IMG/VR virus record: IMGVR_UViG_3300017785_009958
Length of the DNA stretch: 64,000 bases
Reading direction: 5' to 3' (one strand)
Source: an uncultured virus (IMG/VR IMGVR_UViG_3300017785_009958)
Lineage: Duplodnaviria > Heunggongvirae > Uroviricota > Caudoviricetes
Shown here: piece after piece, positions 1-64,000 of the stretch
How positions within the stretch are numbered: the first letter of the stretch is position 1
Layout of the letters: every line of letters starts with the position of its first letter
Notes under the pieces: model-generated
Told to the model about the DNA's origin: nothing
Databases searched by the model: none
Seen by the model: the letters and a program-made list of their open reading frames with translations, nothing else
Position numbers and translations under genes: made by a program

Positions 1-19
1 AGAGAATAAATAATTCAAG

Positions 20-925
20 ATGAATAAAGATAGCAAACTAATATTTGAAGCGTATTTAACAAAGAAACCTGTATTAAATGAAGCTCCAATATATGGACCA
101 GGAGATTTAGACTATACTAGCGACATAGAAAGTGCTCCAGGCGGTGGATATGGTGTAGGAACTGCAGCAGCAAAAGAAGGTAAAACGAAAACAGAAATTG
201 CCAACCGTATTCTTAATGCTGTCAAAACAAAACTTTTTAAACCTGCAGCACATACAATTGACGGAAAAGAATACCAACTCTACTATCCTGGTAGCAAAAT
301 GAAGTTTAGAACGGAACTAGAAAATTTAATTAAAAATGAACTTAAAATAGGTGGTACAGCAGCAAAATATACAGCGCGAGTAATTGACAACCTACTTAAC
401 GTCCTGCGTGTTGATGTTGAAGGTGGCGCTGCGGCATCACCCGTACAAGTTAAGAAAGCTATTGACACAGGCGTACAAGATAAACCAATAACAGGTGATG
501 GTACTGCGCAACCCGCCACTTCTCAAGCTACAGCAAACGCTTTCGTAAAGAATCCTATGGTACGCTTTATTAAAGAGTTTATGCCAATTTTTGTTGAGCT
601 ACCAGATGAAATTACAATTTCTGGAAAGAAAGATTTTTACGAGTCAGATGAACTTCAGAACGAAGTTAAAGAAGCTATTACAAGAGCTTACGATGAAACA
701 AAAGCTAAGGATAAAGAGCTTATAAATGATTTTATCGATTCATTAAAGCATAAAAATAGTTATACACCACAATCAGAAGCCAAGCAACAAGAAGGTGAAG
801 GCACAGGAGAAGAGCCTACTATTGACGAATATCCAGAAGGTGATGATGTATATACTGCAGCTAAGCAAGAATTTGGATTAAGACAGGCACCAGTCGACAA
901 GGGTAATTTTAGTTACGGTGATTAA
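20..925 (+). CDS. Hypothetical late (probably virion/internal) protein
   Basis: 301-aa ORF; TAAATA at 7-12, 7 nt before the ATG; N-terminal KLIFEAY..VLNE resembles prohead-protease-cleaved leaders; acidic low-complexity C-terminus. Confidence 0.6.
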   Translation: MNKDSKLIFEAYLTKKPVLNEAPIYGPGDLDYTSDIESAPGGGYGVGTAAAKEGKTKTEIANRILNAVKTKLFKPAAHTIDGKEYQLYYPGSKMKFRTELENLIKNELKIGGTAAKYTARVIDNLLNVLRVDVEGGAAASPVQVKKAIDTGVQDKPITGDGTAQPATSQATANAFVKNPMVRFIKEFMPIFVELPDEITISGKKDFYESDELQNEVKEAITRAYDETKAKDKELINDFIDSLKHKNSYTPQSEAKQQEGEGTGEEPTIDEYPEGDDVYTAAKQEFGLRQAPVDKGNFSYGD

Positions 926-1658
926 TAGCTTTACAGTTATATTTTTTCCAAGGTAATGTAATTTTATATGAAATCGGGTCTATATACCCCGCATCTATAA
1001 AGCCTTTTATTCTTAAAGAGCACGCAGTACATTCACCGCAAGCCTGCTCTTCTCCCTCATAACAAGTCCATGTCTTACTGAAATCTACACCTAATTTAAT
1101 ACCGAGTTTTATAATTTCTTCCTTAGATTTATCGATTAATGGTGCTTGTACTGATATTTTATTTCTACGATTCAAAGCTGATACATTATTAATTTGCTCC
1201 AGAAATTCTTCACTACCATCCCAGAACCCCGCAACGCTATCAGCTTGAGCAGCACCATGAAAAACCGTGCTAGCCCCAGCGTTCTCTGCTATTGCTAGTG
1301 AAATACTAAGAAGCATTAAGTTTCTGTACGGGACATAGTTTACCGTCTGCGGGTCACCCATTACATCTTTAGCCTTAGCCACAGCAATCTTAGTATTAAG
1401 AAGTGAAGAGACCTCGCAAATACTCTTAAAAAACGGTAAATCTATCCACTTATACTCGACAGGTACTTTAACCGATTCAACTTGTAAAGCAGCGCAGTTA
1501 AGCTCTTTGTCCTTGTGCTTCTGACCGTAATTGTAACTGATTGCTATAATTTCGTCATACCGACTCGCAGCTAAATGTAACAGTACAGAGCTGTCCATTC
1601 CCCCGGAAATAGGTACTACTGCTTTACTCGACTGGTGCTTCTTCGCTTGGCGCTTCAT
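909..1658 (-). CDS. queC: 7-cyano-7-deazaguanine (preQ0) synthase QueC
   Basis: SGGMDS PP-loop, YGQKH, YVPYRN, and the C-terminal Zn motif TWTCY...CGECTAC. Confidence 0.95.
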   Translation of the reverse strand: MKRQAKKHQSSKAVVPISGGMDSSVLLHLAASRYDEIIAISYNYGQKHKDKELNCAALQVESVKVPVEYKWIDLPFFKSICEVSSLLNTKIAVAKAKDVMGDPQTVNYVPYRNLMLLSISLAIAENAGASTVFHGAAQADSVAGFWDGSEEFLEQINNVSALNRRNKISVQAPLIDKSKEEIIKLGIKLGVDFSKTWTCYEGEEQACGECTACSLRIKGFIDAGYIDPISYKITLPWKKYNCKAINHRN

Positions 1659-2742
1659 TTAAGTTATATTTGTATTCCTCTGTTAAGCGCTTGTCGAGTT
1701 CTGGAATAATAAACTCCTCGTAGAAAGCGGGGTCTTTTGCAAAAGTCTTTGCATAACCCAGTTTATCGCCCTTCTTATACTTACCGCTAGTAATACCGAC
1801 GGTATACGTAGCCCCATTTTGTTCAACGATACCTCTTGCAGTCGCCATGCCGAGCAACCCGCTATACTTGTTAAGACCAGTCTTGAAAGAAAGATACATT
1901 TCTGTCTCTAAAAACGGTGGAAGGAACCTATTTTTAACAGTTAGCGCACGAAGTGTTGTGCCGCTATACTTATTGGCTTCTGCAAGCTTCTTATCATCAG
2001 CATCCATAGAATCACCCTCACCTTCCTTCTCATGACGCTTGGCAAGCTGTACAAGAATACTAGCCATATATACAGGGCCAGAACCACCAGCTTGGTTTTT
2101 TACGAGACTAGGGAACATTGAGGCAGGATCTTCGTATGTATGGTTAGTAAACAAAATAGTAACGCCGGCCTTAGCCGCTTTAAAGGTCAAAGTACGAAAC
2201 ATGCTCTTTAAAGATTTTGCACGAAGACCCATATCTGATGCGGATTTATCTTTAGCTACGTCATCAAGCTCTTTTTGTGAGGCAAGGTTACCTAAACTAT
2301 CGATACTAATAATAAACTTACCCCTCGCGTTATTTTCGATTACGCTATCAAGAAAAGCACTAATCTGATTACGGCATTGATCAATAGTGTCTACCGGTAC
2401 ATATTTTGTACCTTCAGGATCTAATCCCACTCCTTTTGTACTATTCTCATCAATAGCAATCTCGGTGTCAAATATGACAGGAGTAAGACCTCTCTTTTGG
2501 GCAGTGGCAAGAATCTTGTTGACAATAAACGTCTTACCGGTTTGACTGGGTCCAGAAAAACCAGTTATTCTTCCCTTAGGTACGCCACCATCACGACAAC
2601 TGCCGCCAAGAATAGCGTTAAGAGCATAACATCCAGTATCAAACCACTCATCAACTTTGCTAAGTGCATTTTCATTTAACATCGAAGCCTCGCTGTTAAG
2701 TTTATCTAACGACGCGAATATTTTATTAAGATCTTTACTCAT
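1624..2742 (-). CDS. uvsX: UvsX RecA-like recombinase
   Basis: Walker A GPSQTGKT, DTE, IDSLGNLAS, TNHTY, GGSG; typical T4 UvsX. Confidence 0.93.
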   Translation of the reverse strand: MSKDLNKIFASLDKLNSEASMLNENALSKVDEWFDTGCYALNAILGGSCRDGGVPKGRITGFSGPSQTGKTFIVNKILATAQKRGLTPVIFDTEIAIDENSTKGVGLDPEGTKYVPVDTIDQCRNQISAFLDSVIENNARGKFIISIDSLGNLASQKELDDVAKDKSASDMGLRAKSLKSMFRTLTFKAAKAGVTILFTNHTYEDPASMFPSLVKNQAGGSGPVYMASILVQLAKRHEKEGEGDSMDADDKKLAEANKYSGTTLRALTVKNRFLPPFLETEMYLSFKTGLNKYSGLLGMATARGIVEQNGATYTVGITSGKYKKGDKLGYAKTFAKDPAFYEEFIIPELDKRLTEEYKYNLNEAPSEEAPVE

Positions 2743-2784
2743 AGATCTAGTATATATGAAGTATATTTAAAAACAAGTAAAAAA

Positions 2785-3144
2785 TTACTCGTCAAACAAC
2801 TTAATTACTTTTTCGTCGCCGGAATTGCCTGCAGTAGGAGCTACTGTGGCAGCAAACAACTTGTTATACTGATCAACAAGTCTAGGATCGTTGTCAATAT
2901 CTTGACCGAGAACGATCGTTGCGAGGTTAAACTTCCAAACAGTTTCATTCTTTGATTTATCACCAATAAACTCACGGAAATAAAGTGGAATGGTCTGTAC
3001 ATTAAGTTGACCCTGTTGTGTGGGCTGTACATGAATAATGGCGGGGTTCTTTACTGTAAGAGATGTCTTGTCAGAATCTACTTGTTCAGCTAGGATTGTT
3101 CTTCCGATGTGATCAATAAAAGTAACTAAATTTTGTTTGCTCAT
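2785..3144 (-). CDS. Conserved hypothetical protein between gp43 and uvsX (possibly Sm-like fold)
   Basis: 119-aa ORF with own sigma70-like promoter; LTVKNPA pattern; syntenic position seen in T4-like phages. Confidence 0.55.
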   Translation of the reverse strand: MSKQNLVTFIDHIGRTILAEQVDSDKTSLTVKNPAIIHVQPTQQGQLNVQTIPLYFREFIGDKSKNETVWKFNLATIVLGQDIDNDPRLVDQYNKLFAATVAPTAGNSGDEKVIKLFDE

Positions 3145-3181
3145 ACAACTAATTTAAAATAAGAAAAAAGAAAATCAACTG

Positions 3182-5770
3182 TTAAACAGCAAGAAGATCA
3201 AATAAATCTGTTTGTACCTGTGTTCCTGGTGTTTGTAGTTTCCAATTAACAGCTTCATAAAATCTTTCAATAACAGAAAAGATAATTTTCTCAAACATTA
3301 GTTCATAGTTCAATGCAAAGACGCTCTCGAACTCTTTAGGAAAATCATATTTGTATCCAATAACAGAAATACCAAATTTATTAGGCTGCTGAGCATAAAA
3401 GTATCTTACCTTATCACCAGATGATATTTTTTCATATTTTTTACCGGTATTAAATCTATCCAATAATATATTGTGATAATATGCAGCTTTTACATGAATA
3501 GGCATATGTTTGGCAGTATTAAACCCATCGCACTGCGCAGCATACTTTTCATAGCCCTTTATACCCATTACAAAAGCTACATCTTGAATTGGAAGCTTCT
3601 TGAAAATATCATACGTTTCATTAAAAATTTTGTTAGTGGTTGCAAGGTCTTTTGATAGGAGCATTGTTTCAATAATCTTTTTAACATACGGTTTAATCGG
3701 TGCAGGCATAGTCGTACGCACTACTTCTACGCCGGTATATTTGAACTTATCACACGGAATGCCTTCATCATCTAGAACATGTAATACGTATCTCTTTTTC
3801 TGTAAAAATAACCCTACATTAGCAATAGCCTCGCGCTTAAAAACTAGGCGACAGTCAATCGATCCAAGCGCTTGTTGCCCCCAAGTAACAATATGTTTAT
3901 TGAGATAGTCTTCGATATCTTGAACTTGTTTGTAGTATTCAGGTGTTATTTTTCCCTTCTTATCTAGCATACTAATACCTAGATGTTTGACAATATGCTT
4001 AATAGATATATATGAGCTGTCGGTATCATTATAAATAATTGGCGTATCTTTAGCTAATGTTTCATCAGTTAGTCCCGCTTTTTCCTTTACATACTCTACT
4101 AGTAATCTGTTTGATTCTTTAATGACTGCTTGGCCAGTTAGTGTAATCGATTCAGCGAGTTCATCATCGCCAAGAGGGCTATGCTTATTGCCAAAGTAGC
4201 CATAGATCGTATTAATTAAAATCTTTATTGTATGTTGAGTTATATTTAGATTATCTATCTCGTGCTTAAGTTTAGCATACTCTTCGGTTCCTTTTTCTAT
4301 ATGTAATATTTTTCTCTTTAGTGAAGCTAGAGCGCGTTTAATTTCTACGCGTTTTTTATAAAAATGATCTACTGTAACAGGTATGATACCTTTTTCTTTT
4401 TGCGTAAAGAGCACTTTTGCTTTTGAAATTGCAATTTTCTCTTTTATGATAAAGTTAACAAAGTTTTCATTAGTTAAAGTAAACGACTGACCATTTACAT
4501 GCTGAATAGTTACGCCTTTATCATCCTTATCAACAATCGTACCTACCTTAGTTTCAGGTGATAGGTTCAAAGTAATCATAACGTTGGGATATAGACTATT
4601 AGCGTCAAATGAAATTACATTTTCCTGAAACCCTTTTTGCGGTTCGCCGACGTATGCGCCGGCGTTCTGTTCATTATTTTGCTGATCTTTCTTATTAAAG
4701 GTCGGTATACGTTGTCCTCTTGTACGTGCTCTAATTGTACATAAACCGGTAATAACAGAAAGAGAACCAAGCGCGCCTTCAAATGTGGTAAGGCCGGCAT
4801 ATGCAATCATACGAAGTAGCTCCAGATACTGTAATTTCTCTTCTAGTCTTACCAGCAAATTAACGTCTTGAATGTTGTACTCAACAAACAGCTCCCAATT
4901 ATCATCGGCTAGACTTGCTAAGTTTGTATCTCCGTAATCTACTTTATTCTGACTAAGCTCTGTTTCACCAATTGCATCGAGTTTATACGATTCCCGCAAT
5001 ACGGGGCAAAACCGTTTATAAATATCAAGATAATCTACGCACGATACGCCTTCAATATGCCAGTGTACTTGCTCTCTTCCGAACTTACCCGTAAAGGTAA
5101 TTGGTCTTATATAGCCGACAGGTGATAATCTTTTTACTTCATCTTCTCCTAGAATACGTGTTATACGATTTACGATATAGGGCATATCGAAAAATTCACT
5201 ATTCCATCCAGACAGAATATCAGGGTAATCAGAACAAATATAATTAACAAATTTAGATAAAAGATCTTTTTCTGTTTTACAGTATATGTAGGTAAGCTGC
5301 TCGGTTTTTTTGTTATATGGTTTTAGCCCCCAAGTTATAAAATGTTTTCTGATAGAGTCATAAACAGTTATAATATTAATAGGATGCTGAGGATCGTCCG
5401 GTTTTGGAAACTCATCTGGGCTATACGTCTCGATATCAATAAAAAGCGTACGAATAGGGTGCTGGGTAAATTCAGGCTTCTCGTTCTGCTCCCAAAATGT
5501 ATCGATAAGAAATTGTTGCTGTACATTGATATTTTCAAAAATACGCGTTACTTTATTATCTTTTAAATACCGTGAGCGTTCTGCCTGATTGCGAAATCTC
5601 TTTTTCTTTAGCTTTGTATTAAAAATACTAGTACAATCTGGGTGATTATTTGTCTCTAAGTAAATATATGGCTCAAATGTTGTATCATAGGATATACGTT
5701 TGCCGTCATTGTCCCAAGTGAACAGACGCATCAATTGATCCTTCGGAAGATAGGCTACACCTCTATACAT
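3182..5770 (-). CDS. gp43: Family B DNA polymerase (T4 gp43-like)
   Basis: Exonuclease motifs DIET, GWNSEFFD, SYKLD, YNIQD; polymerase motifs DANSLYP, KILINTIYG, YNDTDS, KKRY; C-terminal clamp-binding LFDLL. Confidence 0.97.
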   Translation of the reverse strand: MYRGVAYLPKDQLMRLFTWDNDGKRISYDTTFEPYIYLETNNHPDCTSIFNTKLKKKRFRNQAERSRYLKDNKVTRIFENINVQQQFLIDTFWEQNEKPEFTQHPIRTLFIDIETYSPDEFPKPDDPQHPINIITVYDSIRKHFITWGLKPYNKKTEQLTYIYCKTEKDLLSKFVNYICSDYPDILSGWNSEFFDMPYIVNRITRILGEDEVKRLSPVGYIRPITFTGKFGREQVHWHIEGVSCVDYLDIYKRFCPVLRESYKLDAIGETELSQNKVDYGDTNLASLADDNWELFVEYNIQDVNLLVRLEEKLQYLELLRMIAYAGLTTFEGALGSLSVITGLCTIRARTRGQRIPTFNKKDQQNNEQNAGAYVGEPQKGFQENVISFDANSLYPNVMITLNLSPETKVGTIVDKDDKGVTIQHVNGQSFTLTNENFVNFIIKEKIAISKAKVLFTQKEKGIIPVTVDHFYKKRVEIKRALASLKRKILHIEKGTEEYAKLKHEIDNLNITQHTIKILINTIYGYFGNKHSPLGDDELAESITLTGQAVIKESNRLLVEYVKEKAGLTDETLAKDTPIIYNDTDSSYISIKHIVKHLGISMLDKKGKITPEYYKQVQDIEDYLNKHIVTWGQQALGSIDCRLVFKREAIANVGLFLQKKRYVLHVLDDEGIPCDKFKYTGVEVVRTTMPAPIKPYVKKIIETMLLSKDLATTNKIFNETYDIFKKLPIQDVAFVMGIKGYEKYAAQCDGFNTAKHMPIHVKAAYYHNILLDRFNTGKKYEKISSGDKVRYFYAQQPNKFGISVIGYKYDFPKEFESVFALNYELMFEKIIFSVIERFYEAVNWKLQTPGTQVQTDLFDLLAV

Positions 5771-5806
5771 TCCATGTATTATATAACAGGCAAAATATTA
5801 AACAAC

Positions 5807-6364
5807 TCAATTGTAAATTATTAACATCTTATCATGGCTAAAAATCTTTACATCCTTGATGCCCAAGTTGGTTTTGGCAGTTTCATCCAAATTTAAAAAA
5901 TAATGTTTTGTTGGTGAACTGCATGCAGGATGTAGGTCCTCAATGATGTACATGCCGTTGGGTGTCAAGCATTTGTACAGCTTGTTGAAGCATATCATGT
6001 GATGTTCATGTATGTGAATGCCATCATCAATTATAACATCATATGGCTTGTTGTTGACCAACACATCCAACGTTTCAGCCTTGCTTGTATCGCCTACAAA
6101 TGTACTCACACGGGGTATTTGAAAATGACTACAATCCACAATATCAAAACCGTGGATTTCAGCTTTAGTGAAGTATTCAGATAGAACTCTCAAGGATGCA
6201 CCGGGGCATCTTGGGTCTGCAATACCAATCTCTAAAATCTTTAGTGCACTGTCTTTTATGGGGCCAAATTGCTCATCATAAACCAAGCTATAACTGTGTT
6301 GATCGCCAAACTCTGTTCCTTTGTCTGTGTTGTATTTGTTACATAATTCAGTAAAATTGAGCAT
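5807..6364 (-). CDS. Class I SAM-dependent methyltransferase (sugar O-methyltransferase-like)
   Basis: TDKG..H.Y, LEIGI, GFDI, DVIIDDG.H, G.YIIEDL; late TAAATA 5 nt upstream (6370-6375). Confidence 0.8.
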   Translation of the reverse strand: MLNFTELCNKYNTDKGTEFGDQHSYSLVYDEQFGPIKDSALKILEIGIADPRCPGASLRVLSEYFTKAEIHGFDIVDCSHFQIPRVSTFVGDTSKAETLDVLVNNKPYDVIIDDGIHIHEHHMICFNKLYKCLTPNGMYIIEDLHPACSSPTKHYFLNLDETAKTNLGIKDVKIFSHDKMLIIYN

Positions 6365-6382
6365 AAACTTATTTATGGTTAG

Positions 6383-7594
6383 TTATAAGCCGTTTATGGC
6401 ATTGATGAGTTTGCGCTCTTTGGATCCATATGGATGTGTATATAGCTCAGCATATTTGTTTAGATTGTCGTCGTTTTCTAGCCATCTCTCTTCGGCCACT
6501 TTTCTATACTTAGCAGATAGGTTCATATACCTACCTTTCTTGGCTAATGTATCTTCGATACAACCAATCATCTCATCACCTGTCTTAAACTTAATTGGCG
6601 CTTCAGAATAGGTAATAAGGTCCTGACATGCAATTGGTAGACCAAAACAACATGCTTCAATATACTTTAGATCGCTTTTAGCTTTGTTAAAGGTATTGTC
6701 CTGCAGCGGAGCAACCAACATATTAACACGAAGATTATAAATTTTTTCCGGGTAAGAATAAAGTTGTTGCCATGTATGAAACTCGAGATCGCCATTAGAA
6801 ATATAGGGGTGAAGCGGGAGCGGAAATGCACCTAAAAACACCCATCTATATTTATGCCTTGTTTTGATAATAGCATCACACACATGAGCAAAGTCATCAT
6901 TCTGACCAACACGATTGTCGACATCAAAGTGTGCACCGGAGCCTGCATATAAAATACGAGGGCGCTTATCATTGGCATCATAATTTTCAGAAATACGTCT
7001 TTCGTTATAGAAATTACCCATCCAAAACTTTGGCGGATAGTTGGGAATAACAGTAACATTTTTATTGCCCGTTTTATCGATATAATACTGTTTCATAAAA
7101 TCACATGTTACAGTAATTTCATCGCACATCTCCATGATTGTTTGCGCTGTTCGACGAATCTCTGGATCAGTAAATGCAGGCTTAAACTTATTATATTCTG
7201 GAATATCTTCACTAAAAACTAGGTCGTCAATTTCATAAATTAACTTAAATCCAACCTTACTGCTCATTTCTTTAAGAAACTTAATAAACTGCAATTGGGA
7301 AGTTGTAGCTTGGCGCTGAATACGAACAGCCTTAACACCGCGATAATAATTAGGATCAAAACACATAACTGTACTTCCATGTACAATGAGCTTTTGATGT
7401 GCATTAAGCATATGCTCTGGCCATATCATTCTCCAAAACCCACAGCCGCTATAATCTGCATAGTAATTTAAGCAGCGCGATAAATCAAGCTCAGGAGGTC
7501 TTGGTAAACTTTGTTGTGGCGATGCAGGTACCTGCGATGGAAATGGTGAAGGAAAGGGAGAAGCAAAAGGCGAAGCAAAAGGACTTGGATGCAT
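6383..7594 (-). CDS. Glycosyltransferase (GT-B/GT4-like) with Pro-rich N-terminal repeat
   Basis: GCGFWRM.WP, YEIDD, APLQDNTFNKAKSDLKYIEA; N-terminal SPFASPFASPFPSPFPS. Confidence 0.8.
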   Translation of the reverse strand: MHPSPFASPFASPFPSPFPSQVPASPQQSLPRPPELDLSRCLNYYADYSGCGFWRMIWPEHMLNAHQKLIVHGSTVMCFDPNYYRGVKAVRIQRQATTSQLQFIKFLKEMSSKVGFKLIYEIDDLVFSEDIPEYNKFKPAFTDPEIRRTAQTIMEMCDEITVTCDFMKQYYIDKTGNKNVTVIPNYPPKFWMGNFYNERRISENYDANDKRPRILYAGSGAHFDVDNRVGQNDDFAHVCDAIIKTRHKYRWVFLGAFPLPLHPYISNGDLEFHTWQQLYSYPEKIYNLRVNMLVAPLQDNTFNKAKSDLKYIEACCFGLPIACQDLITYSEAPIKFKTGDEMIGCIEDTLAKKGRYMNLSAKYRKVAEERWLENDDNLNKYAELYTHPYGSKERKLINAINGL

Positions 7595-7603
7595 ATTATA
7601 ATA

Positions 7604-9415
7604 TTAACTACTATACTCAATATAATCAACTCGACGGGTAATACCGTTATTTTTTTCTAGAAAAATAATATCGCCTGTAGCAGCTTTAATACTCTCTTTT
7701 CTATGACTAATTACCATAATACATTCATTATATTTTTCAACGCGCTCTTTTAATATACTAATTACAAGCTCCACGCCTCTTTCATCAAGGCTCGAATCAA
7801 AGAGCTCATCATATATGCTAAAGTTAAAAGATACATCACCTTGAAGCCTTCTAATATCCATAAACGTAAAGAGACATGCAAGATCAACATTCTTACGCTC
7901 TGCGCCGCTAAAGTTAAAATAGGAGCAAGGTTTACCTTTGTTATCAACAATCTCTTCTTCAAAATACTCGTTAAATGTACAAATGCAATTAGCATCCATC
8001 TTTTTAAGATAATAAGCAAGCTTACTATTAAAGAGTTGTAGAATCTTTTTAACAATGTAGGATTTTACACCTTCTTCAGAAACTATAAATTTTACAACGT
8101 CAAGGGTATTAAGCTTTTCCTTTAATTTCTCTATTTCTGCTTTAACACCATCCAATCGATTGGCTTGGTCGGTAATAAGTGCGTCGTGTGTATTAGTATC
8201 TGTTTCTAAATCTTTTAAGTCCTGCTCAAGCTCTATCTGCCATTGATTAAGCTGTTTAAGGCGATCGTCGAGATTTTGCTTTTCTGTAATTTTATGTTTA
8301 ATGGAGTTAATACTGTCTTTTAAATGCTGTATTTTAGTTTCGACTTTAGTCTGCAGCCCGAGTAACTGCTTCTCTTCTTTCTTTAATTCAACAATTTTTC
8401 CTTCATGTACTTCTATCTCATCGTTAATTTTCTTTTTTTCGTTTTTAATATGATTACGATCCGTGTCTTCAATCGATCTTAAACATGTAGGGCAAACATC
8501 TTTTTCTGTACCAACAGAAGTAAGTTTTTTATTATTTTGATTTATCAGTGTCTGATTCTCGCTAATAGAATGTCTTGCGTCTTGTATTTTTTTATCTAGC
8601 TTTAGATTACTTGTATTATACTCTTCTATCTCTTTTTTTAATTCGTTAGCGTCGGGTATTTCAAATTTTTCGAGGTTCTTAGTAATTTCCTTTATTTCTT
8701 TTGTATTGCTTTCTTGCCGACCAAGATATTTTTCTTTTTTTCTAGCCCTCTCTTGCGAAAGAGTTTCTTGTTGCTTTTTATGTGTAAGTATGTTTTTTTC
8801 TATCTCATCATGCTTGATAGCTTCCATATCAAACTGCTTCTTGTGTTCACTTATATCTGCTTTAAGCAAATTTAACATATCACTAAAAATACTAAGGTTA
8901 AAAATATCCTCAATAAACTTTCTCTTTTCTTGTTTTTTCTTAGCCATAAACGGAATTGTATTGTTTATGGTCATAATGACGCAGTTTTGAAATATCTCTG
9001 GCGTACAATTAAACTTCGACATAATAAATGAGTTAGTATTTGAGATACTATCTCTCGTCTTATCTTCTTTATCTACGTATATAAAACACTTAGAGGGTTC
9101 TAAGGTACGAATAATCTGTATTTGTTCTGTTTTATCAAACTGCTGTATTGTTACATCTAAGATAACTTCACAATTTTTCTTATTGACATTATTAATAACG
9201 TGCTCTTTTTTAAGATCTCTTAACGTTTCTCCAAAAACAGCAAAATAAACTGCATCAGCAATAGTTGATTTACCAACGCCGTTTCTCCTATCTTCTTTAT
9301 CTTTATTAATGCCCGTAATAATATGTAGACCTCTCTTAAAGTCTACAGTAACAGGGAGATTACCCACAGATAAAAAGTTTTTAATACTAATTTTATTAAA
9401 AGTAATATTCTTCAT
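7604..9415 (-). CDS. gp46: Recombination endonuclease ATPase subunit (gp46, Rad50/SbcC-like)
   Basis: NFLSVG, NGVGKST, Zn-hook CPTC, FSGAE, YDELFDSSLD, ISH. Confidence 0.95.
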   Translation of the reverse strand: MKNITFNKISIKNFLSVGNLPVTVDFKRGLHIITGINKDKEDRRNGVGKSTIADAVYFAVFGETLRDLKKEHVINNVNKKNCEVILDVTIQQFDKTEQIQIIRTLEPSKCFIYVDKEDKTRDSISNTNSFIMSKFNCTPEIFQNCVIMTINNTIPFMAKKKQEKRKFIEDIFNLSIFSDMLNLLKADISEHKKQFDMEAIKHDEIEKNILTHKKQQETLSQERARKKEKYLGRQESNTKEIKEITKNLEKFEIPDANELKKEIEEYNTSNLKLDKKIQDARHSISENQTLINQNNKKLTSVGTEKDVCPTCLRSIEDTDRNHIKNEKKKINDEIEVHEGKIVELKKEEKQLLGLQTKVETKIQHLKDSINSIKHKITEKQNLDDRLKQLNQWQIELEQDLKDLETDTNTHDALITDQANRLDGVKAEIEKLKEKLNTLDVVKFIVSEEGVKSYIVKKILQLFNSKLAYYLKKMDANCICTFNEYFEEEIVDNKGKPCSYFNFSGAERKNVDLACLFTFMDIRRLQGDVSFNFSIYDELFDSSLDERGVELVISILKERVEKYNECIMVISHRKESIKAATGDIIFLEKNNGITRRVDYIEYSS

Positions 9416-10485
9416 GTACTGTTAGCCCTTTTATAAAGATCTGTACAATAACGAGAAACGTCATCTTTTTTCTCTATGTCCAGCAAGGTAACGAACTCTT
9501 CAATTGCTTTGCTCATATCAACACCAGATAAGTCGTAAGCTTGCTCTTCATTAACAGTTATGGCATCGTTATATAGCGAATAATCAACCGATAAATTAAA
9601 AGGCTTATGTGCAGATATTTTCTGTAAAAGCAGATCAATACTATCACTTGTAATTTTCTTATCAACTACAAGTTTAATAATATTATTACCTACTGCTGCT
9701 CTTACTTCAGCTGCTGTAAGAGTTTTAAATGTAGTAAGATCGGTTAACGATAATTTCTTATGTTTAGGTGAAAGTTCATTTTCAAAAAACGAATAGCTAA
9801 GATCATTAAAATCTAAGATGTAATATCCTTTGACAGAGCCGGTATCACCAAAATCCATTTCAAAAGGATTACCGACATACAAAATAGTTTTCTTATCATA
9901 CTTTCTTTCATCCCTTAGATGAAAATGACCGGTCATAATTAAATCTGCCTTTGCAAGCAGATCAGAGGTTTTCATACCATGATCGCAGTGCTTATGGCTA
10001 TTCATCTTAAAGCTCTCAATCTCTAAATGCCCAAAAATCACATCAGACTTCTCAACATCTCTTACATCTGCACCCCAAGGTAAAAATGTACATTGCTTAC
10101 CGTAGATTGTATATGTCGCGGGCTCACTTATAATTTGTATATTTTTCCATCCATTAAGAATAGAGAGTGAGTTAATATCAGATCTATCTTTATAAAACGC
10201 GTCGTGATTACCGACGAGAATAACTATATTAAACTCATCCCATAAATTAAGAATTTGATTTACGACATGAATCGTATTTACAGCAATTTCATCACGATAG
10301 TGATATAGATCCCCGAGTATAAAAATGTCTTTTATTTTCTTTTTATTGAGATCGTCACGAAGCCATTCGGCCCATTTAATAGCCGTTTCATGCCAAAAAA
10401 TACTATTCTGATGTACGCCAATATGAAGATCGGCAATACAACAGACTTTATTACTTTTTGTTATAAGTTCTTTTTTATTTTTCAC
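9412..10485 (-). CDS. gp47: Recombination endonuclease nuclease subunit (gp47, Mre11/SbcD-like)
   Basis: DLHIG, LGD, GNHD, GHLE, GHFH metallophosphoesterase motifs; adjacent to gp46. Confidence 0.95.
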   Translation of the reverse strand: MKNKKELITKSNKVCCIADLHIGVHQNSIFWHETAIKWAEWLRDDLNKKKIKDIFILGDLYHYRDEIAVNTIHVVNQILNLWDEFNIVILVGNHDAFYKDRSDINSLSILNGWKNIQIISEPATYTIYGKQCTFLPWGADVRDVEKSDVIFGHLEIESFKMNSHKHCDHGMKTSDLLAKADLIMTGHFHLRDERKYDKKTILYVGNPFEMDFGDTGSVKGYYILDFNDLSYSFFENELSPKHKKLSLTDLTTFKTLTAAEVRAAVGNNIIKLVVDKKITSDSIDLLLQKISAHKPFNLSVDYSLYNDAITVNEEQAYDLSGVDMSKAIEEFVTLLDIEKKDDVSRYCTDLYKRANST

Positions 10486-11078
10486 TCTGTAGTGTTGTAA
10501 TTATCATCTGCAGGTTCAACGTATATATGCGCGCCAGATGCAATATCCGGGTCAAGCATAAGATCGGTATACACTTTATCGCGATATTCATTTAATACTT
10601 CATGATGCTTATTTTCTTTTTTAATACGGTTAATGAAGGCATGAAATGCAATAGTAGTAAAATATGAAAAGGGGCTAAACCCTGTATCAAGTTTAAATTT
10701 TTGATTGCGCAATGCTGAGAACATCTTAACGATTGCATCTCCGATCATATCGTCTTTGTAAGAATAGTTGATAAAATTAGGTGCATAGGATAATCCGTTA
10801 GCAATTTTAGTTAAGCTCTCTCCAAGTTTTTGTGTCACAAAACCAGACTTATAATATGCACGTATCTCTTCTTCAAACTCTTTACCGTTTACATAATGTA
10901 CTTTTTCTTTTGGTTTAAGTTTTCTTCCCGTAGGTGTAACTGTTGGCGGTAAAACAACACCTTTAGAAATAATATTCTTGAGCTCCGGATCGCTCTCAAT
11001 TATTTCCTCTTTTGAAGGTTTAACCTTCTTAGATTTCATTAATTCTTTTGATGGAGTATTTAATTTTTTCTTTTTCAT
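10482..11078 (-). CDS. gp55: Late-transcription sigma factor (gp55); true start may be 11039
   Basis: HYVNGKEF, KIANGLSY.PNFINYSYKDDMIGD, PFSYFTTIAFHAFINRIKKE. Confidence 0.93.
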   Translation of the reverse strand: MKKKKLNTPSKELMKSKKVKPSKEEIIESDPELKNIISKGVVLPPTVTPTGRKLKPKEKVHYVNGKEFEEEIRAYYKSGFVTQKLGESLTKIANGLSYAPNFINYSYKDDMIGDAIVKMFSALRNQKFKLDTGFSPFSYFTTIAFHAFINRIKKENKHHEVLNEYRDKVYTDLMLDPDIASGAHIYVEPADDNYNTTE

Positions 11079-12486
11079 AAAGTGCGCGACGTTTTTCCAT
11101 ATGAGCTAGGCTATATTTGAAATTATCTGCAATGTCGAATATTATAAGCTTATCTTTATCCTTATGCAAGCGAAGACCTCTTCCAATCGATTGAACTATC
11201 TTAATTTTCGCTTTTCCGCCGCATGCAAAAACAATATAATGTAGGTTTTTAATATTAATACCAGTAGAAAATATTTTTGAAATAGCGACAACGACAATGT
11301 CAGTTCTTTTCTCCATAAGCTGTCTAATTTCATCTCTCTCAGCTACTTCGACTTCACCGCGTATAAAATAGCACTGTTTTTCCGGGCATTGTTCTTTTAT
11401 TGCTTTGTATAATAATTCTCCATGCTCAATGTAATCAACCAGAATTAGGGAATTATTTGTAAGCTTGCAAACAATTTTGCTTATAACATTATTTCTAAAC
11501 CCGCTTCTCATTAAAAATCTTTGCTCTTCGCGATAAAGATTTGACGACGATATTACGACATCTTTAAACGGGTCTTCATTATAATTTAGTTCTATGATTT
11601 GCACCTGCACGCTACTTACATAACTTTCTAATCGAAGTTCATAGCTGTTCTTTTCATATATTACAGGGCCGATTTTACCTATAATATTCCACTGATCCAT
11701 TAAGCCCTCAGGCATTGTACCGGTAAAACCAAATCTAAAAGGTGTTTTTATTTTTTTAAGAATTTTGTTTACTTCATTGCCTTTGCGTATTTTATGTACT
11801 TCGTCAACTATTAAGACATCAATTGTTTCAAGCCAAGATAAATCTGTATTCTTGCTTTGTAAGATACCTAAATTTGCTATAGTAACGTTGGCTTCGTTTT
11901 TTAATTCATAACTGCCTGTCCACTTTCTAACAGAAAATGGAACGTTATATGATGAAAAATCTGAAGACGTCTGTTCTACTAGTCCTAAATCCGGTACAAT
12001 ATATAAACAATTAAATTTTGATCCATATAAAAGAAATAATTTTGTAAGTAAAGAAGCAGCAGTAAGTGTCTTTCCGCCTGCTGTAGCAAGTATGATTGTA
12101 CCGCGGCCGATTGATAAAGCTTTTTTAACAATTTCTTCTTGATAATCTCTCAATGGTAGTTTAAGAGGTATCGGGTCGTATGAAAATCTTGTATCAGATT
12201 GAAGGTTTTTAACAGGCATAATAATCTCAAGAAGAGATTCATCTGTCTTTACTTCTCCGACATATTGATTGTTATTGAGATATTTTCTTATTTCAAAGTA
12301 AAGGCCTGGGTCAAATCTGCCTGTTGGTGTTATTGCATAAGTTCTTTGCGGTAAAAATCTTCCGTATCTTTTTCTCATAAAAAAAGCAGCTTCATTTTTA
12401 ACAGAAAATGCTTCTCTTATTTCTTCAAATTTATCACCAGAAATAATACCGACCCCTTTATTAGAGTCAAAAGAAAAATTAATCAT
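11029..12486 (-). CDS. uvsW: UvsW SF2 DNA helicase
   Basis: LRDYQ, ATAGGKT, DEVH, GFTGT, FSTGINIKNLH, QSIGRGLR. Confidence 0.94.
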   Translation of the reverse strand: MINFSFDSNKGVGIISGDKFEEIREAFSVKNEAAFFMRKRYGRFLPQRTYAITPTGRFDPGLYFEIRKYLNNNQYVGEVKTDESLLEIIMPVKNLQSDTRFSYDPIPLKLPLRDYQEEIVKKALSIGRGTIILATAGGKTLTAASLLTKLFLLYGSKFNCLYIVPDLGLVEQTSSDFSSYNVPFSVRKWTGSYELKNEANVTIANLGILQSKNTDLSWLETIDVLIVDEVHKIRKGNEVNKILKKIKTPFRFGFTGTMPEGLMDQWNIIGKIGPVIYEKNSYELRLESYVSSVQVQIIELNYNEDPFKDVVISSSNLYREEQRFLMRSGFRNNVISKIVCKLTNNSLILVDYIEHGELLYKAIKEQCPEKQCYFIRGEVEVAERDEIRQLMEKRTDIVVVAISKIFSTGINIKNLHYIVFACGGKAKIKIVQSIGRGLRLHKDKDKLIIFDIADNFKYSLAHMEKRRALYEKEKIKYSIKRINEI

Positions 12487-12875
12487 GTTGTCTCTAGCTT
12501 AATAATATCAACAAGATTTTTTATATCATAAGATGTCGAGCTCAACGTTTTTTCTGACTTTTCTAGTAGCTCAATGATAAGCTCTAACTCTTTTATTTGT
12601 GTATCAATCCCAATTACTTCACTATGCTTATCTGCAGTACGCTCAACAACTGGTGTAGCTAATTTTACCGGGCTTTGTTCTTGTATTTTATCAACTAATG
12701 TACGTTTTAATAGCTCGCGCTTCTTACGTAACTCATTGATTTGTAATTTATGTCTAATGCATCTACCGGCCCATTTATGCTTAATACCAGGTAGTTTTAA
12801 CTGATAATCTTTGAGAATAAGCTCGTCTATTTTTAAGTCGTTTTCTAGTTCTTTTATGTAATCTTCTAGTAGCAT
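12483..12875 (-). CDS. uvsY: UvsY recombination mediator (start re-called at 12875)
   Basis: 130-aa helical protein directly upstream of uvsW with DLKIDE...LP..KHKW and YDIKNLVD; TTGATT-N16-TATTAT ends 8 nt before ATG 12875. Confidence 0.75.
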   Translation of the reverse strand: MLLEDYIKELENDLKIDELILKDYQLKLPGIKHKWAGRCIRHKLQINELRKKRELLKRTLVDKIQEQSPVKLATPVVERTADKHSEVIGIDTQIKELELIIELLEKSEKTLSSTSYDIKNLVDIIKLETT

Positions 12876-12901
12876 TAACTTAAATAATAGTATACATCTA
12901 T

Positions 12902-13162
12902 ATGAAATCAATAGGTTTATTCGAATCAAAGTTTTGCAAACTTCTTGAAGAAGATAATGTTGCAGGTGGTGTCGGTAGTGCTTTTGGTACCGGTACTTTA
13001 GCCCCTGTAGGTGATTTTGGAAATCAATTTCCATCACAAAATGATGATGCTTACGCGCCAGGTGATGCTAGAGTTCCAAAAATATTAGGCGCTAAAAAGA
13101 AAAAAAAGAAAAAAGATAAGTTCTTAATCCAACGTCGCCCGCTTCCAGGCCTTAGCCTTTAA
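12902..13162 (+). CDS. Small late protein carrying a copy of the major capsid N-arm plus a poly-Lys tail
   Basis: FGNQFPSQNDDAYAPGDARVPKIL matches gp23 FGNQFPSQNDSAYAPNDSRLPKIL; KLLEE leader; KKKKKKK; TAAATA at 12881-12886. Confidence 0.8.
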   Translation: MKSIGLFESKFCKLLEEDNVAGGVGSAFGTGTLAPVGDFGNQFPSQNDDAYAPGDARVPKILGAKKKKKKKDKFLIQRRPLPGLSL

Positions 13163-13184
13163 TAGACAAGAAGCTAAATAAAGT

Positions 13185-13598
13185 ATGGATCTCGGTCATT
13201 GGCTACTTTCAGAAGGTATTCTTTTAAATGAAAATACGTTTGGCTTTATTTATGAAATAACAAATACAGTTACAAGTAAAAAGTATATTGGTAAAAAGCA
13301 GTGTAAATCAAAATTAAAAAGAAAACCATTGAAAGGCAAGAAGAATAAACGTATTGAAATAAAGGAATCAGATTGGAAGGAATATACCAGTTCATCTAAT
13401 GAACTAAATGAAGACATAAGGAAATACGGTAAAGATAAATTCATATTTAAAATTTTACGTGCATGTGGGTCCAAATGGGAATTAGCTTATTATGAAATAA
13501 GAGAACAACTAGAAAAAAACGTTCTACTAAGAGATGACTACTATAATGGTATTATTAATGTACGTATCGGACGTCCACCAAAAAGTTTTCTTGATTAG
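13185..13598 (+). CDS. GIY-YIG-like nuclease domain protein
   Basis: FGFIYEITN...KKYIGKK...SDWKEY.SS...E...YYN; late TAAATA 4 nt upstream. Confidence 0.7.
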   Translation: MDLGHWLLSEGILLNENTFGFIYEITNTVTSKKYIGKKQCKSKLKRKPLKGKKNKRIEIKESDWKEYTSSSNELNEDIRKYGKDKFIFKILRACGSKWELAYYEIREQLEKNVLLRDDYYNGIINVRIGRPPKSFLD

Positions 13599-13624
13599 TT
13601 TGTCTCTTTCATACATAATGTAGC

Positions 13625-14188
13625 ATGCTCAAAAAACTTGAGTTTAAGCAATATAATTTTCGCATAGTCGACTTTAATTCTATTTTTATTAAAAAAATTG
13701 AAGTTGATCTAATTAACGATTTGTATCGGTTTGAGCTATTTAAGAATAGAATAACATCACATGCAAAAAAGTTTTTTTATCACCATATAATTTTTGGTTT
13801 ATGCGAGTTTTTATTACATGAAAGGGCGAAAGAAAAAACTATTATATATTTTAACAATACACAAATGTCGGATTTAGAGCTCTTTAAGTATTTCAAAGAG
13901 GATGAAGTGCGAGATGTAGTAGAGCAAATAATACGAAGAATAAAAATATTACTGCCTATTAGAGTCTTTATTACAAATATTTCTTATGATTTTCTTCAAC
14001 ATCTTATAGATAAAAAAGATGGTAGAAGTGTGGAGGTTATAAACAATCTTAAAGCATATATGGATAGTGTTAATCATGAAAAGTATACGTTTAGTAGAGT
14101 TTTAACATTTACGAAGCGTAATGATCTGGTATTTTTAAGTAAAGAGTATTTTGATAAGCTTAGAGCAAAACAACTTATAATTGTTTAA
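13625..14188 (+). CDS. Hypothetical protein
   Basis: 187-aa ORF preceded by TTGATT-N17-CATAAT 5 nt before the ATG. Confidence 0.6.
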   Translation: MLKKLEFKQYNFRIVDFNSIFIKKIEVDLINDLYRFELFKNRITSHAKKFFYHHIIFGLCEFLLHERAKEKTIIYFNNTQMSDLELFKYFKEDEVRDVVEQIIRRIKILLPIRVFITNISYDFLQHLIDKKDGRSVEVINNLKAYMDSVNHEKYTFSRVLTFTKRNDLVFLSKEYFDKLRAKQLIIV

Positions 14189-14204
14189 AACAATAAATAA
14201 TATT

Positions 14205-14645
14205 ATGACCTTTAACGATCGTTTGACAAAATATAAATCTCTTCTTAATGAACAAGAACCAGCTCCGCAAGATGCAGCTGCTCCTGCGCCGCAAGCAGAG
14301 CAACCTTCGGCACTACCTGCAAAAGCTGCACCAATGGCTGTTCCACCCGAGGGATATGTAGATATGGTAAGGTTACTTGCTAAAGCTTTAGTAATGAATG
14401 TACCTGCTGGTTCAATTGATACGTTATTTACTAAGCCTATAACACAAGAAAATGCAATTGAAATGAGAGAGCAAATTGAGAATGCTATTTCAACAAACGA
14501 GAGCGCAGGTGATAATGATATAAGAATAACAAATCCTAACGTTGAGAAATTTGTTAATTCGATTAATGAGAATAATTTTATGGCGAAATATAAGCAAATT
14601 CTCGCTATGATGAAGAATTACAGTAACGATCCAAGCTTAAGTTAA
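14205..14645 (+). CDS. Hypothetical late protein with internal-protein-like leader (start re-called at 14205)
   Basis: TAAATA 14194-14199, 5 nt before ATG; MTFNDRLTKYKSLLNE leader; Ala/Pro-rich linker. Confidence 0.65.
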   Translation: MTFNDRLTKYKSLLNEQEPAPQDAAAPAPQAEQPSALPAKAAPMAVPPEGYVDMVRLLAKALVMNVPAGSIDTLFTKPITQENAIEMREQIENAISTNESAGDNDIRITNPNVEKFVNSINENNFMAKYKQILAMMKNYSNDPSLS

Positions 14646-14650
14646 AAAAT

Positions 14651-15820
14651 ATGGATAGTCAAAAGAAATACAGACCTCTAGATGAGGTTTATTTAGCTGA
14701 ATCTTTTGCAAAGCATGTCCCGCTGCCGCCAAGATCAAAAATAATATTACACGAAACAGGTACAGTACTCGTTCAAAAAGATCCGCCACAAGGTGAAGTG
14801 GAAGAATACAATGTAGGTGATGAGAAATTAAAAAAAGTTAAAAATATACTGGCAAAATCTGAAGAAAGAGAAGCGGGTATTGTGGATCTTATTAATAAAC
14901 TCAATATTCCTCCTGCTCATTCTAAGATAATTGCGGAAAGAATATTCGAATCTGAAAATCAAGAGCAAATTATTACTTATATAAACAATAGAGATATACG
15001 TATTGAAGATTTAGATGGTAAGAATATTATTGACATTTATACACAGAAAATAATAGATAGAGCTTTTGTTGAATGGCTTTTAGGGTATGAATGGGCAGCT
15101 ACTCCAAATGTAGGCGCAGGAGAAGCATTTATCTCTATAATGGTTGCAGGTGCGAGAAAAACTAGCAGTAAAGAAAAGGGTGACGTTAAAATTGGTGAAG
15201 AAGAGTTAGAAGTTAAAGGCGATGGTGCACGCTTAAGAGGTCAAAAAGGATTTGGTTCTGGTATAGAGGTAGGTAATTTATGGTCAACATTGTTAAACGA
15301 TAAGGCTAAACAATACAATCTAACTCTCAATATACCTGAAGGTGGTAGTAATTTTTATAATTTGGTTAAAAATGGTTATGCATTTGATACTATAGGTCAG
15401 CAAATTATTGCAAATTCACAAGGTGGTTTTACTTTAAAAGACTTATTACAAGGCTGGAAAGACGGACTTCGAAAATTGTATCTTAATTCAAGTATACAGG
15501 ATTATGATTTTATCGATTCGAGCTATGAAAACGGTATACTTAATAAGGTTAAATTTAATAACGGATTAGCGTTATTTTCGCTCAACTTTTACTTTAACGT
15601 CGAACAAATAGAGAAATTATTACTTGGTAAATTTAAAATCGCTCAGGCTGCAAGAGAAAAAACTAAGACACTCGAGTATAAGCGCTACGGCTCTGCAGTT
15701 GTAATTACACGGCAAGACATAGCTTCCGGAAACGTACTTAATAAAGCATCATATACACTACCGAGCTTTGGTGCAACGGCAGGTGTACAGGGTGGTTCAA
15801 CAGCATTACATATAAGATGA
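14651..15820 (+). CDS. Hypothetical protein with possible PD-(D/E)xK nuclease core
   Basis: VGAGEAF...KGDVKIGEEELEVKG resembles the E..D..ExK restriction-endonuclease motif. Confidence 0.45.
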   Translation: MDSQKKYRPLDEVYLAESFAKHVPLPPRSKIILHETGTVLVQKDPPQGEVEEYNVGDEKLKKVKNILAKSEEREAGIVDLINKLNIPPAHSKIIAERIFESENQEQIITYINNRDIRIEDLDGKNIIDIYTQKIIDRAFVEWLLGYEWAATPNVGAGEAFISIMVAGARKTSSKEKGDVKIGEEELEVKGDGARLRGQKGFGSGIEVGNLWSTLLNDKAKQYNLTLNIPEGGSNFYNLVKNGYAFDTIGQQIIANSQGGFTLKDLLQGWKDGLRKLYLNSSIQDYDFIDSSYENGILNKVKFNNGLALFSLNFYFNVEQIEKLLLGKFKIAQAAREKTKTLEYKRYGSAVVITRQDIASGNVLNKASYTLPSFGATAGVQGGSTALHIR

Positions 15821-17037
15821 TAACGTTTAAACAATTTCTTCTCGAGGGTGGAGTAGCTGGTCATATGGCCCATCCTTATGACCTTCCTAGTGTTAATACA
15901 GGAAGAGATCTTATTAACATTTTTAATAAGATAGCTACTAGCTTAGTTAAAAAGCCTTCAGTAGTAAAAATAGATGGTGTAAATGCCTCTATTAAGCTTA
16001 TTACAAATAAAGAGGGTAATAAAGAGTTTGCTATGGATAGAGGTTCAAATAAGCTAGAAGATGTAGAAGGTGTTACTATCGATAAGCTCAGCTCACGCTT
16101 TCCAGAAGGTCATGGTATGAGAGAAACAGGTAAAGTTGTATTAGAAATTTTTAATCAAGCTTTGACGTCAATAGAAAAAGAGCTTATACAATTAAAGATG
16201 TGGGATAATAATCGCATTCTCTTTAATATGGAATTTGTTAAAGGCGCAACTAACGTAGTTGGGTATGCAAATAACTTTCTTGCTATTCATGGATTAAATG
16301 AAATAGTTGAAGTTAAAAGCCCTGTTCGGGGAAGTATGAGTCGCGCATCGCGTGAAATACCTTACGATAGAAAAGCTTTACAATCATTAATAGAGAAAGT
16401 TAAGCCAATTGCTGAAAAATATAATTTTGATGTGGTGAATGAGTTTATTGTTACACTAGCAAATAAGATTGATTTTAATCCAGAATTAAATTCAAAATTT
16501 TCTGTAAGTTACGATTCGCGTAATATACAAACAAAACCTTTAAAAGATTGGCTTAGTAAAGCAAAGAATCCTCGTGCTGATAAGATTAAACTCGCATCAG
16601 GAAAATCTATTAGTGCAGTTAGTTTAGAAAATTATAAGAACATGTCTGCTGGTGTACCTTTAGATCATTATCTTGGTAAGAATACAAAAGATTATCAAAA
16701 AGCAATTGATGGTGCAGTATTAATACACACAACCATTTTAATGGGTCAAAAGATAAAAGATACTGCAACATCGGAATTAGGTAATGTAGGTACACAAGAG
16801 GGTATTGTTATAAGAGATTCAAGTATATCTGTTAATCCACTGAAAATAACGGGTAACTTCTTTACAGGTAAAGAAGCAGGACGTATTAAACAGCTTAAAA
16901 CGCAAGAAGAAGAGGAAGGTATAAGGGGACAGCTTTCAAATACTAATAAAGTATTAAATTATAAAAACTATCAAACTAACCCACCTTATGGAAAAGAAGG
17001 TGCACGGTTAACGTTAACACCGGGAATGAGTCTATGA
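15817..17037 (+). CDS. RNA/DNA-ligase-fold nucleotidyltransferase-like protein (possibly DUF6267-like) with internal-protein leader
   Basis: Motif I VKIDG, NMEFV, motif IV EGIVIR, motif V LKI; N-terminus MITFKQFLLE then GHMAHPYD. Confidence 0.6.
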   Translation: MITFKQFLLEGGVAGHMAHPYDLPSVNTGRDLINIFNKIATSLVKKPSVVKIDGVNASIKLITNKEGNKEFAMDRGSNKLEDVEGVTIDKLSSRFPEGHGMRETGKVVLEIFNQALTSIEKELIQLKMWDNNRILFNMEFVKGATNVVGYANNFLAIHGLNEIVEVKSPVRGSMSRASREIPYDRKALQSLIEKVKPIAEKYNFDVVNEFIVTLANKIDFNPELNSKFSVSYDSRNIQTKPLKDWLSKAKNPRADKIKLASGKSISAVSLENYKNMSAGVPLDHYLGKNTKDYQKAIDGAVLIHTTILMGQKIKDTATSELGNVGTQEGIVIRDSSISVNPLKITGNFFTGKEAGRIKQLKTQEEEEGIRGQLSNTNKVLNYKNYQTNPPYGKEGARLTLTPGMSL

Positions 17038-17687
17038 AGTTTGATGCATTAGTAGAGCAGATATTACAGCCACAGAAGAATAATCTTATTGTTATTTTTT
17101 CTGGACGGTTTCAACCTTTCCACGTTGGTCATAAAAAACTTTATGATGCTGCTAAGCAAAAATTTCCGGGTGCCGACTTTTATATAGCCACAGCAGATAC
17201 GATAGAAAATAGCGCTAAAGAGCCTGATCGTTATCCTTTTAATTTTATAGAAAAAAAAGAAATTATCAAAGCTACGGGTATACCAGAGAATGAAATAATG
17301 CTTACAAAGCAGCCTTATAAGCCAATTGAGATATTAAAAAATTATGATCAAAATGTTGCAAAAGTAATTTATATTGTAGGCGAGAAAGATATGAAAGAAG
17401 ATCCAAGATTTTCTTTTAAACCGAAAAAAGATGGTTCTGCTCCCTACTTTCAACCGTTTAAAAGTTTAAATGAGCTAGAACCCTTTAAAGAACAAGGCGG
17501 TCATGGTTATATCTATGCACCAGGTACAATACAGTTTAATCTCGGCGGTAAGAATATTACTAGTGCAACAGAGCTGAGAAATATGTATAAAGCAGCTGAT
17601 GAAGCGACAAAGAAGCAATACGTAAAAGACGTCTTAGGTAAATTTGATCAAAAAGTTTACAATCTGTTTAACGCAAAATTGCGTTAG
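17034..17687 (+). CDS. HIGH-family nucleotidyltransferase (cytidylyltransferase/NMNAT-like)
   Basis: FSGRFQPFHVGH, VGEKD, TSATELR; start overlaps stop of upstream gene (ATGA). Confidence 0.85.
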   Translation: MKFDALVEQILQPQKNNLIVIFSGRFQPFHVGHKKLYDAAKQKFPGADFYIATADTIENSAKEPDRYPFNFIEKKEIIKATGIPENEIMLTKQPYKPIEILKNYDQNVAKVIYIVGEKDMKEDPRFSFKPKKDGSAPYFQPFKSLNELEPFKEQGGHGYIYAPGTIQFNLGGKNITSATELRNMYKAADEATKKQYVKDVLGKFDQKVYNLFNAKLR

Positions 17688-18265
17688 TTTTTATTCTCAA
17701 GTAAAACGATTGTTTCAAGTAATACTTTTTCGAGTGTTTCTCTCGATTCTTTTCTCAATACTGTCCTTAGCTGGCTTACTAATGAATCACCGCCATTTGC
17801 AATTGCTTTATAAAGATCTTCTTCGTTATTTTCTTCAACACCCATCATTTCCATCTGACTACGCGCTGCTTCATAATCCTTATAATCAAAAACTGATTCA
17901 AGATCATCATGTGCATTAGTAAGCTTGCTCAGCACCCAAGCTTCAACATTACCACCCTTACGTATAATATCGTGAAGCATTGCTGAAAGTTTAAAAATTC
18001 TAAATAATAACTGCTTGGACATATACTCATTCTTCTCTGTCTCTTCCATTCCGTCTTGTGGTTTCATTCCACCGACAATACCACCGCAATCTTCACAGTC
18101 TTCATTCTTACTGCCACATTTTCTTACAGGTGCTTTAAAGCTTTGTATCTTAGAAGGGGTGGGGGTTACGCTTTGATTATCAGCTTCCGGACCAAGACCA
18201 AGATTTTCTTTGACGATCTTTTGGTTGTAAATTTCGTTTAAGAGATGAAAGTCCTTATGGAACAT
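17684..18265 (-). CDS. Hypothetical late protein
   Basis: TAAATA 5 nt upstream (18271-18276); KDFHLLNEIY leader; EAWVLSKLT segment. Confidence 0.6.
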   Translation of the reverse strand: MFHKDFHLLNEIYNQKIVKENLGLGPEADNQSVTPTPSKIQSFKAPVRKCGSKNEDCEDCGGIVGGMKPQDGMEETEKNEYMSKQLLFRIFKLSAMLHDIIRKGGNVEAWVLSKLTNAHDDLESVFDYKDYEAARSQMEMMGVEENNEEDLYKAIANGGDSLVSQLRTVLRKESRETLEKVLLETIVLLENKN

Positions 18266-18407
18266 ATAATTATTTATTCAAATTCGATAGAATTATTATC
18301 ATTAAAAGAGTAAAATATCATCTTAAAATACAACTGTTTAACAAGTTTTTAAACGACTTTTACAAGATTTTAAAATTAAAAACGTTTAATAATCAATAAA
18401 TAATACT

Positions 18408-18815
18408 ATGGAAGTGTTTAAAGAATTTTACAATAAGCCTGTACTCGGTATTGATGAAGTTATAGATGTCGAGGGGTTAGGCAAGGTAAGAGCAAAAGTC
18501 GATAGTGGCAATGAAGCTTACAATGTTATTCATGGTCTAGATATTTCACAAGAAGGTGAAAACGTCTCTTTTACAACTGTAGGTGGAAAAAGAATGACAG
18601 CACCCAGGGATGGTGAAATAAAGATTCATATTGGCAGCGGTGTTAAAGAAGACAGACCCACAGTTAAGCTTAATATAAAAATTGGCGATAAGGCTTATAA
18701 AGGTGTAACGTTTAGTATTGCAGATCGATCTGAGAATCAAGATCCAATCTTGGTCGGTGAACCTTTTCTTAAACAATTGAATGCAGTGATTGATGTGAAC
18801 AAGGAAGCAAAATAA
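18408..18815 (+). CDS. Retropepsin-like protease (RimK-associated 'ATP-dependent Zn protease' family)
   Basis: AKVDSGN catalytic motif, RPTVKL, F.IADRS, PILVG; late TAAATA 5 nt upstream. Confidence 0.75.
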   Translation: MEVFKEFYNKPVLGIDEVIDVEGLGKVRAKVDSGNEAYNVIHGLDISQEGENVSFTTVGGKRMTAPRDGEIKIHIGSGVKEDRPTVKLNIKIGDKAYKGVTFSIADRSENQDPILVGEPFLKQLNAVIDVNKEAK

Positions 18816-18816
18816 C

Positions 18817-19497
18817 ATGGCTGATGTGACCATTGATGCATTGACTGCAGGCACACCAAGCAGTACAGCTTCTATACCTTTTTCTGATGCAGGTGTCACA
18901 AAGAAAGTTGCACCCGGTCTTTTGTTGGCTGATGCAGGCAATGTGGGCATTGGCACAGTTAGCCCCACACAAAAATTAGATGTTGTTGGAGTTATAACTT
19001 CTGATTATTTATCTGTTAGAAAACAGAATGATGCAGGAGAAGGTGGTGAAATACAGCTACAGGGTTCAAATGGAAATGGTAGTATACAAATAGATAATTT
19101 AAATGGATTCTGTAGAATACATACATTAGCCTCAGGTAAGCAATTTCAAGTATTAGGTGGTGGCATACTTGCTCAGGGTGATATGTTCGTAAATACAAAT
19201 ACAGTACTCCACACAGGCAATGCTTTTGGATATGTTCAAACATGGCAAAATGTTACGGCAAGCAGAGCAGTAAGGACCAATTATTACAATACCACGGGGC
19301 GTCCCATAGTAGTAGCTGTGCAGTGTCCTAATAGTGGTTATCAAAATTTTCTGTATGTAAATGATGTCATGGTGGATGGAATTAATTTTTCAGGTCTTAT
19401 AAATGGCCAAGGATTTTCAGTGGGCATTGTACCACCTGATGGAAGATATTATGTTGACTCGCAAAGAGCGGCCCCACGCTGGAGTGAATTGAGGTAA
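18817..19497 (+). CDS. Short tail-fibre-like protein
   Basis: GNVGIGTVSPTQKLDVVG repeat unit; C-terminal QTWQNVTASR...YYNTTGRPI domain typical of tail-fibre tips. Confidence 0.7.
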   Translation: MADVTIDALTAGTPSSTASIPFSDAGVTKKVAPGLLLADAGNVGIGTVSPTQKLDVVGVITSDYLSVRKQNDAGEGGEIQLQGSNGNGSIQIDNLNGFCRIHTLASGKQFQVLGGGILAQGDMFVNTNTVLHTGNAFGYVQTWQNVTASRAVRTNYYNTTGRPIVVAVQCPNSGYQNFLYVNDVMVDGINFSGLINGQGFSVGIVPPDGRYYVDSQRAAPRWSELR

Positions 19498-19500
19498 TTT

Positions 19501-19770
19501 ATGTATTATAAAGATCCAAACAATGAAGTGCACTTTTTAGAAGATGTAAATTTTAAACATCTTCTTCCTGCAAATTCTGTTCCCATAACAAATGAACAGG
19601 CTGAAGCATTGAGAAATAATGCTGCTAGCAAGACACCCATAGATCCAAAAGAAGAAGCAAAGTATTATCTATATTCAACAGATTGGTACGTTACGCGTCT
19701 TATGGAAACAGGTAAAGCAATTCCAGAGGAAATACTTCTTAAGCGTAAACAAGCAAGAGAAAAAATTTAA
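19501..19770 (+). CDS. Tail-fibre assembly/chaperone-like small protein
   Basis: YL.STDWYV.R..ETG..IP......R..AR pattern; follows the fibre gene. Confidence 0.6.
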   Translation: MYYKDPNNEVHFLEDVNFKHLLPANSVPITNEQAEALRNNAASKTPIDPKEEAKYYLYSTDWYVTRLMETGKAIPEEILLKRKQAREKI

Positions 19771-20412
19771 TTAATTCTGCGCAAACTCAACAAACTTGTA
19801 AAACTCAGCTCGCGAATTATCATTATTATCCAAGAACGCTCCAGACATTCTAGCTGTACGCATCGTTGAATCATGTCTAATACCACGATTAGAGCAACAA
19901 GTATGATTAGCTTCAATCATTACGGCTACCCCATTATTCTTTTCACATACTAGATCAATATGCGCATGAATTTGCATAGTAAGGTTTTCCTGTACCTGCG
20001 GACGGCGAGCAAACCAATCAACAATACGATTGAGCTTGCTTAGACCAATAACTTTACCTTCCTTCGAAGGAATATATGCAACATGAGCTACACCAGTAAA
20101 AGGTGCATGATGATGTGAACAAAGCGAAGTCAATTTAATATTATTTTGACAAACCATGCCATCATATTGATCAATATTATCAAAAGCTGTAATCTTCGGT
20201 GGCTTACTATAACAACCCCATGCGAAGTCTTCTACGAAGGCCTTAGCCACGCGATGTGGGGTATTATCGCTGTTAGGATCATTTCTCCAATCATAACCTA
20301 ATGCATCCATGTAAGCTTCATAAGCCTTAGATGCCCTTTCAATTATTTGTTCTCTTTCTTCTTGTGTATGAGGATGATTATGATTAGCGAAAGCGAGTTT
20401 TACTTTAGACAT
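19771..20412 (-). CDS. folE: GTP cyclohydrolase I FolE
   Basis: TPHRVAK, SLCSHH, GLSKLNR, RRPQVQE, H.C...RG. Confidence 0.95.
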   Translation of the reverse strand: MSKVKLAFANHNHPHTQEEREQIIERASKAYEAYMDALGYDWRNDPNSDNTPHRVAKAFVEDFAWGCYSKPPKITAFDNIDQYDGMVCQNNIKLTSLCSHHHAPFTGVAHVAYIPSKEGKVIGLSKLNRIVDWFARRPQVQENLTMQIHAHIDLVCEKNNGVAVMIEANHTCCSNRGIRHDSTMRTARMSGAFLDNNDNSRAEFYKFVEFAQN

Positions 20413-20460
20413 ATCTACGATTATATGATAAGATGTAACGAGATCAACATAAATAATTAT

Positions 20461-20898
20461 GTGAAGTATAATGACGTAATATTAGAAAGTCTGAAGAAGA
20501 CAGCTTTAAAACGTATTCGCATTAAAGTAGATCCCGCACAAGTAAGTGCTGAAGCTGACTTTTCTAAAGTAGATGGATATGAAGGTTATGTCTTAGAAGA
20601 AGGCAAAGGTCATTTAAAAATATTAGTACTTTCACCAGAAATGAGTATACATGATATACCGGAAGAGTTTATTGAAGCGCTAGCAGCAGAAGCAGACTAC
20701 GATTCATTTTGCTGTTTTAAAGAATATCTAATTAAGCATTTACTTAAAGATGGTAAAGTAATGAACGATCCGATAATTATACAAATTAATAATACAAACT
20801 GCTTAAGTGATATTGAAGTTATTATTCGTCAATGCGGGTATACTGGAGATAAACTAGCAGACTTATATAGAGGATTTTTAACAGATGAAGAAGCTTGA
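20461..20898 (+). CDS. Hypothetical late protein (GTG start re-called at 20461)
   Basis: TAAATA 20450-20455, 5 nt before in-frame GTG; leader MKYNDVILES; YEGYVLEE. Confidence 0.6.
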   Translation: MKYNDVILESLKKTALKRIRIKVDPAQVSAEADFSKVDGYEGYVLEEGKGHLKILVLSPEMSIHDIPEEFIEALAAEADYDSFCCFKEYLIKHLLKDGKVMNDPIIIQINNTNCLSDIEVIIRQCGYTGDKLADLYRGFLTDEEA

Positions 20899-21463
20899 AT
20901 TCAACGATCTTGTAAATGCTATTCTAAATGAAGAAAATTTTCTTCAGAAGTTAGGTGGCATGGCTAAAACTGCCATAAGCGGAACTGCAGGTTTAGCAGC
21001 TTCAACTCTTGAAGCACCAAAAAAAATACATACAGCTGTTACCGGTAAAGGTCAACTTGCAAAGGGGCTACGTGGCATACAACAAAAACTTGCATCTAAT
21101 AAGCCAGAAGATCTAAAAAGACAGAGACCAACAAAAACTACAACAGATACAAAGATAGAGGATTTTGATAAAGATATTATTAAAACTTTGCTTACAAAAG
21201 CTAAAACCCCAGCACAGCAAACAACCTCTGGAAGTACACAAGCTACCGGCGGAGTGACAGGTGGTACAGCAGCTGCAGGATCAACTGCAGGCACCGCTAC
21301 TAGTACTACAGCAGCTCCTGTCGCGCAAACAGCTATGACCGTTGGCCAACGTGAGCCTAAAGAAGGTGATGTATTTAACTTAGTCGGTAAATACGGTCGT
21401 ATTAAAAAATACCAAGTTAAAAAGGTAGATGGAAACGTTGTAAGTGCAGCACACATAATATAA
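20885..21463 (+). CDS. Hypothetical late protein with Thr/Ala/Gly-rich linker
   Basis: Leader MKKLEFNDLVNAILNEE; low-complexity TGG/TAA stretch. Confidence 0.6.
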   Translation: MKKLEFNDLVNAILNEENFLQKLGGMAKTAISGTAGLAASTLEAPKKIHTAVTGKGQLAKGLRGIQQKLASNKPEDLKRQRPTKTTTDTKIEDFDKDIIKTLLTKAKTPAQQTTSGSTQATGGVTGGTAAAGSTAGTATSTTAAPVAQTAMTVGQREPKEGDVFNLVGKYGRIKKYQVKKVDGNVVSAAHII

Positions 21464-21466
21464 ATA
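21459..21466 (+). promoter_or_regulatory. T4-type late promoter TATAAATA, representative of about 20 TAAATA sites
   Basis: Matches the gp55 consensus; TAAATA recurs 4-7 nt before starts of structural and late genes. Confidence 0.8.
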
Positions 21467-21471
21467 CGTGT

Positions 21472-21642
21472 ATGCCAGCAAAATCTGAAATACCAGTATA
21501 TCTCCGTAAAAGGGGGTTTTTAATAATTGACTCCAATAATAAAGTCGTACTTGATGAAAAGCTTTATCCTCTTATTTTTAATAGCAAAGAGGCGGCCGAA
21601 TCGTATATAAAAGAAAATAATATTATCGGAACTGTAAAATAA
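21472..21642 (+). CDS. Small late protein, 56 aa (absent from ORF track)
   Basis: Perfect T4 late promoter TATAAATA at 21459-21466, 5 nt before ATG; translates MPAKSEIPVYLRKRGFLII...IIGTVK. Confidence 0.6.
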   Translation: MPAKSEIPVYLRKRGFLIIDSNNKVVLDEKLYPLIFNSKEAAESYIKENNIIGTVK

Positions 21643-21720
21643 CAGTTGATTTTTAAAAAAATATCCTTATAATAATACAGGATATAGAAAAGACAGTTAC
21701 TACACATTTTTTGTTGTTAG

Positions 21721-21749
21721 TTGATATAGTAGTTAACAAGGTATATAAT
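21721..21749 (+). promoter_or_regulatory. Sigma70-type promoter of queD, representative of about 12 similar ones
   Basis: TTGATA-N17-TATAAT then 6 nt to ATG; similar layout before gp43, uvsX, folE, the DpdA-like gene, 13625, 60028 and the PRT gene. Confidence 0.75.
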
Positions 21750-21755
21750 AAAAAT

Positions 21756-22418
21756 ATGAAATACGAGAGTACAAAGATAATTGAATTAGGTAGCTGTGCA
21801 TTTAGACAATGGAAAGCTGATAGTCATTGCAAATTTATACATGGATATAGATTAGTAGCTAAATTTTGGTTTGCATGTAATTATTTAGATGAAAAAAATT
21901 GGGTAGTAGATTTTGGTGGGTTAAAGGGTCTTAAGCAAGTTCTAGAGAAACAATTTGATCATACATTATGTATTGCAGCAGATGATCCTTTGCTTGAAGT
22001 GTTTAAACAGCTACATACAACCGGTGGATGTGATTTGAGAGTTATGTCTAAAGGTGTCGGAATTGAAAGAACCGCAGAATGGTGTTTTGATGTAGCTGAT
22101 GGACATGTAAGAGGCATTACAAATAATAGATGCTGGGTCGAAAAGGTAGAAGTATGGGAACATGATAAAAATTCTGCTATTGTTTCTTATAGTACTACAG
22201 CTGAACCTCAACAATCTGGTGAGACGATTGCAACAACAATACAAGCACCAATAAATCAAGTTAGAGACTTTTTAGAGGATGTTGCAGAAGAGACGGGTGT
22301 GAATGTTTCAAATATTCTCAAAAATGTACCTCCAGCAGAGCCTCAGGCTGCACGTGTAGGTAATAAGATTACAACAGGTTATTCTAATTTATTTGGCGGT
22401 ACTAGCTGGGGTCAGTAA
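21756..22418 (+). CDS. queD: 6-carboxytetrahydropterin synthase QueD with C-terminal extension (start re-called at 21756)
   Basis: SHCKFIHGY, WVVDFG, FDHT, VEVWE; TTGATA-N17-TATAAT 6 nt before ATG. Confidence 0.88.
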   Translation: MKYESTKIIELGSCAFRQWKADSHCKFIHGYRLVAKFWFACNYLDEKNWVVDFGGLKGLKQVLEKQFDHTLCIAADDPLLEVFKQLHTTGGCDLRVMSKGVGIERTAEWCFDVADGHVRGITNNRCWVEKVEVWEHDKNSAIVSYSTTAEPQQSGETIATTIQAPINQVRDFLEDVAEETGVNVSNILKNVPPAEPQAARVGNKITTGYSNLFGGTSWGQ

Positions 22419-22594
22419 TGGATGCTGAAACAAGACAGCAACTCTATGGTGGCGAAATAACCGATTATTTACCCAAACCTCAAGAGAAGGAATTAAAAGA
22501 CGATTATAAAGCAATTGAGAACATATATCTTAATTTAAAGAAAAAATCATTTAGTCTTGATACTGGCGATAACTTTAACAATAAACTTAAGTAA
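22418..22594 (+). CDS. Small hypothetical protein, 58 aa (absent from ORF track)
   Basis: ATG overlaps queD stop (TAATG); MDAETRQQLYGGEITDYL...; 3' end overlaps phoH on the other strand. Confidence 0.4.
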   Translation: MDAETRQQLYGGEITDYLPKPQEKELKDDYKAIENIYLNLKKKSFSLDTGDNFNNKLK

Positions 22595-23287
22595 CTTACT
22601 TCTCGTTATATCTTCTTCTGTGAAGTGAAAAGTCTGAATACCATTTTCCCTACTTACATCTGTATCAAATGCTTTCATAATATTTGCAAAACCTGATTTT
22701 TGAATATCAGACTGCAAAGAATCGCCTATAACAAATAATTTACAATTTTTACCAAACCGCGTAAGAATAGTAACTAATTCGCTATGCTCGAGATTTTGAG
22801 CTTCATCAACTATTACTACATTATTCATAAACGTTGCACCGCGTAGAAAATTTACCGGTATGCTTTTTAAATAATCGCTTTGAAATAACATTTCTGTAAT
22901 TTGTTTCCCGACTAGCTCATCACATTTCTCGATTAACGGAATACTCCATGGTTTAAATTTTTCATCTACTTCTCCGGGTAGACTGCCTAGTTTACGCGTT
23001 GCAGATTCAACAATACTTCTAATATATACAATCTCGTCTATTTTTTTATCTCTAAGCATACTAAGAGCAACAAATACAGCCAGATAGGTTTTTGATGATC
23101 CTGCAGGTCCATCACAAAAGATAATTTGAGAAGCATCATCTATAGCTTTTTCAACAAAGGCTTTATGATGATCGTTTAAATGAAATTTCTGGTCAATTTT
23201 AAAGTTAAGAAAAATATCATTTCTAATAATACCGTTCTCATCTTTAGCTTTGGCAGCTTTTTTAAGCTGTCTGTCTTTTTTCGACAT
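22547..23287 (-). CDS. phoH: PhoH-family ATPase
   Basis: GPAGSSKT, LGSLPG, FLRGATF, DEAQN, TRFG, GD..QSD; late TAAATA upstream. Confidence 0.93.
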   Translation of the reverse strand: MSKKDRQLKKAAKAKDENGIIRNDIFLNFKIDQKFHLNDHHKAFVEKAIDDASQIIFCDGPAGSSKTYLAVFVALSMLRDKKIDEIVYIRSIVESATRKLGSLPGEVDEKFKPWSIPLIEKCDELVGKQITEMLFQSDYLKSIPVNFLRGATFMNNVVIVDEAQNLEHSELVTILTRFGKNCKLFVIGDSLQSDIQKSGFANIMKAFDTDVSRENGIQTFHFTEEDITRSKLLKFIVKVIASIKTK

Positions 23288-23339
23288 CTATATATATTTA
23301 TTCTGGATAATCTTCTTTTGTAACATATAATAATAAAAA

Positions 23340-24293
23340 ATGAACATTGTTGTTACTGGAGGTTTAGGGTTTATTGGCTCACATTTAATAGAAGTACTTT
23401 TAGAGAAAACAAACGCGAATATACATTGTATTGATAATGAAACATATGCAGCGGACCTTGTTTTTAAAGGTAAAATGAGCTCTAACAAACGCGTTTTTTT
23501 TCATAAAGTTGATATAACTAAGAGTGAGCAAATTAAGTTTGTTACACCGTATTTAAACGATATCGATTACGTAATACACTTAGCAGCTGAATCACATGTT
23601 GATAACAGTATATATGGACCTGAGATATTTGTTTTAACTAATGTTCTTGGTACGTTTAATATGCTTGAATTTGCAAAGCGACAAAATGTTAAGAGATTTG
23701 TCCATGTAAGTACTGATGAAGTCTATGGCTCTATTAATACACTAGAGCAGCATGCTTTTCAGGAAACAACAATACTTGATCCGAGTTCTGTATATTCCTC
23801 TACAAAAGCGTCTTCCGATCTTATTGTTAAAAGCTATAATAGGACATATAATCTAGATGTTTGTATTACAAGATGCTGTAACAATTATGGACCTAGACAG
23901 AACAAAGAAAAATTACTTCCAAAGTTAATTACTAATGCTTTAACTGATCAGCCAATACCTGTTTATGGTGATGGTAGAAATATAAGGGAATGGATTTATG
24001 TGGTAGATCACTGTAATGCTATTTTATCTGTTTTAAATAATGGTAAAGCGGGTGATATTTATAATATTGGATCAAACTGTACCGTTTCAAATATTGATCT
24101 CGTAAAGCGTGTTTTAAGCAAATTAGATAAGAAAGAAAGCCTCATAGAATTTGTTGAAGATAGAAAAGGCCATGATTTAAAATATGAGATTAACTCCAGC
24201 AAAATAAAAGCAGAGCTTAATTGGCAACCTGAGGTAAGCTTTTTTGACCAGGGCTTAGATTTAACTATTGATTATTATAAAAATACATTATAA
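23340..24293 (+). CDS. rmlB: dTDP-glucose 4,6-dehydratase
   Basis: TGGLGFIGS, HLAAESHVDNSI, STDEVYG, YSSTK, NNYGPRQ..EKL.P, DRKGHD. Confidence 0.92.
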   Translation: MNIVVTGGLGFIGSHLIEVLLEKTNANIHCIDNETYAADLVFKGKMSSNKRVFFHKVDITKSEQIKFVTPYLNDIDYVIHLAAESHVDNSIYGPEIFVLTNVLGTFNMLEFAKRQNVKRFVHVSTDEVYGSINTLEQHAFQETTILDPSSVYSSTKASSDLIVKSYNRTYNLDVCITRCCNNYGPRQNKEKLLPKLITNALTDQPIPVYGDGRNIREWIYVVDHCNAILSVLNNGKAGDIYNIGSNCTVSNIDLVKRVLSKLDKKESLIEFVEDRKGHDLKYEINSSKIKAELNWQPEVSFFDQGLDLTIDYYKNTL

Positions 24294-24302
24294 TATAGAC
24301 TA

Positions 24303-25043
24303 ATGAGCGACCAGACAATATTTCTAAGCGATGATAAACTCTTCTATACACTAGAGGGCGAAGGCGAATACGTAGGCCATCCTTCTGTGTTTATGCGCCT
24401 CTCAATGTGTAACTTAACATGCAAAGGCTTTGCATCTGCAGATTCACCTAACGGTTGTGATAGTTTTATTAGCTGGTCGGTAAAAAATAGAATGACGTTT
24501 GATGAGATCTTTGAGTATATGTCACAAAACAGGTATAACTGCTATCTAAAAGACGGCGCTATTTGGAAAATTACTGGCGGTGAACCGCTTATTCAACAAA
24601 ACAAGCTTCTAGAGTTAGTTAAAGCCTTTAAAGATCGATATGGATTTATTCCGAAAATTGATTTTGAAACAAACGCAACAATATTACCGGCAGCAGAATG
24701 GAGAGAGAAATATAACGCAACTTTTACTACATCACCCAAGCTGAGTAATAACGGTGATCCAGTTGAAAAAAGATATAAGCCTGAAGTATTAAAATGGCAT
24801 GCGCAAAACAAGTCAGGGTTTAAGTTTGTAGTTAATGGTGAGGATGAAGTTAGGGAAATATTGGAAAAATATGTATATGATTGTTTAATACCCATTGACC
24901 GTATTTGGCTTATGCCTTGTTGTGGCAGTAGGGATGAACATACCGAAAAATGCCCTATTGTTGCTGATTTATGCAAAAAATATAATTTTAAGTTTAGTCC
25001 GAGATTACAGCTTGTAATTTGGAACAAAGCTCTTAAAGTATAA
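24303..25043 (+). CDS. queE: 7-carboxy-7-deazaguanine synthase QueE (radical SAM)
   Basis: FYTLEGEG...F.R...CNLTC...CD, ITGGEP, ETN, SPKL, FKFVV, PRLQ. Confidence 0.92.
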   Translation: MSDQTIFLSDDKLFYTLEGEGEYVGHPSVFMRLSMCNLTCKGFASADSPNGCDSFISWSVKNRMTFDEIFEYMSQNRYNCYLKDGAIWKITGGEPLIQQNKLLELVKAFKDRYGFIPKIDFETNATILPAAEWREKYNATFTTSPKLSNNGDPVEKRYKPEVLKWHAQNKSGFKFVVNGEDEVREILEKYVYDCLIPIDRIWLMPCCGSRDEHTEKCPIVADLCKKYNFKFSPRLQLVIWNKALKV

Positions 25044-25044
25044 C

Positions 25045-25785
25045 ATGAGAATTGCAATATCGGGTACGGCATGTCAAGGTAAGTCGACTTTTATAAATGA
25101 TTTTATTAAATATTGGCCTGCATATAGTCGCTCGCAGGAATCATACAGGAAAGTTCTTAAAGACGAAAAACTTAATATTAATAAAAAAGTTGATAAAGAT
25201 GGTCAATGGAAGATTTTAAATTGTCTAATTGATGATATTCAAAAAACAGAAAAAGGAGATAAGATTATATTTGATAGATGTCCGCTAGATAACCTTGTAT
25301 ATTCATTATGGAGTGAAGAAAAGCAAACATCAGATATTGATAAAAAATTTATTGATAAATGTATACCGCTTGTACAAGAGAGTATGCGTGCAATTGATAT
25401 TATTCTCTTTATACCTATTACAAGGGCTGCACCGGTTAAGCTTGAAATAAAAGAGAATAGAGAGCTTGATAAGGAATTTATTGAAGAGATAGATAATATT
25501 TTTAAAGCTATAGCACGTAATTTAATGTCTAAAGGAGTCTGTCCATTTATGAAAGAAGATGATAGACCTCCTATGATAGAAGTCTTTGGTAATCCTGAAC
25601 AACGTATTGAGATGTGTAAGCTTTATATTGATAATCAAGGAGATCTTATAGATGAAGGAAAAAGTATTCTTGATGCAGATAACTTAAGCAAGATGGAACA
25701 ACTTTTAAATATGCAGAAAGGCATTTTAAAAGATGAAAAATTAGAAGCGGCTATTGCAAATAGAATCATTACTAGCCATAAATAA
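25045..25785 (+). CDS. P-loop nucleotide-kinase-like protein (AAA_28/dNMP kinase-like)
   Basis: ISGTACQGKST Walker A; FDRCPLD; immediately follows queE. Confidence 0.7.
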   Translation: MRIAISGTACQGKSTFINDFIKYWPAYSRSQESYRKVLKDEKLNINKKVDKDGQWKILNCLIDDIQKTEKGDKIIFDRCPLDNLVYSLWSEEKQTSDIDKKFIDKCIPLVQESMRAIDIILFIPITRAAPVKLEIKENRELDKEFIEEIDNIFKAIARNLMSKGVCPFMKEDDRPPMIEVFGNPEQRIEMCKLYIDNQGDLIDEGKSILDADNLSKMEQLLNMQKGILKDEKLEAAIANRIITSHK

Positions 25786-25789
25786 TAAC

Positions 25790-26002
25790 ATGGCACAGTT
25801 TAATGATAAGTATGAAGAGCTATTAGAAAGCTTTAAATATATTAAGACAGTTAAGAGAGAGTTTTATCCTAAAAACTTTAGGCTATCAGAAACGTTCGTT
25901 AAAGCTTTTAGAGCAGAATATAAGCGTTTACTTGATGAAGGTATTCATCCTCGTAAAGCTTTAATTAAGCTTAATAAAGCACTCTTGTTTCACTCAAATT
26001 GA
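25790..26002 (+). CDS. Small basic late protein (start re-called at 25790)
   Basis: TAAATA 25779-25784, 5 nt before ATG; leader MAQFNDKYEELLES. Confidence 0.6.
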   Translation: MAQFNDKYEELLESFKYIKTVKREFYPKNFRLSETFVKAFRAEYKRLLDEGIHPRKALIKLNKALLFHSN

Positions 26003-26704
26003 TTCTGAGTAAAAGATACGCCAGAGTAGCGGAGTATCATAACGCACTCTATAGCCAGCATTAACAGTAAAAACTAAATTATCAAAATTAGGCCCTCTAA
26101 CATCGCGACTAATATCAAAAGCGTATGGGGCGCCAGAAAGAGCATTTTGTGGCATAAAAAAGAAATGGTATGATTTTAAATCTGCAACATTAACTCGAGG
26201 ATATTTGATAAAAAAGCCTGATACAATACATTTTCTTGAATCTGTGTTTTGTAAGATAGTAAAAGGATCTGGATTACTAATAAGACCACCCGAAGCTATT
26301 GGTGTGTTAATTGATACATCAACAATATATTTGTATAAGCTATTTTGATATGCCGTAAGCGCAGGTAAAATTGTGCCTGTTAACGTTTTAAACTCTAACG
26401 ACCCTATAACATTAAATGCACTTGTAATTAACCCGCCGTTAACGGTAAGCTTATTATATGATCCAGGTCCAGTCCAGACGCCTGAAAGGCCATTGAGACT
26501 ATAATTTTTACTCGATATAAGCGTTGTGGCAGAAACTTTAGTAAAAAAACTATCACTACCTGTTAAATCACCAAACACTGTAGCGTTTTTATTTATATCT
26601 GTCTTTACAACGTTAAAATTTTCGAAATCTATTGTTCTTGTATAATCACTTGATTGAATGACAAGTAAATCGCCATTATTCACAATCGGAATTTGCGTAC
26701 GCAT
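25994..26704 (-). CDS. Putative virion fibre/baseplate-associated protein, paralogue B
   Basis: Similar along its length to 26709-27428 (NGDLL.IQ...TIDF.NFNVVKTD...NAT; NAGYRV...PL.WR). Confidence 0.55.
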   Translation of the reverse strand: MRTQIPIVNNGDLLVIQSSDYTRTIDFENFNVVKTDINKNATVFGDLTGSDSFFTKVSATTLISSKNYSLNGLSGVWTGPGSYNKLTVNGGLITSAFNVIGSLEFKTLTGTILPALTAYQNSLYKYIVDVSINTPIASGGLISNPDPFTILQNTDSRKCIVSGFFIKYPRVNVADLKSYHFFFMPQNALSGAPYAFDISRDVRGPNFDNLVFTVNAGYRVRYDTPLLWRIFYSESI

Positions 26705-26708
26705 TTAA

Positions 26709-27428
26709 TTATGTTGTTGTATACGTATACAACAATCTCCAATACAGAGGTGATTCTTCTTTCACTCGGTAGCCCGCATTTGCAGTAAATGTTAAACCGT
26801 TTAACCCGTCGTTAAGAACATTTGTTACATATGGGCAAGTTGAAAGCGGTACTGTAGATGTGAGTAGAATATGTTGAGGTTGTATCGAGCCTGGCGATAT
26901 GTCAGGGTGACGATTAAAAAACCCTGCAATATTATATGCTTGTGAGACATTATTTGCATTAATCGTTACATAGCTTTGACCTGGATCATTGCTTGATTCA
27001 TCAACAACAATTCTATAGATAGTATTTTGAAAGGTAGTTAATGTTGGTAGAACGGTATTATTTATATATTGATATTCTGGAGACCCAAGCACATAAGATG
27101 CACTAGTAACTAGACCGCCGGTAATTGTAAAGACATTATAATAGCCTGCAGGCGCAAAAACACCTGCTTGGTCATTAGCGGTAAAATTTAAGCTCGATAC
27201 TGTTTCACTGCTCTTAATATTAGTGAAGCTACAACTACCACCAGAAAGACCACCTTCAACAGTAGCATTACCAGCAGCATCTGTCTTTACAACATTAAAA
27301 TTTTGAAAATCTATTGTTTGAATACCGCTATCTGTTTGTATAAGCAACAGATCACCATTAACTGCTTCTTGTGTTTGCGGTAAATCAGCTATATTAATAC
27401 TATTGCTATTTGAAGAGGTAATTGCCAT
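26709..27428 (-). CDS. Putative virion fibre/baseplate-associated protein, paralogue A
   Basis: Perfect TATAAATA 6 nt upstream; INIADLP..Q....GDLLL N-terminus typical of fibre-like proteins. Confidence 0.55.
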   Translation of the reverse strand: MAITSSNSNSINIADLPQTQEAVNGDLLLIQTDSGIQTIDFQNFNVVKTDAAGNATVEGGLSGGSCSFTNIKSSETVSSLNFTANDQAGVFAPAGYYNVFTITGGLVTSASYVLGSPEYQYINNTVLPTLTTFQNTIYRIVVDESSNDPGQSYVTINANNVSQAYNIAGFFNRHPDISPGSIQPQHILLTSTVPLSTCPYVTNVLNDGLNGLTFTANAGYRVKEESPLYWRLLYTYTTT

Positions 27429-27457
27429 TTCTTTTATTTATACTAATATATCTGAAT

Positions 27458-28258
27458 ATGCAAAAGATTGGAGTAGGTATAGTTACTTGTAATCGACCCA
27501 AATTCTTTTTAAAATGTTTTAAATCTATACCACAAAACGTTGAACTTGTAGTTGTTAACGATGGCGCTGATTTTGAAGACGTTATAAAACTGCATAACAT
27601 ACGTAAATTTGAATACATACATAATAAGGAAAACCTTGGTGTAGGTAAAACGAAAAATAAAGCTTTAAAATATCTTCTTGAGCAGAATTGTGATCATATT
27701 TTCCTTATTGAAGATGATATTGTTATTAAAGACCCTACTGTTTTTGACAAATATATAGAAGCACGAAATATAACAGGAATACAGCATTTTAATTTTGGTT
27801 ATCACGGACCGGCAAATAAAAATAACATATCCGGTGGTAAGCCATGTCCGCGGTTTGTTGTTGACTATGGTAGTGTAAAGATAGCTATTAACTCTGCCAG
27901 TGTTGGTGCTTTTTGCTATTACACACGCGAGGTACTTGAAGAGGTTGGCCTAATTGATGATGATTTTCTTAACGCGTTTGATCATGTAGATCATGATTAT
28001 AGAATATACAAAGCCGGCTATACAACACCTTACTGGAATTGGCCAGATCTTGCTAACAGTATGGACTATCTAGATGAAATTGAATGTTCAGAAAAAAGTA
28101 GCGCAATAAGACCAAGAAAAGATTGGCAGGAAAATTTTACAAAAGGAGCTGAATGTTTTAGGAAAAAGCACGGGTATATGCCTGCATGGCAAGGTTGTGT
28201 ACCAGATACATCAAAGGAAAACGTTATTAAGTTTCTTAAATCAATAAAACCAAAATGA
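27458..28258 (+). CDS. Glycosyltransferase family 2 (start re-called at 27458)
   Basis: GIVTCNRP, VVNDG, NLGVG..KN, FLIEDD, VGLID..F...DHVD. Confidence 0.85.
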   Translation: MQKIGVGIVTCNRPKFFLKCFKSIPQNVELVVVNDGADFEDVIKLHNIRKFEYIHNKENLGVGKTKNKALKYLLEQNCDHIFLIEDDIVIKDPTVFDKYIEARNITGIQHFNFGYHGPANKNNISGGKPCPRFVVDYGSVKIAINSASVGAFCYYTREVLEEVGLIDDDFLNAFDHVDHDYRIYKAGYTTPYWNWPDLANSMDYLDEIECSEKSSAIRPRKDWQENFTKGAECFRKKHGYMPAWQGCVPDTSKENVIKFLKSIKPK

Positions 28259-29004
28259 AAATAAGTTTATTAGTACCGAGTAGAGAGAGGTTAAATCTCA
28301 AGCTTACACTTATAAGTTCAATCATTACTACGGTAAGCGATATTAATAATGTTGAGTTAGTTTTTGGTGTTGATGAAGATGACCCCAAAAGAGACATTGT
28401 TTATAAAATAGCTCAAGCAATACCGTTCGTACGTATTGTTGATATTAAAAATAATGGAAAATTTATAGGTATAAATCGTATTTGGAATATTTTAGCTGCT
28501 AATACTAATAGTGAGCTTTTTGGCTACGTAGGTGATGATATGATTTTTATGACGCCTGATTGGGATAAAAAAATTCTTCAAGAATTTAACAAAACGTTTT
28601 GCCCTGCAGATAACATAAAACTTTTACATTGTTATGATGGGCATCGTAATTTTGATGAAATTTGTGTTAACGCTTTTGTACATAGAAAATATTATGAAGT
28701 GCTTGGTTATTTTTGTAAAGAGGACTTCTTAATTAATTGGTCTGATCAATGGATGTACCAAACATTTAATGCATTTGGCAGGGTAACTTACCGGCGTGAT
28801 ATACATATACAGCATAATCATTGGATTTACGGAGGAAGAAAAAAAGATAATACGGCAGACAGAATGCTTTCAGATAACCACGATATAATAAGTGATCAAC
28901 TTTGGCATGACTTAGCACCGGAGCGAGTTGAAGCAGTAAAAACTCTTAGTAAGTATCTTAATATAACTCCCGATTGGTCAAAAGTCGATTGCGGAAAAAA
29001 ATAA
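28255..29004 (+). CDS. GT-A fold glycosyltransferase
   Basis: SLLVPSRER, GVDEDD, GDDM.F.T..WD, WSDQW. Confidence 0.7.
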   Translation: MKISLLVPSRERLNLKLTLISSIITTVSDINNVELVFGVDEDDPKRDIVYKIAQAIPFVRIVDIKNNGKFIGINRIWNILAANTNSELFGYVGDDMIFMTPDWDKKILQEFNKTFCPADNIKLLHCYDGHRNFDEICVNAFVHRKYYEVLGYFCKEDFLINWSDQWMYQTFNAFGRVTYRRDIHIQHNHWIYGGRKKDNTADRMLSDNHDIISDQLWHDLAPERVEAVKTLSKYLNITPDWSKVDCGKK

Positions 29005-29007
29005 TTT

Positions 29008-29610
29008 ATGAGCAAACATTCACCAAAACCAAAATTGTCAATTTTAATTCCGAGTACACCTAACCGTGTAGCCAATAAAATGCTTAAATTATTTACTAAT
29101 CTTGAAGCGCAGGTTGCCAAGCTTACCAACCCAGACGACGTCGAGCTGCTTGTATTTTTAGATAATAAGAGACGTTCAATTGGATTTAAACGCGAATCAC
29201 TTCTTTATATAGCTCGTGGTGATTTTGTAGCATTTATGGATGATGACGACGTGGTACATGATTTTTATATTGAAGAAGCGATTAAAGCTATTAATGGTAA
29301 TCCTGATGTCGATGTGATAACGTTTAAGGAGTACGTTTTTATAAACGATTCACCACGCTATGAACTTACATTTGAACTTGGATATCCAAAAAATGATTCT
29401 GTACAAATACCGAATGCAAAACGCCCGCCATGGCATTGCTGCTTTTGGAAGCGCAAATTAGCGCAGAAATATCACTTTCCTGATCTTATGTACGGTGAAG
29501 ATTGGGCCTGGGCTTCTGAAATTAATAGAGAAGCAAAAACAAGCTATCATATCGATAAATTTATGAGAACTTATATCTATAATGATAAAGTCACTGAAGC
29601 AATAGAATAA
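29008..29610 (+). CDS. Glycosyltransferase family 2
   Basis: LSILIPS, SIG.KR..L...ARGDFVAFMDDDD, YGEDWAW. Confidence 0.8.
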   Translation: MSKHSPKPKLSILIPSTPNRVANKMLKLFTNLEAQVAKLTNPDDVELLVFLDNKRRSIGFKRESLLYIARGDFVAFMDDDDVVHDFYIEEAIKAINGNPDVDVITFKEYVFINDSPRYELTFELGYPKNDSVQIPNAKRPPWHCCFWKRKLAQKYHFPDLMYGEDWAWASEINREAKTSYHIDKFMRTYIYNDKVTEAIE

Positions 29611-29628
29611 TTCTACTGTAAGTTAAAA

Positions 29629-30270
29629 ATGAAAAACGTTTGCTTTTTACATGTTGCTACTGTAGGTAAATATCAAGCTGTAGTAAGTGATATTTTTAAA
29701 AAACTTAAAAACAGTGGGCTGCTCGACGAATTACACCGTATATATGTTAATATTGCAGGTGATGAATTAGTCGTCATACCCCCTGAAGACAAAATTAAAA
29801 TATTTCCTGAAAAGTGTGATCTTGGAATATATGAATTAAGCACTCTCAATCTTCTTAAACAATATTCAAATATTAAAGATGCAAATATTTTGTATATACA
29901 TACAAAAGGTGTAACATCTTTTAACAACCCTTGTATAGAGGAGTGGAGAGACTATATGCTATATTTTAATATATTGAAATATAAAACGGCTATCAAACAA
30001 CTTGAAACATGCGATGCAGTAGGGGTAGATCTAGTAGACACTCCAGTAAAACACTTTTCAGGTAATATATGGTGGTCGAAGACATCTCATATTAAAACTC
30101 TTCCCTGGGTATCTGATTTACCAGTTGTATTAAGTGAGAGGCATAAATGCGAATTTTGGGTGTGTAGTAAAATTGACGGTACGTATAAATCCCTACACAA
30201 TAGTAATATTGATGTATATAGTCGGCATTTAACCCGCTACCCTAAAGAAAAATATGAAAATATCAATTAA
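29629..30270 (+). CDS. Putative glycosyltransferase-like protein
   Basis: YE..TL, LYIHTKG, WRDYM.YF, HFSGNIWW, R...EFW motifs; position in GT island. Confidence 0.5.
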   Translation: MKNVCFLHVATVGKYQAVVSDIFKKLKNSGLLDELHRIYVNIAGDELVVIPPEDKIKIFPEKCDLGIYELSTLNLLKQYSNIKDANILYIHTKGVTSFNNPCIEEWRDYMLYFNILKYKTAIKQLETCDAVGVDLVDTPVKHFSGNIWWSKTSHIKTLPWVSDLPVVLSERHKCEFWVCSKIDGTYKSLHNSNIDVYSRHLTRYPKEKYENIN

Positions 30271-31198
30271 TTATATCCCACATGATAGATATTTATATGT
30301 CAATAGTTTCCTAAAAGAAATTACTAAAATTTCTAGCAGCTTAAAAAAAGATATTGTTGTCAATTTCTTAATATCATCAACTAAAAGAGACTGGAAAGCA
30401 GATAAAGATTTTCTCGCTTCTAAAGATGTTCACTCTAACGTATTTTTAATTAAAAACGGCGACTACATGACAAAGATTAAAACAGCACTAGAAAACAGCG
30501 ATCAATATGCTATTAAGCTTGATGAGGATATTTTTGTACCAGCTAATGTCTGGGAATATATGCTTAGTAATTTAAATGTTCTAGAGGATAAAAATAATCT
30601 ATTTATTTCACCAATACTGTCTACCGGAATTCCTACAGTAGATAAATTTGCTAATCAATTTCTTGCACAAGAAGAGCGTGAAATATTATATAATATTTTT
30701 CTTAAAACGGCATTACCGAGCATATGGGGCGCAAATTATGAACCTCTTATTGAACATACATTTCATGCAAAAGAATGGAATTCAGATAATTTTTATAACG
30801 AGGTAGGTAGAATTCAACATTATTATAAAGGTGTTCACCCTGTACGGTTTTCATCTGCTGCACAGACATTTCTACTTAATTGCGTATTAAAGAATCTAGA
30901 TAAAATATTGAACGAAACAAATTTCTCTCTCTATACAGATCAAAAGCCATATTTTTGTAATAGTGTTTTTGGAATTAAAAAAGACGTCTGGACAAAAATT
31001 TTAAATGATACAAGCTTATTTAAAGACGGGTTTGATGAAGTACCTCTTAATCTATATCGAGAAGATAATAAATTAAATATGGTATTTATTAATAACGGCT
31101 TTAGCGTGCATCCGTCTTATAATACAATAAATGTTTTTGGCGATAATTATAAAGTTCTTTCTGATAGGTTCTTTAATCATGAATACTTTAAGCAATAG
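30254..31198 (+). CDS. Putative GT-A glycosyltransferase
   Basis: Y.IKLDEDIF DxD-like motif; FDE; in GT island. Confidence 0.5.
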   Translation: MKISINYIPHDRYLYVNSFLKEITKISSSLKKDIVVNFLISSTKRDWKADKDFLASKDVHSNVFLIKNGDYMTKIKTALENSDQYAIKLDEDIFVPANVWEYMLSNLNVLEDKNNLFISPILSTGIPTVDKFANQFLAQEEREILYNIFLKTALPSIWGANYEPLIEHTFHAKEWNSDNFYNEVGRIQHYYKGVHPVRFSSAAQTFLLNCVLKNLDKILNETNFSLYTDQKPYFCNSVFGIKKDVWTKILNDTSLFKDGFDEVPLNLYREDNKLNMVFINNGFSVHPSYNTINVFGDNYKVLSDRFFNHEYFKQ

Positions 31199-31892
31199 TA
31201 ATTGGACTTTTGGCATTATTACTGAAAATATTACGCTTACAGAGAGCGGTGATATTTGTAAAGAGCAAAACCAGATTTTATATAGTGCTATTCAAAGTAT
31301 CTTAGATCTCAATATATCTCCAGACCAATATGAGCTTATTATTATTGGTGGTAATAACCAAAAAAAAGATATTCAAAAAGATAATATTACTGTCTTATAT
31401 TTCGACGAAAATATTAAAAGAGCCTGGATAACAAAAAAGAAAAATATTATTTTTGATAGAGCGCGATTTGAAAATACTATTATTATTCATGACTATGTTT
31501 CGTTCGATAAAAACTGGTATAAGGGGTTTCTTTCTTTTGAGACAGATTGGGATGTTTGCATGTGTCAAATAAGAAATAAGGATAATATTAGATGGCGGGA
31601 TTGGCTTCTTTGGTGGTGTGGTACAGCTCCCTATAGATTAGAGCATAACGGAAAGCGGCTTCCTGCTAACAGATTATTATACGACGACTATCAGTTTGTT
31701 AATAATGATATGTATATAAATGGTACCGTTATTATTGGAAAAACAAACTACTTAAAAAATAATAAATTTGATGAAAATCGCTGCTGGGGACAAGGTGAAG
31801 ACTGTGAGTGGTCCGCGCGCTGCAGGCCTACATGGAAATATAAGATGAATGTTAATTCGACCTTAAGATTATTAAAACAAAAAGAGGATTAA
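31179..31892 (+). CDS. Putative GT-A glycosyltransferase (start re-called at 31179)
   Basis: WTFGIIT, WITKKKN, IIHDY, FDE..CWGQGED.EWS. Confidence 0.6.
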   Translation: MNTLSNSNWTFGIITENITLTESGDICKEQNQILYSAIQSILDLNISPDQYELIIIGGNNQKKDIQKDNITVLYFDENIKRAWITKKKNIIFDRARFENTIIIHDYVSFDKNWYKGFLSFETDWDVCMCQIRNKDNIRWRDWLLWWCGTAPYRLEHNGKRLPANRLLYDDYQFVNNDMYINGTVIIGKTNYLKNNKFDENRCWGQGEDCEWSARCRPTWKYKMNVNSTLRLLKQKED

Positions 31893-32612
31893 ATGACCGT
31901 TGCTCTTTGTTTCTACGGACAACCTAGATATCTTGAAAACTTAAACTCTGTACAGTCACATAAAGAGCATATATATTCACAAGCTACTGTTGATGTGTAT
32001 ACTCATTTCTGGTTTAGTGAATCACAAAAATCATATCCTGTTTCCGATTGGTGTAGAGCTAGTGATCTTAAAGTTCATAAGAATACAGTAGAAGCGATTA
32101 AGGCATTCTATAAACCTATTGCTTTAGCATATGAACAACAAAAAGAATTTGCTCCTAGTAACGAAATTAAAGAAATATTAAAAATAAAACCATATTATAC
32201 AGAAAATAATGTTTTTAATTTATTATCTCACCTTTACTCACTACAAAAATGTATTGAACTATTCGAAGAGCGAAAAAATAAAAGTTACGACTTTGTTATT
32301 GTCTCTAGATTCGACAACAAAATACATAAATTTCCTAACTTAACGCAACTATCAAAAAATAAATTCTATTTAACGGATTTTTACGGTAAAGGGTTTAATG
32401 ACTATATATACATAACAGATGAAAAATACCTTAGTGGGTTAAAAGTATATGAAAATTTTGATAGTATTTCTAAATTAACAATCGGTTGCGTGCCGGAAGA
32501 ATATAAGCAAATCAATTTTCATCGAACTCATGGAAAAGATATCCTCGAGTATATACCAAATTTGCAAGCTGGCATATTAAGATCTAGTCACGATACTATT
32601 GGACAGATATGA
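31893..32612 (+). CDS. Hypothetical glycan-modifying protein
   Basis: VALCFYGQPR...YTHFW...YDFVIVSRFD...ND pattern recurrent in viral glyco-clusters. Confidence 0.45.
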   Translation: MTVALCFYGQPRYLENLNSVQSHKEHIYSQATVDVYTHFWFSESQKSYPVSDWCRASDLKVHKNTVEAIKAFYKPIALAYEQQKEFAPSNEIKEILKIKPYYTENNVFNLLSHLYSLQKCIELFEERKNKSYDFVIVSRFDNKIHKFPNLTQLSKNKFYLTDFYGKGFNDYIYITDEKYLSGLKVYENFDSISKLTIGCVPEEYKQINFHRTHGKDILEYIPNLQAGILRSSHDTIGQI

Positions 32613-33982
32613 TAAAACATATTATTTTTGATTTAGACGGTGTTTTAGTCGATGCTCGCGAATTACACTACTATTCGCTCAACAAAGCCTTAGAGTCATT
32701 TGATAAAAAATATATTATTACCAAGGAAGAGCATTTCTCTACATATGATGGCTTACCAACTAATAAAAAATTAGAAATGTTGACGCGGCTTAAAGGACTA
32801 CCGGTAGAATTTTATAAAGATATTTGGTCAAAAAAACAAGAATATACTGCGGAATTTATACTTTCTAATATTGATCCAGATGAAAGATTAATAACAGTTT
32901 TGGATAGATTAAAGCGGGAAGGTTATTCAATTAGTGTTGCATCAAATTCCATTCGCGAAACAGTAAAAAATATATTATTTAAAAAAGGATTTTTATCTTA
33001 TATAAATTTTTTCCTATCCAATGAAGACGTCAAAAGGGCAAAGCCGAATACAGAGATTTTTTTGCGTAGTATGATTCAGGCAGAAGTTGATCCAAAAGAG
33101 TGTCTTATTGTAGAAGATTCTAATATAGGTAAAAAAGCAGCACAAAATTCTGGAGCTTACCTCTGTCCTGTATTATGTACTAATGATGTTACGTATGAAA
33201 AAATACGTACAACTATCGATATGGCAAACAATACAGCACAAACACATAAATGGGTAGGGGGTAGTATTAACGTTTTAATTCCTATGGCGGGTGCTGGAAC
33301 GCGATTTGAAAAAGCTGGATACACGTTTCCAAAGCCTCTTATCGAAGTAAGAGGTAAGCCTATGATTCAGGTTGTCGTAAATAATATAAATATTGAGGGA
33401 CAGCATATTTTTATAGCGCAGCGCGCTCATAGCGAAAAATATAATTTAAAAGATACTTTAAATTTAATTTCACCCGGATGCAAATTAACAATTTCTGATA
33501 GCTTAACTGAAGGCGCTGCATGCACTACATTGCTAGCAAAAGAATATATTAATAACGATACGCCATTAATTATGGCAAATTCAGATCAATATATTGACTG
33601 GGATAGTAGTGAATTTATGTGGTCAATGATGGCTGATCACGTCGACGGTGGTATCCTGGTATTTGAATCAACACATCCTAAGTGGAGCTTTGCAAAACTT
33701 AATAATGAGGAGTATGTATGCGAAGTTGCGGAGAAGCGACCTATAAGCAATCTTGCTACTGTAGGTATATACTTTTGGCGCAAAGGATCAGACTACGTAA
33801 AATATGCAGAACAGATGATACATAAAAATATTCGTGTTAATAATGAATTTTATGTTTGCCCTGTTTTTAACGAAGCAATTCAAGACGGTAAAAAAATAAA
33901 AGTATTTAAAATTGCTAATGATAAGATGTGGGGTATCGGTACACCAGAAGATTTAAGTTATTTTCTTGAAAATCATCCATGA
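32609..33982 (+). CDS. Fusion of HAD phosphatase and sugar-phosphate nucleotidyltransferase
   Basis: N-terminal FDLDGVL, ASNS, KP, VEDS..G; C-terminal LIPMAGAGTRF...PKPLI, NSDQ, EVAEK, NEFYV.P. Confidence 0.85.
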   Translation: MIKHIIFDLDGVLVDARELHYYSLNKALESFDKKYIITKEEHFSTYDGLPTNKKLEMLTRLKGLPVEFYKDIWSKKQEYTAEFILSNIDPDERLITVLDRLKREGYSISVASNSIRETVKNILFKKGFLSYINFFLSNEDVKRAKPNTEIFLRSMIQAEVDPKECLIVEDSNIGKKAAQNSGAYLCPVLCTNDVTYEKIRTTIDMANNTAQTHKWVGGSINVLIPMAGAGTRFEKAGYTFPKPLIEVRGKPMIQVVVNNINIEGQHIFIAQRAHSEKYNLKDTLNLISPGCKLTISDSLTEGAACTTLLAKEYINNDTPLIMANSDQYIDWDSSEFMWSMMADHVDGGILVFESTHPKWSFAKLNNEEYVCEVAEKRPISNLATVGIYFWRKGSDYVKYAEQMIHKNIRVNNEFYVCPVFNEAIQDGKKIKVFKIANDKMWGIGTPEDLSYFLENHP

Positions 33983-34410
33983 AGATTATATCGCATCGCG
34001 GTAATATTTTTGGACTCGATCCAAAAAGAGAAAATGTGCCTGAAATAGTAGAGGAATGTATTGATATGGGGTTTGATGTTGAAGTGGATGTATGGCTCAA
34101 AGATAATATGTACTATCTTGGCCACGATACGCCCAAGATACCAATAACAAAAGAATTTTTATTAAGAGAACAGCTCTGGTGTCATGCAAAAAACCTTGAA
34201 GCACTTCATCACATGCTTAAAGATAACATACATTGCTTCTGGCATCAGGAAGACGATTTTACACTAACATCGAGAGGCGTTATATGGACATACCCGGGTA
34301 AAGAGATTACTAATAAATCTATTCTGGTAACAAACGTTTTTCCAAAAGAAAAATGTTATGGTATATGCACCGATTTTCCCTTTAAAATGCGCAATGAAAA
34401 GAATAGCTAA
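33979..34410 (+). CDS. Short GDPD/PLC-like phosphodiesterase-family protein
   Basis: ISHRGN, EN, DVEVDVW, LGHD, WCHAKN, GICTD. Confidence 0.75.
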   Translation: MKIISHRGNIFGLDPKRENVPEIVEECIDMGFDVEVDVWLKDNMYYLGHDTPKIPITKEFLLREQLWCHAKNLEALHHMLKDNIHCFWHQEDDFTLTSRGVIWTYPGKEITNKSILVTNVFPKEKCYGICTDFPFKMRNEKNS

Positions 34411-35209
34411 TTTTACTCAAACATATAAGGGTACGTTACGTTGGTCTCCAGGCAGTGATGGTAAGAATAGAGATTTTTTAATTGATGCACTTTGCCATAA
34501 TAAAGGAAAGATTGAGAGCTACAAATTGCTCGATTTGCAGACGTTTAATTTTCATAATATAGATATTGAACATAGCAAACAATTAGCTAATAAAATTAAA
34601 ACAGTCTTACCATCTTGTGAGTTTTTTGTTTATCAAGATATGAGTCTCGGCAGTACTATATATAAGCATCTTAATTTTTTAAAAGAGCGTGGTATGACAG
34701 ATTTTATCTGGATACAGGACGATGAATTTTTTACATATAATAATTTTAATGATTTTAGGGATGTTATTGATTTTTACAGAGCACATAAAGATATTAAACA
34801 TATAAACCTATTACATAGATTAAATGAGGGCGTACAGAGCGATGCATATTCAAATCATCCAGGAGTTGGACAAGCACACAATATAAAAATATCCAACAAT
34901 ATAAATTTAACTAAAACGCGCGCAAAAGATATTGAGCCTGCGAACAATTATGTAATGGACTTTTCAGCCTTTATTTGTGACATTGATTATTTTCTTAATA
35001 ATATGTTTCATGAAACGTTTACTGAACATCTTGATGCATATAGACTAGAGGGTGCAGTAAATGAATTATGTCTTAAAAATAATATTCAAAGATGCTTTGT
35101 AAATGTTAATTTTTTTGAATCATTTAATATTGTCGGCATGCCGCCTTCGCTTGGCAAGAGCGATGTCGCTTTGCAAAAACTTAAAAATTTAGTTAAAAAA
35201 CCTTCTTGA
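34394..35209 (+). CDS. Hypothetical protein, possibly GT-like (start re-called at 34394)
   Basis: FIWIQDDEF DxD-like motif; last gene of the island. Confidence 0.4.
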   Translation: MKRIANFTQTYKGTLRWSPGSDGKNRDFLIDALCHNKGKIESYKLLDLQTFNFHNIDIEHSKQLANKIKTVLPSCEFFVYQDMSLGSTIYKHLNFLKERGMTDFIWIQDDEFFTYNNFNDFRDVIDFYRAHKDIKHINLLHRLNEGVQSDAYSNHPGVGQAHNIKISNNINLTKTRAKDIEPANNYVMDFSAFICDIDYFLNNMFHETFTEHLDAYRLEGAVNELCLKNNIQRCFVNVNFFESFNIVGMPPSLGKSDVALQKLKNLVKKPS

Positions 35210-35239
35210 ACTTTAAAGAATTGACGTTATTATATTAAT

Positions 35240-35827
35240 ATGATTTTAAACGATGTTAAATGCTACGATGGTAAACTTCTTCATTCTAGATTTGCTTACA
35301 AATATTTCCGTGAAAGGACACTCCCCATTGGTAATATAATTGCATTTCGCGCGCCAATGAAAGTAGAGGCTGAAGGGATGATCGATAGTGAAGACGTCCT
35401 TAACAACGATTACATCTACAGTGATGATGCAATTAACTTCCTTTGGGAGATTCCTAATCTTGATCCCTTTGGTGCTGTTGCTTGGCAGCGTCTTTTTAAT
35501 ACTCAAATCGCACAAATTCTTAGTACAAGATATCTTGAAACGCCTATTGAAGTTGACGGAGATGATTTGATTGTACATAAAGAGCATATGCAAGCAGGTA
35601 TTGCGCAGCCTAAAGGCAAGTGTAGCGTGAGCATTACATATTCCTCAAATAATGTTGCTCTTGGCCATACGGGTATTAATATCACAGCTGGTAAGAAAGC
35701 GCCTGCGTTTGCTTATTCAACTAATCTCTCAAACGAGCAGGCCATTGCTTTTATGAAAGATATTGTAGAGTTGTTCTATAAGATGAATGACGATATCTTT
35801 ATTGCAACGTCAAAAGTTATTTGTTAA
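35240..35827 (+). CDS. DUF366-like protein (biotin/lipoate-ligase-like fold)
   Basis: YDG..LH..FAY, MID.ED, I.SDD, QRLF, DGDDL, K.SVSI, H.GINI. Confidence 0.65.
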   Translation: MILNDVKCYDGKLLHSRFAYKYFRERTLPIGNIIAFRAPMKVEAEGMIDSEDVLNNDYIYSDDAINFLWEIPNLDPFGAVAWQRLFNTQIAQILSTRYLETPIEVDGDDLIVHKEHMQAGIAQPKGKCSVSITYSSNNVALGHTGINITAGKKAPAFAYSTNLSNEQAIAFMKDIVELFYKMNDDIFIATSKVIC

Positions 35828-36201
35828 TGACAATATTTGATTTTATTTCAAATATTGCTTATACTAAAAATAAAAATTGTCTTAATACTGTAGATGAAGA
35901 ATCGGAGTTTCAGCCTTTTTTGGTTAATCGCTGGCTTAGCATGTATTCTCCGTCTATGGCTAAACTTTCGAACACCTTAAACAAATATATAGGTATATTT
36001 GAATCTAAGAAAGATCTCTTTTCATTATTTTGTGCGACTTTTCCAAAAGTACCAGCCAAAAAAATAACTTATTTTAAGAAAAATAAAGAACAAAAAAACG
36101 CCCAAGATGAAGAGATTGTAACACAAATATCAAAAAATATAGAGCTTTCTAAAAGAGAGATACGTAATTATATTTTTGAACTAAACAAAAAGATTGATTA
36201 A
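35827..36201 (+). CDS. gp62: Clamp loader small subunit (gp62-like)
   Basis: MTIFDFISNI..K...F.PFLVNRWLS...S.RE pattern. Confidence 0.7.
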   Translation: MTIFDFISNIAYTKNKNCLNTVDEESEFQPFLVNRWLSMYSPSMAKLSNTLNKYIGIFESKKDLFSLFCATFPKVPAKKITYFKKNKEQKNAQDEEIVTQISKNIELSKREIRNYIFELNKKID

Positions 36202-36226
36202 ATAGCCAGGTTAATTAAATTACTTT

Positions 36227-36688
36227 ATGCCTATAAATATAGATGTTTTGCCGACACAAAAAAGCTTGTTAGATTTATCAGAATTACCTAAAAATTCATT
36301 TAATTCAGTATTTTATGGTTATAATCTTAATGCTCTTTTAGATGATATTCTCTTAGTACAATATATGGATGAAACCTCAGATGGTACATCTATTGTACGC
36401 AATGGTATTGTTATACCGATTAACGCAGATACAAAAGCGTGGAGAATTGGTGAAGTAGTCTTGTGTGGGCCCAATGCCAAATATGTTAAGAAAGGCGACT
36501 ATGTTTGTTTTCCAAACAATTTAGGTGTGCCTGTTGCTAACTTAGATATTGATGGTTTTGGTACTCTAAAGAAAGGGCTGTTCTTAAACGAGCAGCGTAT
36601 TTTTGGTATTTGTTCTTTAAGAAAAGACGATGAAAGTGTCGCTTCCCACATTAAAAAATCTTCTTCTAAGCAACGTGGCGGAAATTAA
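36227..36688 (+). CDS. GroES-like co-chaperonin
   Basis: GIVIP...GEVVLCGP....VKKGD.V.FP...FLNE.RIFG. Confidence 0.7.
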   Translation: MPINIDVLPTQKSLLDLSELPKNSFNSVFYGYNLNALLDDILLVQYMDETSDGTSIVRNGIVIPINADTKAWRIGEVVLCGPNAKYVKKGDYVCFPNNLGVPVANLDIDGFGTLKKGLFLNEQRIFGICSLRKDDESVASHIKKSSSKQRGGN

Positions 36689-37007
36689 ATTTCTGCGCCG
36701 ACGTCCTCGGGCAGGAGTTCCACCAGCAAGAAGAATGCTATGTACCAATTCGCTTGCATTGCTAATGAGCCCAGAAGGCAGAATTGCATTAAATTATCGT
36801 CGTGCGATTAATTATCCTAAATTTGATCCTAACGTAAAAAATCTTTTAATTACTTGGGATATTTTTATGCAGGACTATAGGTGTATTAACATGTCTGCTT
36901 GTGACTTAATTAATGTAATTCCTGCAAATAAACAGTTTTGGAAATTTTTTAACGAGCGTCTTTCTTTACTCGACGCGCAGCAAAAAATGAGGTTTATGAA
37001 TTCATGA
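36630..37007 (+). CDS. Hypothetical protein (SH3/WYL-like, DUF2693-type)
   Basis: VAEIKF.RR...R.MLCT...WDI....YR.I pattern. Confidence 0.45.
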   Translation: MKVSLPTLKNLLLSNVAEIKFLRRRPRAGVPPARRMLCTNSLALLMSPEGRIALNYRRAINYPKFDPNVKNLLITWDIFMQDYRCINMSACDLINVIPANKQFWKFFNERLSLLDAQQKMRFMNS

Positions 37008-37351
37008 CATCAATTGAACAGATAGAGGCGGGTGTCAATAAACTTTTACAAAGTAAAATAATTTTTGCACTAGAAAATAAAATTGTAAAAAAAGGAAAGC
37101 TTATTTTATTTTGTGTAAAAGATTTCTTTTGTGTCTTTACACTTATATGTGAAGAAAAGAATAACAAAAAAATTATCTATGAAATTCCGTACCCGTTTGC
37201 ATTGAATGTGCTTAATAATAAAGTTGTTTTTGACTATACAATTAATACCTTTTGCGAAAAAAATAAACAACTGACAGACATTATTCGAACTCTCGGAATA
37301 GAGAAGACGTCAAAGCTCTTTAATAAAAGATTATCGATAACTGCAGTTTAA
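37004..37351 (+). CDS. Hypothetical protein
   Basis: 115-aa ORF overlapping the previous stop; GKLILF, EIPYPF. Confidence 0.55.
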   Translation: MTSIEQIEAGVNKLLQSKIIFALENKIVKKGKLILFCVKDFFCVFTLICEEKNNKKIIYEIPYPFALNVLNNKVVFDYTINTFCEKNKQLTDIIRTLGIEKTSKLFNKRLSITAV

Positions 37352-37380
37352 TTTTTGTTTTTATAGTATATAATTAACAC

Positions 37381-39012
37381 GTGTTTAGCAGATATCTTTC
37401 GCATTTTCCAAGAGAGTATGAGCCGAGTAATCAGCAAGTCAAACTTATTCGTGGCGTTGAGCGCGCGTTCAATAATGGAAAAAAATTTGTAATTTGCTGT
37501 GCTCCAACCGGGACAGGCAAAAGCTTTCTTGCTAAGACATTATCCGGATTAGGTTCAAAGCCAAATACAACATTTGTTAACAGTATTGAGAGCTATGCAG
37601 CCTATAAACAAGATTTTGCCGGTAATTATATTAATGAAGTCGATTGCTTGTCACAGCCACCATTTGGGACATTTGCTCTGACAATTACTAAATCACTGCA
37701 AGATCAATATTTAAAACTTTTCCCAGATACAGACATTCTCAAAGGCAAATCTAATTATATTTGTGATGTTGATCAAAATTTTGATGTTGAAACTGCACCG
37801 TGTGTATTAGTTTCAAAAATACGTGATGAGTGTTGGGAAAAAAACCGATGTCCTTATTATAATGCGCGTAACAAATCACTTCTTTCAAATTTTTCTGTTT
37901 TAAATTATAAGATGTTTCTTGCATTACCGAATCATGTAAAACGCAAAAATTTTATTATTTGTGATGAAGCCTCAGAATTAGAAGATGAGTTGGTTAAGCG
38001 TTTTTCAGCTGAAGTTACATATGACCGCTTGAAGCAGTATGGTATTAGCTTTAACTCGCTTATTACCGATAATAAAGATAAAACAAGAGCGTGGATTTAT
38101 GATTTAATTTTTCACGTTAGCGAACAAATTAATACTTTAATTAATCGGGTAAATAAAAAACAACGAACACTTTCGCAGCCTGAAAAAATAAAATTACAGT
38201 ATTTAAAAAACCTACACAATTCATTGACAACCGTCGACGGCCTCTGGAAGGATTGCGAATTTATTATTGATAAAGATAGTAAAAGGGTAACCTTTACTCC
38301 GCTAAAAGCTGATAGACTTACAAAATTTATTTTTGATTACGCTGAAAATGTATTGTTAATGTCAGCTACAATTATTGATCATAAGAATTTCGCAAAAACA
38401 CTAGGCATTAAAGACTATGAATATGTAGAGGTTGAGAGCGATTTTGACCCTGCTAAATCGCCTATATACGTATCATCAAAACATAAATTAAATTATAAAA
38501 ACCTAACAAACGTTCTACCCGATATTTGCGAACAAATAAAAACAATTATTGAGCATCATAAGAACGATAAAGGTATTATTCATACCCATTCGCGAGATAT
38601 AACAAATTTTCTTAAAACGAAACTATCCAATAATAAGCGATTTTTGTTTAGGGACGATCTAGCAAATAATGAAGAGATTCTTAAACAGCATTATGAAGCT
38701 GACTTTCCAACGATTCTAGTTTCACCCTCTTTATCTTTTGGTGTTGATTTGAAAGACGATCTAGCAAGATTTCAGATTATTATTAAACTTCCATTCCCTC
38801 CTTTATCATCAAAGCGTATAAAAAAATTATTTGAAACAGATAAAGATTGGTATGAAAATAAGATGCTAAATTCATTAGTACAAGCATGTGGCCGAGCAAC
38901 TCGTAGTAAGAACGATTTTTCAACCACCTATATACTTGATGGTAATATAGTTAATTCGCTTAAACGTACAAAAGATAAGTTACCTAAATCTTTTATAGAG
39001 CGCATTTGCTAA
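37381..39012 (+). CDS. DinG/Rad3-like SF2 helicase
   Basis: APTGTGKS, LQDQY, KGKSNY.C, Cys cluster, DEA, MSAT, GVD, K.PFP, QACGRATR. Confidence 0.88.
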   Translation: MFSRYLSHFPREYEPSNQQVKLIRGVERAFNNGKKFVICCAPTGTGKSFLAKTLSGLGSKPNTTFVNSIESYAAYKQDFAGNYINEVDCLSQPPFGTFALTITKSLQDQYLKLFPDTDILKGKSNYICDVDQNFDVETAPCVLVSKIRDECWEKNRCPYYNARNKSLLSNFSVLNYKMFLALPNHVKRKNFIICDEASELEDELVKRFSAEVTYDRLKQYGISFNSLITDNKDKTRAWIYDLIFHVSEQINTLINRVNKKQRTLSQPEKIKLQYLKNLHNSLTTVDGLWKDCEFIIDKDSKRVTFTPLKADRLTKFIFDYAENVLLMSATIIDHKNFAKTLGIKDYEYVEVESDFDPAKSPIYVSSKHKLNYKNLTNVLPDICEQIKTIIEHHKNDKGIIHTHSRDITNFLKTKLSNNKRFLFRDDLANNEEILKQHYEADFPTILVSPSLSFGVDLKDDLARFQIIIKLPFPPLSSKRIKKLFETDKDWYENKMLNSLVQACGRATRSKNDFSTTYILDGNIVNSLKRTKDKLPKSFIERIC

Positions 39013-39023
39013 TAAATATTATA

Positions 39024-39839
39024 GTGAAACTCGAGACCTTTCATTTTGAGATTAAAGACCTAATAACACAGTTTGTAGCTGCGTTTGATGATATTATTAT
39101 AAAAAGGCATGATAAGAATCGTGTACCGCAAAACAAAGTACAAGTAAGATATGTATATGCTCCTAAAGAGCGAGTTTTATATGATTTGGTAAACAAAGCA
39201 CAAAATCTTACAGTGCCTGTAGTTGCAGTAAGTATAACAAATGTAGCGCGCGATGAAGATCGTGTTTTTAATAAAAATAGCGGGTTTTATCTAACAAGAG
39301 GGCCAACAGATAATTCAATAAGCTCTACATCACAATATTACAGAACACCGGTGCCTGTTAATATCGGCGTCTCCATGTCTATTATAACAAAATTTCAATC
39401 AGATATGGATCAAATTATTTCAAATTTTGTTCCTTACAATAATCCTTATATCATTCTTTCTTGGCAAATTCCAAGTACAGTTGTACCAAGCGGGTTTGAT
39501 ATTCCACAAGAAATACGAAGCGAAGTTTTATGGGACGGTGGAATCAATCTCTCTTATCCAATCGATATCCAGGCGAACGAAAAATATCGTCTTATTGGCG
39601 ATACATCTTTTATAATAAAAGGCTGGCTATTCCCATACATGCAACAGCCCGTTGGAAACATATATTTTATTAATAATAACTTTAATTCATCATCAATTAT
39701 CACTGATTACGACACGCTTACCGGTAATACATATACATATCCAATTAGTACAAACCTAGTAAGCGATACAGAGACTATATCAATTTCTGGAATTCCACAA
39801 TTTACTAATGTTGACTATACTACGTCACTCAATCAATAA
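39024..39839 (+). CDS. gp15: Tail sheath stabiliser/terminator (gp15-like); GTG start at 39024
   Basis: F...FDDI.I.R, V...YAPK, PVPVNI...SI.TK...D.DQI..NF.P, F.IKGWLF; late promoter 5 nt upstream. Confidence 0.8.
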   Translation: MKLETFHFEIKDLITQFVAAFDDIIIKRHDKNRVPQNKVQVRYVYAPKERVLYDLVNKAQNLTVPVVAVSITNVARDEDRVFNKNSGFYLTRGPTDNSISSTSQYYRTPVPVNIGVSMSIITKFQSDMDQIISNFVPYNNPYIILSWQIPSTVVPSGFDIPQEIRSEVLWDGGINLSYPIDIQANEKYRLIGDTSFIIKGWLFPYMQQPVGNIYFINNNFNSSSIITDYDTLTGNTYTYPISTNLVSDTETISISGIPQFTNVDYTTSLNQ

Positions 39840-39894
39840 AGTGAATATTTATAGTTTAAGTTTAGAATAGAGCACATAAATATAATAAAACAAT

Positions 39895-41700
39895 ATGGCA
39901 AACCAGGATTCAAATAGAGAAAGTACATTCGGCAGAGACTTGATGAAGTTCGTTTCTTCCAAATTACCCTATCAGTCTCTTAATATTGAAGATAAGATTA
40001 ACTCACTTAATCCTAAGTACGAGGAATTCTTTGATAAAGGTACAAAACGCGAAGAAGCATTATCCAGACAATCTATTTCTTCATCGCTAGCTTTTACAGA
40101 TGATTTATACGCAAATGTAATTCAAAATAAAGATTATCATAATTACATGTATGCAAACTTGCAGCCTGATAAAGGTCGCAGGTTAATGGATTATAGGGTA
40201 ATGGCAGCTTTCTCTGAAGTTGCAGATGCATTAGATGAAATATGCGATGAATTTATTAACAAAGATGATAACGGTGAAATTGTTAAACTAAGATTAAAAA
40301 CAGATGCGCTTTCTGAAGAGCAGAAAGAAAAGCTTAAAAAAGAATTTCAAAAGTATATTAGTTACTTTGACCTTGAAAATAGAGGTTGGGAGTACTTGAG
40401 ACAGCTCTTAGTTGATTCTGAGTTATACTTTGAACATATTGTTCATAAGAAATATCCTCAAGAAGGTATTCTTGGTGTTGTTGCTATTCCACCCGACCTT
40501 ATTGACCCAATCTTTGAAAATGTACAAAACCAGATTGTAAGAGGCTATTTGTTACGTAAAAATATTTACGATGCTAAGAACCCTGGCAAAGTATCAAAAG
40601 TCGAGCTCGTTCCAATGGATGTTAATCAAGTTACATACATCAATTCAGGCATATGGAATGAGTCAAAGACAGTTAGACTTCCGTTCATAGAAAATGCTAG
40701 AAGAGCTTACAGACAGCTATCACTTATTGAAGATGCGATCGTAATTTATCGTTTAGTCCGTGCACCAGAGCGTTTGGTTTTTAACGTTGATGTAGGTAAT
40801 ATGCCCCCTCCTAAAGCTGAAGCATATCTACGCAAATTAATGACAAATTACTGGTCAAAGAGAACTTATGATGCTGATCAAGGTGCATCAGTACAAAAAT
40901 TTAATCCGCAATCAATGCTCGATAGTTTTTGGTTTGCAAAACGCGCTGGTAGTGAGGGTACAACAGTTACCCAGTTGCCCGGCGGTGCTAATCTTGGTGA
41001 ACTTACCGACTTGATGTATTTTGTACAAAAGCTCTACAAGTCGCTTAAAGTACCAGTAACACGTCTTAATGTTGAAGATGTATTTAAAGATGGAACAGAT
41101 ATTCTTCGCGAAGAGCTAAAATTTGCACGATTTATTATTCGACAACAGCAGCGCTTTGCTACTGGGCTTAAAAATGGTTTTGTTACGCATCTCAAGCTAA
41201 AAAAGTTTTGGGAAGAATATAAACTTAAAGAAGCAGAAATCGATATTACGCTTAATGTACCGACAAACTTCTATGAGCTTAGAGAAAATCAGAAGTTCCA
41301 GCTTAAAGCAGAAAACTTTAATTCAATTACACAAAGCGATCTTGTCTCTAAAACATATGCACAGAAAAAATATCTCGGATGGACAGATACCGATCTTATG
41401 GCTAATAGAGAGTTTTTAAGAAAAGATAGAGAATTACTTTGGGAGTTAGATCAAATTACAAATGGTGGACCAAATTGGAGAGAGCAAGGCGCTGTAGCGC
41501 CTGGTCAAGGACCCGAAGCAGGAGCCGGGGGAGCAGGAGGCGGTACAGCAGGTGGTGGAGGGTCTAGACTACCGCCTGAATTTGGTCCTGGGCCCGGTGG
41601 TGCTGGTGGAGAAGCAGGCGCAGCTACGCCAGCAGCTGGTGGAGGTACGGCTTCTAGTAGTGCAGCTGCGGGAGGCGAAACCGCTACTCCTGCGGCATAA
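39895..41700 (+). CDS. gp20: Portal protein (gp20) with Gly/Ala-rich C-terminal tail
   Basis: EDAIVIYRLVRAPERLVFNVDVGNMP..KAE.YL, SMLDSFWF, LPGG.NLGE, REELKF. Confidence 0.96.
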   Translation: MANQDSNRESTFGRDLMKFVSSKLPYQSLNIEDKINSLNPKYEEFFDKGTKREEALSRQSISSSLAFTDDLYANVIQNKDYHNYMYANLQPDKGRRLMDYRVMAAFSEVADALDEICDEFINKDDNGEIVKLRLKTDALSEEQKEKLKKEFQKYISYFDLENRGWEYLRQLLVDSELYFEHIVHKKYPQEGILGVVAIPPDLIDPIFENVQNQIVRGYLLRKNIYDAKNPGKVSKVELVPMDVNQVTYINSGIWNESKTVRLPFIENARRAYRQLSLIEDAIVIYRLVRAPERLVFNVDVGNMPPPKAEAYLRKLMTNYWSKRTYDADQGASVQKFNPQSMLDSFWFAKRAGSEGTTVTQLPGGANLGELTDLMYFVQKLYKSLKVPVTRLNVEDVFKDGTDILREELKFARFIIRQQQRFATGLKNGFVTHLKLKKFWEEYKLKEAEIDITLNVPTNFYELRENQKFQLKAENFNSITQSDLVSKTYAQKKYLGWTDTDLMANREFLRKDRELLWELDQITNGGPNWREQGAVAPGQGPEAGAGGAGGGTAGGGGSRLPPEFGPGPGGAGGEAGAATPAAGGGTASSSAAAGGETATPAA

Positions 41701-41726
41701 CCCGCTAAATTAATTAAATAATAGTT

Positions 41727-42713
41727 ATGGCTGTATATTATCCATCTTTTGATAATTACAGACGCGCACAAGTTCGTCAAAAACAACTCTTACACACTGA
41801 TTATAAAACAGTTATACAAGAGGGCATCGGTGTAGGAGCTATTCCAGCAGTAAATACTTCACCTACACCAACTCCCACCCAGACAATAACTCCTACATTA
41901 ACCCCTTCGGTAACTATTACGCAAACTAATACGCCTTCCACTACACCATCAGTTACACCTACAGAAACTCCAACAAGCACACCATCAGTTACACCTACAA
42001 CAACTCAAACGCCTACACCTTCAGTAACAGAGACACCTACATCAACACCGACGCAGACGCTGACCCAAACGCCTACGCCTTCAGTAACGAAAACGCCTAC
42101 TATAACACCGACACAAACGCACACAGTGACACCGACAGTAACACAAACGCACACAGTGACACCGACAGTAACACCAACACCAACAGTGACACCAAATCTT
42201 GTAACAATATTTTATTATTCCGATTCTACAATATCTTCCAGCATGGATACTACATTGACAGACTCGAGTCGTAATATTAATAAAACTTTGATTGCAGTTA
42301 ATATTGGCAGCGTAGTAACTAGTATTGGTACTGCTTTCGCTAATTGTACAGAGCTCACTGACATTATTATTCCTAGCAATGTGACGAGTATTGGTTATGC
42401 TGCATTTCAAGGCTGTACCGGTCTTACTAGTGTTACTATTCCTAGCAGCGTGACGGCTATTGGAGATTACATGTTTTTTTATTGCACTAACTTAGTTAGT
42501 GTATATTTCTTAGGCAATGCTCCTACTGGGGGATTTGGAGCGTTTGAAGGTACAGCGTGTACAGTGTATTATTGTTCAGATAAAGCTAACTTTACCAATC
42601 CTTTCTTAGACCGACCTGCGGTAGCTATTACATGTGGTAATAATACACGCACACCTACCCCGACACCCACTGCAACACCAACACCTACACAGACTATTAC
42701 ACCTTCAATTTGA
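41727..42713 (+). CDS. Late protein with Thr/Pro mucin-like repeats and BspA-type LRR domain
   Basis: Long TPT/TVT tract; [35 protein letters not shown]_5 repeats; VYFLGNAP cap; TAAATA 6 nt upstream. Confidence 0.8.
42111..42170 (+). repeat. Exact 30-bp tandem duplication inside the Thr/Pro tract
   Basis: acacaaacgcacacagtgacaccgacagta occurs twice (42111-42140, 42141-42170). Confidence 0.9.
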
Positions 42714-42817
42714 TCTTACGCTCTTAAGAGATAGAGTAATTACATTGATATAAGCATTTAGTAGTTTATAAGAAATATTAGTTGTATATTTTAACGATAA
42801 TAAATTAAATAATATAT

Positions 42818-43894
42818 ATGGACTGTTCTGCAATTACGCCTATAACAGCGTTTCAAAGCACTAATCTTAATAGTAAGATAGATACATTTTCACGCCTTGG
42901 AGATAGAATTACACGTAGCCTTGGCGCGCCGTTAATTAATCTGGAACTACATCACGATCAATTGTTTGAAAATATTTCTATAGCTTGTGAGATGTTTGCA
43001 AGATATGCAGGATATACAGAAGAAATTTTAGTTTTTGATTCTAATTTATATATAGACGGCAAGGGAATTAAGATGGATGAATTGTTTAGCATTACCCCGT
43101 TTTTTAATAAAACCATTACACCATCCAAAACAGTTTACGCCGCAACATCATCAATTACTAGTAGTATTTTCAGCTCATCCACTACACTATCAAGTATATA
43201 TTCCGACGGTATTTTTAACAATCAAATCTTAACTACATTAAGCTATCTTAGCGTAATTAATTTTAACGGCACATTAGCACAATATTTTAATCCATCATCT
43301 AATAGTCAAGAGAAGTTCGTTAATAGTTTTGACTATGATATAATGGATTATAGAAAAGTAATTGATGTTATTGACTTCGAAGAAGGAAGCTCTGACGGTG
43401 TTAATACCTTGTTTACTATTGAACAAACACTAGCACAGCAAACATATTTTAGTTATGCGATGGGCAATTATGGCTTCGATCTTATTAGCTGGTATACACT
43501 TAAGAATTGGTTGGAAGTGCGCGAAAAATTACTTGCAACGCGTAGGTATTATACTTTCGATGATAGGACTCAGTATCTTGTTTTCTTCCCACCACCTCGT
43601 ACACCGGGATCAGGAAGCCGTTTCTACGGTGCAATGCCATGCTATGTTGAAAGACCACTAAGGGATATTATTAAGGAGCCTTGGGTATATCAGTATGCAC
43701 TTGCATTAAGCAAAATTTCAGTAGGCAATGTACGTGGTAAATATACTGGTACAACGCTCTTCGGAGGAGGACAGATTAATTATAATGATCTTCTCTCACA
43801 AGGACTTGCTGAAAAAGAAAAGCTCGAACAAAAGCTTTACGAAGGTGCACCAGGACTAGGCGCTGCAGCGCCGCCTCAGTTCTTTGTTGGATAA
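42818..43894 (+). CDS. gp13: Neck protein (gp13-like)
   Basis: RSLGAPLINLEL..DQL, GFDLISW, WVYQYALAL.K...G..RGKY....L.GG..IN, E.EKLE, FFVG. Confidence 0.85.
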   Translation: MDCSAITPITAFQSTNLNSKIDTFSRLGDRITRSLGAPLINLELHHDQLFENISIACEMFARYAGYTEEILVFDSNLYIDGKGIKMDELFSITPFFNKTITPSKTVYAATSSITSSIFSSSTTLSSIYSDGIFNNQILTTLSYLSVINFNGTLAQYFNPSSNSQEKFVNSFDYDIMDYRKVIDVIDFEEGSSDGVNTLFTIEQTLAQQTYFSYAMGNYGFDLISWYTLKNWLEVREKLLATRRYYTFDDRTQYLVFFPPPRTPGSGSRFYGAMPCYVERPLRDIIKEPWVYQYALALSKISVGNVRGKYTGTTLFGGGQINYNDLLSQGLAEKEKLEQKLYEGAPGLGAAAPPQFFVG

Positions 43895-44352
43895 TGATTC
43901 CATTAAATAAAACAGATAAGTATAGGCAAGGTCTTTTTAGACCAAGAAACACATCAAAATATGTTGGACGTAATCCACCTGTTTATAGATCGGGTTGGGA
44001 ATTAAAGTTTTTTAGATGGTGTGACGAGAATACTAATGTCCTTGAATGGGCCAGTGAAGCAATTGTTATACCGTATATTAACCCTATCGATGGTAAAGCT
44101 CATAGATATATTACCGATGGGGTTGTTGTAATAAAAGAAGCGGATAAGGTTAGTAAATATATTATAGAGATAAAACCAAGCGATCAGTTGTTACAGCCTG
44201 TTGCAGGAAAAAAGAAGAATAGTACTGTCATTTATGAGAATAAACGATATATACAGAATATGGCTAAGTGGAAAGCAGCTAAAACCTGGTGTGACAAAAG
44301 AAATTACAAATTCTTGATTTTGACAGAAAAGGAATTAGGTCTAAATAAATAG
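43894..44352 (+). CDS. gp4: Head completion nuclease (gp4-like)
   Basis: QG.F.P.N..KY.G, YRSGWE..F..WCD, W.SE...IPY, EIKP, N.AKW.AA, ILTEKEL. Confidence 0.88.
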   Translation: MIPLNKTDKYRQGLFRPRNTSKYVGRNPPVYRSGWELKFFRWCDENTNVLEWASEAIVIPYINPIDGKAHRYITDGVVVIKEADKVSKYIIEIKPSDQLLQPVAGKKKNSTVIYENKRYIQNMAKWKAAKTWCDKRNYKFLILTEKELGLNK

Positions 44353-44375
44353 ACATCTAAATAATAAATAATAAT

Positions 44376-45047
44376 ATGGCTTTACGTCTATTAGTCGAAA
44401 CACCGGCTCCGGAAGAGCAATTTGAATATATACTAGAAGAAAAAAATTCTAAAGAGCCAGCACGTCTTTGTATTCAAGGACCTTACATGGTCTGTAATGA
44501 AGTAAATAAAAATCAAAGAATTTATGAGAAGTCAGATATGGAGCGCGAAGTTAATCGTTACATTAAAGAGATGGTTAATTCTAAGCGCGCCATGGGTGAA
44601 TTGAATCACCCTACATCTGCTGAAGTTAATCTTGAAAGAGCTTGTCATATAGTAACCAATCTAAAGTTAGAAGGTAATTATGTTATCGGTAAGTCGCAAG
44701 TGCTCTCTACACCGATGGGACAAATTGTTCGCTCTCTTATTAATGACGGAGTTAAGGTTGGTATGTCAAGCCGCGCTCTTGGTAAGCTAAACGAAGAAGC
44801 TGGTGGTGTTAATCGCGTTACCGACATGCGCCTTATTGCTGTTGATTGTGTTGCAGATCCGTCGTGCCCCAAGGCGTTTGTTAACGGTATTCTCGAAAGT
44901 AAGCAGTATATACTCGCTGCCGATGGCCAGTTAGAAGAAGTATTTGAGCGTTTTGAGAATTCACTTAAAAATTTACCTGGGAAAGAAGTACAAGCATATC
45001 TCAAAGAGCAAATTCTTTCTTTCTTTAAGCATTTAAAGGCTAACTAA
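44376..45047 (+). CDS. gp21: Prohead core protease (gp21)
   Basis: N.N.RIY, RAMGELNHP, TPMG.I, GMSSRALG, D.VADPS...AFVNGILE. Confidence 0.95.
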   Translation: MALRLLVETPAPEEQFEYILEEKNSKEPARLCIQGPYMVCNEVNKNQRIYEKSDMEREVNRYIKEMVNSKRAMGELNHPTSAEVNLERACHIVTNLKLEGNYVIGKSQVLSTPMGQIVRSLINDGVKVGMSSRALGKLNEEAGGVNRVTDMRLIAVDCVADPSCPKAFVNGILESKQYILAADGQLEEVFERFENSLKNLPGKEVQAYLKEQILSFFKHLKAN

Positions 45048-45094
45048 ATATGAAAAAAGAGAAGAAAACACTCAAAGGTAAGATAAATAATAAT

Positions 45095-45265
45095 ATGGCC
45101 AATAAAGTTGCTAAAAGCAAGGTTAATGAAAGTTCGGAAATAATTAAGTTTTTACGCTCAATTTCCCAAAAAAATTATTCCGAGGCCAATAAATATTTAC
45201 AGAACGTTATCGAATCGAAGCTTAAAGCTAAGATGGCTAACGCTCTAAAAGAAAACATTTTTTAA
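45095..45265 (+). CDS. Small prohead core protein (gp67/gp68-like); start re-called at 45095
   Basis: Between gp21 and gp22; TAAATA 45084-45089, 5 nt before ATG. Confidence 0.55.
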   Translation: MANKVAKSKVNESSEIIKFLRSISQKNYSEANKYLQNVIESKLKAKMANALKENIF

Positions 45266-45266
45266 T

Positions 45267-46154
45267 ATGGAAAACAACAATATATCGAGCGTTCTTAGAG
45301 AAGCAACCAAGGATATTCTTACAGAGGATGTTCTTAAGGAAATCGAAGCCGCTTTTAATACTACAGTAAATGAAAGAGTACAATTACATGTTGAAAAAGC
45401 TTTGTCAGAACAAGATGCTGATTATTCAAAGAAGCTTGAAACACTTGTTGAAGCTATCGATACTGATCATACAGATAAGCTCAAAAAAGTTGTTGAAGCT
45501 ATTGATGCTGATCGCGCTGAGAAGCTTAAGACTGTTGTTGAAAAATATGAAGCGGCGCTAAACAAAGAAGCCGCTGCATTTAAATCTTCTATGGTAGACA
45601 AAGTAAGTAAATTCCTCGATCTTTATATCGATGAGAAATTACCTACTACTGCTATTAATGAAGCTGTGAAGAACAAGAGGGCTGTTGGGCTTCTCGAAGA
45701 TCTTCGCAAGGTTCTTTCTGTTGACATGATTCTCGCGAAAGATAATATTCGCGATGCTATTGTTGATGGAAAGACAAAAATTGATGAAGCTGCTAGTCAG
45801 CTTGAAGCCGCTAATAAGCAGGTTACAAAGTTAACTGAAGAGAATAAGAAGTTAACTTCTAAGATTGTCTTAGAAGGAAAAATTTCTAATCTCGATGAAG
45901 ATAAGAAGACTTACATGAAGAAAATGTTAGATGGTAAGTCAGCTGATTTCATTAAGGAAAACTTTGATTACACACTCAATTTATTTGAGAAAACTGAAGA
46001 AGAGCGGCTTTCGAATCTTAAGACAGAAGCCGTAACAGAATCTGTATCAACTAACGTTGACAGACCTGTTATTGAAGAGAAGGTTTCTGAGCCCGCAAAT
46101 GAAGAAGCAGCCCCCGCGTTTGGCCTCTACATGAGCGAGCTTAAAAAATACTAA
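45267..46154 (+). CDS. gp22: Prohead scaffold (gp22)
   Basis: Acidic coiled-coil between gp21 and gp23; C-terminal YMSEL. Confidence 0.85.
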   Translation: MENNNISSVLREATKDILTEDVLKEIEAAFNTTVNERVQLHVEKALSEQDADYSKKLETLVEAIDTDHTDKLKKVVEAIDADRAEKLKTVVEKYEAALNKEAAAFKSSMVDKVSKFLDLYIDEKLPTTAINEAVKNKRAVGLLEDLRKVLSVDMILAKDNIRDAIVDGKTKIDEAASQLEAANKQVTKLTEENKKLTSKIVLEGKISNLDEDKKTYMKKMLDGKSADFIKENFDYTLNLFEKTEEERLSNLKTEAVTESVSTNVDRPVIEEKVSEPANEEAAPAFGLYMSELKKY

Positions 46155-46176
46155 TTTTTTAATAAAGATTTAATTG

Positions 46177-46190
46177 AGGGCTCTGCCCCT
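46177..46190 (+). promoter_or_regulatory. Small GC hairpin in the gp22-gp23 intergenic leader
   Basis: gggc-tct-gccc about 50 nt upstream of the gp23 ATG; possible mRNA-stabilising or processing stem. Confidence 0.35.
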
Positions 46191-46237
46191 GAATAGTTTA
46201 TAAAAGGTCGACAAGTTACATAGGAAATTATTATTAT

Positions 46238-47734
46238 ATGTCAAAACAAATTCGTCCTACACAGGCTTACATCGATGAGTCTCGCGCGAAAGTATTGCTC
46301 GAAAAATGGGGTCCAGTATTGGATTACTCTTCGAACAATGTTGCCGCGATTGAAGATGATCACACTCGTTTGAACACCGCCATCCTTTTGGAAAACCAAG
46401 AGAAGTGGTGTTTCGAAGCTAGCAACGTCGCTGGTGGAACCCCCGGAGTATTCAGCAATGGCCAAATCAATGCTGGTGCCTTCGGTAATCAGTTCCCTTC
46501 CCAGAATGACAGCGCTTATGCTCCTAACGATTCGCGTCTTCCGAAGATTCTAATCCCGATGATCCGCCGTACGTTCCCTGAGTTGATCACTAACGAAATC
46601 GTTGGTGTTCAGCCCATGAGCGGTCCTGTAGGTCTCGCTTTTGCTCTACGTTATAAGTACGAAGGTACTGCTCTCGGTGCTACTAATGCAAAAGGTCTTG
46701 ATGGCTCTCTAGCCTCAGGAGCTCTCGCTGGTGGTCCTCAGAGTCAGTCCGACGGTGCCGAATTAGGTTACCAATACCTCGATTCACGCTTTACTGGTGT
46801 TTCTTCTGCTGCCCTCTCGGGTAACAGTTTCTTCTCCGTAAAAGCTCAGGATCAAGGTGTTGCTCAGTTGCTAGCCAACTTTGAGTTAACCTCAAACATT
46901 CCCCAGGTCGTAGTTAGCTTCGAAAAGACAGCCGTTGAGGCTGGTACTCGTAGGCTCGCCGCCCGCTGGTCTGTTGAACTCGAGCAGGATCTTAAGAACA
47001 TGAACGGCATTGATATCGATACCGAACTCACCAACGCTATGTCGTATGAGTTGCAGGCCGAAATCGACCGTGAAATGATCATTCGTATGATCCAGACAGC
47101 CCTAAACGCTGGCTTAGGAACAGGCTTCTCAGTCTGGTCCCCTGCCTCCGCAGACGGCCGTTGGCTCGTTGAGCGCAATCGCGACTTCTATCAGAGACTA
47201 ATTGTTGAAGCTAACAGAATCGCTGTCCGTAACCGCCGTGGTTCGGCAAATTTCATTGTGGCAACACCTCGTGTGTGCGCCATTCTTGAGATGCTGCCCG
47301 AATTCCAGTGGGTTCCGGTCCAGGGTAATGTTAACACACAACCCGTTGGCGTCGCCAAGGTAGGTTCACTTGCTGGTCGTTTTAACGTATACCGCGATAC
47401 ACGTACAGAAGCACAGGCTGAAGCTAACGCCGGAGGAAACTTCGGCGGTAACGGTGGGTTCCCCGCCGGTACAACACGCACAACCCGTCTCGAGTACGCT
47501 CTCCTTGGTTACAAGGGTCCGGAATTCTACGACACTGGTATCATCTATTGTCCGTATATTCCGGTAATGGTTCAGAGAACTATTGGTCCTAATGATTTTG
47601 CTCCTCGTGTTGGTCTATTAACCCGTTATGGCGTTGTAGATAACATCTTCGGTGCAAATCTTTATTACCACGTAATTATCTTGACCGGTCTCGGTGTTGC
47701 GTTCCAGCCTGGAACACAATCAGTCTACTTCTAA
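46238..47734 (+). CDS. gp23: Major capsid protein (gp23)
   Basis: LLEKW.PVL, ILLENQ, LIPMIRR, VGVQPMSGP.GLAFALRY, EQDLK, EIDRE, YCPYIP, F.PRVG..TRYG. Confidence 0.97.
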   Translation: MSKQIRPTQAYIDESRAKVLLEKWGPVLDYSSNNVAAIEDDHTRLNTAILLENQEKWCFEASNVAGGTPGVFSNGQINAGAFGNQFPSQNDSAYAPNDSRLPKILIPMIRRTFPELITNEIVGVQPMSGPVGLAFALRYKYEGTALGATNAKGLDGSLASGALAGGPQSQSDGAELGYQYLDSRFTGVSSAALSGNSFFSVKAQDQGVAQLLANFELTSNIPQVVVSFEKTAVEAGTRRLAARWSVELEQDLKNMNGIDIDTELTNAMSYELQAEIDREMIIRMIQTALNAGLGTGFSVWSPASADGRWLVERNRDFYQRLIVEANRIAVRNRRGSANFIVATPRVCAILEMLPEFQWVPVQGNVNTQPVGVAKVGSLAGRFNVYRDTRTEAQAEANAGGNFGGNGGFPAGTTRTTRLEYALLGYKGPEFYDTGIIYCPYIPVMVQRTIGPNDFAPRVGLLTRYGVVDNIFGANLYYHVIILTGLGVAFQPGTQSVYF

Positions 47735-47792
47735 AAAAGTAGTCGGGATACAAAAAAGAAACCATTTTCACCTAGTCCGTCCTAGGAAATTT

Positions 47793-47823
47793 AAAAAAGG
47801 GCCTCTTGCGGGGCCCTTTTTTT
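47793..47823. terminator. Intrinsic, potentially bidirectional terminator after gp23
   Basis: aaaaaagggcctc-ttgc-ggggccctttttt; a second stem cctag-tccgtc-ctagg at 47771-47786. Confidence 0.85.
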
Positions 47824-47867
47824 ATATATACTGCTAAAAATAATAACTGTATAGAATAAATATTTGT

Positions 47868-48257
47868 ATGGCATTCATACGATTTGACAACACTCTAGCA
47901 GACCCAGCATCTACCACACCTGTGACATTGAATCTATCTCTCACCTCAAAAGGGGTAGTTCTTGAAACGCTAGGTACAAATGCAAAATATCTTGTTTTTC
48001 AAGATGCAAGCCGTACGTTGACTACATTGCAACAAACATTGTCAACGCCAGATGGCACAAAATTCAGAGCCGATATTGCCTACAAAGATGCACAATTTGG
48101 AATCATTAACACCGACAATACTTCTACAATCTTTACATTAGTGACCGGCAGTGGTGCTCCCAATAGAGTTACATATGTAACACAGTCAGTTACTTCCAAT
48201 AATTACGATTCACAGAGTTTTGTTGATTTTCAGAGGCTCTGGAATCTTAACGGCTAA
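47868..48257 (+). CDS. Hypothetical late protein (possible capsid-associated)
   Basis: TAAATA 5 nt upstream; directly follows gp23; Thr/Ser-rich. Confidence 0.55.
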   Translation: MAFIRFDNTLADPASTTPVTLNLSLTSKGVVLETLGTNAKYLVFQDASRTLTTLQQTLSTPDGTKFRADIAYKDAQFGIINTDNTSTIFTLVTGSGAPNRVTYVTQSVTSNNYDSQSFVDFQRLWNLNG

Positions 48258-49178
48258 TTATTGCCGTACAGTCTTCGGAAAATACTTAAACTTATCCCAC
48301 ATAGCATGATTCTGTTTTAATAGCTCTTGGCTATTAGCTCTAATAGGATTAATGTCAATACCGCCTCGTCTAACATATAGGCATGATACCATCAGTTCTT
48401 CAGGTTTAACTAAATCATATAACCGTTTGTATATAGTCTCACAAATCTCTTCATGAAAATGACATTCATCTCTAAATGAGACAATGTACTGTAATAACGA
48501 GGTTTGGTTAAGCTGATAAGGCCCTTTATAATGAATATAAACATCCCCCCAATCCGGTTGAGATGTGACCCTGCAATTACTCTTTAATAGGGCTGAATGA
48601 AAGCGTTGTACTTTATTTGAGTCACCTTCTGTCCAACCGAGCAAAGAAGGATCTTCCTTATAACCGCGAGATTTAATTGACGTAACGTCTATATTATTTT
48701 CCAAAGTCGGATAGTCAGCGGTGGCAAATAAAGGCGGATAATACATCGCATCATCAATAGCTTTTGTAAGCTTAACACAGACTCTAACTTCTGTTTCTAG
48801 TAGTTTAGATAAATCATTTTCCATGACTGCTTCAAGCTGCTGTAATACACTAATAATATTGCCTTGATATGTCTCCATATTAAACGAATTCATATAGAGC
48901 TTAATAGACTTTGATTCAACGATATATTTGTTAGTGGCCGGATATACAACCTTAGCAATAGCAGCAATAGGCATACCATCTTGTGTTAAGCAAGATACTT
49001 CATAAGCATTCCAAATATCATAGCCACAAAACGGAGGATTATCATCAGAAATATCTAAATGCTTTCTATTGTTCTGCCTTGGCTCACGAACCAAAAGAGA
49101 AGGATCATATGTGCATTTGTACCCAGTTATTCTACCAAGATGCTTTGATATGTTACTGTTATCTAATTGCGTATTCAT
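48258..49178 (-). CDS. queF: NADPH-dependent preQ0 reductase QueF (bimodular type)
   Basis: D.WNAYE, QueF motif VESKSIKLY.NSF, catalytic KSNCRVTSQPDW, FHEE, RRGGIDINP. Confidence 0.93.
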   Translation of the reverse strand: MNTQLDNSNISKHLGRITGYKCTYDPSLLVREPRQNNRKHLDISDDNPPFCGYDIWNAYEVSCLTQDGMPIAAIAKVVYPATNKYIVESKSIKLYMNSFNMETYQGNIISVLQQLEAVMENDLSKLLETEVRVCVKLTKAIDDAMYYPPLFATADYPTLENNIDVTSIKSRGYKEDPSLLGWTEGDSNKVQRFHSALLKSNCRVTSQPDWGDVYIHYKGPYQLNQTSLLQYIVSFRDECHFHEEICETIYKRLYDLVKPEELMVSCLYVRRGGIDINPIRANSQELLKQNHAMWDKFKYFPKTVRQ

Positions 49179-49737
49179 TAAGTTTTATTTTAATCGCTTC
49201 CATTCGTTCTTCAACTGTTCCTTTTAAAATAGTTACCTTACCTTTTAATCTTTCATCAGATAACCAAAAGTTTTCATACTTATCAATAATTGCATCTCTA
49301 AATTCCTTATTAATACTTCTCTCACCATCATCAACTAACGGAACATCATGCGGACTTGGATAAAAGATATGATCATATTTGTTGATATAGTTTACATAGT
49401 ACATTAATCCTAAGCTATTAGACACAGGAAAATCATTCAGTCTGTCACGAGCAAAATAACTCGTAAATATCATTCCATCCATTATACAACGGTCATGCAA
49501 TATACCTTGAAATCCAAATCCTTTATAATTATAAAATAAATTCTCAAACTCTTTGTTAAGAATTAAAGTCTGAGTTATATCATTTGCACCTGCCTCGTTA
49601 ATATCCACCCCATGCTCGCGTTTAATTAGTCTCGTGACTTCATCAATATAGCATAACTTCGAACCATAATACTCTTTACATTTCTTTAAAAGAGTAGTCT
49701 TACCCGAACACTGAGGACCTGTAAATGTAAATATCAT
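49159..49737 (-). CDS. P-loop NMP/dNMP-kinase-like protein (AAA_28)
   Basis: FTGPQCSGKTTL, DRCIMDG, YDHIFY, DDGERS, GTVEER. Confidence 0.72.
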   Translation of the reverse strand: MIFTFTGPQCSGKTTLLKKCKEYYGSKLCYIDEVTRLIKREHGVDINEAGANDITQTLILNKEFENLFYNYKGFGFQGILHDRCIMDGMIFTSYFARDRLNDFPVSNSLGLMYYVNYINKYDHIFYPSPHDVPLVDDGERSINKEFRDAIIDKYENFWLSDERLKGKVTILKGTVEERMEAIKIKLNEYAIR

Positions 49738-49904
49738 TTTTTAAGTATTTTAGCTGAATATTCTAACTCAATGCCATATAAAAGTTCTTTTAATGTTTTT
49801 ACTTCTTCACGAAGAACACGATTTGTTTGTTCAGATGCTTCTAGTTTTTTCTGCAAAGCAGTCTTACTTTCGGTTACTCGTCTATACCAATGCATTAAAG
49901 ACAT
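49734..49904 (-). CDS. Small coiled-coil protein, 56 aa (absent from ORF track)
   Basis: MSLMHWYRRVTESKTALQKKLEASEQTNRVLREEVKTLKELL...; fills the gap and its stop overlaps the kinase ATG. Confidence 0.55.
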   Translation of the reverse strand: MSLMHWYRRVTESKTALQKKLEASEQTNRVLREEVKTLKELLYGIELEYSAKILKK

Positions 49905-49906
49905 CT

Positions 49907-50254
49907 TTATTTACCCCACTTACCATTATATACTATTTCTGCAATAATGCCATACACTGCAGAATCTCTAAATGCATCCATAACTGGTTCGTTTGCAGAG
50001 CTCATTGCTTTTTTCTTTAAAACTAAATTAATTAAGCGCTGAATTTTATCATTAAGACGAACCACAATAGCGGATATTGCAGCAAATTTATCTTCTTGTT
50101 TTACTAGATCAGAACCAAGAGAAATATTACCAGGACCGTAATCAAACTGTTTCTTACAAAATGTCTCATATAATTCAGTCTGTATTTTCTGAAACTCTTT
50201 ACACGTTTCTGGAAAATTTTTTTCTACATATTTAATGGCATCCTCTTTATTCAT
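49907..50254 (-). CDS. DUF1599 / nucleotide-modification-associated domain 1 (Nmad1) protein
   Basis: F.KKQ.DYG..N...R..DK..RL.NL...EP..D.F.D...Y. Confidence 0.75.
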   Translation of the reverse strand: MNKEDAIKYVEKNFPETCKEFQKIQTELYETFCKKQFDYGPGNISLGSDLVKQEDKFAAISAIVVRLNDKIQRLINLVLKKKAMSSANEPVMDAFRDSAVYGIIAEIVYNGKWGK

Positions 50255-51210
50255 AATCTCACTCCGTAATTCACTTTATTTAAATTTAACGAACCGAGAT
50301 TGCAACCACCTGCATAACTAATTGCACTTTGAAGATCTTGCTTTATTTCTTGAAGTTTTTCTTGATACGTAAAAGTATCAGTGTCCATAAGCTTCATTGT
50401 ACCTTCAATATTTTTCTTTTCAATTTTATTATGTACACTGGCAGATCCAAAATATTGCTTGAACCGTCTCCCGCTTGCATCTTTAACAAGAGGTGCGGGG
50501 CTATCTGAGCATGCAGCAAATATAGAACCGCACATCACCATATTAGCGCCTGCAACTAATGCCTTAGCAATATCACCATTACTACGCACACCGCCATCCG
50601 CAATGATAGGAATATTTTTATCTTTTGCACACTCCATAATGCAACTAAACATCGGATAAGTAAATCCTGTCTTGTCTTTTGTTGTGCATGCATATCCGCC
50701 GCCAATACCAACCTTTACAGCATCAGCTCCAGCATCATGCAAATACTCTACACCTTGAAATGATGCAACATTACCAGCAATAATTTTAGCAGACGGCAAT
50801 ACATGTTTAATATGCTTAATCTGATCTGCTACTTTTAAATGGTGACCATGCGCAACATCTATTGTGATGAAATCGACCTTCATCATGCTTTGCCCAATGG
50901 CCGTTAATATATTCTTATCTTTATGCTGTATACCAATGCTTATAGATATGACATTAAATTTACGCGAATTTGCATGCCGTACAAAACTTTGTATATCATT
51001 ATCAAACCGGTGCATAACATAGAAATAACCGTGTTTATCCAAAAGCTCGCATGTGTTCTCATCAATACAGCACTTCATATTAGCAGGAAGAACTGGTAGC
51101 TTAAAATCATATCCGCAGAATAATACGTTTGTATCTATCTCTGCTCTCGACTTTATTGTATTAAAATTAGGCTTGAGAAATACATTCTCGTAATGTAGAG
51201 ATATATCCAT
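50251..51210 (-). CDS. guaC: GMP reductase
   Basis: PANM, MHRF, TIDVAHGH, IAGNV, KVGIG.G..CTT...TG, IADGG, GDIAKA, Y.GSAS, DLQSAISYAG. Confidence 0.92.
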   Translation of the reverse strand: MDISLHYENVFLKPNFNTIKSRAEIDTNVLFCGYDFKLPVLPANMKCCIDENTCELLDKHGYFYVMHRFDNDIQSFVRHANSRKFNVISISIGIQHKDKNILTAIGQSMMKVDFITIDVAHGHHLKVADQIKHIKHVLPSAKIIAGNVASFQGVEYLHDAGADAVKVGIGGGYACTTKDKTGFTYPMFSCIMECAKDKNIPIIADGGVRSNGDIAKALVAGANMVMCGSIFAACSDSPAPLVKDASGRRFKQYFGSASVHNKIEKKNIEGTMKLMDTDTFTYQEKLQEIKQDLQSAISYAGGCNLGSLNLNKVNYGVRL

Positions 51211-51211
51211 T

Positions 51212-51784
51212 TTAACGTTCTAAAATTTTATATGCTGTAAAGAAGCTTTTCCAGAGGTCTAAAGCAGTATCACGTAGTGCACCATATACACCGTCAAGAG
51301 TCATGCCCTCAATGCTTACTCCCTGACTCATTAATATATCTCCCTCATCTACACCCGGTGTAACTCTATGTATAACACAGCCTGCAAGTTTATAGCCCTC
51401 TATAAAGGCTCTTTCTTGGGGGTTATATCCCTTAAGCGCGGGAAACTTATCAATAAGACCAGGATGTAAATTATATATTTCATACTGTTCACAAATTTCT
51501 TTTGGAATTATTCTTAGATATCCGTGTAATGTAATTATAGGATTATCATACCTTGATAAAACATTTTTATAGTCTATTAATTCAGGTTTAGGCGGAATAT
51601 GACACCAGCAATGCGTCATATTAAGTTTTGTTGCTCTAAATGTTGTCAGTTCGATAAGCTTTTTATTTACTCCATCTGTATTATGTTTATTGTGAATTAC
51701 GCAATCAGGATATATTCCTAACGCATTACTAAGATCATAAATCTCAGTACCTGTTTGAGAGAAAAATGTTACCCAAGGTCTCAT
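51212..51784 (-). CDS. PurN-like formyltransferase, probable DpdN (preQ1 formyltransferase)
   Basis: FSQTG, TLHGYLRI, NLHPGL, GCVIH.VT.GVDEG; adjacent to a DpdA-like gene and in the same operon as queF. Confidence 0.8.
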   Translation of the reverse strand: MRPWVTFFSQTGTEIYDLSNALGIYPDCVIHNKHNTDGVNKKLIELTTFRATKLNMTHCWCHIPPKPELIDYKNVLSRYDNPIITLHGYLRIIPKEICEQYEIYNLHPGLIDKFPALKGYNPQERAFIEGYKLAGCVIHRVTPGVDEGDILMSQGVSIEGMTLDGVYGALRDTALDLWKSFFTAYKILER

Positions 51785-52593
51785 CTACGAACAATCTTCT
51801 TAAACATTGTAGTATTATACTTTACAAGTTCAAGCTGACCATCAGTAAAATTATGTGCAATAAGGTCAGCTAATTTTGTTGACGGTTTATTATCTAGTCC
51901 ATAATCAGCATCGTACTTTAATCCATGTATAGCAGCAACAACGGGATTACTGGTATCGCAACTAACAATATTGTGAATATTTCTATCAACATAAAATCTA
52001 AATTCTTTAGCTAAAGAGCAACCAAGAAGATGATGAGGTTTGGTCCAATTCCATACCCCATTACTTATTAAGTCATTTATAAAGCGCTGACGACCGGTGC
52101 ACCACTTTTCGAGATGTGTCCCGCCTTCTCCAGTAATTTGATAGTAACTAAAATCAAAACTAATTGCAATCATATCCGCATTATCTGACATAAACTTATA
52201 GCACTCTTTTAATTCATGCCAAGTCTTGCCCTGTACAGCGCCTATCGCTTTTGTCAAAAAGCTACTCTTAATATCTTTTGTATATACATCAAAGGCTCTA
52301 AAGCTTTGTATTGTGCCTTGAGTATCCTCTAATACATCTGGAACAATAAACATATTAGGTTTAATTTCCTTAGCTTTTATCCAAAATTCTCGACTATCAA
52401 AAGCTTTGCCTAATTCAAAAATAGAGTTATCAAGCAGCACCTCTCTATCATAAGTAAACCTAGCAGATTTAAAAAAATCGTTATATTGAGGATATTGATC
52501 TAATAAATGTACAAGACAGTAATCAAAATCGTTATATTCTTTGGAAAAATCAAGTATCGATACAGGCGACTCATGTGATACTTTCATTAGCAT
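51781..52593 (-). CDS. TGT-fold deazaguanine transglycosylase-like protein (DpdA3-like)
   Basis: LLDNSIFE, IVPDV, GAVQG, HLLG, SCDTS match TGT/DpdA catalytic-barrel motifs; heads the modification operon. Confidence 0.7.
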   Translation of the reverse strand: MLMKVSHESPVSILDFSKEYNDFDYCLVHLLDQYPQYNDFFKSARFTYDREVLLDNSIFELGKAFDSREFWIKAKEIKPNMFIVPDVLEDTQGTIQSFRAFDVYTKDIKSSFLTKAIGAVQGKTWHELKECYKFMSDNADMIAISFDFSYYQITGEGGTHLEKWCTGRQRFINDLISNGVWNWTKPHHLLGCSLAKEFRFYVDRNIHNIVSCDTSNPVVAAIHGLKYDADYGLDNKPSTKLADLIAHNFTDGQLELVKYNTTMFKKIVRR

Positions 52594-52629
52594 ATCTGTA
52601 TTATAAATGTAAATAATAGATAGATCAAC

Positions 52630-55551
52630 ATGAATTATCCAAAATATTACGGTAATTATCTAGGTATAGTTGTACAGAATAATGACCCGCTTAAGAGAGG
52701 TCGCGTTAAGGTGTTTGTGCCACATATATCGCCTACCGTTTACAGCAAATGGGTTGAAACGGGTAAGGACAAATGTTTTAAGTTCTTAGGCAAAAATGTA
52801 TATAGCGACCTTTCAGATGTTCATGATGAACTTAAAAAAATTCTTCCCTGGGCTGAAATTGCGGCTCCTCTTGCCGGAGAAAGCGGTAGCGGAAGATTTA
52901 ATGCACATTTTAATATTGGTACAATTAGTGATAGCAGTAATATAAAGCAAGCTTTTAGTAACGCAGATAATTGTGAAATTGATTACTCAAAAACAAATGA
53001 GTATAGTCAAAATTTAGATAATATTGGTGAAAAGCCAGGCTTTATATATGATGTTTCATACTATAAGTTAAAAGATGCATTTGCAGACCCGCAAGAAAGT
53101 AATGCAAATAATGTAAACATTTTTACCTATAATTATACTCCAGAATGTTACAGCAATTGTGCAAAAGGAGCATTTCCCGTTATAAATGTTGGTGCGCATG
53201 TGTGGGTGTTTTTTAATAATGGTGATCCACTTAAGCCTGTAATCTTTGGAACCTCTTACGGGTCGGATGATTGGGGAAGTATTTTTGGTATTGCTAATAC
53301 TGAGGGTACGCAATTATCTGCAGCGCCAGATGAAGGTATGGATTATCCAGGTGCGTTTGAAAATGCAGCGCTGTCCGGTAGCGAAGTCGGTTATGACATT
53401 AATACAGACACATACCGTAACAAATATGTGTTAAATCAAAAAGGTGGTACTATAGCTATTGTTAATACTGACAACCGTGAAATGCTTAAATTTACTCATT
53501 ACTCCGGTTCATTTAAAGAATTTAATAACCATACTACAATTGAGCTTGCCACAAATAATGATCAAAAGCTAGTTCTCGGCGATTCATTTCTTACTATCCG
53601 AGGATCAAGAAATGAATTTACACAATTTGATTATGACTGTATTGTTAAAGGTGATTTGTATAAAAAAGTTGGTAACCTAGATAGCGAGCTACATAAGCAG
53701 TGGCGCGAAACTGCAAGAGAGATTGCAGATATAAGACAATTATTCGATATACAGAGAACGGGCAGCTATAGTAGCGTCGGTGGTTCAGCGCGCACTGCAC
53801 CGGGTCAATCTAGAAGCGGTACACCGGATAAGTGCCCGGTTTGTAATAAGGATACAAACAAATATAATGCTGTTAATACATCGTACAAGAAAACATATGT
53901 AAATAAAACTAACAGAACAACAGCAAATTCGCAAGGTGACTTTACATTTGCGCAGACTATTCTTCCTGGTGTTGGTGGAGGTAGAGTGCCAAGTGTGCCT
54001 AACCTTGGAAACCTTGCCACGCCTCTAAGAGTTTCACCTACCGATGGATTAGGTGGATCTGTAGATGGAAGTACAGGAATGAATAGACCGGGAATGATTT
54101 TTGGTGAAACATGTCCCGCATGCGGTGGCTCAGGATTAAGCCCAAGTTCTCAAGGTGGAAAATGGTCTACAGAAACAAGAAAAGCAAACCTACAAAACAT
54201 TTTACAACAAAAAATTTGTGAATTAGCTGACATTGAGAAAAAAATGGGCATTGGTGGAAGTGAAATTGTTAATATTACAAAGCATAAAGTTGAAAATATT
54301 GGACAAGCAATGAATGATTATGGTGCTGTTCGAATAGATCCAAAAGGTAAAATGTATGTGTCGGATGTTAAGGTCGCAAAGTATGGTACGTATTACAACA
54401 GAACACCGACACCTCTTGTGGAAATGGTTCAGGTGCCTGATCTCCCCTCTGGTAATTACACTCTTAATGTTGGTAACAAATACAATTGTATGGTAGGCGC
54501 TGGTGGTATGAATATGAAGTCTTACGGTGCAGTTAATATTAGCGGCGCAATGACAAACGTTGCAGGTTCTCAAGTTAATATTTCTAGTGAAAACGAGGTT
54601 ACTATTGATGGAGGTAAGCGTATTAATATTACTGGCGATGTTGTAAGTCTTAAGCAAAGAGATAAGAAGCAAGTTGTTGTTGAAGGGTCTCTGGGTATTA
54701 CGAATAACGCTGCGGTTGCAGGCGGCTTGCATGTTGAGGGTGAAGGTACATTCAATCATATTACAATGCCTAAACAAATTATGGCTACCGAACAAGCACA
54801 AGTCTTCGGTGCAGCTGCAACAGATCAATCAAACGGTAACGGTAAAATTATAGGCTTCGGTGCACCGTTAGCAGATTACCCTACACAGGCAACAGATCCT
54901 AATGGTGGTTTATATTTTAGTCCTGATGTACCGGGTGCTCCAGCGTTTATAGGAATTACTGATATGAAGCTTACGATTGGGCGTATTAGAGGTTCAACTA
55001 GTACAGGTCCAGGCGGCGGTACATGGGATGTGATAGGATACATACCCATTGGTGGTACAACAACATTAAATCCTGCGTTTGGGTGGGTTGCAACAAATGA
55101 GGCTAAAAATGCAGTTGATGCTGGTCCTCCTGTACCTGTACCAATGCCTAATACTGTGCCAATACCCATATATGGTGGCATAGCGGAGGGCGCCGGGACA
55201 GGTCTTGTACCATCTGCTGCTGTAGATTCATTTATCTATGGAACAGGTACACCAACTATCAGAGGCGCTTTCACAAAGAGCGGAGGCGGTACAGCAGACG
55301 GGGGTGTTATACAATCAATAGCTATTAATAATCAAACAGCAGCTAGAATGCCTTTAGCTTTATTCGGTACCGGGCGTCAAGCAGATTCATTTGTATTTGA
55401 ACCGCATAGTCATTTATTCCCTGCACCTGCAATGACATTAACTGATACAAATATGGCTACAAGAGAAAAAGCGGTTGGAAAAGATGCTCCTATTAATGCT
55501 GAACCGCCTGTAAATGCTCCGACATTAACGAACGAACCAGTAACTAATTAG
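52630..55551 (+). CDS. Baseplate hub / tail spike protein (gp5-like), 973 aa, no lysozyme domain recognised
   Basis: Y.GIVVQNNDP..RGRVKV.VP...LPWA OB-fold; VWVFF..GD...P; H.SGS..E; beta-helix repeats; CxxC insertions; C-terminal PHSH. Confidence 0.75.
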   Translation: MNYPKYYGNYLGIVVQNNDPLKRGRVKVFVPHISPTVYSKWVETGKDKCFKFLGKNVYSDLSDVHDELKKILPWAEIAAPLAGESGSGRFNAHFNIGTISDSSNIKQAFSNADNCEIDYSKTNEYSQNLDNIGEKPGFIYDVSYYKLKDAFADPQESNANNVNIFTYNYTPECYSNCAKGAFPVINVGAHVWVFFNNGDPLKPVIFGTSYGSDDWGSIFGIANTEGTQLSAAPDEGMDYPGAFENAALSGSEVGYDINTDTYRNKYVLNQKGGTIAIVNTDNREMLKFTHYSGSFKEFNNHTTIELATNNDQKLVLGDSFLTIRGSRNEFTQFDYDCIVKGDLYKKVGNLDSELHKQWRETAREIADIRQLFDIQRTGSYSSVGGSARTAPGQSRSGTPDKCPVCNKDTNKYNAVNTSYKKTYVNKTNRTTANSQGDFTFAQTILPGVGGGRVPSVPNLGNLATPLRVSPTDGLGGSVDGSTGMNRPGMIFGETCPACGGSGLSPSSQGGKWSTETRKANLQNILQQKICELADIEKKMGIGGSEIVNITKHKVENIGQAMNDYGAVRIDPKGKMYVSDVKVAKYGTYYNRTPTPLVEMVQVPDLPSGNYTLNVGNKYNCMVGAGGMNMKSYGAVNISGAMTNVAGSQVNISSENEVTIDGGKRINITGDVVSLKQRDKKQVVVEGSLGITNNAAVAGGLHVEGEGTFNHITMPKQIMATEQAQVFGAAATDQSNGNGKIIGFGAPLADYPTQATDPNGGLYFSPDVPGAPAFIGITDMKLTIGRIRGSTSTGPGGGTWDVIGYIPIGGTTTLNPAFGWVATNEAKNAVDAGPPVPVPMPNTVPIPIYGGIAEGAGTGLVPSAAVDSFIYGTGTPTIRGAFTKSGGGTADGGVIQSIAINNQTAARMPLALFGTGRQADSFVFEPHSHLFPAPAMTLTDTNMATREKAVGKDAPINAEPPVNAPTLTNEPVTN

Positions 55552-55741
55552 GTCTTGTTTTACGCCAGGCAGTTCTATGATTAGAAACCCAGTCAATTAA
55601 AGCACGCTCAAAACCAACATCCCTACCCTCACGTTCAGACATACACCATTTATGCTTATGTATCTCGTCTCTCTCAGCATGAAACTCTCTATATAGAGCT
55701 GTATTTTGTATTAACACGCAAACTGACGATAAGGTCGTCAT
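55544..55741 (-). CDS. DUF4032-like small protein
   Basis: LYREF.AER.EI..HKW..SE..G.DVGFE.AL.DW...HR..WR; late TAAATA 5 nt upstream. Confidence 0.7.
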   Translation of the reverse strand: MTTLSSVCVLIQNTALYREFHAERDEIHKHKWCMSEREGRDVGFERALIDWVSNHRTAWRKTRPN

Positions 55742-55773
55742 GTTATTATTTAATCATTTTTACAGTAAAATAC

Positions 55774-55821
55774 ATACATCAGTAACCTCAAAAGGTTCCC
55801 ACCTACCCACCCCTGATGTAT
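55774..55821 (-). other. Structured intergenic element: 9-bp stem enclosing a G-rich tract and a 5-bp hairpin
   Basis: atacatcag/ctgatgtat inverted repeat; inner aacct-caaa-aggtt; minus strand reads GGGGTGGGTAGGTGGG. Confidence 0.55.
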
Positions 55822-55849
55822 AAAATACAACTTCTCCTTCAGAATTTAT

Positions 55850-56071
55850 TTATGATTGAGCGGATAATTTTTCTTTAAGACTATTAAAAATTTCTTGCTT
55901 TTCTTCTAGCGCTTGCGGCTTTAATATATCAATAAGTTTTAATACGACAGGTATACGTAGTGCTTTTAATACTTCGAAATTAGGCTCGAACGGTAAAAAT
56001 TTACCACCAATAAGATATAAAATAGAAATTTCTTCTTCCGTGAGGCTGTTAAGCGTATATGAAAAAATCAT
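55850..56071 (-). CDS. Hypothetical protein downstream of nrdB
   Basis: 73-aa ORF overlapping the nrdB stop. Confidence 0.55.
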   Translation of the reverse strand: MIFSYTLNSLTEEEISILYLIGGKFLPFEPNFEVLKALRIPVVLKLIDILKPQALEEKQEIFNSLKEKLSAQS

Positions 56072-57132
56072 AGCTTGATATTATCAAACGTATCTTCAGT
56101 TATATTAGTATCACGTGCACCAATTTTATAAGCAGAAATCTCTGTCTCTTGAGGTGCAACTTGTACCTTGCTACTATCCAAATAACTATCAAGCCACCCT
56201 GCAATTGGATTTTCTTTTTGATTAAAAAGCTTTTTATACCCTAAGGAACGTAATCTATTATCACAAAGCCATTTTGTATAACCACCAAGAACGTCAGGGT
56301 TAAGCCCTAGTAGAGAACCTTTGCTGAACAAATATTGTGCCCACTCAATTTCATTTTTTACAGCTTGCTCATAAACTGCATATACTTTATCTTCACTCTT
56401 TTTAGCGATACTTGTAAATCCTTCTCTATCTTCTTCACGGAATATCTTTAAAAGATTTTGAGTAATACCGAAGTGTAGCGCTTCATCGCGCTGAATAAAC
56501 TTAATAATTTTCGCATTACCTTCCATTTTACCTCGGTAGCCAAAATAAAAACTACAAGCAAAAGAGACATAAAATACAAGACCTTCCATTACATTTGTTG
56601 ATAAAACACAATCATAAATTTTTTCTTTTTTGTCTTTCTTTTCATCTGAGCCAAGAATTTTATCATAATTACCTCTAATTAATTCTGCTCTACTTACAAT
56701 CTCTTTATCCTCCATAATGCTATCAAAAAATTTTGTAGCGTCGGGATGAACGTTATTAAGCAAATATGAATAGCTATAGCTATGAATACCTTCAAATCGT
56801 GCCCATGTATTCATACATATCTCTACTTCAGGATTGGTAACGTACTCTTTTAATGAATGTATAGACCTAGAGAGCATGCTATCTCCTAATGTTTGAAATC
56901 TTAAGTTCTGATCAAATACAAAGCGTTCTTCTGCAGTTAGCTCTTTATAATCACTTCTATCTTTTTGCAAAGCGATTTCATGTGGCCACCAGAAAAACTC
57001 TTCTTGTTTTTTAAACAATTCAAAAAAGACTGGATACTTGAATCTATCATATCTTTGTAAATTTAAATCTTCGCCAAAAAATATTGGCTGCTTTGTATAG
57101 TCGATGTTCTTAAGATTAAGTACAGATTTCAT
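56068..57132 (-). CDS. nrdB: Ribonucleotide reductase class Ia beta subunit
   Basis: FFW.P.E, QT..DS, E.IHS.SY, EG..FYVSFA, RDEALH, VAPQETE. Confidence 0.96.
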   Translation of the reverse strand: MKSVLNLKNIDYTKQPIFFGEDLNLQRYDRFKYPVFFELFKKQEEFFWWPHEIALQKDRSDYKELTAEERFVFDQNLRFQTLGDSMLSRSIHSLKEYVTNPEVEICMNTWARFEGIHSYSYSYLLNNVHPDATKFFDSIMEDKEIVSRAELIRGNYDKILGSDEKKDKKEKIYDCVLSTNVMEGLVFYVSFACSFYFGYRGKMEGNAKIIKFIQRDEALHFGITQNLLKIFREEDREGFTSIAKKSEDKVYAVYEQAVKNEIEWAQYLFSKGSLLGLNPDVLGGYTKWLCDNRLRSLGYKKLFNQKENPIAGWLDSYLDSSKVQVAPQETEISAYKIGARDTNITEDTFDNIKL

Positions 57133-57143
57133 ATAGGTATTTA

Positions 57144-59402
57144 TTATAACTTACAGGCTCCACTAGAGCAATCAGCTTCTTTATTAGTAGATTGTTCTTT
57201 ATCACCATCATCTGTATTGTTATAGTATAAGCTTATAAGCCCCATGCTATAAGCATACATTAACTCTTTCATTACCTTAGCATCAGGTAAGATATTATTT
57301 TCATAATGACTATAATTGTAATAAATGTTTGTAGAAATAGCCATGTCAATATATTTCTGAATAACGGCATTAACATTTATAATACCTGTATTGTCTTTAA
57401 AGTTATAAGCCAGTTCGTAGTTACTATCAAATTTACCAATACCTGGAACTAATACCGGTAGCTTACCCATCTTAGATGTTTTATACGTCATTAAAGAGCG
57501 TACAGGTTCAACGCCGTTAGTAGAGCTTTGAATAACAGAGCTTGACTCACAAGGCATACAGCATGATAAAGTTGAGTGACGCAAGCCATGCTCTTTAATT
57601 TCTTTTCTTAATGCTTCCCAATCGAGATCGAGTTTTCTTTTACAAACGGTATCAACATTCTTTTTGTATGTATCAATAGGCAGAATACCTTTAGCATATT
57701 TTGTTTGCTCATACTTTTCACATCTGCCTCTTTCTTTTGCAAGGTTAAGACTTGATTTTAAAAGATAAAATTGAAAATGCTCCATATATTCATCAAGCAA
57801 GCTTAATGCTTGCTTAGAGTCATATGATACTTCGTTCTTAGCAAAAAAAGCAGCAAGATTGGTAATACCAATGCCTAAGCTGCGTCTCTTCTTAGCAAAA
57901 TTTTCTGCTGCCTTATTAAAGTATGTCTGTATATCAATAATTTCTTCTAAGAAGCGAACAATTAAATCAGTAGTCTTTTCTAAGTCTTTCCAGTCCTTTA
58001 TTTCAAGCATATTAATGGCAGATAAAATACACATACCAATTTCTGCATCCGGGTCATGGTAGTCATTAAGAGGTATAGTAGGATGAATGACTTCTGTGCA
58101 AAGATTACTCATAGTAATCTTATCTAACCATGAACTATGTTCATTGGCGGTATCGACATTGAGAATATAAATTCTACCTGTCTCTACACGTTCTTTAACT
58201 ATAAGAGAGAAAAGCTTTCTCGCGGAAATTTTCTTTTTTATCTTTATCTTTCTATCCACTTCACATTCTTCATATACTTTATTAAATTTTGAAGTACCCC
58301 ATGCTTCGTATAGATGCGGTACTTCATGCGGACTGAATAAAGTTAAATCTTCATTCTTAATAACTCTGTCATAAAATAATTTTGACATACCTACTGTATA
58401 ATCTAATTTTCTTACTCGATTGTCGTCTGTACCAGCATTATTTTTTAGAACAACAATATCATCAATTTCGTAATGCCACCATTGAATATTAGTAGTAGCT
58501 GAACCGCCTCGAAGCCCGTTCTGTTGCCATGCTTTAACTGAGGCCTCAAAAATCTTTAAGAAAGGAATAATACCTGTATGTACAACCTCGCCATTATTAA
58601 CCGGTGAACCAATCGCCCTTATTTTTGATACATCTATGCCGATACCGCAACGACTTGCAGTAGCAATTGATACTGCAGTTCCAGAAGCTGTAATTGATTC
58701 TTTATTATCTTCAACTCCGATCAAGCAGCAGCTAGCATAACTTTTAGAGTTTGTTCTCAACCCTGCCATAATAGGAGTTGGTAGATTTATTTTATGTCTT
58801 GATATAGCGTTATAAAAACGATGAACATATTCTAAGCGAGTTTCTTTGGGGTAATTTATAAACGCATATAAAGCAATTAATATATATGCAAATTGTGGCG
58901 TTTCAAAAATTTTTCCTGTAACACGATTTTTAATAAGGTATTTGTCACACAGCTGTTTTATACCCGCGTATGTAAAATTTAAATCTCTATCGTGATCGAT
59001 AACTTCACCGATTTTGTTTATTTCATCTTCTGAGTATTTTTCAATAATAGCACTATCATAGACTTTCTTTTTTATACCTGCATGTATTACGTCAATAAGT
59101 CGAGGAGCATGTTTTCCACCCCATACATCTTTTCTGAGCTGATAATTGAGTAACCGACTGGCTACATATTGATAGTTTGGTTTTTCGAGTGAAATTAAAT
59201 TAGCGGCCGAATCAATAATAACTTGATGAATGTCTTGTGTTGTTATATTTTCTGTAATATTAAGTTTAGCATTAATTTCAACTTCTGATAAACTAACTCC
59301 TGAAATGCCCTCTATTGCCCAGTTAATTACTTTATTAATTTTCTCAATATTAAATTTTTCAAACTCTCCGCTTCGCTTCTTAATCATTATTTGTGTGTTC
59401 AT
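57144..59402 (-). CDS. nrdA: Ribonucleotide reductase class Ia alpha subunit
   Basis: ATP cone, PTPIMAG, SCCL, QNGLRGG, SNLCTE, MPCESSS, LYY, C-terminal CSSGAC. Confidence 0.96.
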   Translation of the reverse strand: MNTQIMIKKRSGEFEKFNIEKINKVINWAIEGISGVSLSEVEINAKLNITENITTQDIHQVIIDSAANLISLEKPNYQYVASRLLNYQLRKDVWGGKHAPRLIDVIHAGIKKKVYDSAIIEKYSEDEINKIGEVIDHDRDLNFTYAGIKQLCDKYLIKNRVTGKIFETPQFAYILIALYAFINYPKETRLEYVHRFYNAISRHKINLPTPIMAGLRTNSKSYASCCLIGVEDNKESITASGTAVSIATASRCGIGIDVSKIRAIGSPVNNGEVVHTGIIPFLKIFEASVKAWQQNGLRGGSATTNIQWWHYEIDDIVVLKNNAGTDDNRVRKLDYTVGMSKLFYDRVIKNEDLTLFSPHEVPHLYEAWGTSKFNKVYEECEVDRKIKIKKKISARKLFSLIVKERVETGRIYILNVDTANEHSSWLDKITMSNLCTEVIHPTIPLNDYHDPDAEIGMCILSAINMLEIKDWKDLEKTTDLIVRFLEEIIDIQTYFNKAAENFAKKRRSLGIGITNLAAFFAKNEVSYDSKQALSLLDEYMEHFQFYLLKSSLNLAKERGRCEKYEQTKYAKGILPIDTYKKNVDTVCKRKLDLDWEALRKEIKEHGLRHSTLSCCMPCESSSVIQSSTNGVEPVRSLMTYKTSKMGKLPVLVPGIGKFDSNYELAYNFKDNTGIINVNAVIQKYIDMAISTNIYYNYSHYENNILPDAKVMKELMYAYSMGLISLYYNNTDDGDKEQSTNKEADCSSGACKL

Positions 59403-59446
59403 GGTTACTAGAAAAAGTATTTAATCTTTCTTACAAAGAAAAAAAA

Positions 59447-60028
59447 TTAAAAGTTATAATTTTTTACTACGGAGTGAATAAAGTTTTTTGTTGTTGTATT
59501 GTATATATTTTTATTACTTAAAACATAAATAACAAAATACCCTAACGCCTGAAATCCGTTAACAGAGTTAACATCTAACATATTTGTATATAAATCATTT
59601 TGCTTTAATTTAGTATTTGAAAAAATATTGAGGTGTTCACTGTCAATAGGGTATATACCTTTACGTAAATAAGCAAAACAGTTGTTACAGCTTAAATTAT
59701 ATTCATTAAGTAACTCCAAGTAATATTCCTTATTAATTTTTTCACCACTCGATGTACCCAGCGCTTCAAGCTTATTAACCAGATAATTAAACTTAGGGTT
59801 AAGATTTATTTTTACCCCTCTAAAAAATTTGGGCATTATTGATTCACCAGGTACAAGATGAATAACGTTAATAGGATTATATTCTGGCTTTATAATCAAA
59901 CGCTTTTGATCATATAAATTTTTTAATTGAAACCCCAGTAAGCAAAGCGGGTAGTCTCTATCTTCAAGATAAGAAAAAGAATCAATATCGAGCGGTTGCT
60001 CAGCGAGATCGGTATCTAACAAATTCAT
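59447..60028 (-). CDS. Hypothetical protein
   Basis: 193-aa ORF with TTGATA-N16-TATAAT 6 nt before ATG. Confidence 0.6.
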   Translation of the reverse strand: MNLLDTDLAEQPLDIDSFSYLEDRDYPLCLLGFQLKNLYDQKRLIIKPEYNPINVIHLVPGESIMPKFFRGVKINLNPKFNYLVNKLEALGTSSGEKINKEYYLELLNEYNLSCNNCFAYLRKGIYPIDSEHLNIFSNTKLKQNDLYTNMLDVNSVNGFQALGYFVIYVLSNKNIYNTTTKNFIHSVVKNYNF

Positions 60029-60058
60029 AACTCGATTATATGAACTTGTTTATCTATA

Positions 60059-60550
60059 TCAACCATTAAAACGCTTTAAAACTTCTGTCAGCAGTACAAC
60101 CACTATCGATGTAAGAGATGCAAGAATAGAAGTTGTAATAGCTGCCTTAAAGTTCCATGCGCTGGTATTCTCTGAGTTACGGCGTCCAAATTCACTCGCT
60201 ATTTGAGCAGAAATGTTATTAAAACGTTCGGTGACAACCTCAGTTACATGCTTAAACTTAAGTTCCATCTCTTTCTCGAGATTAACTAGTTTGTCATCAA
60301 AATTATTATCTAAATTTTTAACTTTATCATTTACAAAATTCACTAAATCACCTGTACGCGCCTTTATTTCACCCTCAAGATTTTCAATTTGTGATTCTAG
60401 AGTTTCGTGATGAGATTTTAATTTACCTTCAAGATTTGATAGCTGTGTAACAATAGAAGGCTTTCCGTTACCTTGATAAATTGCTTTATAAACTTGCTGC
60501 ACTTCATCTTGCAGTTTTTTTATTGTTGGGCTTCCAGATCTTTTACGCAT
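60059..60550 (-). CDS. Coiled-coil protein with C-terminal transmembrane helix (possible lysis/membrane protein)
   Basis: Heptad region followed by AAITTSILASLTSIVVVLL. Confidence 0.5.
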   Translation of the reverse strand: MRKRSGSPTIKKLQDEVQQVYKAIYQGNGKPSIVTQLSNLEGKLKSHHETLESQIENLEGEIKARTGDLVNFVNDKVKNLDNNFDDKLVNLEKEMELKFKHVTEVVTERFNNISAQIASEFGRRNSENTSAWNFKAAITTSILASLTSIVVVLLTEVLKRFNG

Positions 60551-60551
60551 A

Positions 60552-60785
60552 TTACCTTACCTGAAATGAATATGACAAAATTCCTTTTGGTAAAGAGTAA
60601 ACCTTTCCACGAAGGGAACCAGTCTGATCTTTAACAACAATTGTCATTTTATTTTGTGTAACTACAGGGCCATTAACTATTTCCACATTACCAAGATTAA
60701 TAGTATATGACTTAATACCTTTTCTAATATCAAAAACATTTACCTTATTTTTTCCTGATAAAACTGCAGAATAGAGCTTCTCCAT
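60552..60785 (-). CDS. Hypothetical late protein
   Basis: TAAATA 6 nt upstream (60792-60797); 77 aa. Confidence 0.55.
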   Translation of the reverse strand: MEKLYSAVLSGKNKVNVFDIRKGIKSYTINLGNVEIVNGPVVTQNKMTIVVKDQTGSLRGKVYSLPKGILSYSFQVR

Positions 60786-60837
60786 ATTAAGTATTTATCG
60801 TTGTTAACCAGAAAAAATGCATAAATAATATAAACCT

Positions 60838-62028
60838 ATGGCAGATACAATTACAAAAATTTTAATTAGACAGGGAACAGATGTACAGCGACGTACAGCG
60901 GATTTAACAGGTGTTGTTTTTAGTAGTGGTGAGCCAGGCTATTGCGTTGATACAAAGCGACTATTTGTCGGCGACGGAAGTACACCTGGAGGCTTTGCTA
61001 TCGGTATTCAGAATCTTGGCTCCGTAGGTTCTCTTTACGGTAGCTGGCAAAATGGATTTTCTTTTGATGCAATAACACAGTTTAACAACAGAGGTGCTTT
61101 TGTTGGAGATATTATCTATGATAGAGATACGCGTGGATTATATTCACTAACTAGCGTTACTACATTTCCACCACTAACAACAGATATAGTTAAATATGAT
61201 TTTGCTACATTAATCAATAATCAGCAGTTTGTATATGATGAAAATGATGCGCTTAATATTAGGAACGGCGGTATCGGTAACAATCAGCTAAGCCTCAGCA
61301 TTGTTGACGGTGTAACTTTATTCAAGCCCGCCTATAGTTCACCAATTACTATTAAACAAGGTGGAGTTGATAATACAAGACTTGCTTTTGTACCGCCCAA
61401 TACTCTTAAGGGTAATAATTCGTTTTTTGATGCTTATCCTCAAGATTTAGATATTGGGTCAGGATGTGTCGTTGGTAGAACTAATACCTCCCAGCTCACT
61501 GCATTCCCTTTTAGCGTCATTCTTTCTCAAGCAACATTTAACTATACCAACGGTATAATTGTTGATCAAGCTGCAACACCGCCGGTCTTTAAGCTGGATG
61601 AAAATTATTTTACTATTGGTGGTAATAGTATTACATTGCGCAAGGCAACAACAGTAAGTCAGGCGTTCACAGTTAATAATAATGCTACTGTTAACGGCAC
61701 ATTTCGCTGTACTGGTGATATCGTTGCTTACTATGCGCCTTCTGATATAAATTTAAAAGAAGACTTCAAACGAATTGAATCGCCTTTACAGAGAATACTT
61801 AACATCACAGGATATAGCTTCACCTGGAGAAAGGGAATACAAAATAGCGACATTCTTGTTGGTAGAGATTATGGCGTGATTGCACAAGAAGTAGAGAAAG
61901 AGCTTCCAGAGGTTGTAGCCACACGTGAAGATGGAACCAAGTCGGTAAGTTATATAAAGTTAATACCTTTGTTAATTGAAAGCATTAAAGAGCTTAAGAA
62001 AGAGATTGACTCTTTAAAAAGTAAATGA
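60838..62028 (+). CDS. Tail fibre/spike with C-terminal peptidase S74 chaperone
   Basis: N-terminal KILIRQG...GEPGY..DTKRLFVGDG; C-terminal SD.NLK...G.IAQEVE..LPEVV...V.Y.KLIPLLIESIKEL. Confidence 0.8.
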   Translation: MADTITKILIRQGTDVQRRTADLTGVVFSSGEPGYCVDTKRLFVGDGSTPGGFAIGIQNLGSVGSLYGSWQNGFSFDAITQFNNRGAFVGDIIYDRDTRGLYSLTSVTTFPPLTTDIVKYDFATLINNQQFVYDENDALNIRNGGIGNNQLSLSIVDGVTLFKPAYSSPITIKQGGVDNTRLAFVPPNTLKGNNSFFDAYPQDLDIGSGCVVGRTNTSQLTAFPFSVILSQATFNYTNGIIVDQAATPPVFKLDENYFTIGGNSITLRKATTVSQAFTVNNNATVNGTFRCTGDIVAYYAPSDINLKEDFKRIESPLQRILNITGYSFTWRKGIQNSDILVGRDYGVIAQEVEKELPEVVATREDGTKSVSYIKLIPLLIESIKELKKEIDSLKSK

Positions 62029-62222
62029 AGTTCGAAGAAACAATAAAAAAACTTCTGGAGGGGTTTGTTGAATTCCGTCAATCGCAAGCAGCTCCAAGTA
62101 CTGGGCCAGATCAGGGCATGACGTCAGGCGATCAACAAAATACATTTCCCAGTAAGATGGAAACGTTGCAATTAAAATTACCTAAGAAAAAAAAGAAGAA
62201 AAAAATTAACGAACGTTCTTAA
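62025..62222 (+). CDS. Small basic late protein with leader and poly-Lys tail (resembles 12902-13162)
   Basis: MKFEETIKKLLEG...GDQQNTFPSK...LPKKKKKKK. Confidence 0.6.
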   Translation: MKFEETIKKLLEGFVEFRQSQAAPSTGPDQGMTSGDQQNTFPSKMETLQLKLPKKKKKKKINERS

Positions 62223-62739
62223 GAAAAGTGTGATGACCAATTGTATTGGTTACAACAGCTTCAATATTTTTACCACCTACAGTTGGATTACTCCATTTAG
62301 GTGATACCTTTCCGGGACCACTTGATACATGATAGTGTGTTGCGCCATCTGTAATATCTTTGAGCTTGCCGGATAATCCTAAAAGAGCTACTTCTCGCGC
62401 TTTAGCCCAATTCGAATGTTTGGAGGCGCGTTGAATAATTTGACTCATTTCTTCTTTACCTGCATTATAATTATTAAAAAAACTAAATTGCTTGGGTTTT
62501 AAAACATTGCTTACAGCATTACGTACCAGGTCATTAGATCCTCTTGCTCTGTTTACAATAACATTCATTACAGCATGCATACCTTTTTCACCTTCACCAC
62601 CTGCTTCACCAATTAATGCTGCTGCAATTACATCGATGTTTGTAATAGGTGCTTGAGCTTTCTGAACGATAGCTGGTGGCTGGGGTGGTAGATCAACAGC
62701 TGCTTCTAAAAGCTTCTCAAATTTATCTTTAAATCGCAC
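62206..62739 (-). CDS. SleB/Hydrolase_2 cell-wall hydrolase with internal-protein-like leader
   Basis: GEAGGEG..GM.AV..VI.NR, QFS, GATHY, P.W, IG.H.F; leader MRFKDKFEKLLEA; GTG start 5 nt after TAAATA. Confidence 0.85.
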   Translation of the reverse strand: MRFKDKFEKLLEAAVDLPPQPPAIVQKAQAPITNIDVIAAALIGEAGGEGEKGMHAVMNVIVNRARGSNDLVRNAVSNVLKPKQFSFFNNYNAGKEEMSQIIQRASKHSNWAKAREVALLGLSGKLKDITDGATHYHVSSGPGKVSPKWSNPTVGGKNIEAVVTNTIGHHTFLKNVR

Positions 62740-62747
62740 CTAATTAT

Positions 62748-63323
62748 TTAATTTAAAACGGCAACCTTTACGATCTTTGGATGTGAGTCTGCAAAATCAA
62801 TAGCATCACTTTTATTAACAAAGAATACATCAATTACCGGTAACTTGCCACCGGATGCTACCTTGTCTCTAACAGCAGTACCTGTATCAACAGCTTTAAC
62901 TAAACCCACATTAGGAATAATTACTTCCTTCTGATATGGTATAATACGTGGATCAACAGCAATAGAGTCACCTTGCTTGAGTGTATATCCAGTAGAACTT
63001 CTCATTCTACGACTATCAGCATCAGTACCACTGCCCCGGGCCCAATATACCGTCAATCTAACAGTAAGTACTTTATATTCACCGCTATCTGTTTTTGGGA
63101 TGAAGGTACCATTATATTTTATACCATCTTTCTTCACTTCTATCTTTTTTGCGACCTCTTGTTCTTTTGTAGGTGTTAATGACTTTAGCTCTTTCTTTAC
63201 ATCACTAACAGTTAACTTCTTTTCTATCCGCTTAAAAGCAGACATGCTTATAGGATTAGCAGTTAAAATTAGACCGATTACTATTAGTACTAGCTTGTTT
63301 GTTTTTGTGTTTTTTGTTTTCAT
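62748..63323 (-). CDS. 3D-domain (MltA-like) peptidoglycan-active protein with N-terminal signal/anchor
   Basis: RLTVY, IAVDPRIIP, AVDTG, IDVF (three Asp); hydrophobic LVLIVIGLIL. Confidence 0.8.
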   Translation of the reverse strand: MKTKNTKTNKLVLIVIGLILTANPISMSAFKRIEKKLTVSDVKKELKSLTPTKEQEVAKKIEVKKDGIKYNGTFIPKTDSGEYKVLTVRLTVYWARGSGTDADSRRMRSSTGYTLKQGDSIAVDPRIIPYQKEVIIPNVGLVKAVDTGTAVRDKVASGGKLPVIDVFFVNKSDAIDFADSHPKIVKVAVLN

Positions 63324-63382
63324 AGATTAAAAAGAGGTCGCTTAGCGACGAGCCTTTAGGGCGTTAATGTATGTCTTAATAT

Positions 63383-63844
63383 TTAATCTAGTCTAACGGA
63401 TTCCCAAGGAAAGTCAAGCCAAACATTGTCGTCAAATTCTTTAATATGAAAATTAGGAATAAATTGTGTCGACTTTTTTATGTAAAGGGTTGCAAATTTA
63501 AAGTTTGTAAACTCACATGATTCAAAATAATCTTTTGCAGCTAGAAGTGTTTTACCCTTGTCAGAAAGATCGTCAATAACAACTACTCTTTTTTCTCTAA
63601 ATTCTGAATTAAATTTAAACCCCGGTATCTGACCAAATTCTAACTCCCCTGCTGTAAATTCACTATAAGATTTGATAGTAAAATTAACAACTGGTATGTC
63701 ATATATGTAAGAAATAATAGTACCAGGAACTAAGCCACCGCGACCAATGGCAGCTATAGCATCACACGGACCAATTAAATTAGCTAATTCTTTGCAGTCC
63801 TTATTAACCTGCTCCCAAGTTAAGCTGATACGTTCAGGCATCAA
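63383..63844 (-). CDS. Purine phosphoribosyltransferase (Gpt-like)
   Basis: RGGLVP, VVVIDDLSDKGKTL PRPP loop, ATLY.K, W..FPWE. Confidence 0.85.
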   Translation of the reverse strand: MMPERISLTWEQVNKDCKELANLIGPCDAIAAIGRGGLVPGTIISYIYDIPVVNFTIKSYSEFTAGELEFGQIPGFKFNSEFREKRVVVIDDLSDKGKTLLAAKDYFESCEFTNFKFATLYIKKSTQFIPNFHIKEFDDNVWLDFPWESVRLD

Positions 63845-63871
63845 TACATTATATTTTAAAAATTAAGATAA

Positions 63872-64000
63872 TCAAACCTTATCAAATACACTTGCTATAT
63901 CCTTGTGAAGAGTGCTCATATTAACCATAATATATTCATAATCTTCTTTAAGCCCGCGGGCCGCTCTCTTGGACATATTGTTGAGCTCGGAGGCAATACG
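63872..64000 (-). CDS. 3' end of a gene truncated by the window edge
   Basis: Open frame RIASELNNMSKRAARGLKE...VFDKV ending at TGA 63872-63874. Confidence 0.5.
   Translation of the reverse strand, partial: RIASELNNMSKRAARGLKEDYEYIMVNMSTLHKDIASVFDKV

Follow-up and report, generated by a model that had tools for sequence, protein, structure and literature searches.

Why a T4-like phage should carry a small gene that repeats the start of its own capsid protein is the question raised by an 86-aa open reading frame at positions 12902..13162 (+ strand) of the 64,000-nucleotide stretch of DNA analysed here (the window). The window comes from the genome of a T4-like phage and encodes gp23, gp21, portal, gp13, gp55, uvsW and uvsY. 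Its major capsid protein gp23 (46238..47734, + strand, 498 aa) was identified by PF07068 (E 4e-88) and PHROG 138; no counterpart among 2,578 matching phage records exceeded 33% identity to it, which marks the clade as uncultured. A preliminary description of this DNA had read the small protein as a free copy of the gp23 N-terminal arm fused to lysines that mimics the arm once cleaved. The translations of both ORFs were as given there and the arm copy was confirmed as real, while the interpretation as a whole was partly supported.

The small protein consists of a leader, an arm copy and a basic tail. Residues 1-17 (12902..12952, + strand) form a predicted helical leader ending in LLEE, a putative prohead-targeting propeptide with a gp21 site; AlphaFold placed a helix at residues 6-17 with low confidence and predicted no globular fold for the protein (pTM 0.24). 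Residues 18-62 (12953..13087, + strand, core 13010-13087) copy the N-terminus of the phage's own mature gp23 as a stand-alone stretch following Glu. The copied arm is gp23 residues 61-105 (46418..46552, + strand), which align to the T4 N-fist/N-arm region by an RR...VQPM anchor. Residues 65-79 (13094..13138, + strand) hold seven lysines (65-71) and then QRR, a basic tail that takes the place of the gp23 (M)xRR helix, in this phage MIRR. The lysines had been reported at the outset and the 15 residues that follow them, QRR included, had been left out. Also missed were the internal-protein-type leader and the late-promoter-like motif described below.

The likeness to gp23 was quantified by BLASTP, which aligned small protein residues 8-62 with gp23 54-105 at 31/55 identities (E 1e-17 for the pair). 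Across the core, G37-L62, 21 of 26 residues were identical, and counting from F39 reproduced the original figure of 20/24. The two genes use different codons at 16 of the 21 identical core residues, in line with the synonymous differences first claimed, and the shared Glu ahead of the arm was present in both proteins. When the gp23 arm was compared with the 325 ORFs of the window the 86-aa ORF scored 146, with the runner-up at 49 and 20 shuffles at 48 or below. The 86-aa protein had no Pfam match to an HK97-fold body and by that criterion is not a gp23/gp24 paralogue, and searches of Pfam, PHROGs, PDB and the ESM Atlas returned nothing named for it.

Orthologues in relatives, a check named beforehand in the preliminary description, were found. 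The homologue search yielded 60 homologues among 62 candidates, and a profile built from these 60 found 319 clusters at 50% identity, with no gp23 among the 147 new profile matches listed. The gp21 protease cleaves after hydrophobic-x-Glu, and this pattern occurred within residues 9-22 in 52/61 homologues; a K/R run of at least three residues followed the core in 57/61. Some members were longer: 33 of 147 arm-copy representatives exceeded 125 aa, with the module fused to other domains (P0068, P0069, P0092, P0127, P0191 and others), and 15 contained an ExEH motif. The 85 IMG/VR loci recovered, which include near-duplicates, comprised 20 copies of gene 23 and 65 of the small gene. The locus was constant, with uvsY (in the window at 12483..12875, - strand, PHROG 231) as divergent neighbour in 64/65 small-gene loci and a GIY-YIG gene (here SegE-type, 13185..13598, + strand, PF19835) following in 60/65. 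The GIY-YIG neighbour was also tried as a locus marker in cultured phages and failed in all five checked.

The small gene is a conserved gene under purifying selection. Comparison with the two closest informative relatives yielded dN/dS values of 0.18 and 0.06, and over 435 pairs of 30 sequences the 19-codon arm core gave pS 0.73 and pN 0.10, the non-neutral pattern that had been asked of it. Synonymous sites between the small gene and gp23 of the same phage were saturated (pS 1.02 for cognate and 0.93 for non-cognate comparisons, 7 pairs), which ruled out recent gene conversion with gene 23 and upheld the early claim that the match is kept at the protein level rather than by recent duplication. 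These values bear directly on the explanation that the gene is a relic, or a repeatedly refreshed duplicate, of the 5' end of gene 23, in which the arm-like part is functionless, only the leader and basic tail matter and the product is a generic DNA-neutralising internal peptide. Such an origin would suit the drift away from the cognate arm seen in G032, G034, S-PM2 and P-SSM2 and the dispensability of the gene in screens (both below), but it is largely refuted by the selection on the core and by the absence of any excess DNA-level likeness to the cognate gene 23, and we consider it very improbable.

To the promoter side, a T4 late-promoter-like motif, TAAATAATA, was located at 12881..12889 (+ strand), 21 nt before the start codon, and from the T4 late consensus we take it to be a putative gp55 promoter. 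Ten of its 15 copies in the window lay 5-30 nt ahead of an ATG (0.33 expected), and it also precedes the gp21, gp13 and gp5-like genes. The late sigma factor gp55 itself (10482..11078, - strand, PHROG 234 E 2e-26) would be the reader of the motif, and the small protein would be synthesised late. TAAATA was present within 40 nt upstream in 41 of 49 distinct homologues, in spacers that are AT-rich, and the 26-nt spacer that holds the motif in the window also serves the divergent uvsY. Freshwater metatranscriptome contigs covered most of the ORF in three of four runs (12906-13170, 12909-13195 and 12925-13091) and left it uncovered in the fourth; as these contigs were retrieved with the same stretch and indicate neither strand nor level, the support they give is weak.

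Searching 50,697 phage records with the window protein by tblastn gave four matches, which is chance level, so that cultured relatives could be reached only by self-scan. In this procedure each genome's gp23 arm was scored against all of its own ORFs with 20 shuffles as the control. A match other than gp23 exceeded all 20 shuffles in five of the 12 genomes scanned (the window, its complete relative G009, T4, S-SM2 and Syn9), and none did so in C48C1, S-PM2, HTVC008M, phiM12, Cr30, P-SSM2 or CBA120. In CBA120, orf007 (L309 1117-1338) encodes 73 aa; its leader resembles those of internal proteins, and its register-like alignment with the gp23 arm scored below the shuffles. We note it as a lead for the Ackermannviridae.

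Gene 61.1 was the best of 1004 T4 ORFs for the T4 arm, scoring 70 against a shuffle maximum of 55. Its product (NP_049649.1, 54 aa, PHROG 1823, with a long form in PHROG 2086) is annotated as hypothetical; T4 gp23 58-94 was its sole PDB match below E 0.01, and the PDB search returned no chain of gp61.1 itself. With E values up to 1 allowed, 1,483 of the 50,697 phage records contained a gp61.1 match, which in a few cases was gene 23 or 24. In all seven Straboviridae examined (T4 and six others) the gp61.1-type protein aligned to its own gp23 free of gaps from the cleavage Glu to Gly-Pro and then continued in lysines; four of the seven were long forms with an added N-terminal domain. The leader MKT[FY]xEF begins only four T4 ORFs, namely ipI, ipII, ipIII and 61.1. 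The design is not unique to the window phage, a correction to the preliminary description: T4 gp61.1 and its relatives have it. An HHalign comparison of the window family with the 61.1 set (93% probability, E 3e-7, resting partly on Gly- and Lys-rich stretches) suggests common descent, and the PHROG 1823 and 2086 models did not match the window protein. T4 inh, gp67 and gp68 were considered as arm copies and rejected on inspection. The long-form N-terminal domain (PHROG 2086/18642; L270 671-1150, L267 1174-1629, L271 644-1132) was also seen without an arm copy in HTVC008M (114371) and C48C1 (71069).

Cyanophage-like genomes have a gene of the arm-copy build two places upstream of primase. In Syn9 it encodes gp190, a close copy of that phage's arm, whose sequence is quite different (score 103 against 47). 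Matches were weak in phiM12 (0/500 pairwise shuffles reaching the score), HTVC008M (3/500), S-SM2 SSM2_167 (2/500) and P-SSM2 (6/500), and the corresponding S-PM2 gene gave no arm match, 386/500 shuffles reaching its score. Searching with the P-SSM2 arm returned nothing beyond gene 23, at a single place in each of 332 records, and the start of Syn9 gp190 gave no match, likely through the low-complexity filter. S-SM2 also has a 142-aa protein between gp16 and gp17 (SSM2_108, L192 5377-5805) that starts with a near-exact copy of the S-SM2 arm, giving this phage two arm-copy genes.

Whether each small protein follows its own gp23 was assessed at two scales. In a 20-by-20 matrix, with groups assigned by us (6 from the window clade, 7 Straboviridae and 7 cyanophage-like), 19 of 20 small proteins scored highest on an arm of their own group and the cognate arm ranked first for 7 of 20; SSM2_108 had entered the matrix after being picked by the scan itself, and the PX29 arm was incomplete. 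Among seven close pairs the core identity was 16.0 of 19 residues for cognate and 15.9 for non-cognate comparisons. The block GNQFPSQND was found in both genes in 9 of 15 genomes, in neither in 4 and in gp23 only in 2 (G032 and G034), whose small proteins have lost the block while their gp23 retains it. As the cognate gp23 was no closer in protein or in DNA, these data indicate shared constraint, without recent copying and without a strain-level lock. Co-variation with the cognate gp23, as anticipated by the preliminary description, thus stood up between lineages and not at the fine scale or in two of the 15 clade pairs; judged from the sequences compared, it is lineage-level rather than strain-level.

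Tracking of gp23 is also what would be required of an anti-defence decoy, a peptide injected or present in the cytoplasm that titrates a host sensor or protease of the gp23 N-terminus. According to the available part of PMC3012670, T4 internal proteins bearing the same leader as T4 61.1 act in counter-defence; 61.1 is an early gene, dispensable in laboratory strains, in the neighbourhood of dmd and spackle. The design, however, spans lineages with unrelated arms and very different hosts, so that a decoy would need a sensor of each arm, and the window clade carries a late-type motif. The end of the copy presumably also lies close to the start of the Gol peptide, the part of T4 gp23 that activates Lit, and we counted this against a decoy. 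We regard this explanation as improbable; if true, it would direct attention to host sensors recognising the N-terminus of the mature capsid protein.

A role in the head was considered against what is described for T4, in sources available to us in part. The gp21 protease removes 65 residues from gp23 and short leaders from internal proteins (PMC9958956), and such leaders target T4 proteins to the core (PMC3012670, PMC5694885); lysines of the internal proteins contact DNA (PMC3012670). The arm is disordered and inside before expansion and is then externalised, clamping four subunits (PMC9546572). Around the portal, five subunits have disordered N-fists, and contact with the portal whisker is made by Met98 of the arm (PMC7136217).

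By analogy, a late-made small protein would be brought into the prohead core by its helical leader, as T4 internal proteins are and as the T4 61.1 leader suggests, and gp21 (44376..45047, + strand, PHROG 207 E 9e-59), the putative processing enzyme, would cut it after Glu at 16/17 as it does gp23. The freed peptide would have the N-terminus and sequence of the gp23* arm and could fold alike on binding. It may then fill N-arm/N-fist sites on gp23 left without an arm of their own, of which the five at the portal are the simplest candidates; another possibility is sites that open for a time while the head expands. Since only one Gp23-family gene is present in the complete genome of G009, gp23 probably forms the pentamers as well, which would leave the portal as the sole permanent gap. 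The arm terminates on the inside of the shell, so the basic tail, standing where gp23 has its MIRR helix, would be turned towards the packaged DNA. The role would be accessory, in sealing or timing rather than essential assembly, since 61.1 is dispensable in laboratory screens. In the parts of those studies available, T4 61.1 was 'Not Fit' in CRISPRi-ART (PMC11879866) and bas37_0146, a 61.1 orthologue by position only, was non-essential with 14/14 TA sites hit (PMC13716836). That the product is a minor head protein of the gp61.1 design, prohead-targeted, cleaved by gp21 and occupying gp23 N-arm sites with its tail on DNA, we judge to have an even chance of being correct. Weighing against it are the early transcript class of T4 61.1 and its dispensability, the silence of the T4 structural papers cited below on any such chain, the loose fit to the cognate arm within lineages and in G032 and G034, and the self-scans in which 7 of 12 genomes stayed within the shuffle range. 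The larger proposal, of a T4-superfamily virion component whose free arm copy sits at portal-vertex sites, anchors DNA and co-evolves with gp23 across three groups (Straboviridae, cyanophage-like phages and the uncultured window clade), is a possibility that we hold tentatively.

The same leader could instead serve a modulator on the core side, in which the arm copy binds partners of the gp23 N-terminal region (scaffold gp22 or gp21) and tunes head size or maturation timing, never entering the finished lattice. The T4 head-length mutations A66D, A94V and G97S fall within the copied region and were taken by their authors to indicate core contact, in the part of PMC9546572 available. Core-side action would account for the loose fine-scale co-variation and for the absence of reported density: no extra chain is mentioned in the available parts of the T4 portal-vertex paper (PMC7136217), the 2026 neck paper (PMC12929587) or the 2026 T4 virion paper (PMC12929629), and 61.1 does not appear in the main text of the last. 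The gap-free match in length to the folded N-fist in 7/7 Straboviridae instead suggests that an ordered, lattice-bound conformation has been kept, and the propeptide has no counterpart in the copy, which starts at the cleavage site. We think a core modulator unlikely.

Several other features of the window were recorded. A second, 65-aa ORF with a leader, a Gly-rich stretch and a lysine run (62025..62222, + strand) had relatives in 8/20 records and matched the arm-copy family by HHalign (91.7%, E 8e-7); it is possibly a distant, diverged paralogue. The F...LLE helix of the small protein was also found in other window ORFs, and those with an F...LxE leader (20-925, 15817-17037, 17684-18265, 18408-18815 and 20885-21463) are candidate internal head proteins. 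A Thr-Pro-rich ORF with BspA-type leucine-rich repeats (41727-42713, + strand), between portal and gp13 and behind a late-type motif, is a candidate virion decoration. GTP cyclohydrolase I and QueF genes (19771-20412 and 48258-49178) together with ORFs that by eye resemble queC, queD and queE (909-1658, 21756-22418 and 24303-25043) are consistent with a 7-deazaguanine pathway. G009 has adjacent DUF1549/DUF1553 and DUF1501 genes (86864-89895; L260 8064-11092), families typical of Planctomycetota and Verrucomicrobiota and a possible host clue.

Full-text literature searches returned no description of arm mimicry, in a coverage that excludes most subscription journals and older T4 reviews, and found gp61.1 in two annotation tables only. 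No virion proteome naming the small protein was found in the same literature, with the Syn9 and S-PM2 virion proteomes outside coverage. The available part of the Milano paper describes other linker proteins, and Y02A in PMC10853763 was rejected as evidence on 61.1, being a TifA alignment entry. The likeness does show in database labels ('major capsid domain-containing', 'putative capsid component' and, for PHROG 696, 'major head protein'), and the arm copy explains the mislabelling of such small genes as 'major head protein'. The proposal offers a testable function for a gene that is conserved but unassigned in the most thoroughly studied phage, and would make gp61.1 the fourth T4 internal protein with such a leader. 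It also suggests a general means of serving binding sites that stay vacant at interruptions of a capsid lattice. T4 itself has a gene built this way, which makes the idea open to bench testing.

The arm-copy family is wider than first thought and is best read as a variant of the leader-bearing head proteins, with the capsid's own arm as cargo. T4 gp61.1 shares with the window protein a leader, the Glu, the copy of its own gp23 arm with the same end point and the lysine tail, and the arm sequence of each tracks the gp23 of its own phage. They differ in setting. T4 61.1 precedes primase gene 61, lacks TATAAATA upstream and is listed among early transcripts, with no class given for the protein, in the available part of PMC9697503, whereas the window gene carries a late-type motif and lies between uvsY and the GIY-YIG gene rather than upstream of primase, which in the complete G009 is 25 kb away. 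The extra N-terminal domain of the long gp61.1 forms was not found in the window or G009. Syn9 gp190 (PHROG 696), SSM2_167 (PHROG 3286) and SSM2_108 share the Glu, an arm-like stretch and a basic run; unlike the window gene, cyanophage genes are often fused to further domains, and their arm match is strong in Syn9 and SSM2_108, weak in SSM2_167, P-SSM2 and HTVC008M and none in S-PM2. T4 IPI, IPII and IPIII have a short leader removed by gp21, a basic cargo and a non-essential role, a make-up that the window protein would share, and their leader motif is common to T4 61.1; the window leader FESKFCKLLEE does not literally match MKT[FY]xEF. IPI* is a folded inhibitor, whereas the window cargo is predicted to be non-globular and copies the arm of the capsid protein itself. 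With the T4 gp23* N-fist/N-arm (residues 66-98), an inter-capsomer clamp in the expanded head, the window protein shares sequence and start point, but it is a free peptide lacking the HK97 body, with a basic tail where the capsid protein has the MIRR helix.

Follow-up and report, generated by a model that had tools for sequence, protein, structure and literature searches.

Comparison with known systems supports the assignment of a seven-gene operon, at positions 48258-52593 of the 64-kb stretch of viral DNA analysed here (hereafter the window), to the DpdA3/DpdN/QueF deazaguanine systems, as its genes and their order match those of the published fdPreQ1 cluster of Flavobacterium phage immuto. 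A probability of about 0.5 is given to the following reading of its function: together with folE, queD, queE and queC, the operon would direct the synthesis of preQ1, fdPreQ1 would replace guanine in the DNA, and a (deoxy)guanosine nucleoside or nucleotide, still free, would be the substrate of both exchange and formylation.

Organization of the operon

The operon lies between the baseplate hub and major capsid genes of a T4-like backbone. Its features are the following:

52600..52628, minus strand: sigma-70-like promoter motif TTGATC-N17-TATAAT, whose -10 hexamer ends 6 nt upstream of the ATG that opens the operon
51781..52593, minus strand: DpdA3-type transglycosylase (270 aa)
51212..51784, minus strand: DpdN-type formyltransferase, a PurN paralogue (190 aa)
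50251..51210, minus strand: GMP reductase homologue, GuaC type 2, operon accessory (319 aa)
49907..50254, minus strand: DUF1599-like four-helix protein, probable DpdN partner (115 aa)
49734..49904, minus strand: helical/coiled-coil-like ORF, poorly conserved (56 aa)
49159..49737, minus strand: small P-loop nucleoside/nucleotide-type kinase, constant DpdA3 partner (192 aa)
48258..49178, minus strand: bimodular QueF, preQ0 to preQ1 reductase (306 aa)

The ORF listing, with its translations, agrees with the original prediction of seven abutting or overlapping minus-strand genes: the successive junctions are a 4-nt overlap, a 1-nt gap, a 4-nt overlap, a 2-nt gap, a 4-nt overlap and a 20-nt overlap. 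Six of the gene labels hold (DpdA3-type, DpdN-type, GMP reductase, 56-aa helical, kinase and QueF), whereas that of DUF1599 comes down to look-alikes, with no Pfam match. The promoter-like motif is indeed located before the operon (52628-52600, minus strand), and a transcript starting from it would be almost leaderless, since its -10 hexamer ends so close to the ATG. The exact motif occurs twice in the window versus 0.13 copies expected, its twin (20420-20447) standing directly before folE; promoter-like sites in general show no enrichment in the region (20 observed versus 25.6 expected). Gene conservation was surveyed over 71 unique related loci, each with at least 4.5 kb downstream. The 56-aa ORF, whose coiled-coil Pfam matches are all sub-threshold, is kept in 10 of these loci.

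Enzymes of the deazaguanine pathway

QueF carries both QueF_N (8.4e-34) and QueF (5.3e-23) domains, scores below the cut-off of TIGR03138 (264 versus 293 bits) and is 46% identical to the QueF of immuto (E 9e-86). Its translation includes ESKSIKLY, HFHEE and the Cys of NCRVTSQPDW, which we take to be the QueF motif and the catalytic Cys, so that its earlier description as a QueF with an intact motif stands. Other genes of the window related to deazaguanine or purine metabolism are the following:

909..1658, minus strand: QueC (PF06508, 1.4e-57)
19771..20412, minus strand: FolE, GTP cyclohydrolase I (PF01227, 5.9e-48)
21711..22418, plus strand: QueD-like (PTPS) protein, 235 aa (PF01242, 4.6e-16)
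24303..25043, plus strand: QueE-like radical-SAM protein (Fer4_12, 6.5e-06; a weak assignment, made by context)
25045..25785, plus strand: second AAA_28 kinase paralogue, abutting QueE (AAA_28, 1.2e-08; phrog_2107, 2.5e-13)
63383..63844, minus strand: purine-type phosphoribosyltransferase, PRTase (PF00156, 1.8e-14)

The product of the first gene of the operon matches phrog_19058 (4e-55) and is 43-46% identical to the DpdA3 of immuto (45%) and of Campylobacter Firehammervirus CP220. Its label as a TGT/DpdA-like protein, which is without Pfam support, is confirmed by its fold: the best Foldseek matches of its AlphaFold2 model (pLDDT 96.4) are TGTs (E 1e-8, TMq 0.70). It shares with bacterial DpdA/DpdB and phage DpdA1/DpdA2 systems the TGT fold and a conserved Asp in an HLLG...D(T/S)S segment, and D55, E60, D86, R168, H188 and D213 are invariant in its family. 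However, as judged from its sequence, it is a bare TIM barrel of about 270 aa devoid of the zinc-binding CxCxxC segment, shorter than the 436 aa of the DpdA chain solved in 7ui4. Members of its family tend to be acidic (median pI 5.5, n=73), which is weak evidence for action on nucleotides.

The second protein, originally described as PurN-like, does match PF00551 (5.7e-16). When checked as DpdN versus PurN, it proved to be of the DpdN type: it misses the PurN equivalog cut-off (51.7 versus 150.1 bits) and matches the DpdN of immuto over its full length (43% identity, E 2e-52), including the N-terminal FFSQTG loop. N105 and H107 are invariant and D146 nearly so. DpdN is a paralogue of an enzyme that has a phosphoribosyl substrate.

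The DUF1599-like protein (model pLDDT 92.3) does not match any Pfam family, even with the threshold relaxed to E<=10. It matches phrog_1485 (3e-12), 28 of its 30 Atlas look-alikes fall in clusters with some DUF1599 members (30-59% in the rows shown) and it gives weak tblastn matches to proteins annotated as DUF1599. It had been proposed to be a pyrophosphatase-like dGTP drain (DUF1599/Nmad1), but no similarity to MazG-type pyrophosphatases is detectable. Instead, it co-varies with the formyltransferase (both in 53 of the 71 loci, neither in 15, discordant in 3) and is fused in frame to DpdN in three loci (L102, L107 and L110). It is therefore a probable partner of DpdN rather than a demonstrated dGTP drain.

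The GMP reductase label is upheld by PDB 1ypf (4.3e-76) and by a score just under the NCBIfam NF003966 cut-off (338.3 versus 344 bits). The expected linkage of GuaC to dpdA3 in relatives, a test set beforehand, fails: the gene is present in 28 of the 71 loci and in none of the four other DpdA3-type phage genomes (records of immuto, CP220, phiST and BSTP12). Judged by this distribution, GuaC is an optional add-on, outside the core steps. It probably converts surplus or released guanine nucleotides to IMP, thereby serving an AT-rich genome.

Comparison with immuto and CP220

The cluster of immuto has the same order DpdA3, DpdN, kinase and QueF (45, 43, 28 and 46% identity, respectively), which bears out the original view of a deazaguanine operon linked to formylated preQ1. 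The two differ by the insertion here of GuaC, the DUF1599-like gene and the 56-aa ORF, and by a PRA-PH-type pyrophosphatase (3e-10) encoded two genes upstream of DpdA3 in immuto and not in this phage. According to excerpts of PMC10516641, the DNA of immuto contains 345,000 fdPreQ1 per 10^6 nt, without any detected dG peak. CP220, whose modified base is dADG, encodes DpdA3 followed immediately by a kinase of the same family, and shares both kinase paralogues with this phage, but lacks DpdN, QueF and GuaC. There, an HD phosphohydrolase fused to another, second kinase precedes DpdA3. Replacement of G is reported there as complete for the CP220-type system and for all three DpdA3 phages tested, whereas bacterial DpdA and phage DpdA1/DpdA2, which insert preQ0 after replication, modify only part of the G, 30% at most (same excerpts of PMC10516641).

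A kinase as constant partner of DpdA3

The operon P-loop protein matches AAA_28 (4.9e-12) and phrog_2107. Its full-length profile matches are to thymidylate kinase (PDB 2pbr, 1.5e-6), NadR ribosylnicotinamide kinase (PDB 6gye, 2.9e-5) and deoxynucleoside kinases; the P-loop and R83 do not vary, and 90% or more of 41 sequences keep D82 and C84 of the DRC motif. Its labelling as a P-loop kinase is thus sound, and its predicted fold is that of a small-molecule kinase, not of a DNA motor. DpdA3 is followed by this kinase in all 71 loci. As synteny within the T4-like clades is inherited, these loci are not independent, and independence can be claimed for about five lineages only. The predicted co-occurrence also extends outside the clade: a kinase-type P-loop gene adjoins DpdA3 in immuto, CP220 and phiST (CGPG_00066; AAA_18, 9.4e-7, barely above the Pfam cut-off with 29.8 versus 29.4 bits), and a gene matching phrog_761 (9.5e-16) adjoins the DpdA-like gene of Bacillus phage BSTP12. 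Among 50,697 phage records, the kinase family has matches in 17 of Campylobacter phages, in 4 of Flavobacterium immuto and in no others, and the paralogue in 8 Campylobacter phage records only. Minimal cassettes consist of DpdA3, kinase and QueF only, a composition that speaks against the nucleotide-level reading. Fusions join DpdA3 to DpdN (5 protein clusters), kinase to DpdN (3) and DpdN to kinase (1). The word 'kinase' occurs 0 times in the available text of the immuto paper (PMC10516641).

Exchange on free nucleotides or on DNA

The kinase linkage and the fusions between DpdA3, DpdN and kinase make a nucleotide-level route a serious reading. From gene content, homology, synteny, fusions and folds, the following model can be drawn, in which all substrates and the order of the steps are predicted. 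With dG, dGMP or the ribo counterpart as substrate, DpdA3 would replace guanine by preQ1. DpdN, aided by the DUF1599-like protein, would formylate the aminomethyl group. Phosphorylation of the product would fall to the small kinase and to the paralogue encoded next to queE, and its final incorporation to kinases of the host and the B-family polymerase of the phage. The pre-replicative route originally proposed thus retains the kinase-DpdA3 linkage and gains the fusions, but loses the GuaC linkage, the DUF1599 pyrophosphatase and the dGTP-destroying enzyme: MazG, HD and PRA-PH enzymes have no match in the window, nor in the nearest large relative record (157.9 kb, 74% complete).

The published model, proposed by Cui et al. 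(excerpts of PMC10516641), is that the DNA is replicated with ordinary dGTP and that DpdA3 then exchanges every guanine of the DNA for preQ1 or formyl-preQ1, DpdN formylating either the DNA or the free base and the P-loop protein being an ATP-using helper like DpdB or serving an unrelated task. That no dGTP-destroying enzyme was found in the clade (the window and the nearest large relative record) speaks for it, as do the TGT fold of DpdA3 and the best PDB sequence match of DpdA3, the DNA-guanine transglycosylase 7ui4, albeit weakly (E 0.37). To our knowledge, every characterised TGT-family member acts on a polynucleotide (tRNA or DNA), which also counts against a nucleotide-level route. Furthermore, bacterial DpdA requires the ATPase DpdB for insertion into DNA (PMC10164549, in part), so that a P-loop neighbour alone does not imply a nucleotide kinase. 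However, the partner of DpdA3 is of the thymidylate-kinase/NadR-kinase type while DpdB is ParB-like (fold from the same part of PMC10164549), and it is fused to the formyltransferase, not to DpdA3. The excerpts of PMC10516641 also report that tests of DpdA3 in E. coli yielded no modified DNA and that ADG nucleoside was detected in infected cells. Three lineages encode nucleotide phosphohydrolases in the vicinity of DpdA3 (PRA-PH-like in immuto, MazG-like in phiST, HD with kinase in CP220), and a small acidic barrel without zinc subdomain that exchanged 100% of the guanines of finished DNA would be unprecedented. Exchange on DNA is considered possible but less likely than exchange on free nucleotides.

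Two other readings draw on the toyocamycin pathway, in which a PRTase and a GMP-reductase homologue act on deazapurine nucleotides. A PRTase could join preQ1 or preQ0 to PRPP, DpdN could formylate the ribonucleotide, and kinases and the phage ribonucleotide reductase could yield the dNTP, DpdA3 mopping up residual G in DNA or having another role. The ancestry of DpdN, a class I ribonucleotide reductase encoded 3.5 kb from the operon and the purine-type PRTase, which matches proteins annotated as xanthine or xanthine-guanine PRTases, are consistent with such salvage; a PRTase is also encoded inside the que cluster of immuto, and in a Synechococcus phage the homologue overlaps with an annotation for a queuosine gene. 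But the family is found in three of five DpdA3-type records, being absent from those of CP220 and BSTP12, the gene lies outside the operon, 10.8 kb away, and the universal linkage and DpdN fusion belong to DpdA3, which makes this route improbable. Alternatively, GuaC could 2-deaminate a deazaguanine nucleotide, as proposed for ToyE, and GuaC-carrying phages would hold a 7-substituted 7-deazahypoxanthine, not fdPreQ1. Its place inside the operon, with DpdN before it and the DUF1599-like gene after it, its sub-threshold score and an Asp at the second Glu of the Bacillus anthracis GMP reductase HEESPG in 31 of 31 distinct phage copies fit this proposal. Nevertheless, GuaC is missing or located elsewhere in close relatives with the same operon, is 45% identical to ordinary GMP reductase with an intact Cys-Thr-Thr loop, and GMP reductase genes are carried by many phages without deazaguanine genes; such deamination is very improbable.

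Comparison with pre-replicative systems

The hydroxymethyl-dC of T4 is made before replication by a dCTPase, a dCMP hydroxymethylase and a dNMP kinase, and the dZ system of S-2L, with MazZ, PurZ and DatZ, is likewise described as pre-replicative. Neither has a key enzyme homologous to that of this phage, where no enzyme excluding the canonical dNTP was found in the window or in the nearest large relative record; the shared logic would be a modified mononucleotide, its phosphorylation by a phage kinase and its polymerisation. A modified dGTP has been suggested before: Crippen et al. reportedly put it forward in 2019 for Campylobacter phages, and a passage of PMC6884629 cites them for this proposal. 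The genes found beside the system in this phage hint that the swap may take place on free nucleotides, before the DNA is copied.

Organization of the operon and promoter-like motifs

The operon consists of seven minus-strand ORFs (52593–48258) that encode, in order, DpdA3, DpdN, GuaC, a 115-aa DUF1599-like protein, a 56-aa product, a 192-aa kinase and QueF. Their successive junctions are a 4-nt overlap, a 1-nt gap, a 4-nt overlap, a 2-nt gap, a 4-nt overlap and a 20-nt overlap, in agreement with the abutting or overlapping genes of the original prediction. The features discussed with the operon are as follows.

52630–55551, plus strand: gp5-like baseplate hub gene flanking the operon
46238–47734, plus strand: gp23-type major capsid gene on the other flank, with one small ORF
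20420–20447, minus strand: promoter-like TTGATC-N16-TATAAT, immediately ahead of the folE start at 20412
25045–25785, plus strand: second AAA_28 kinase (246 aa), starting 2 nt after the queE-like gene
63383–63844, minus strand: purine-type phosphoribosyltransferase (PRTase), several matches of which are annotated as xanthine or xanthine-guanine PRTase

The promoter-like TTGATC-N17-TATAAT predicted ahead of the operon was located at 52628–52600, the end of its −10 box lying 6 nt from the operon ATG. As a class, promoter-like sites show no enrichment there (20 vs 25.6 expected); the exact motif has two matches in the 64-kb window, against 0.13 expected, and no third one. As these two copies precede the operon and folE, they suggest that folE and the DpdA3 operon are under shared control. 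Both leave almost no leader. A Megablast search of 50,697 phage records with the operon gave no match.

The transglycosylase DpdA3

The protein encoded by 51781–52593 (270 aa) has no Pfam match even at E ≤ 10 and no NCBIfam match, and phmmer against the PDB returned nothing useful, so that a profile search was needed. It matches phrog_19058 (4e-55) and is related to homologues from the Flavobacterium phage immuto (44.7% identity, 6e-57), from Campylobacter phages (43–46%, about 1e-50) and, more remotely, to DpdA3 of phiST (28%, 2e-3). At E ≤ 1e-5, it matches 14 Campylobacter and four Flavobacterium immuto phage records and no others; according to the main text of Cui et al. 2023 (PMC10516641), these are DpdA3 phages. 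Its AlphaFold2 model (pLDDT 96.4, pTM 0.93) has a predicted TGT-type TIM-barrel fold: each of the best 50 PDB matches listed by Foldseek is a tRNA-guanine transglycosylase (E 1e-8 and TMq 0.70 at best). The TGT/DpdA-like label is therefore retained on the basis of phrog_19058, the kinship with DpdA3 of immuto and of the Campylobacter phage CP220, and the fold search. D55, D86 and D213, candidate catalytic aspartates, are invariant across 73 DpdA3 sequences, and D213 aligns to the Asp of SIDS in the DpdA structure 7ui4, in a weak match (E 0.37). The protein is a bare barrel devoid of the zinc segment and is acidic, this being a global pI that is too weak to decide DNA binding.

Some DpdA3 homologues are larger: P0129 (419 aa) has a C-terminal extension of ~160 aa without any Pfam match, P0146 (586 aa) an N-terminal extension of ~317 aa, and P0182 (475 aa) carries a NUMOD3 motif. 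These extra domains may correspond to other modifications of the preQ1 amine or to homing-endonuclease insertions. In Rhizobium phage RHph_I1_18 (L133, 3962–5230), the 422-aa EVB91_073 weakly resembles DpdA3 in its N-terminal part (26% identity, 93% query coverage, E 1e-2), and its C-terminal DUF3310 part matches two PHROGs, a "nucleotide kinase" (2e-6) and a "kinase" (5e-5); its gene adjoins that of a dUTPase and is near that of a GTP cyclohydrolase I. EVB91_073 may be a transglycosylase-kinase fusion. When single representatives of distant DpdA3 lineages were used as queries on viral contigs, three of the four scans found no relative and the fourth found one short locus.

DpdN, QueF and the preQ1 pathway

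The 190-aa DpdN belongs to PF00551 (5.7e-16) and shares 43% identity with immuto DpdN YP_010114479.1 over residues 2–182 (E 2e-52). Its NLHPGL and VDEGD segments align to PurN structures; N105 and H107 are invariant and D146 is conserved in at least 90% of sequences, an Asn-His-Asp set that we take to be the formyltransferase catalytic residues. Against the PurN equivalog TIGR00639, residues 76–158 alone align, with a score (51.7 bits) far under the cut-off (150.1), and dpdN is co-encoded with dpdA and the folE-to-queF genes. The predicted PurN-like formyltransferase is thus of the DpdN type and does not reach the GAR transformylase cut-off. QueF is bimodular (QueF_N 8.4e-34, QueF 5.3e-23) and scores 264 bits with TIGR03138, under its cut-off of 293. 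Its translation contains ESKSIKLY, NCRVTSQPDW and HFHEE, presumably the QueF motif and catalytic-Cys segments, as had been predicted. Elsewhere, the window encodes QueC, FolE, QueD-like and QueE-like proteins, the second AAA_28 kinase, the PRTase, a class I RNR and a B-family polymerase.

Other genes were noted in the window. A plus-strand cluster at 23340–33982 encodes an NAD-dependent epimerase/dehydratase, two GT2 proteins and a HAD-nucleotidyltransferase fusion; this sugar-nucleotide/glycosyltransferase cluster may serve the modification of glycans or of DNA with sugars. The plus-strand ORF 35240–35827 encodes a DUF366 protein (PF04017, 2.1e-25) that matches no PHROG. Two plus-strand ORFs located among replication and structural genes, one for a SegE-type GIY-YIG endonuclease (13185–13598) and one with a TnsA-like endonuclease domain (43894–44352), are probably mobile homing-type genes.

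Kinases and their linkage to DpdA3

The 192-aa protein matches AAA_28 (4.9e-12). Residues G7, G12, K13, T15, R83, R140 and R178 are invariant and D82 is present in at least 90% of sequences. Phmmer against the PDB gave nothing useful; a profile search was needed and gave full-length matches to thymidylate kinase (2pbr, 1.5e-6), to NadR ribosylnicotinamide kinase (6gye, 2.9e-5) and to 8puu (1.6e-3); deoxynucleoside kinases are also among the matches. The P-loop and DR-type motif together with these matches uphold the kinase label, and the protein is predicted to be a nucleoside/nucleotide-type kinase with a small-molecule kinase fold.

Linkage was examined in 125 viral-contig loci, reduced to 94 distinct sequences, 93 of them with a full DpdA3, of which 71 have at least 4.5 kb downstream. 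The kinase gene is found in all 71, QueF in 69, DpdN in 55, the 115-aa protein in 54, GuaC in 28 and the 56-aa ORF in 10. Three loci (L007, L015 and L016) carry about 1.1–1.2 kb of extra DNA between the 115-aa gene and the kinase gene. Because the 71 loci have a common ancestry, they are not independent observations, and separate lineages count for more. Four other phage lineages (immuto, CP220, phiST and Bacillus BSTP12) have a kinase-type gene next to DpdA3, which makes about five lineages in all. CP220 encodes an HD-AAA_33 fusion upstream besides the kinase beside DpdA3; the phiST neighbour, CGPG_00066, has an AAA_18 match (9.4e-7) just above the cut-off; in BSTP12, a phrog_761 kinase (9.5e-16) adjoins a DpdA-like gene matching phrog_20335 (1.3e-6). 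The co-occurrence run thus bears out the linkage of kinase and dpdA3. In BSTP12 (L132, 390–6692), the genes of QueD, a radical-SAM protein, FolE, the kinase and the DpdA-like protein lie directly upstream of that of DNA polymerase I; the DpdA-like gene, which has a weak DUF6610 match and is annotated NadR, belongs to a Firmicute-phage version of the DpdA-kinase pair.

Among the 50,697 phage records, the operon kinase matches 17 Campylobacter and four immuto records only, and the second kinase eight Campylobacter records only; the phages with dADG DNA thus have both kinases in common with the window phage.

Gene fusions

DpdA3-DpdN fusions (P0125, P0183, P0391, P0392 and P0396), kinase-DpdN fusions (P0393 to P0395, two of which have precomputed Pfam kinase families) and a DpdN-kinase fusion (P0397) were found among protein clusters, and DpdN and the 115-aa protein form single open frames in three loci (L102, L107 and L110), two of them checked by translation. 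All four types of fusion centre on DpdN, in line with an assembly of several enzymes that work on a single kind of substrate. A further candidate, P0223, is unsupported as a fusion of DpdA3 with a DUF1599-like protein (blastp E 0.055; hhalign probability 1.3%, on a different segment).

GuaC, the 115-aa protein and the proposed dGTP drain

By its sequence, GuaC is a clear GMP reductase homologue, as predicted (PF00478, 4.3e-55; PDB 1ypf, 4.3e-76, with ACTTK aligned to VCITK), scoring just below the cut-off of NF003966 (338.3 vs 344) and below that of TIGR01306 (300 vs 466). In all 31 distinct phage copies, the second Glu of the HEESPG segment of B. anthracis GMP reductase is replaced by Asp (DSP), and the Cys-Thr-Thr loop is retained. 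GuaC occurs in 10/12 loci with DpdA3 at 80% identity or above, in 18/35 at 65–80% and in 0/24 below 65%; in two loci, its gene has moved to a position upstream of that of the hub. No member of the IMPDH/GMPR family is present in the records of immuto, CP220, phiST or BSTP12. GMP reductase genes are found in 76 phage records, and no DpdA3 phage appears among the organism names tallied or the 40 records listed. With 28 of 71 loci and none of these four records, the proposed linkage of GuaC to dpdA3 does not hold; GuaC is optional to the system and should be dropped from the original prediction or made optional in it.

The 115-aa protein has no Pfam match, including PF07659 even at E ≤ 10, and among 120 listed of its 1,583 relatives none has a precomputed Pfam family. 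Its DUF1599/Nmad1 label thus fails the Pfam test and survives as a likeness: 28 of 30 Atlas matches fall in clusters with some PF07659 members (30–59% in the rows listed), and tblastn matches to proteins annotated DUF1599 are weak (31–34% identity, E about 5e-4). The protein tracks DpdN, both being present in 53 loci and absent from 15, with three discordant loci out of 71. Relatives also occur in general nucleotide-metabolism clusters of phages devoid of DpdA3, for instance beside thymidylate synthase in the crAss-like cr108_1. There (L050, 6626–9662), the relative is encoded in one run with a GuaC-like "dehydrogenase", a metallophosphoesterase and thymidylate synthase, so the pairing of GuaC with the DUF1599-like protein recurs in a phage in which the DpdA3 searches gave no match.

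The original prediction viewed Nmad1 as an all-alpha pyrophosphatase. No such relation was detected by hhalign with the immuto PRA-PH-like and phiST MazG-like proteins (probability 0.1–0.2%, single-sequence templates), by Foldseek (no match at E ≤ 1e-3; probability 0.66 for 2p06, the best candidate) or by VIA-align (generic helical matches only, Z ≤ 7.1), and a MazG-like pyrophosphatase is unsupported. MazG, HD and PRA-PH families have no match among the 70 window ORFs or in the nearest large relative (G002, 157.9 kb, 74% complete), and no enzyme removing the canonical dNTP, as in the pre-replicative systems T4 hmC and S-2L dZ, was found in either. Immuto, phiST and CP220 do have pyrophosphatase or HD genes in their DpdA3 clusters, the MazG-like gene of phiST being also noted in the main text of PMC10516641. 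As GuaC is optional, the 115-aa protein shows no pyrophosphatase likeness and no MazG, HD or PRA-PH gene was found, the drainage of GMP/dGTP is unsupported in this clade, and this part of the original prediction, too, should be dropped or made optional.

Closest known system and mechanistic models

In immuto, the genes of DpdA3, DpdN, a "thymidylate kinase" and QueF are in the same order as in the window, with a small ORF between the first two, and those of FolE, a PRTase, QueE and QueD lie upstream. The main text of PMC10516641 reports 345,000 fdPreQ1 per 10^6 nt in immuto DNA and no dG peak. Because the enzymes and their order are shared, the window phage would most likely be another fdPreQ1 phage, with a T4-like backbone.

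The pre-replicative part of the original prediction is partly supported, by the kinase linkage and the fusions, and finds no support in GuaC linkage or a dGTP drain. With a probability of about 0.5, the process can be viewed as follows: base exchange and formylation would take place on a free nucleoside or nucleotide, which would then be phosphorylated. This route is favoured by the linkage and small-molecule fold of the kinase, by the fusions, by the descent of DpdN from an enzyme with a phosphoribosyl substrate and by the bare, zinc-less, acidic barrel of DpdA3. Complete replacement, the ADG nucleoside in infected cells and the lack of DNA modification by DpdA3 when tested in E. coli, all from the main text of PMC10516641, point the same way, and the idea of a modified dGTP had been put forward before for Campylobacter phages (Crippen et al. 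2019, as cited in PMC6884629). At slightly under even odds, DpdA3 would not modify DNA and would be the first TGT-family transglycosylase acting on free (deoxy)guanosine nucleosides or nucleotides, within a metabolon with DpdN, the DUF1599-like protein and two kinases that builds a hypermodified purine dNTP.

The literature states that 7-deazaguanines are inserted after replication (PMC10516641, main text), and in such a model the P-loop protein would assist the transglycosylase at the expense of ATP, as DpdB does for bacterial DpdA according to PMC10164549. This is the main rival; set against the kinase fold and the fusions, we consider it possible but rather unlikely. A salvage route led by the PRTase is improbable. 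The PRTase could recycle released guanine or ribosylate the deazaguanine base, and its family is present in immuto (within the que cluster) and phiST and absent from the CP220 and BSTP12 records. Least credible by far is a ToyE-like role of GuaC, a clear GMP reductase homologue that is optional to the system. The kinase is not mentioned in the main text of PMC10516641, the sole relevant paper found that names DpdA3. Searches of the deazaguanine-phage literature for kinase, dGMP, GMP reductase and dGTP found no paper defining nucleotide-level steps.

Implications

To our knowledge, complete purine replacement in DNA is known in mechanistic detail for 2-aminoadenine only. The gene set itself is already published; the papers found do not discuss the T4-like backbone, the insertion of guaC and the DUF1599-like gene or, most notably, the constant presence of the kinase and the network of fusions. 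Since the kinase is present in 71/71 loci, kinase-type genes occur beside DpdA3 in about five lineages and a chain of fusions connects DpdA3, DpdN, the kinase and the DUF1599-like protein, the pre-replicative model, opposite to the published one, is directly testable with a few purified proteins. If true, it would provide an enzymatic route to hypermodified purine dNTPs and account for the escape of these phages from restriction at every G. With 2,887 DpdA3-family proteins (E ≤ 1e-3) and 1,492 cluster representatives in metagenomes, this biology would be common in nature.
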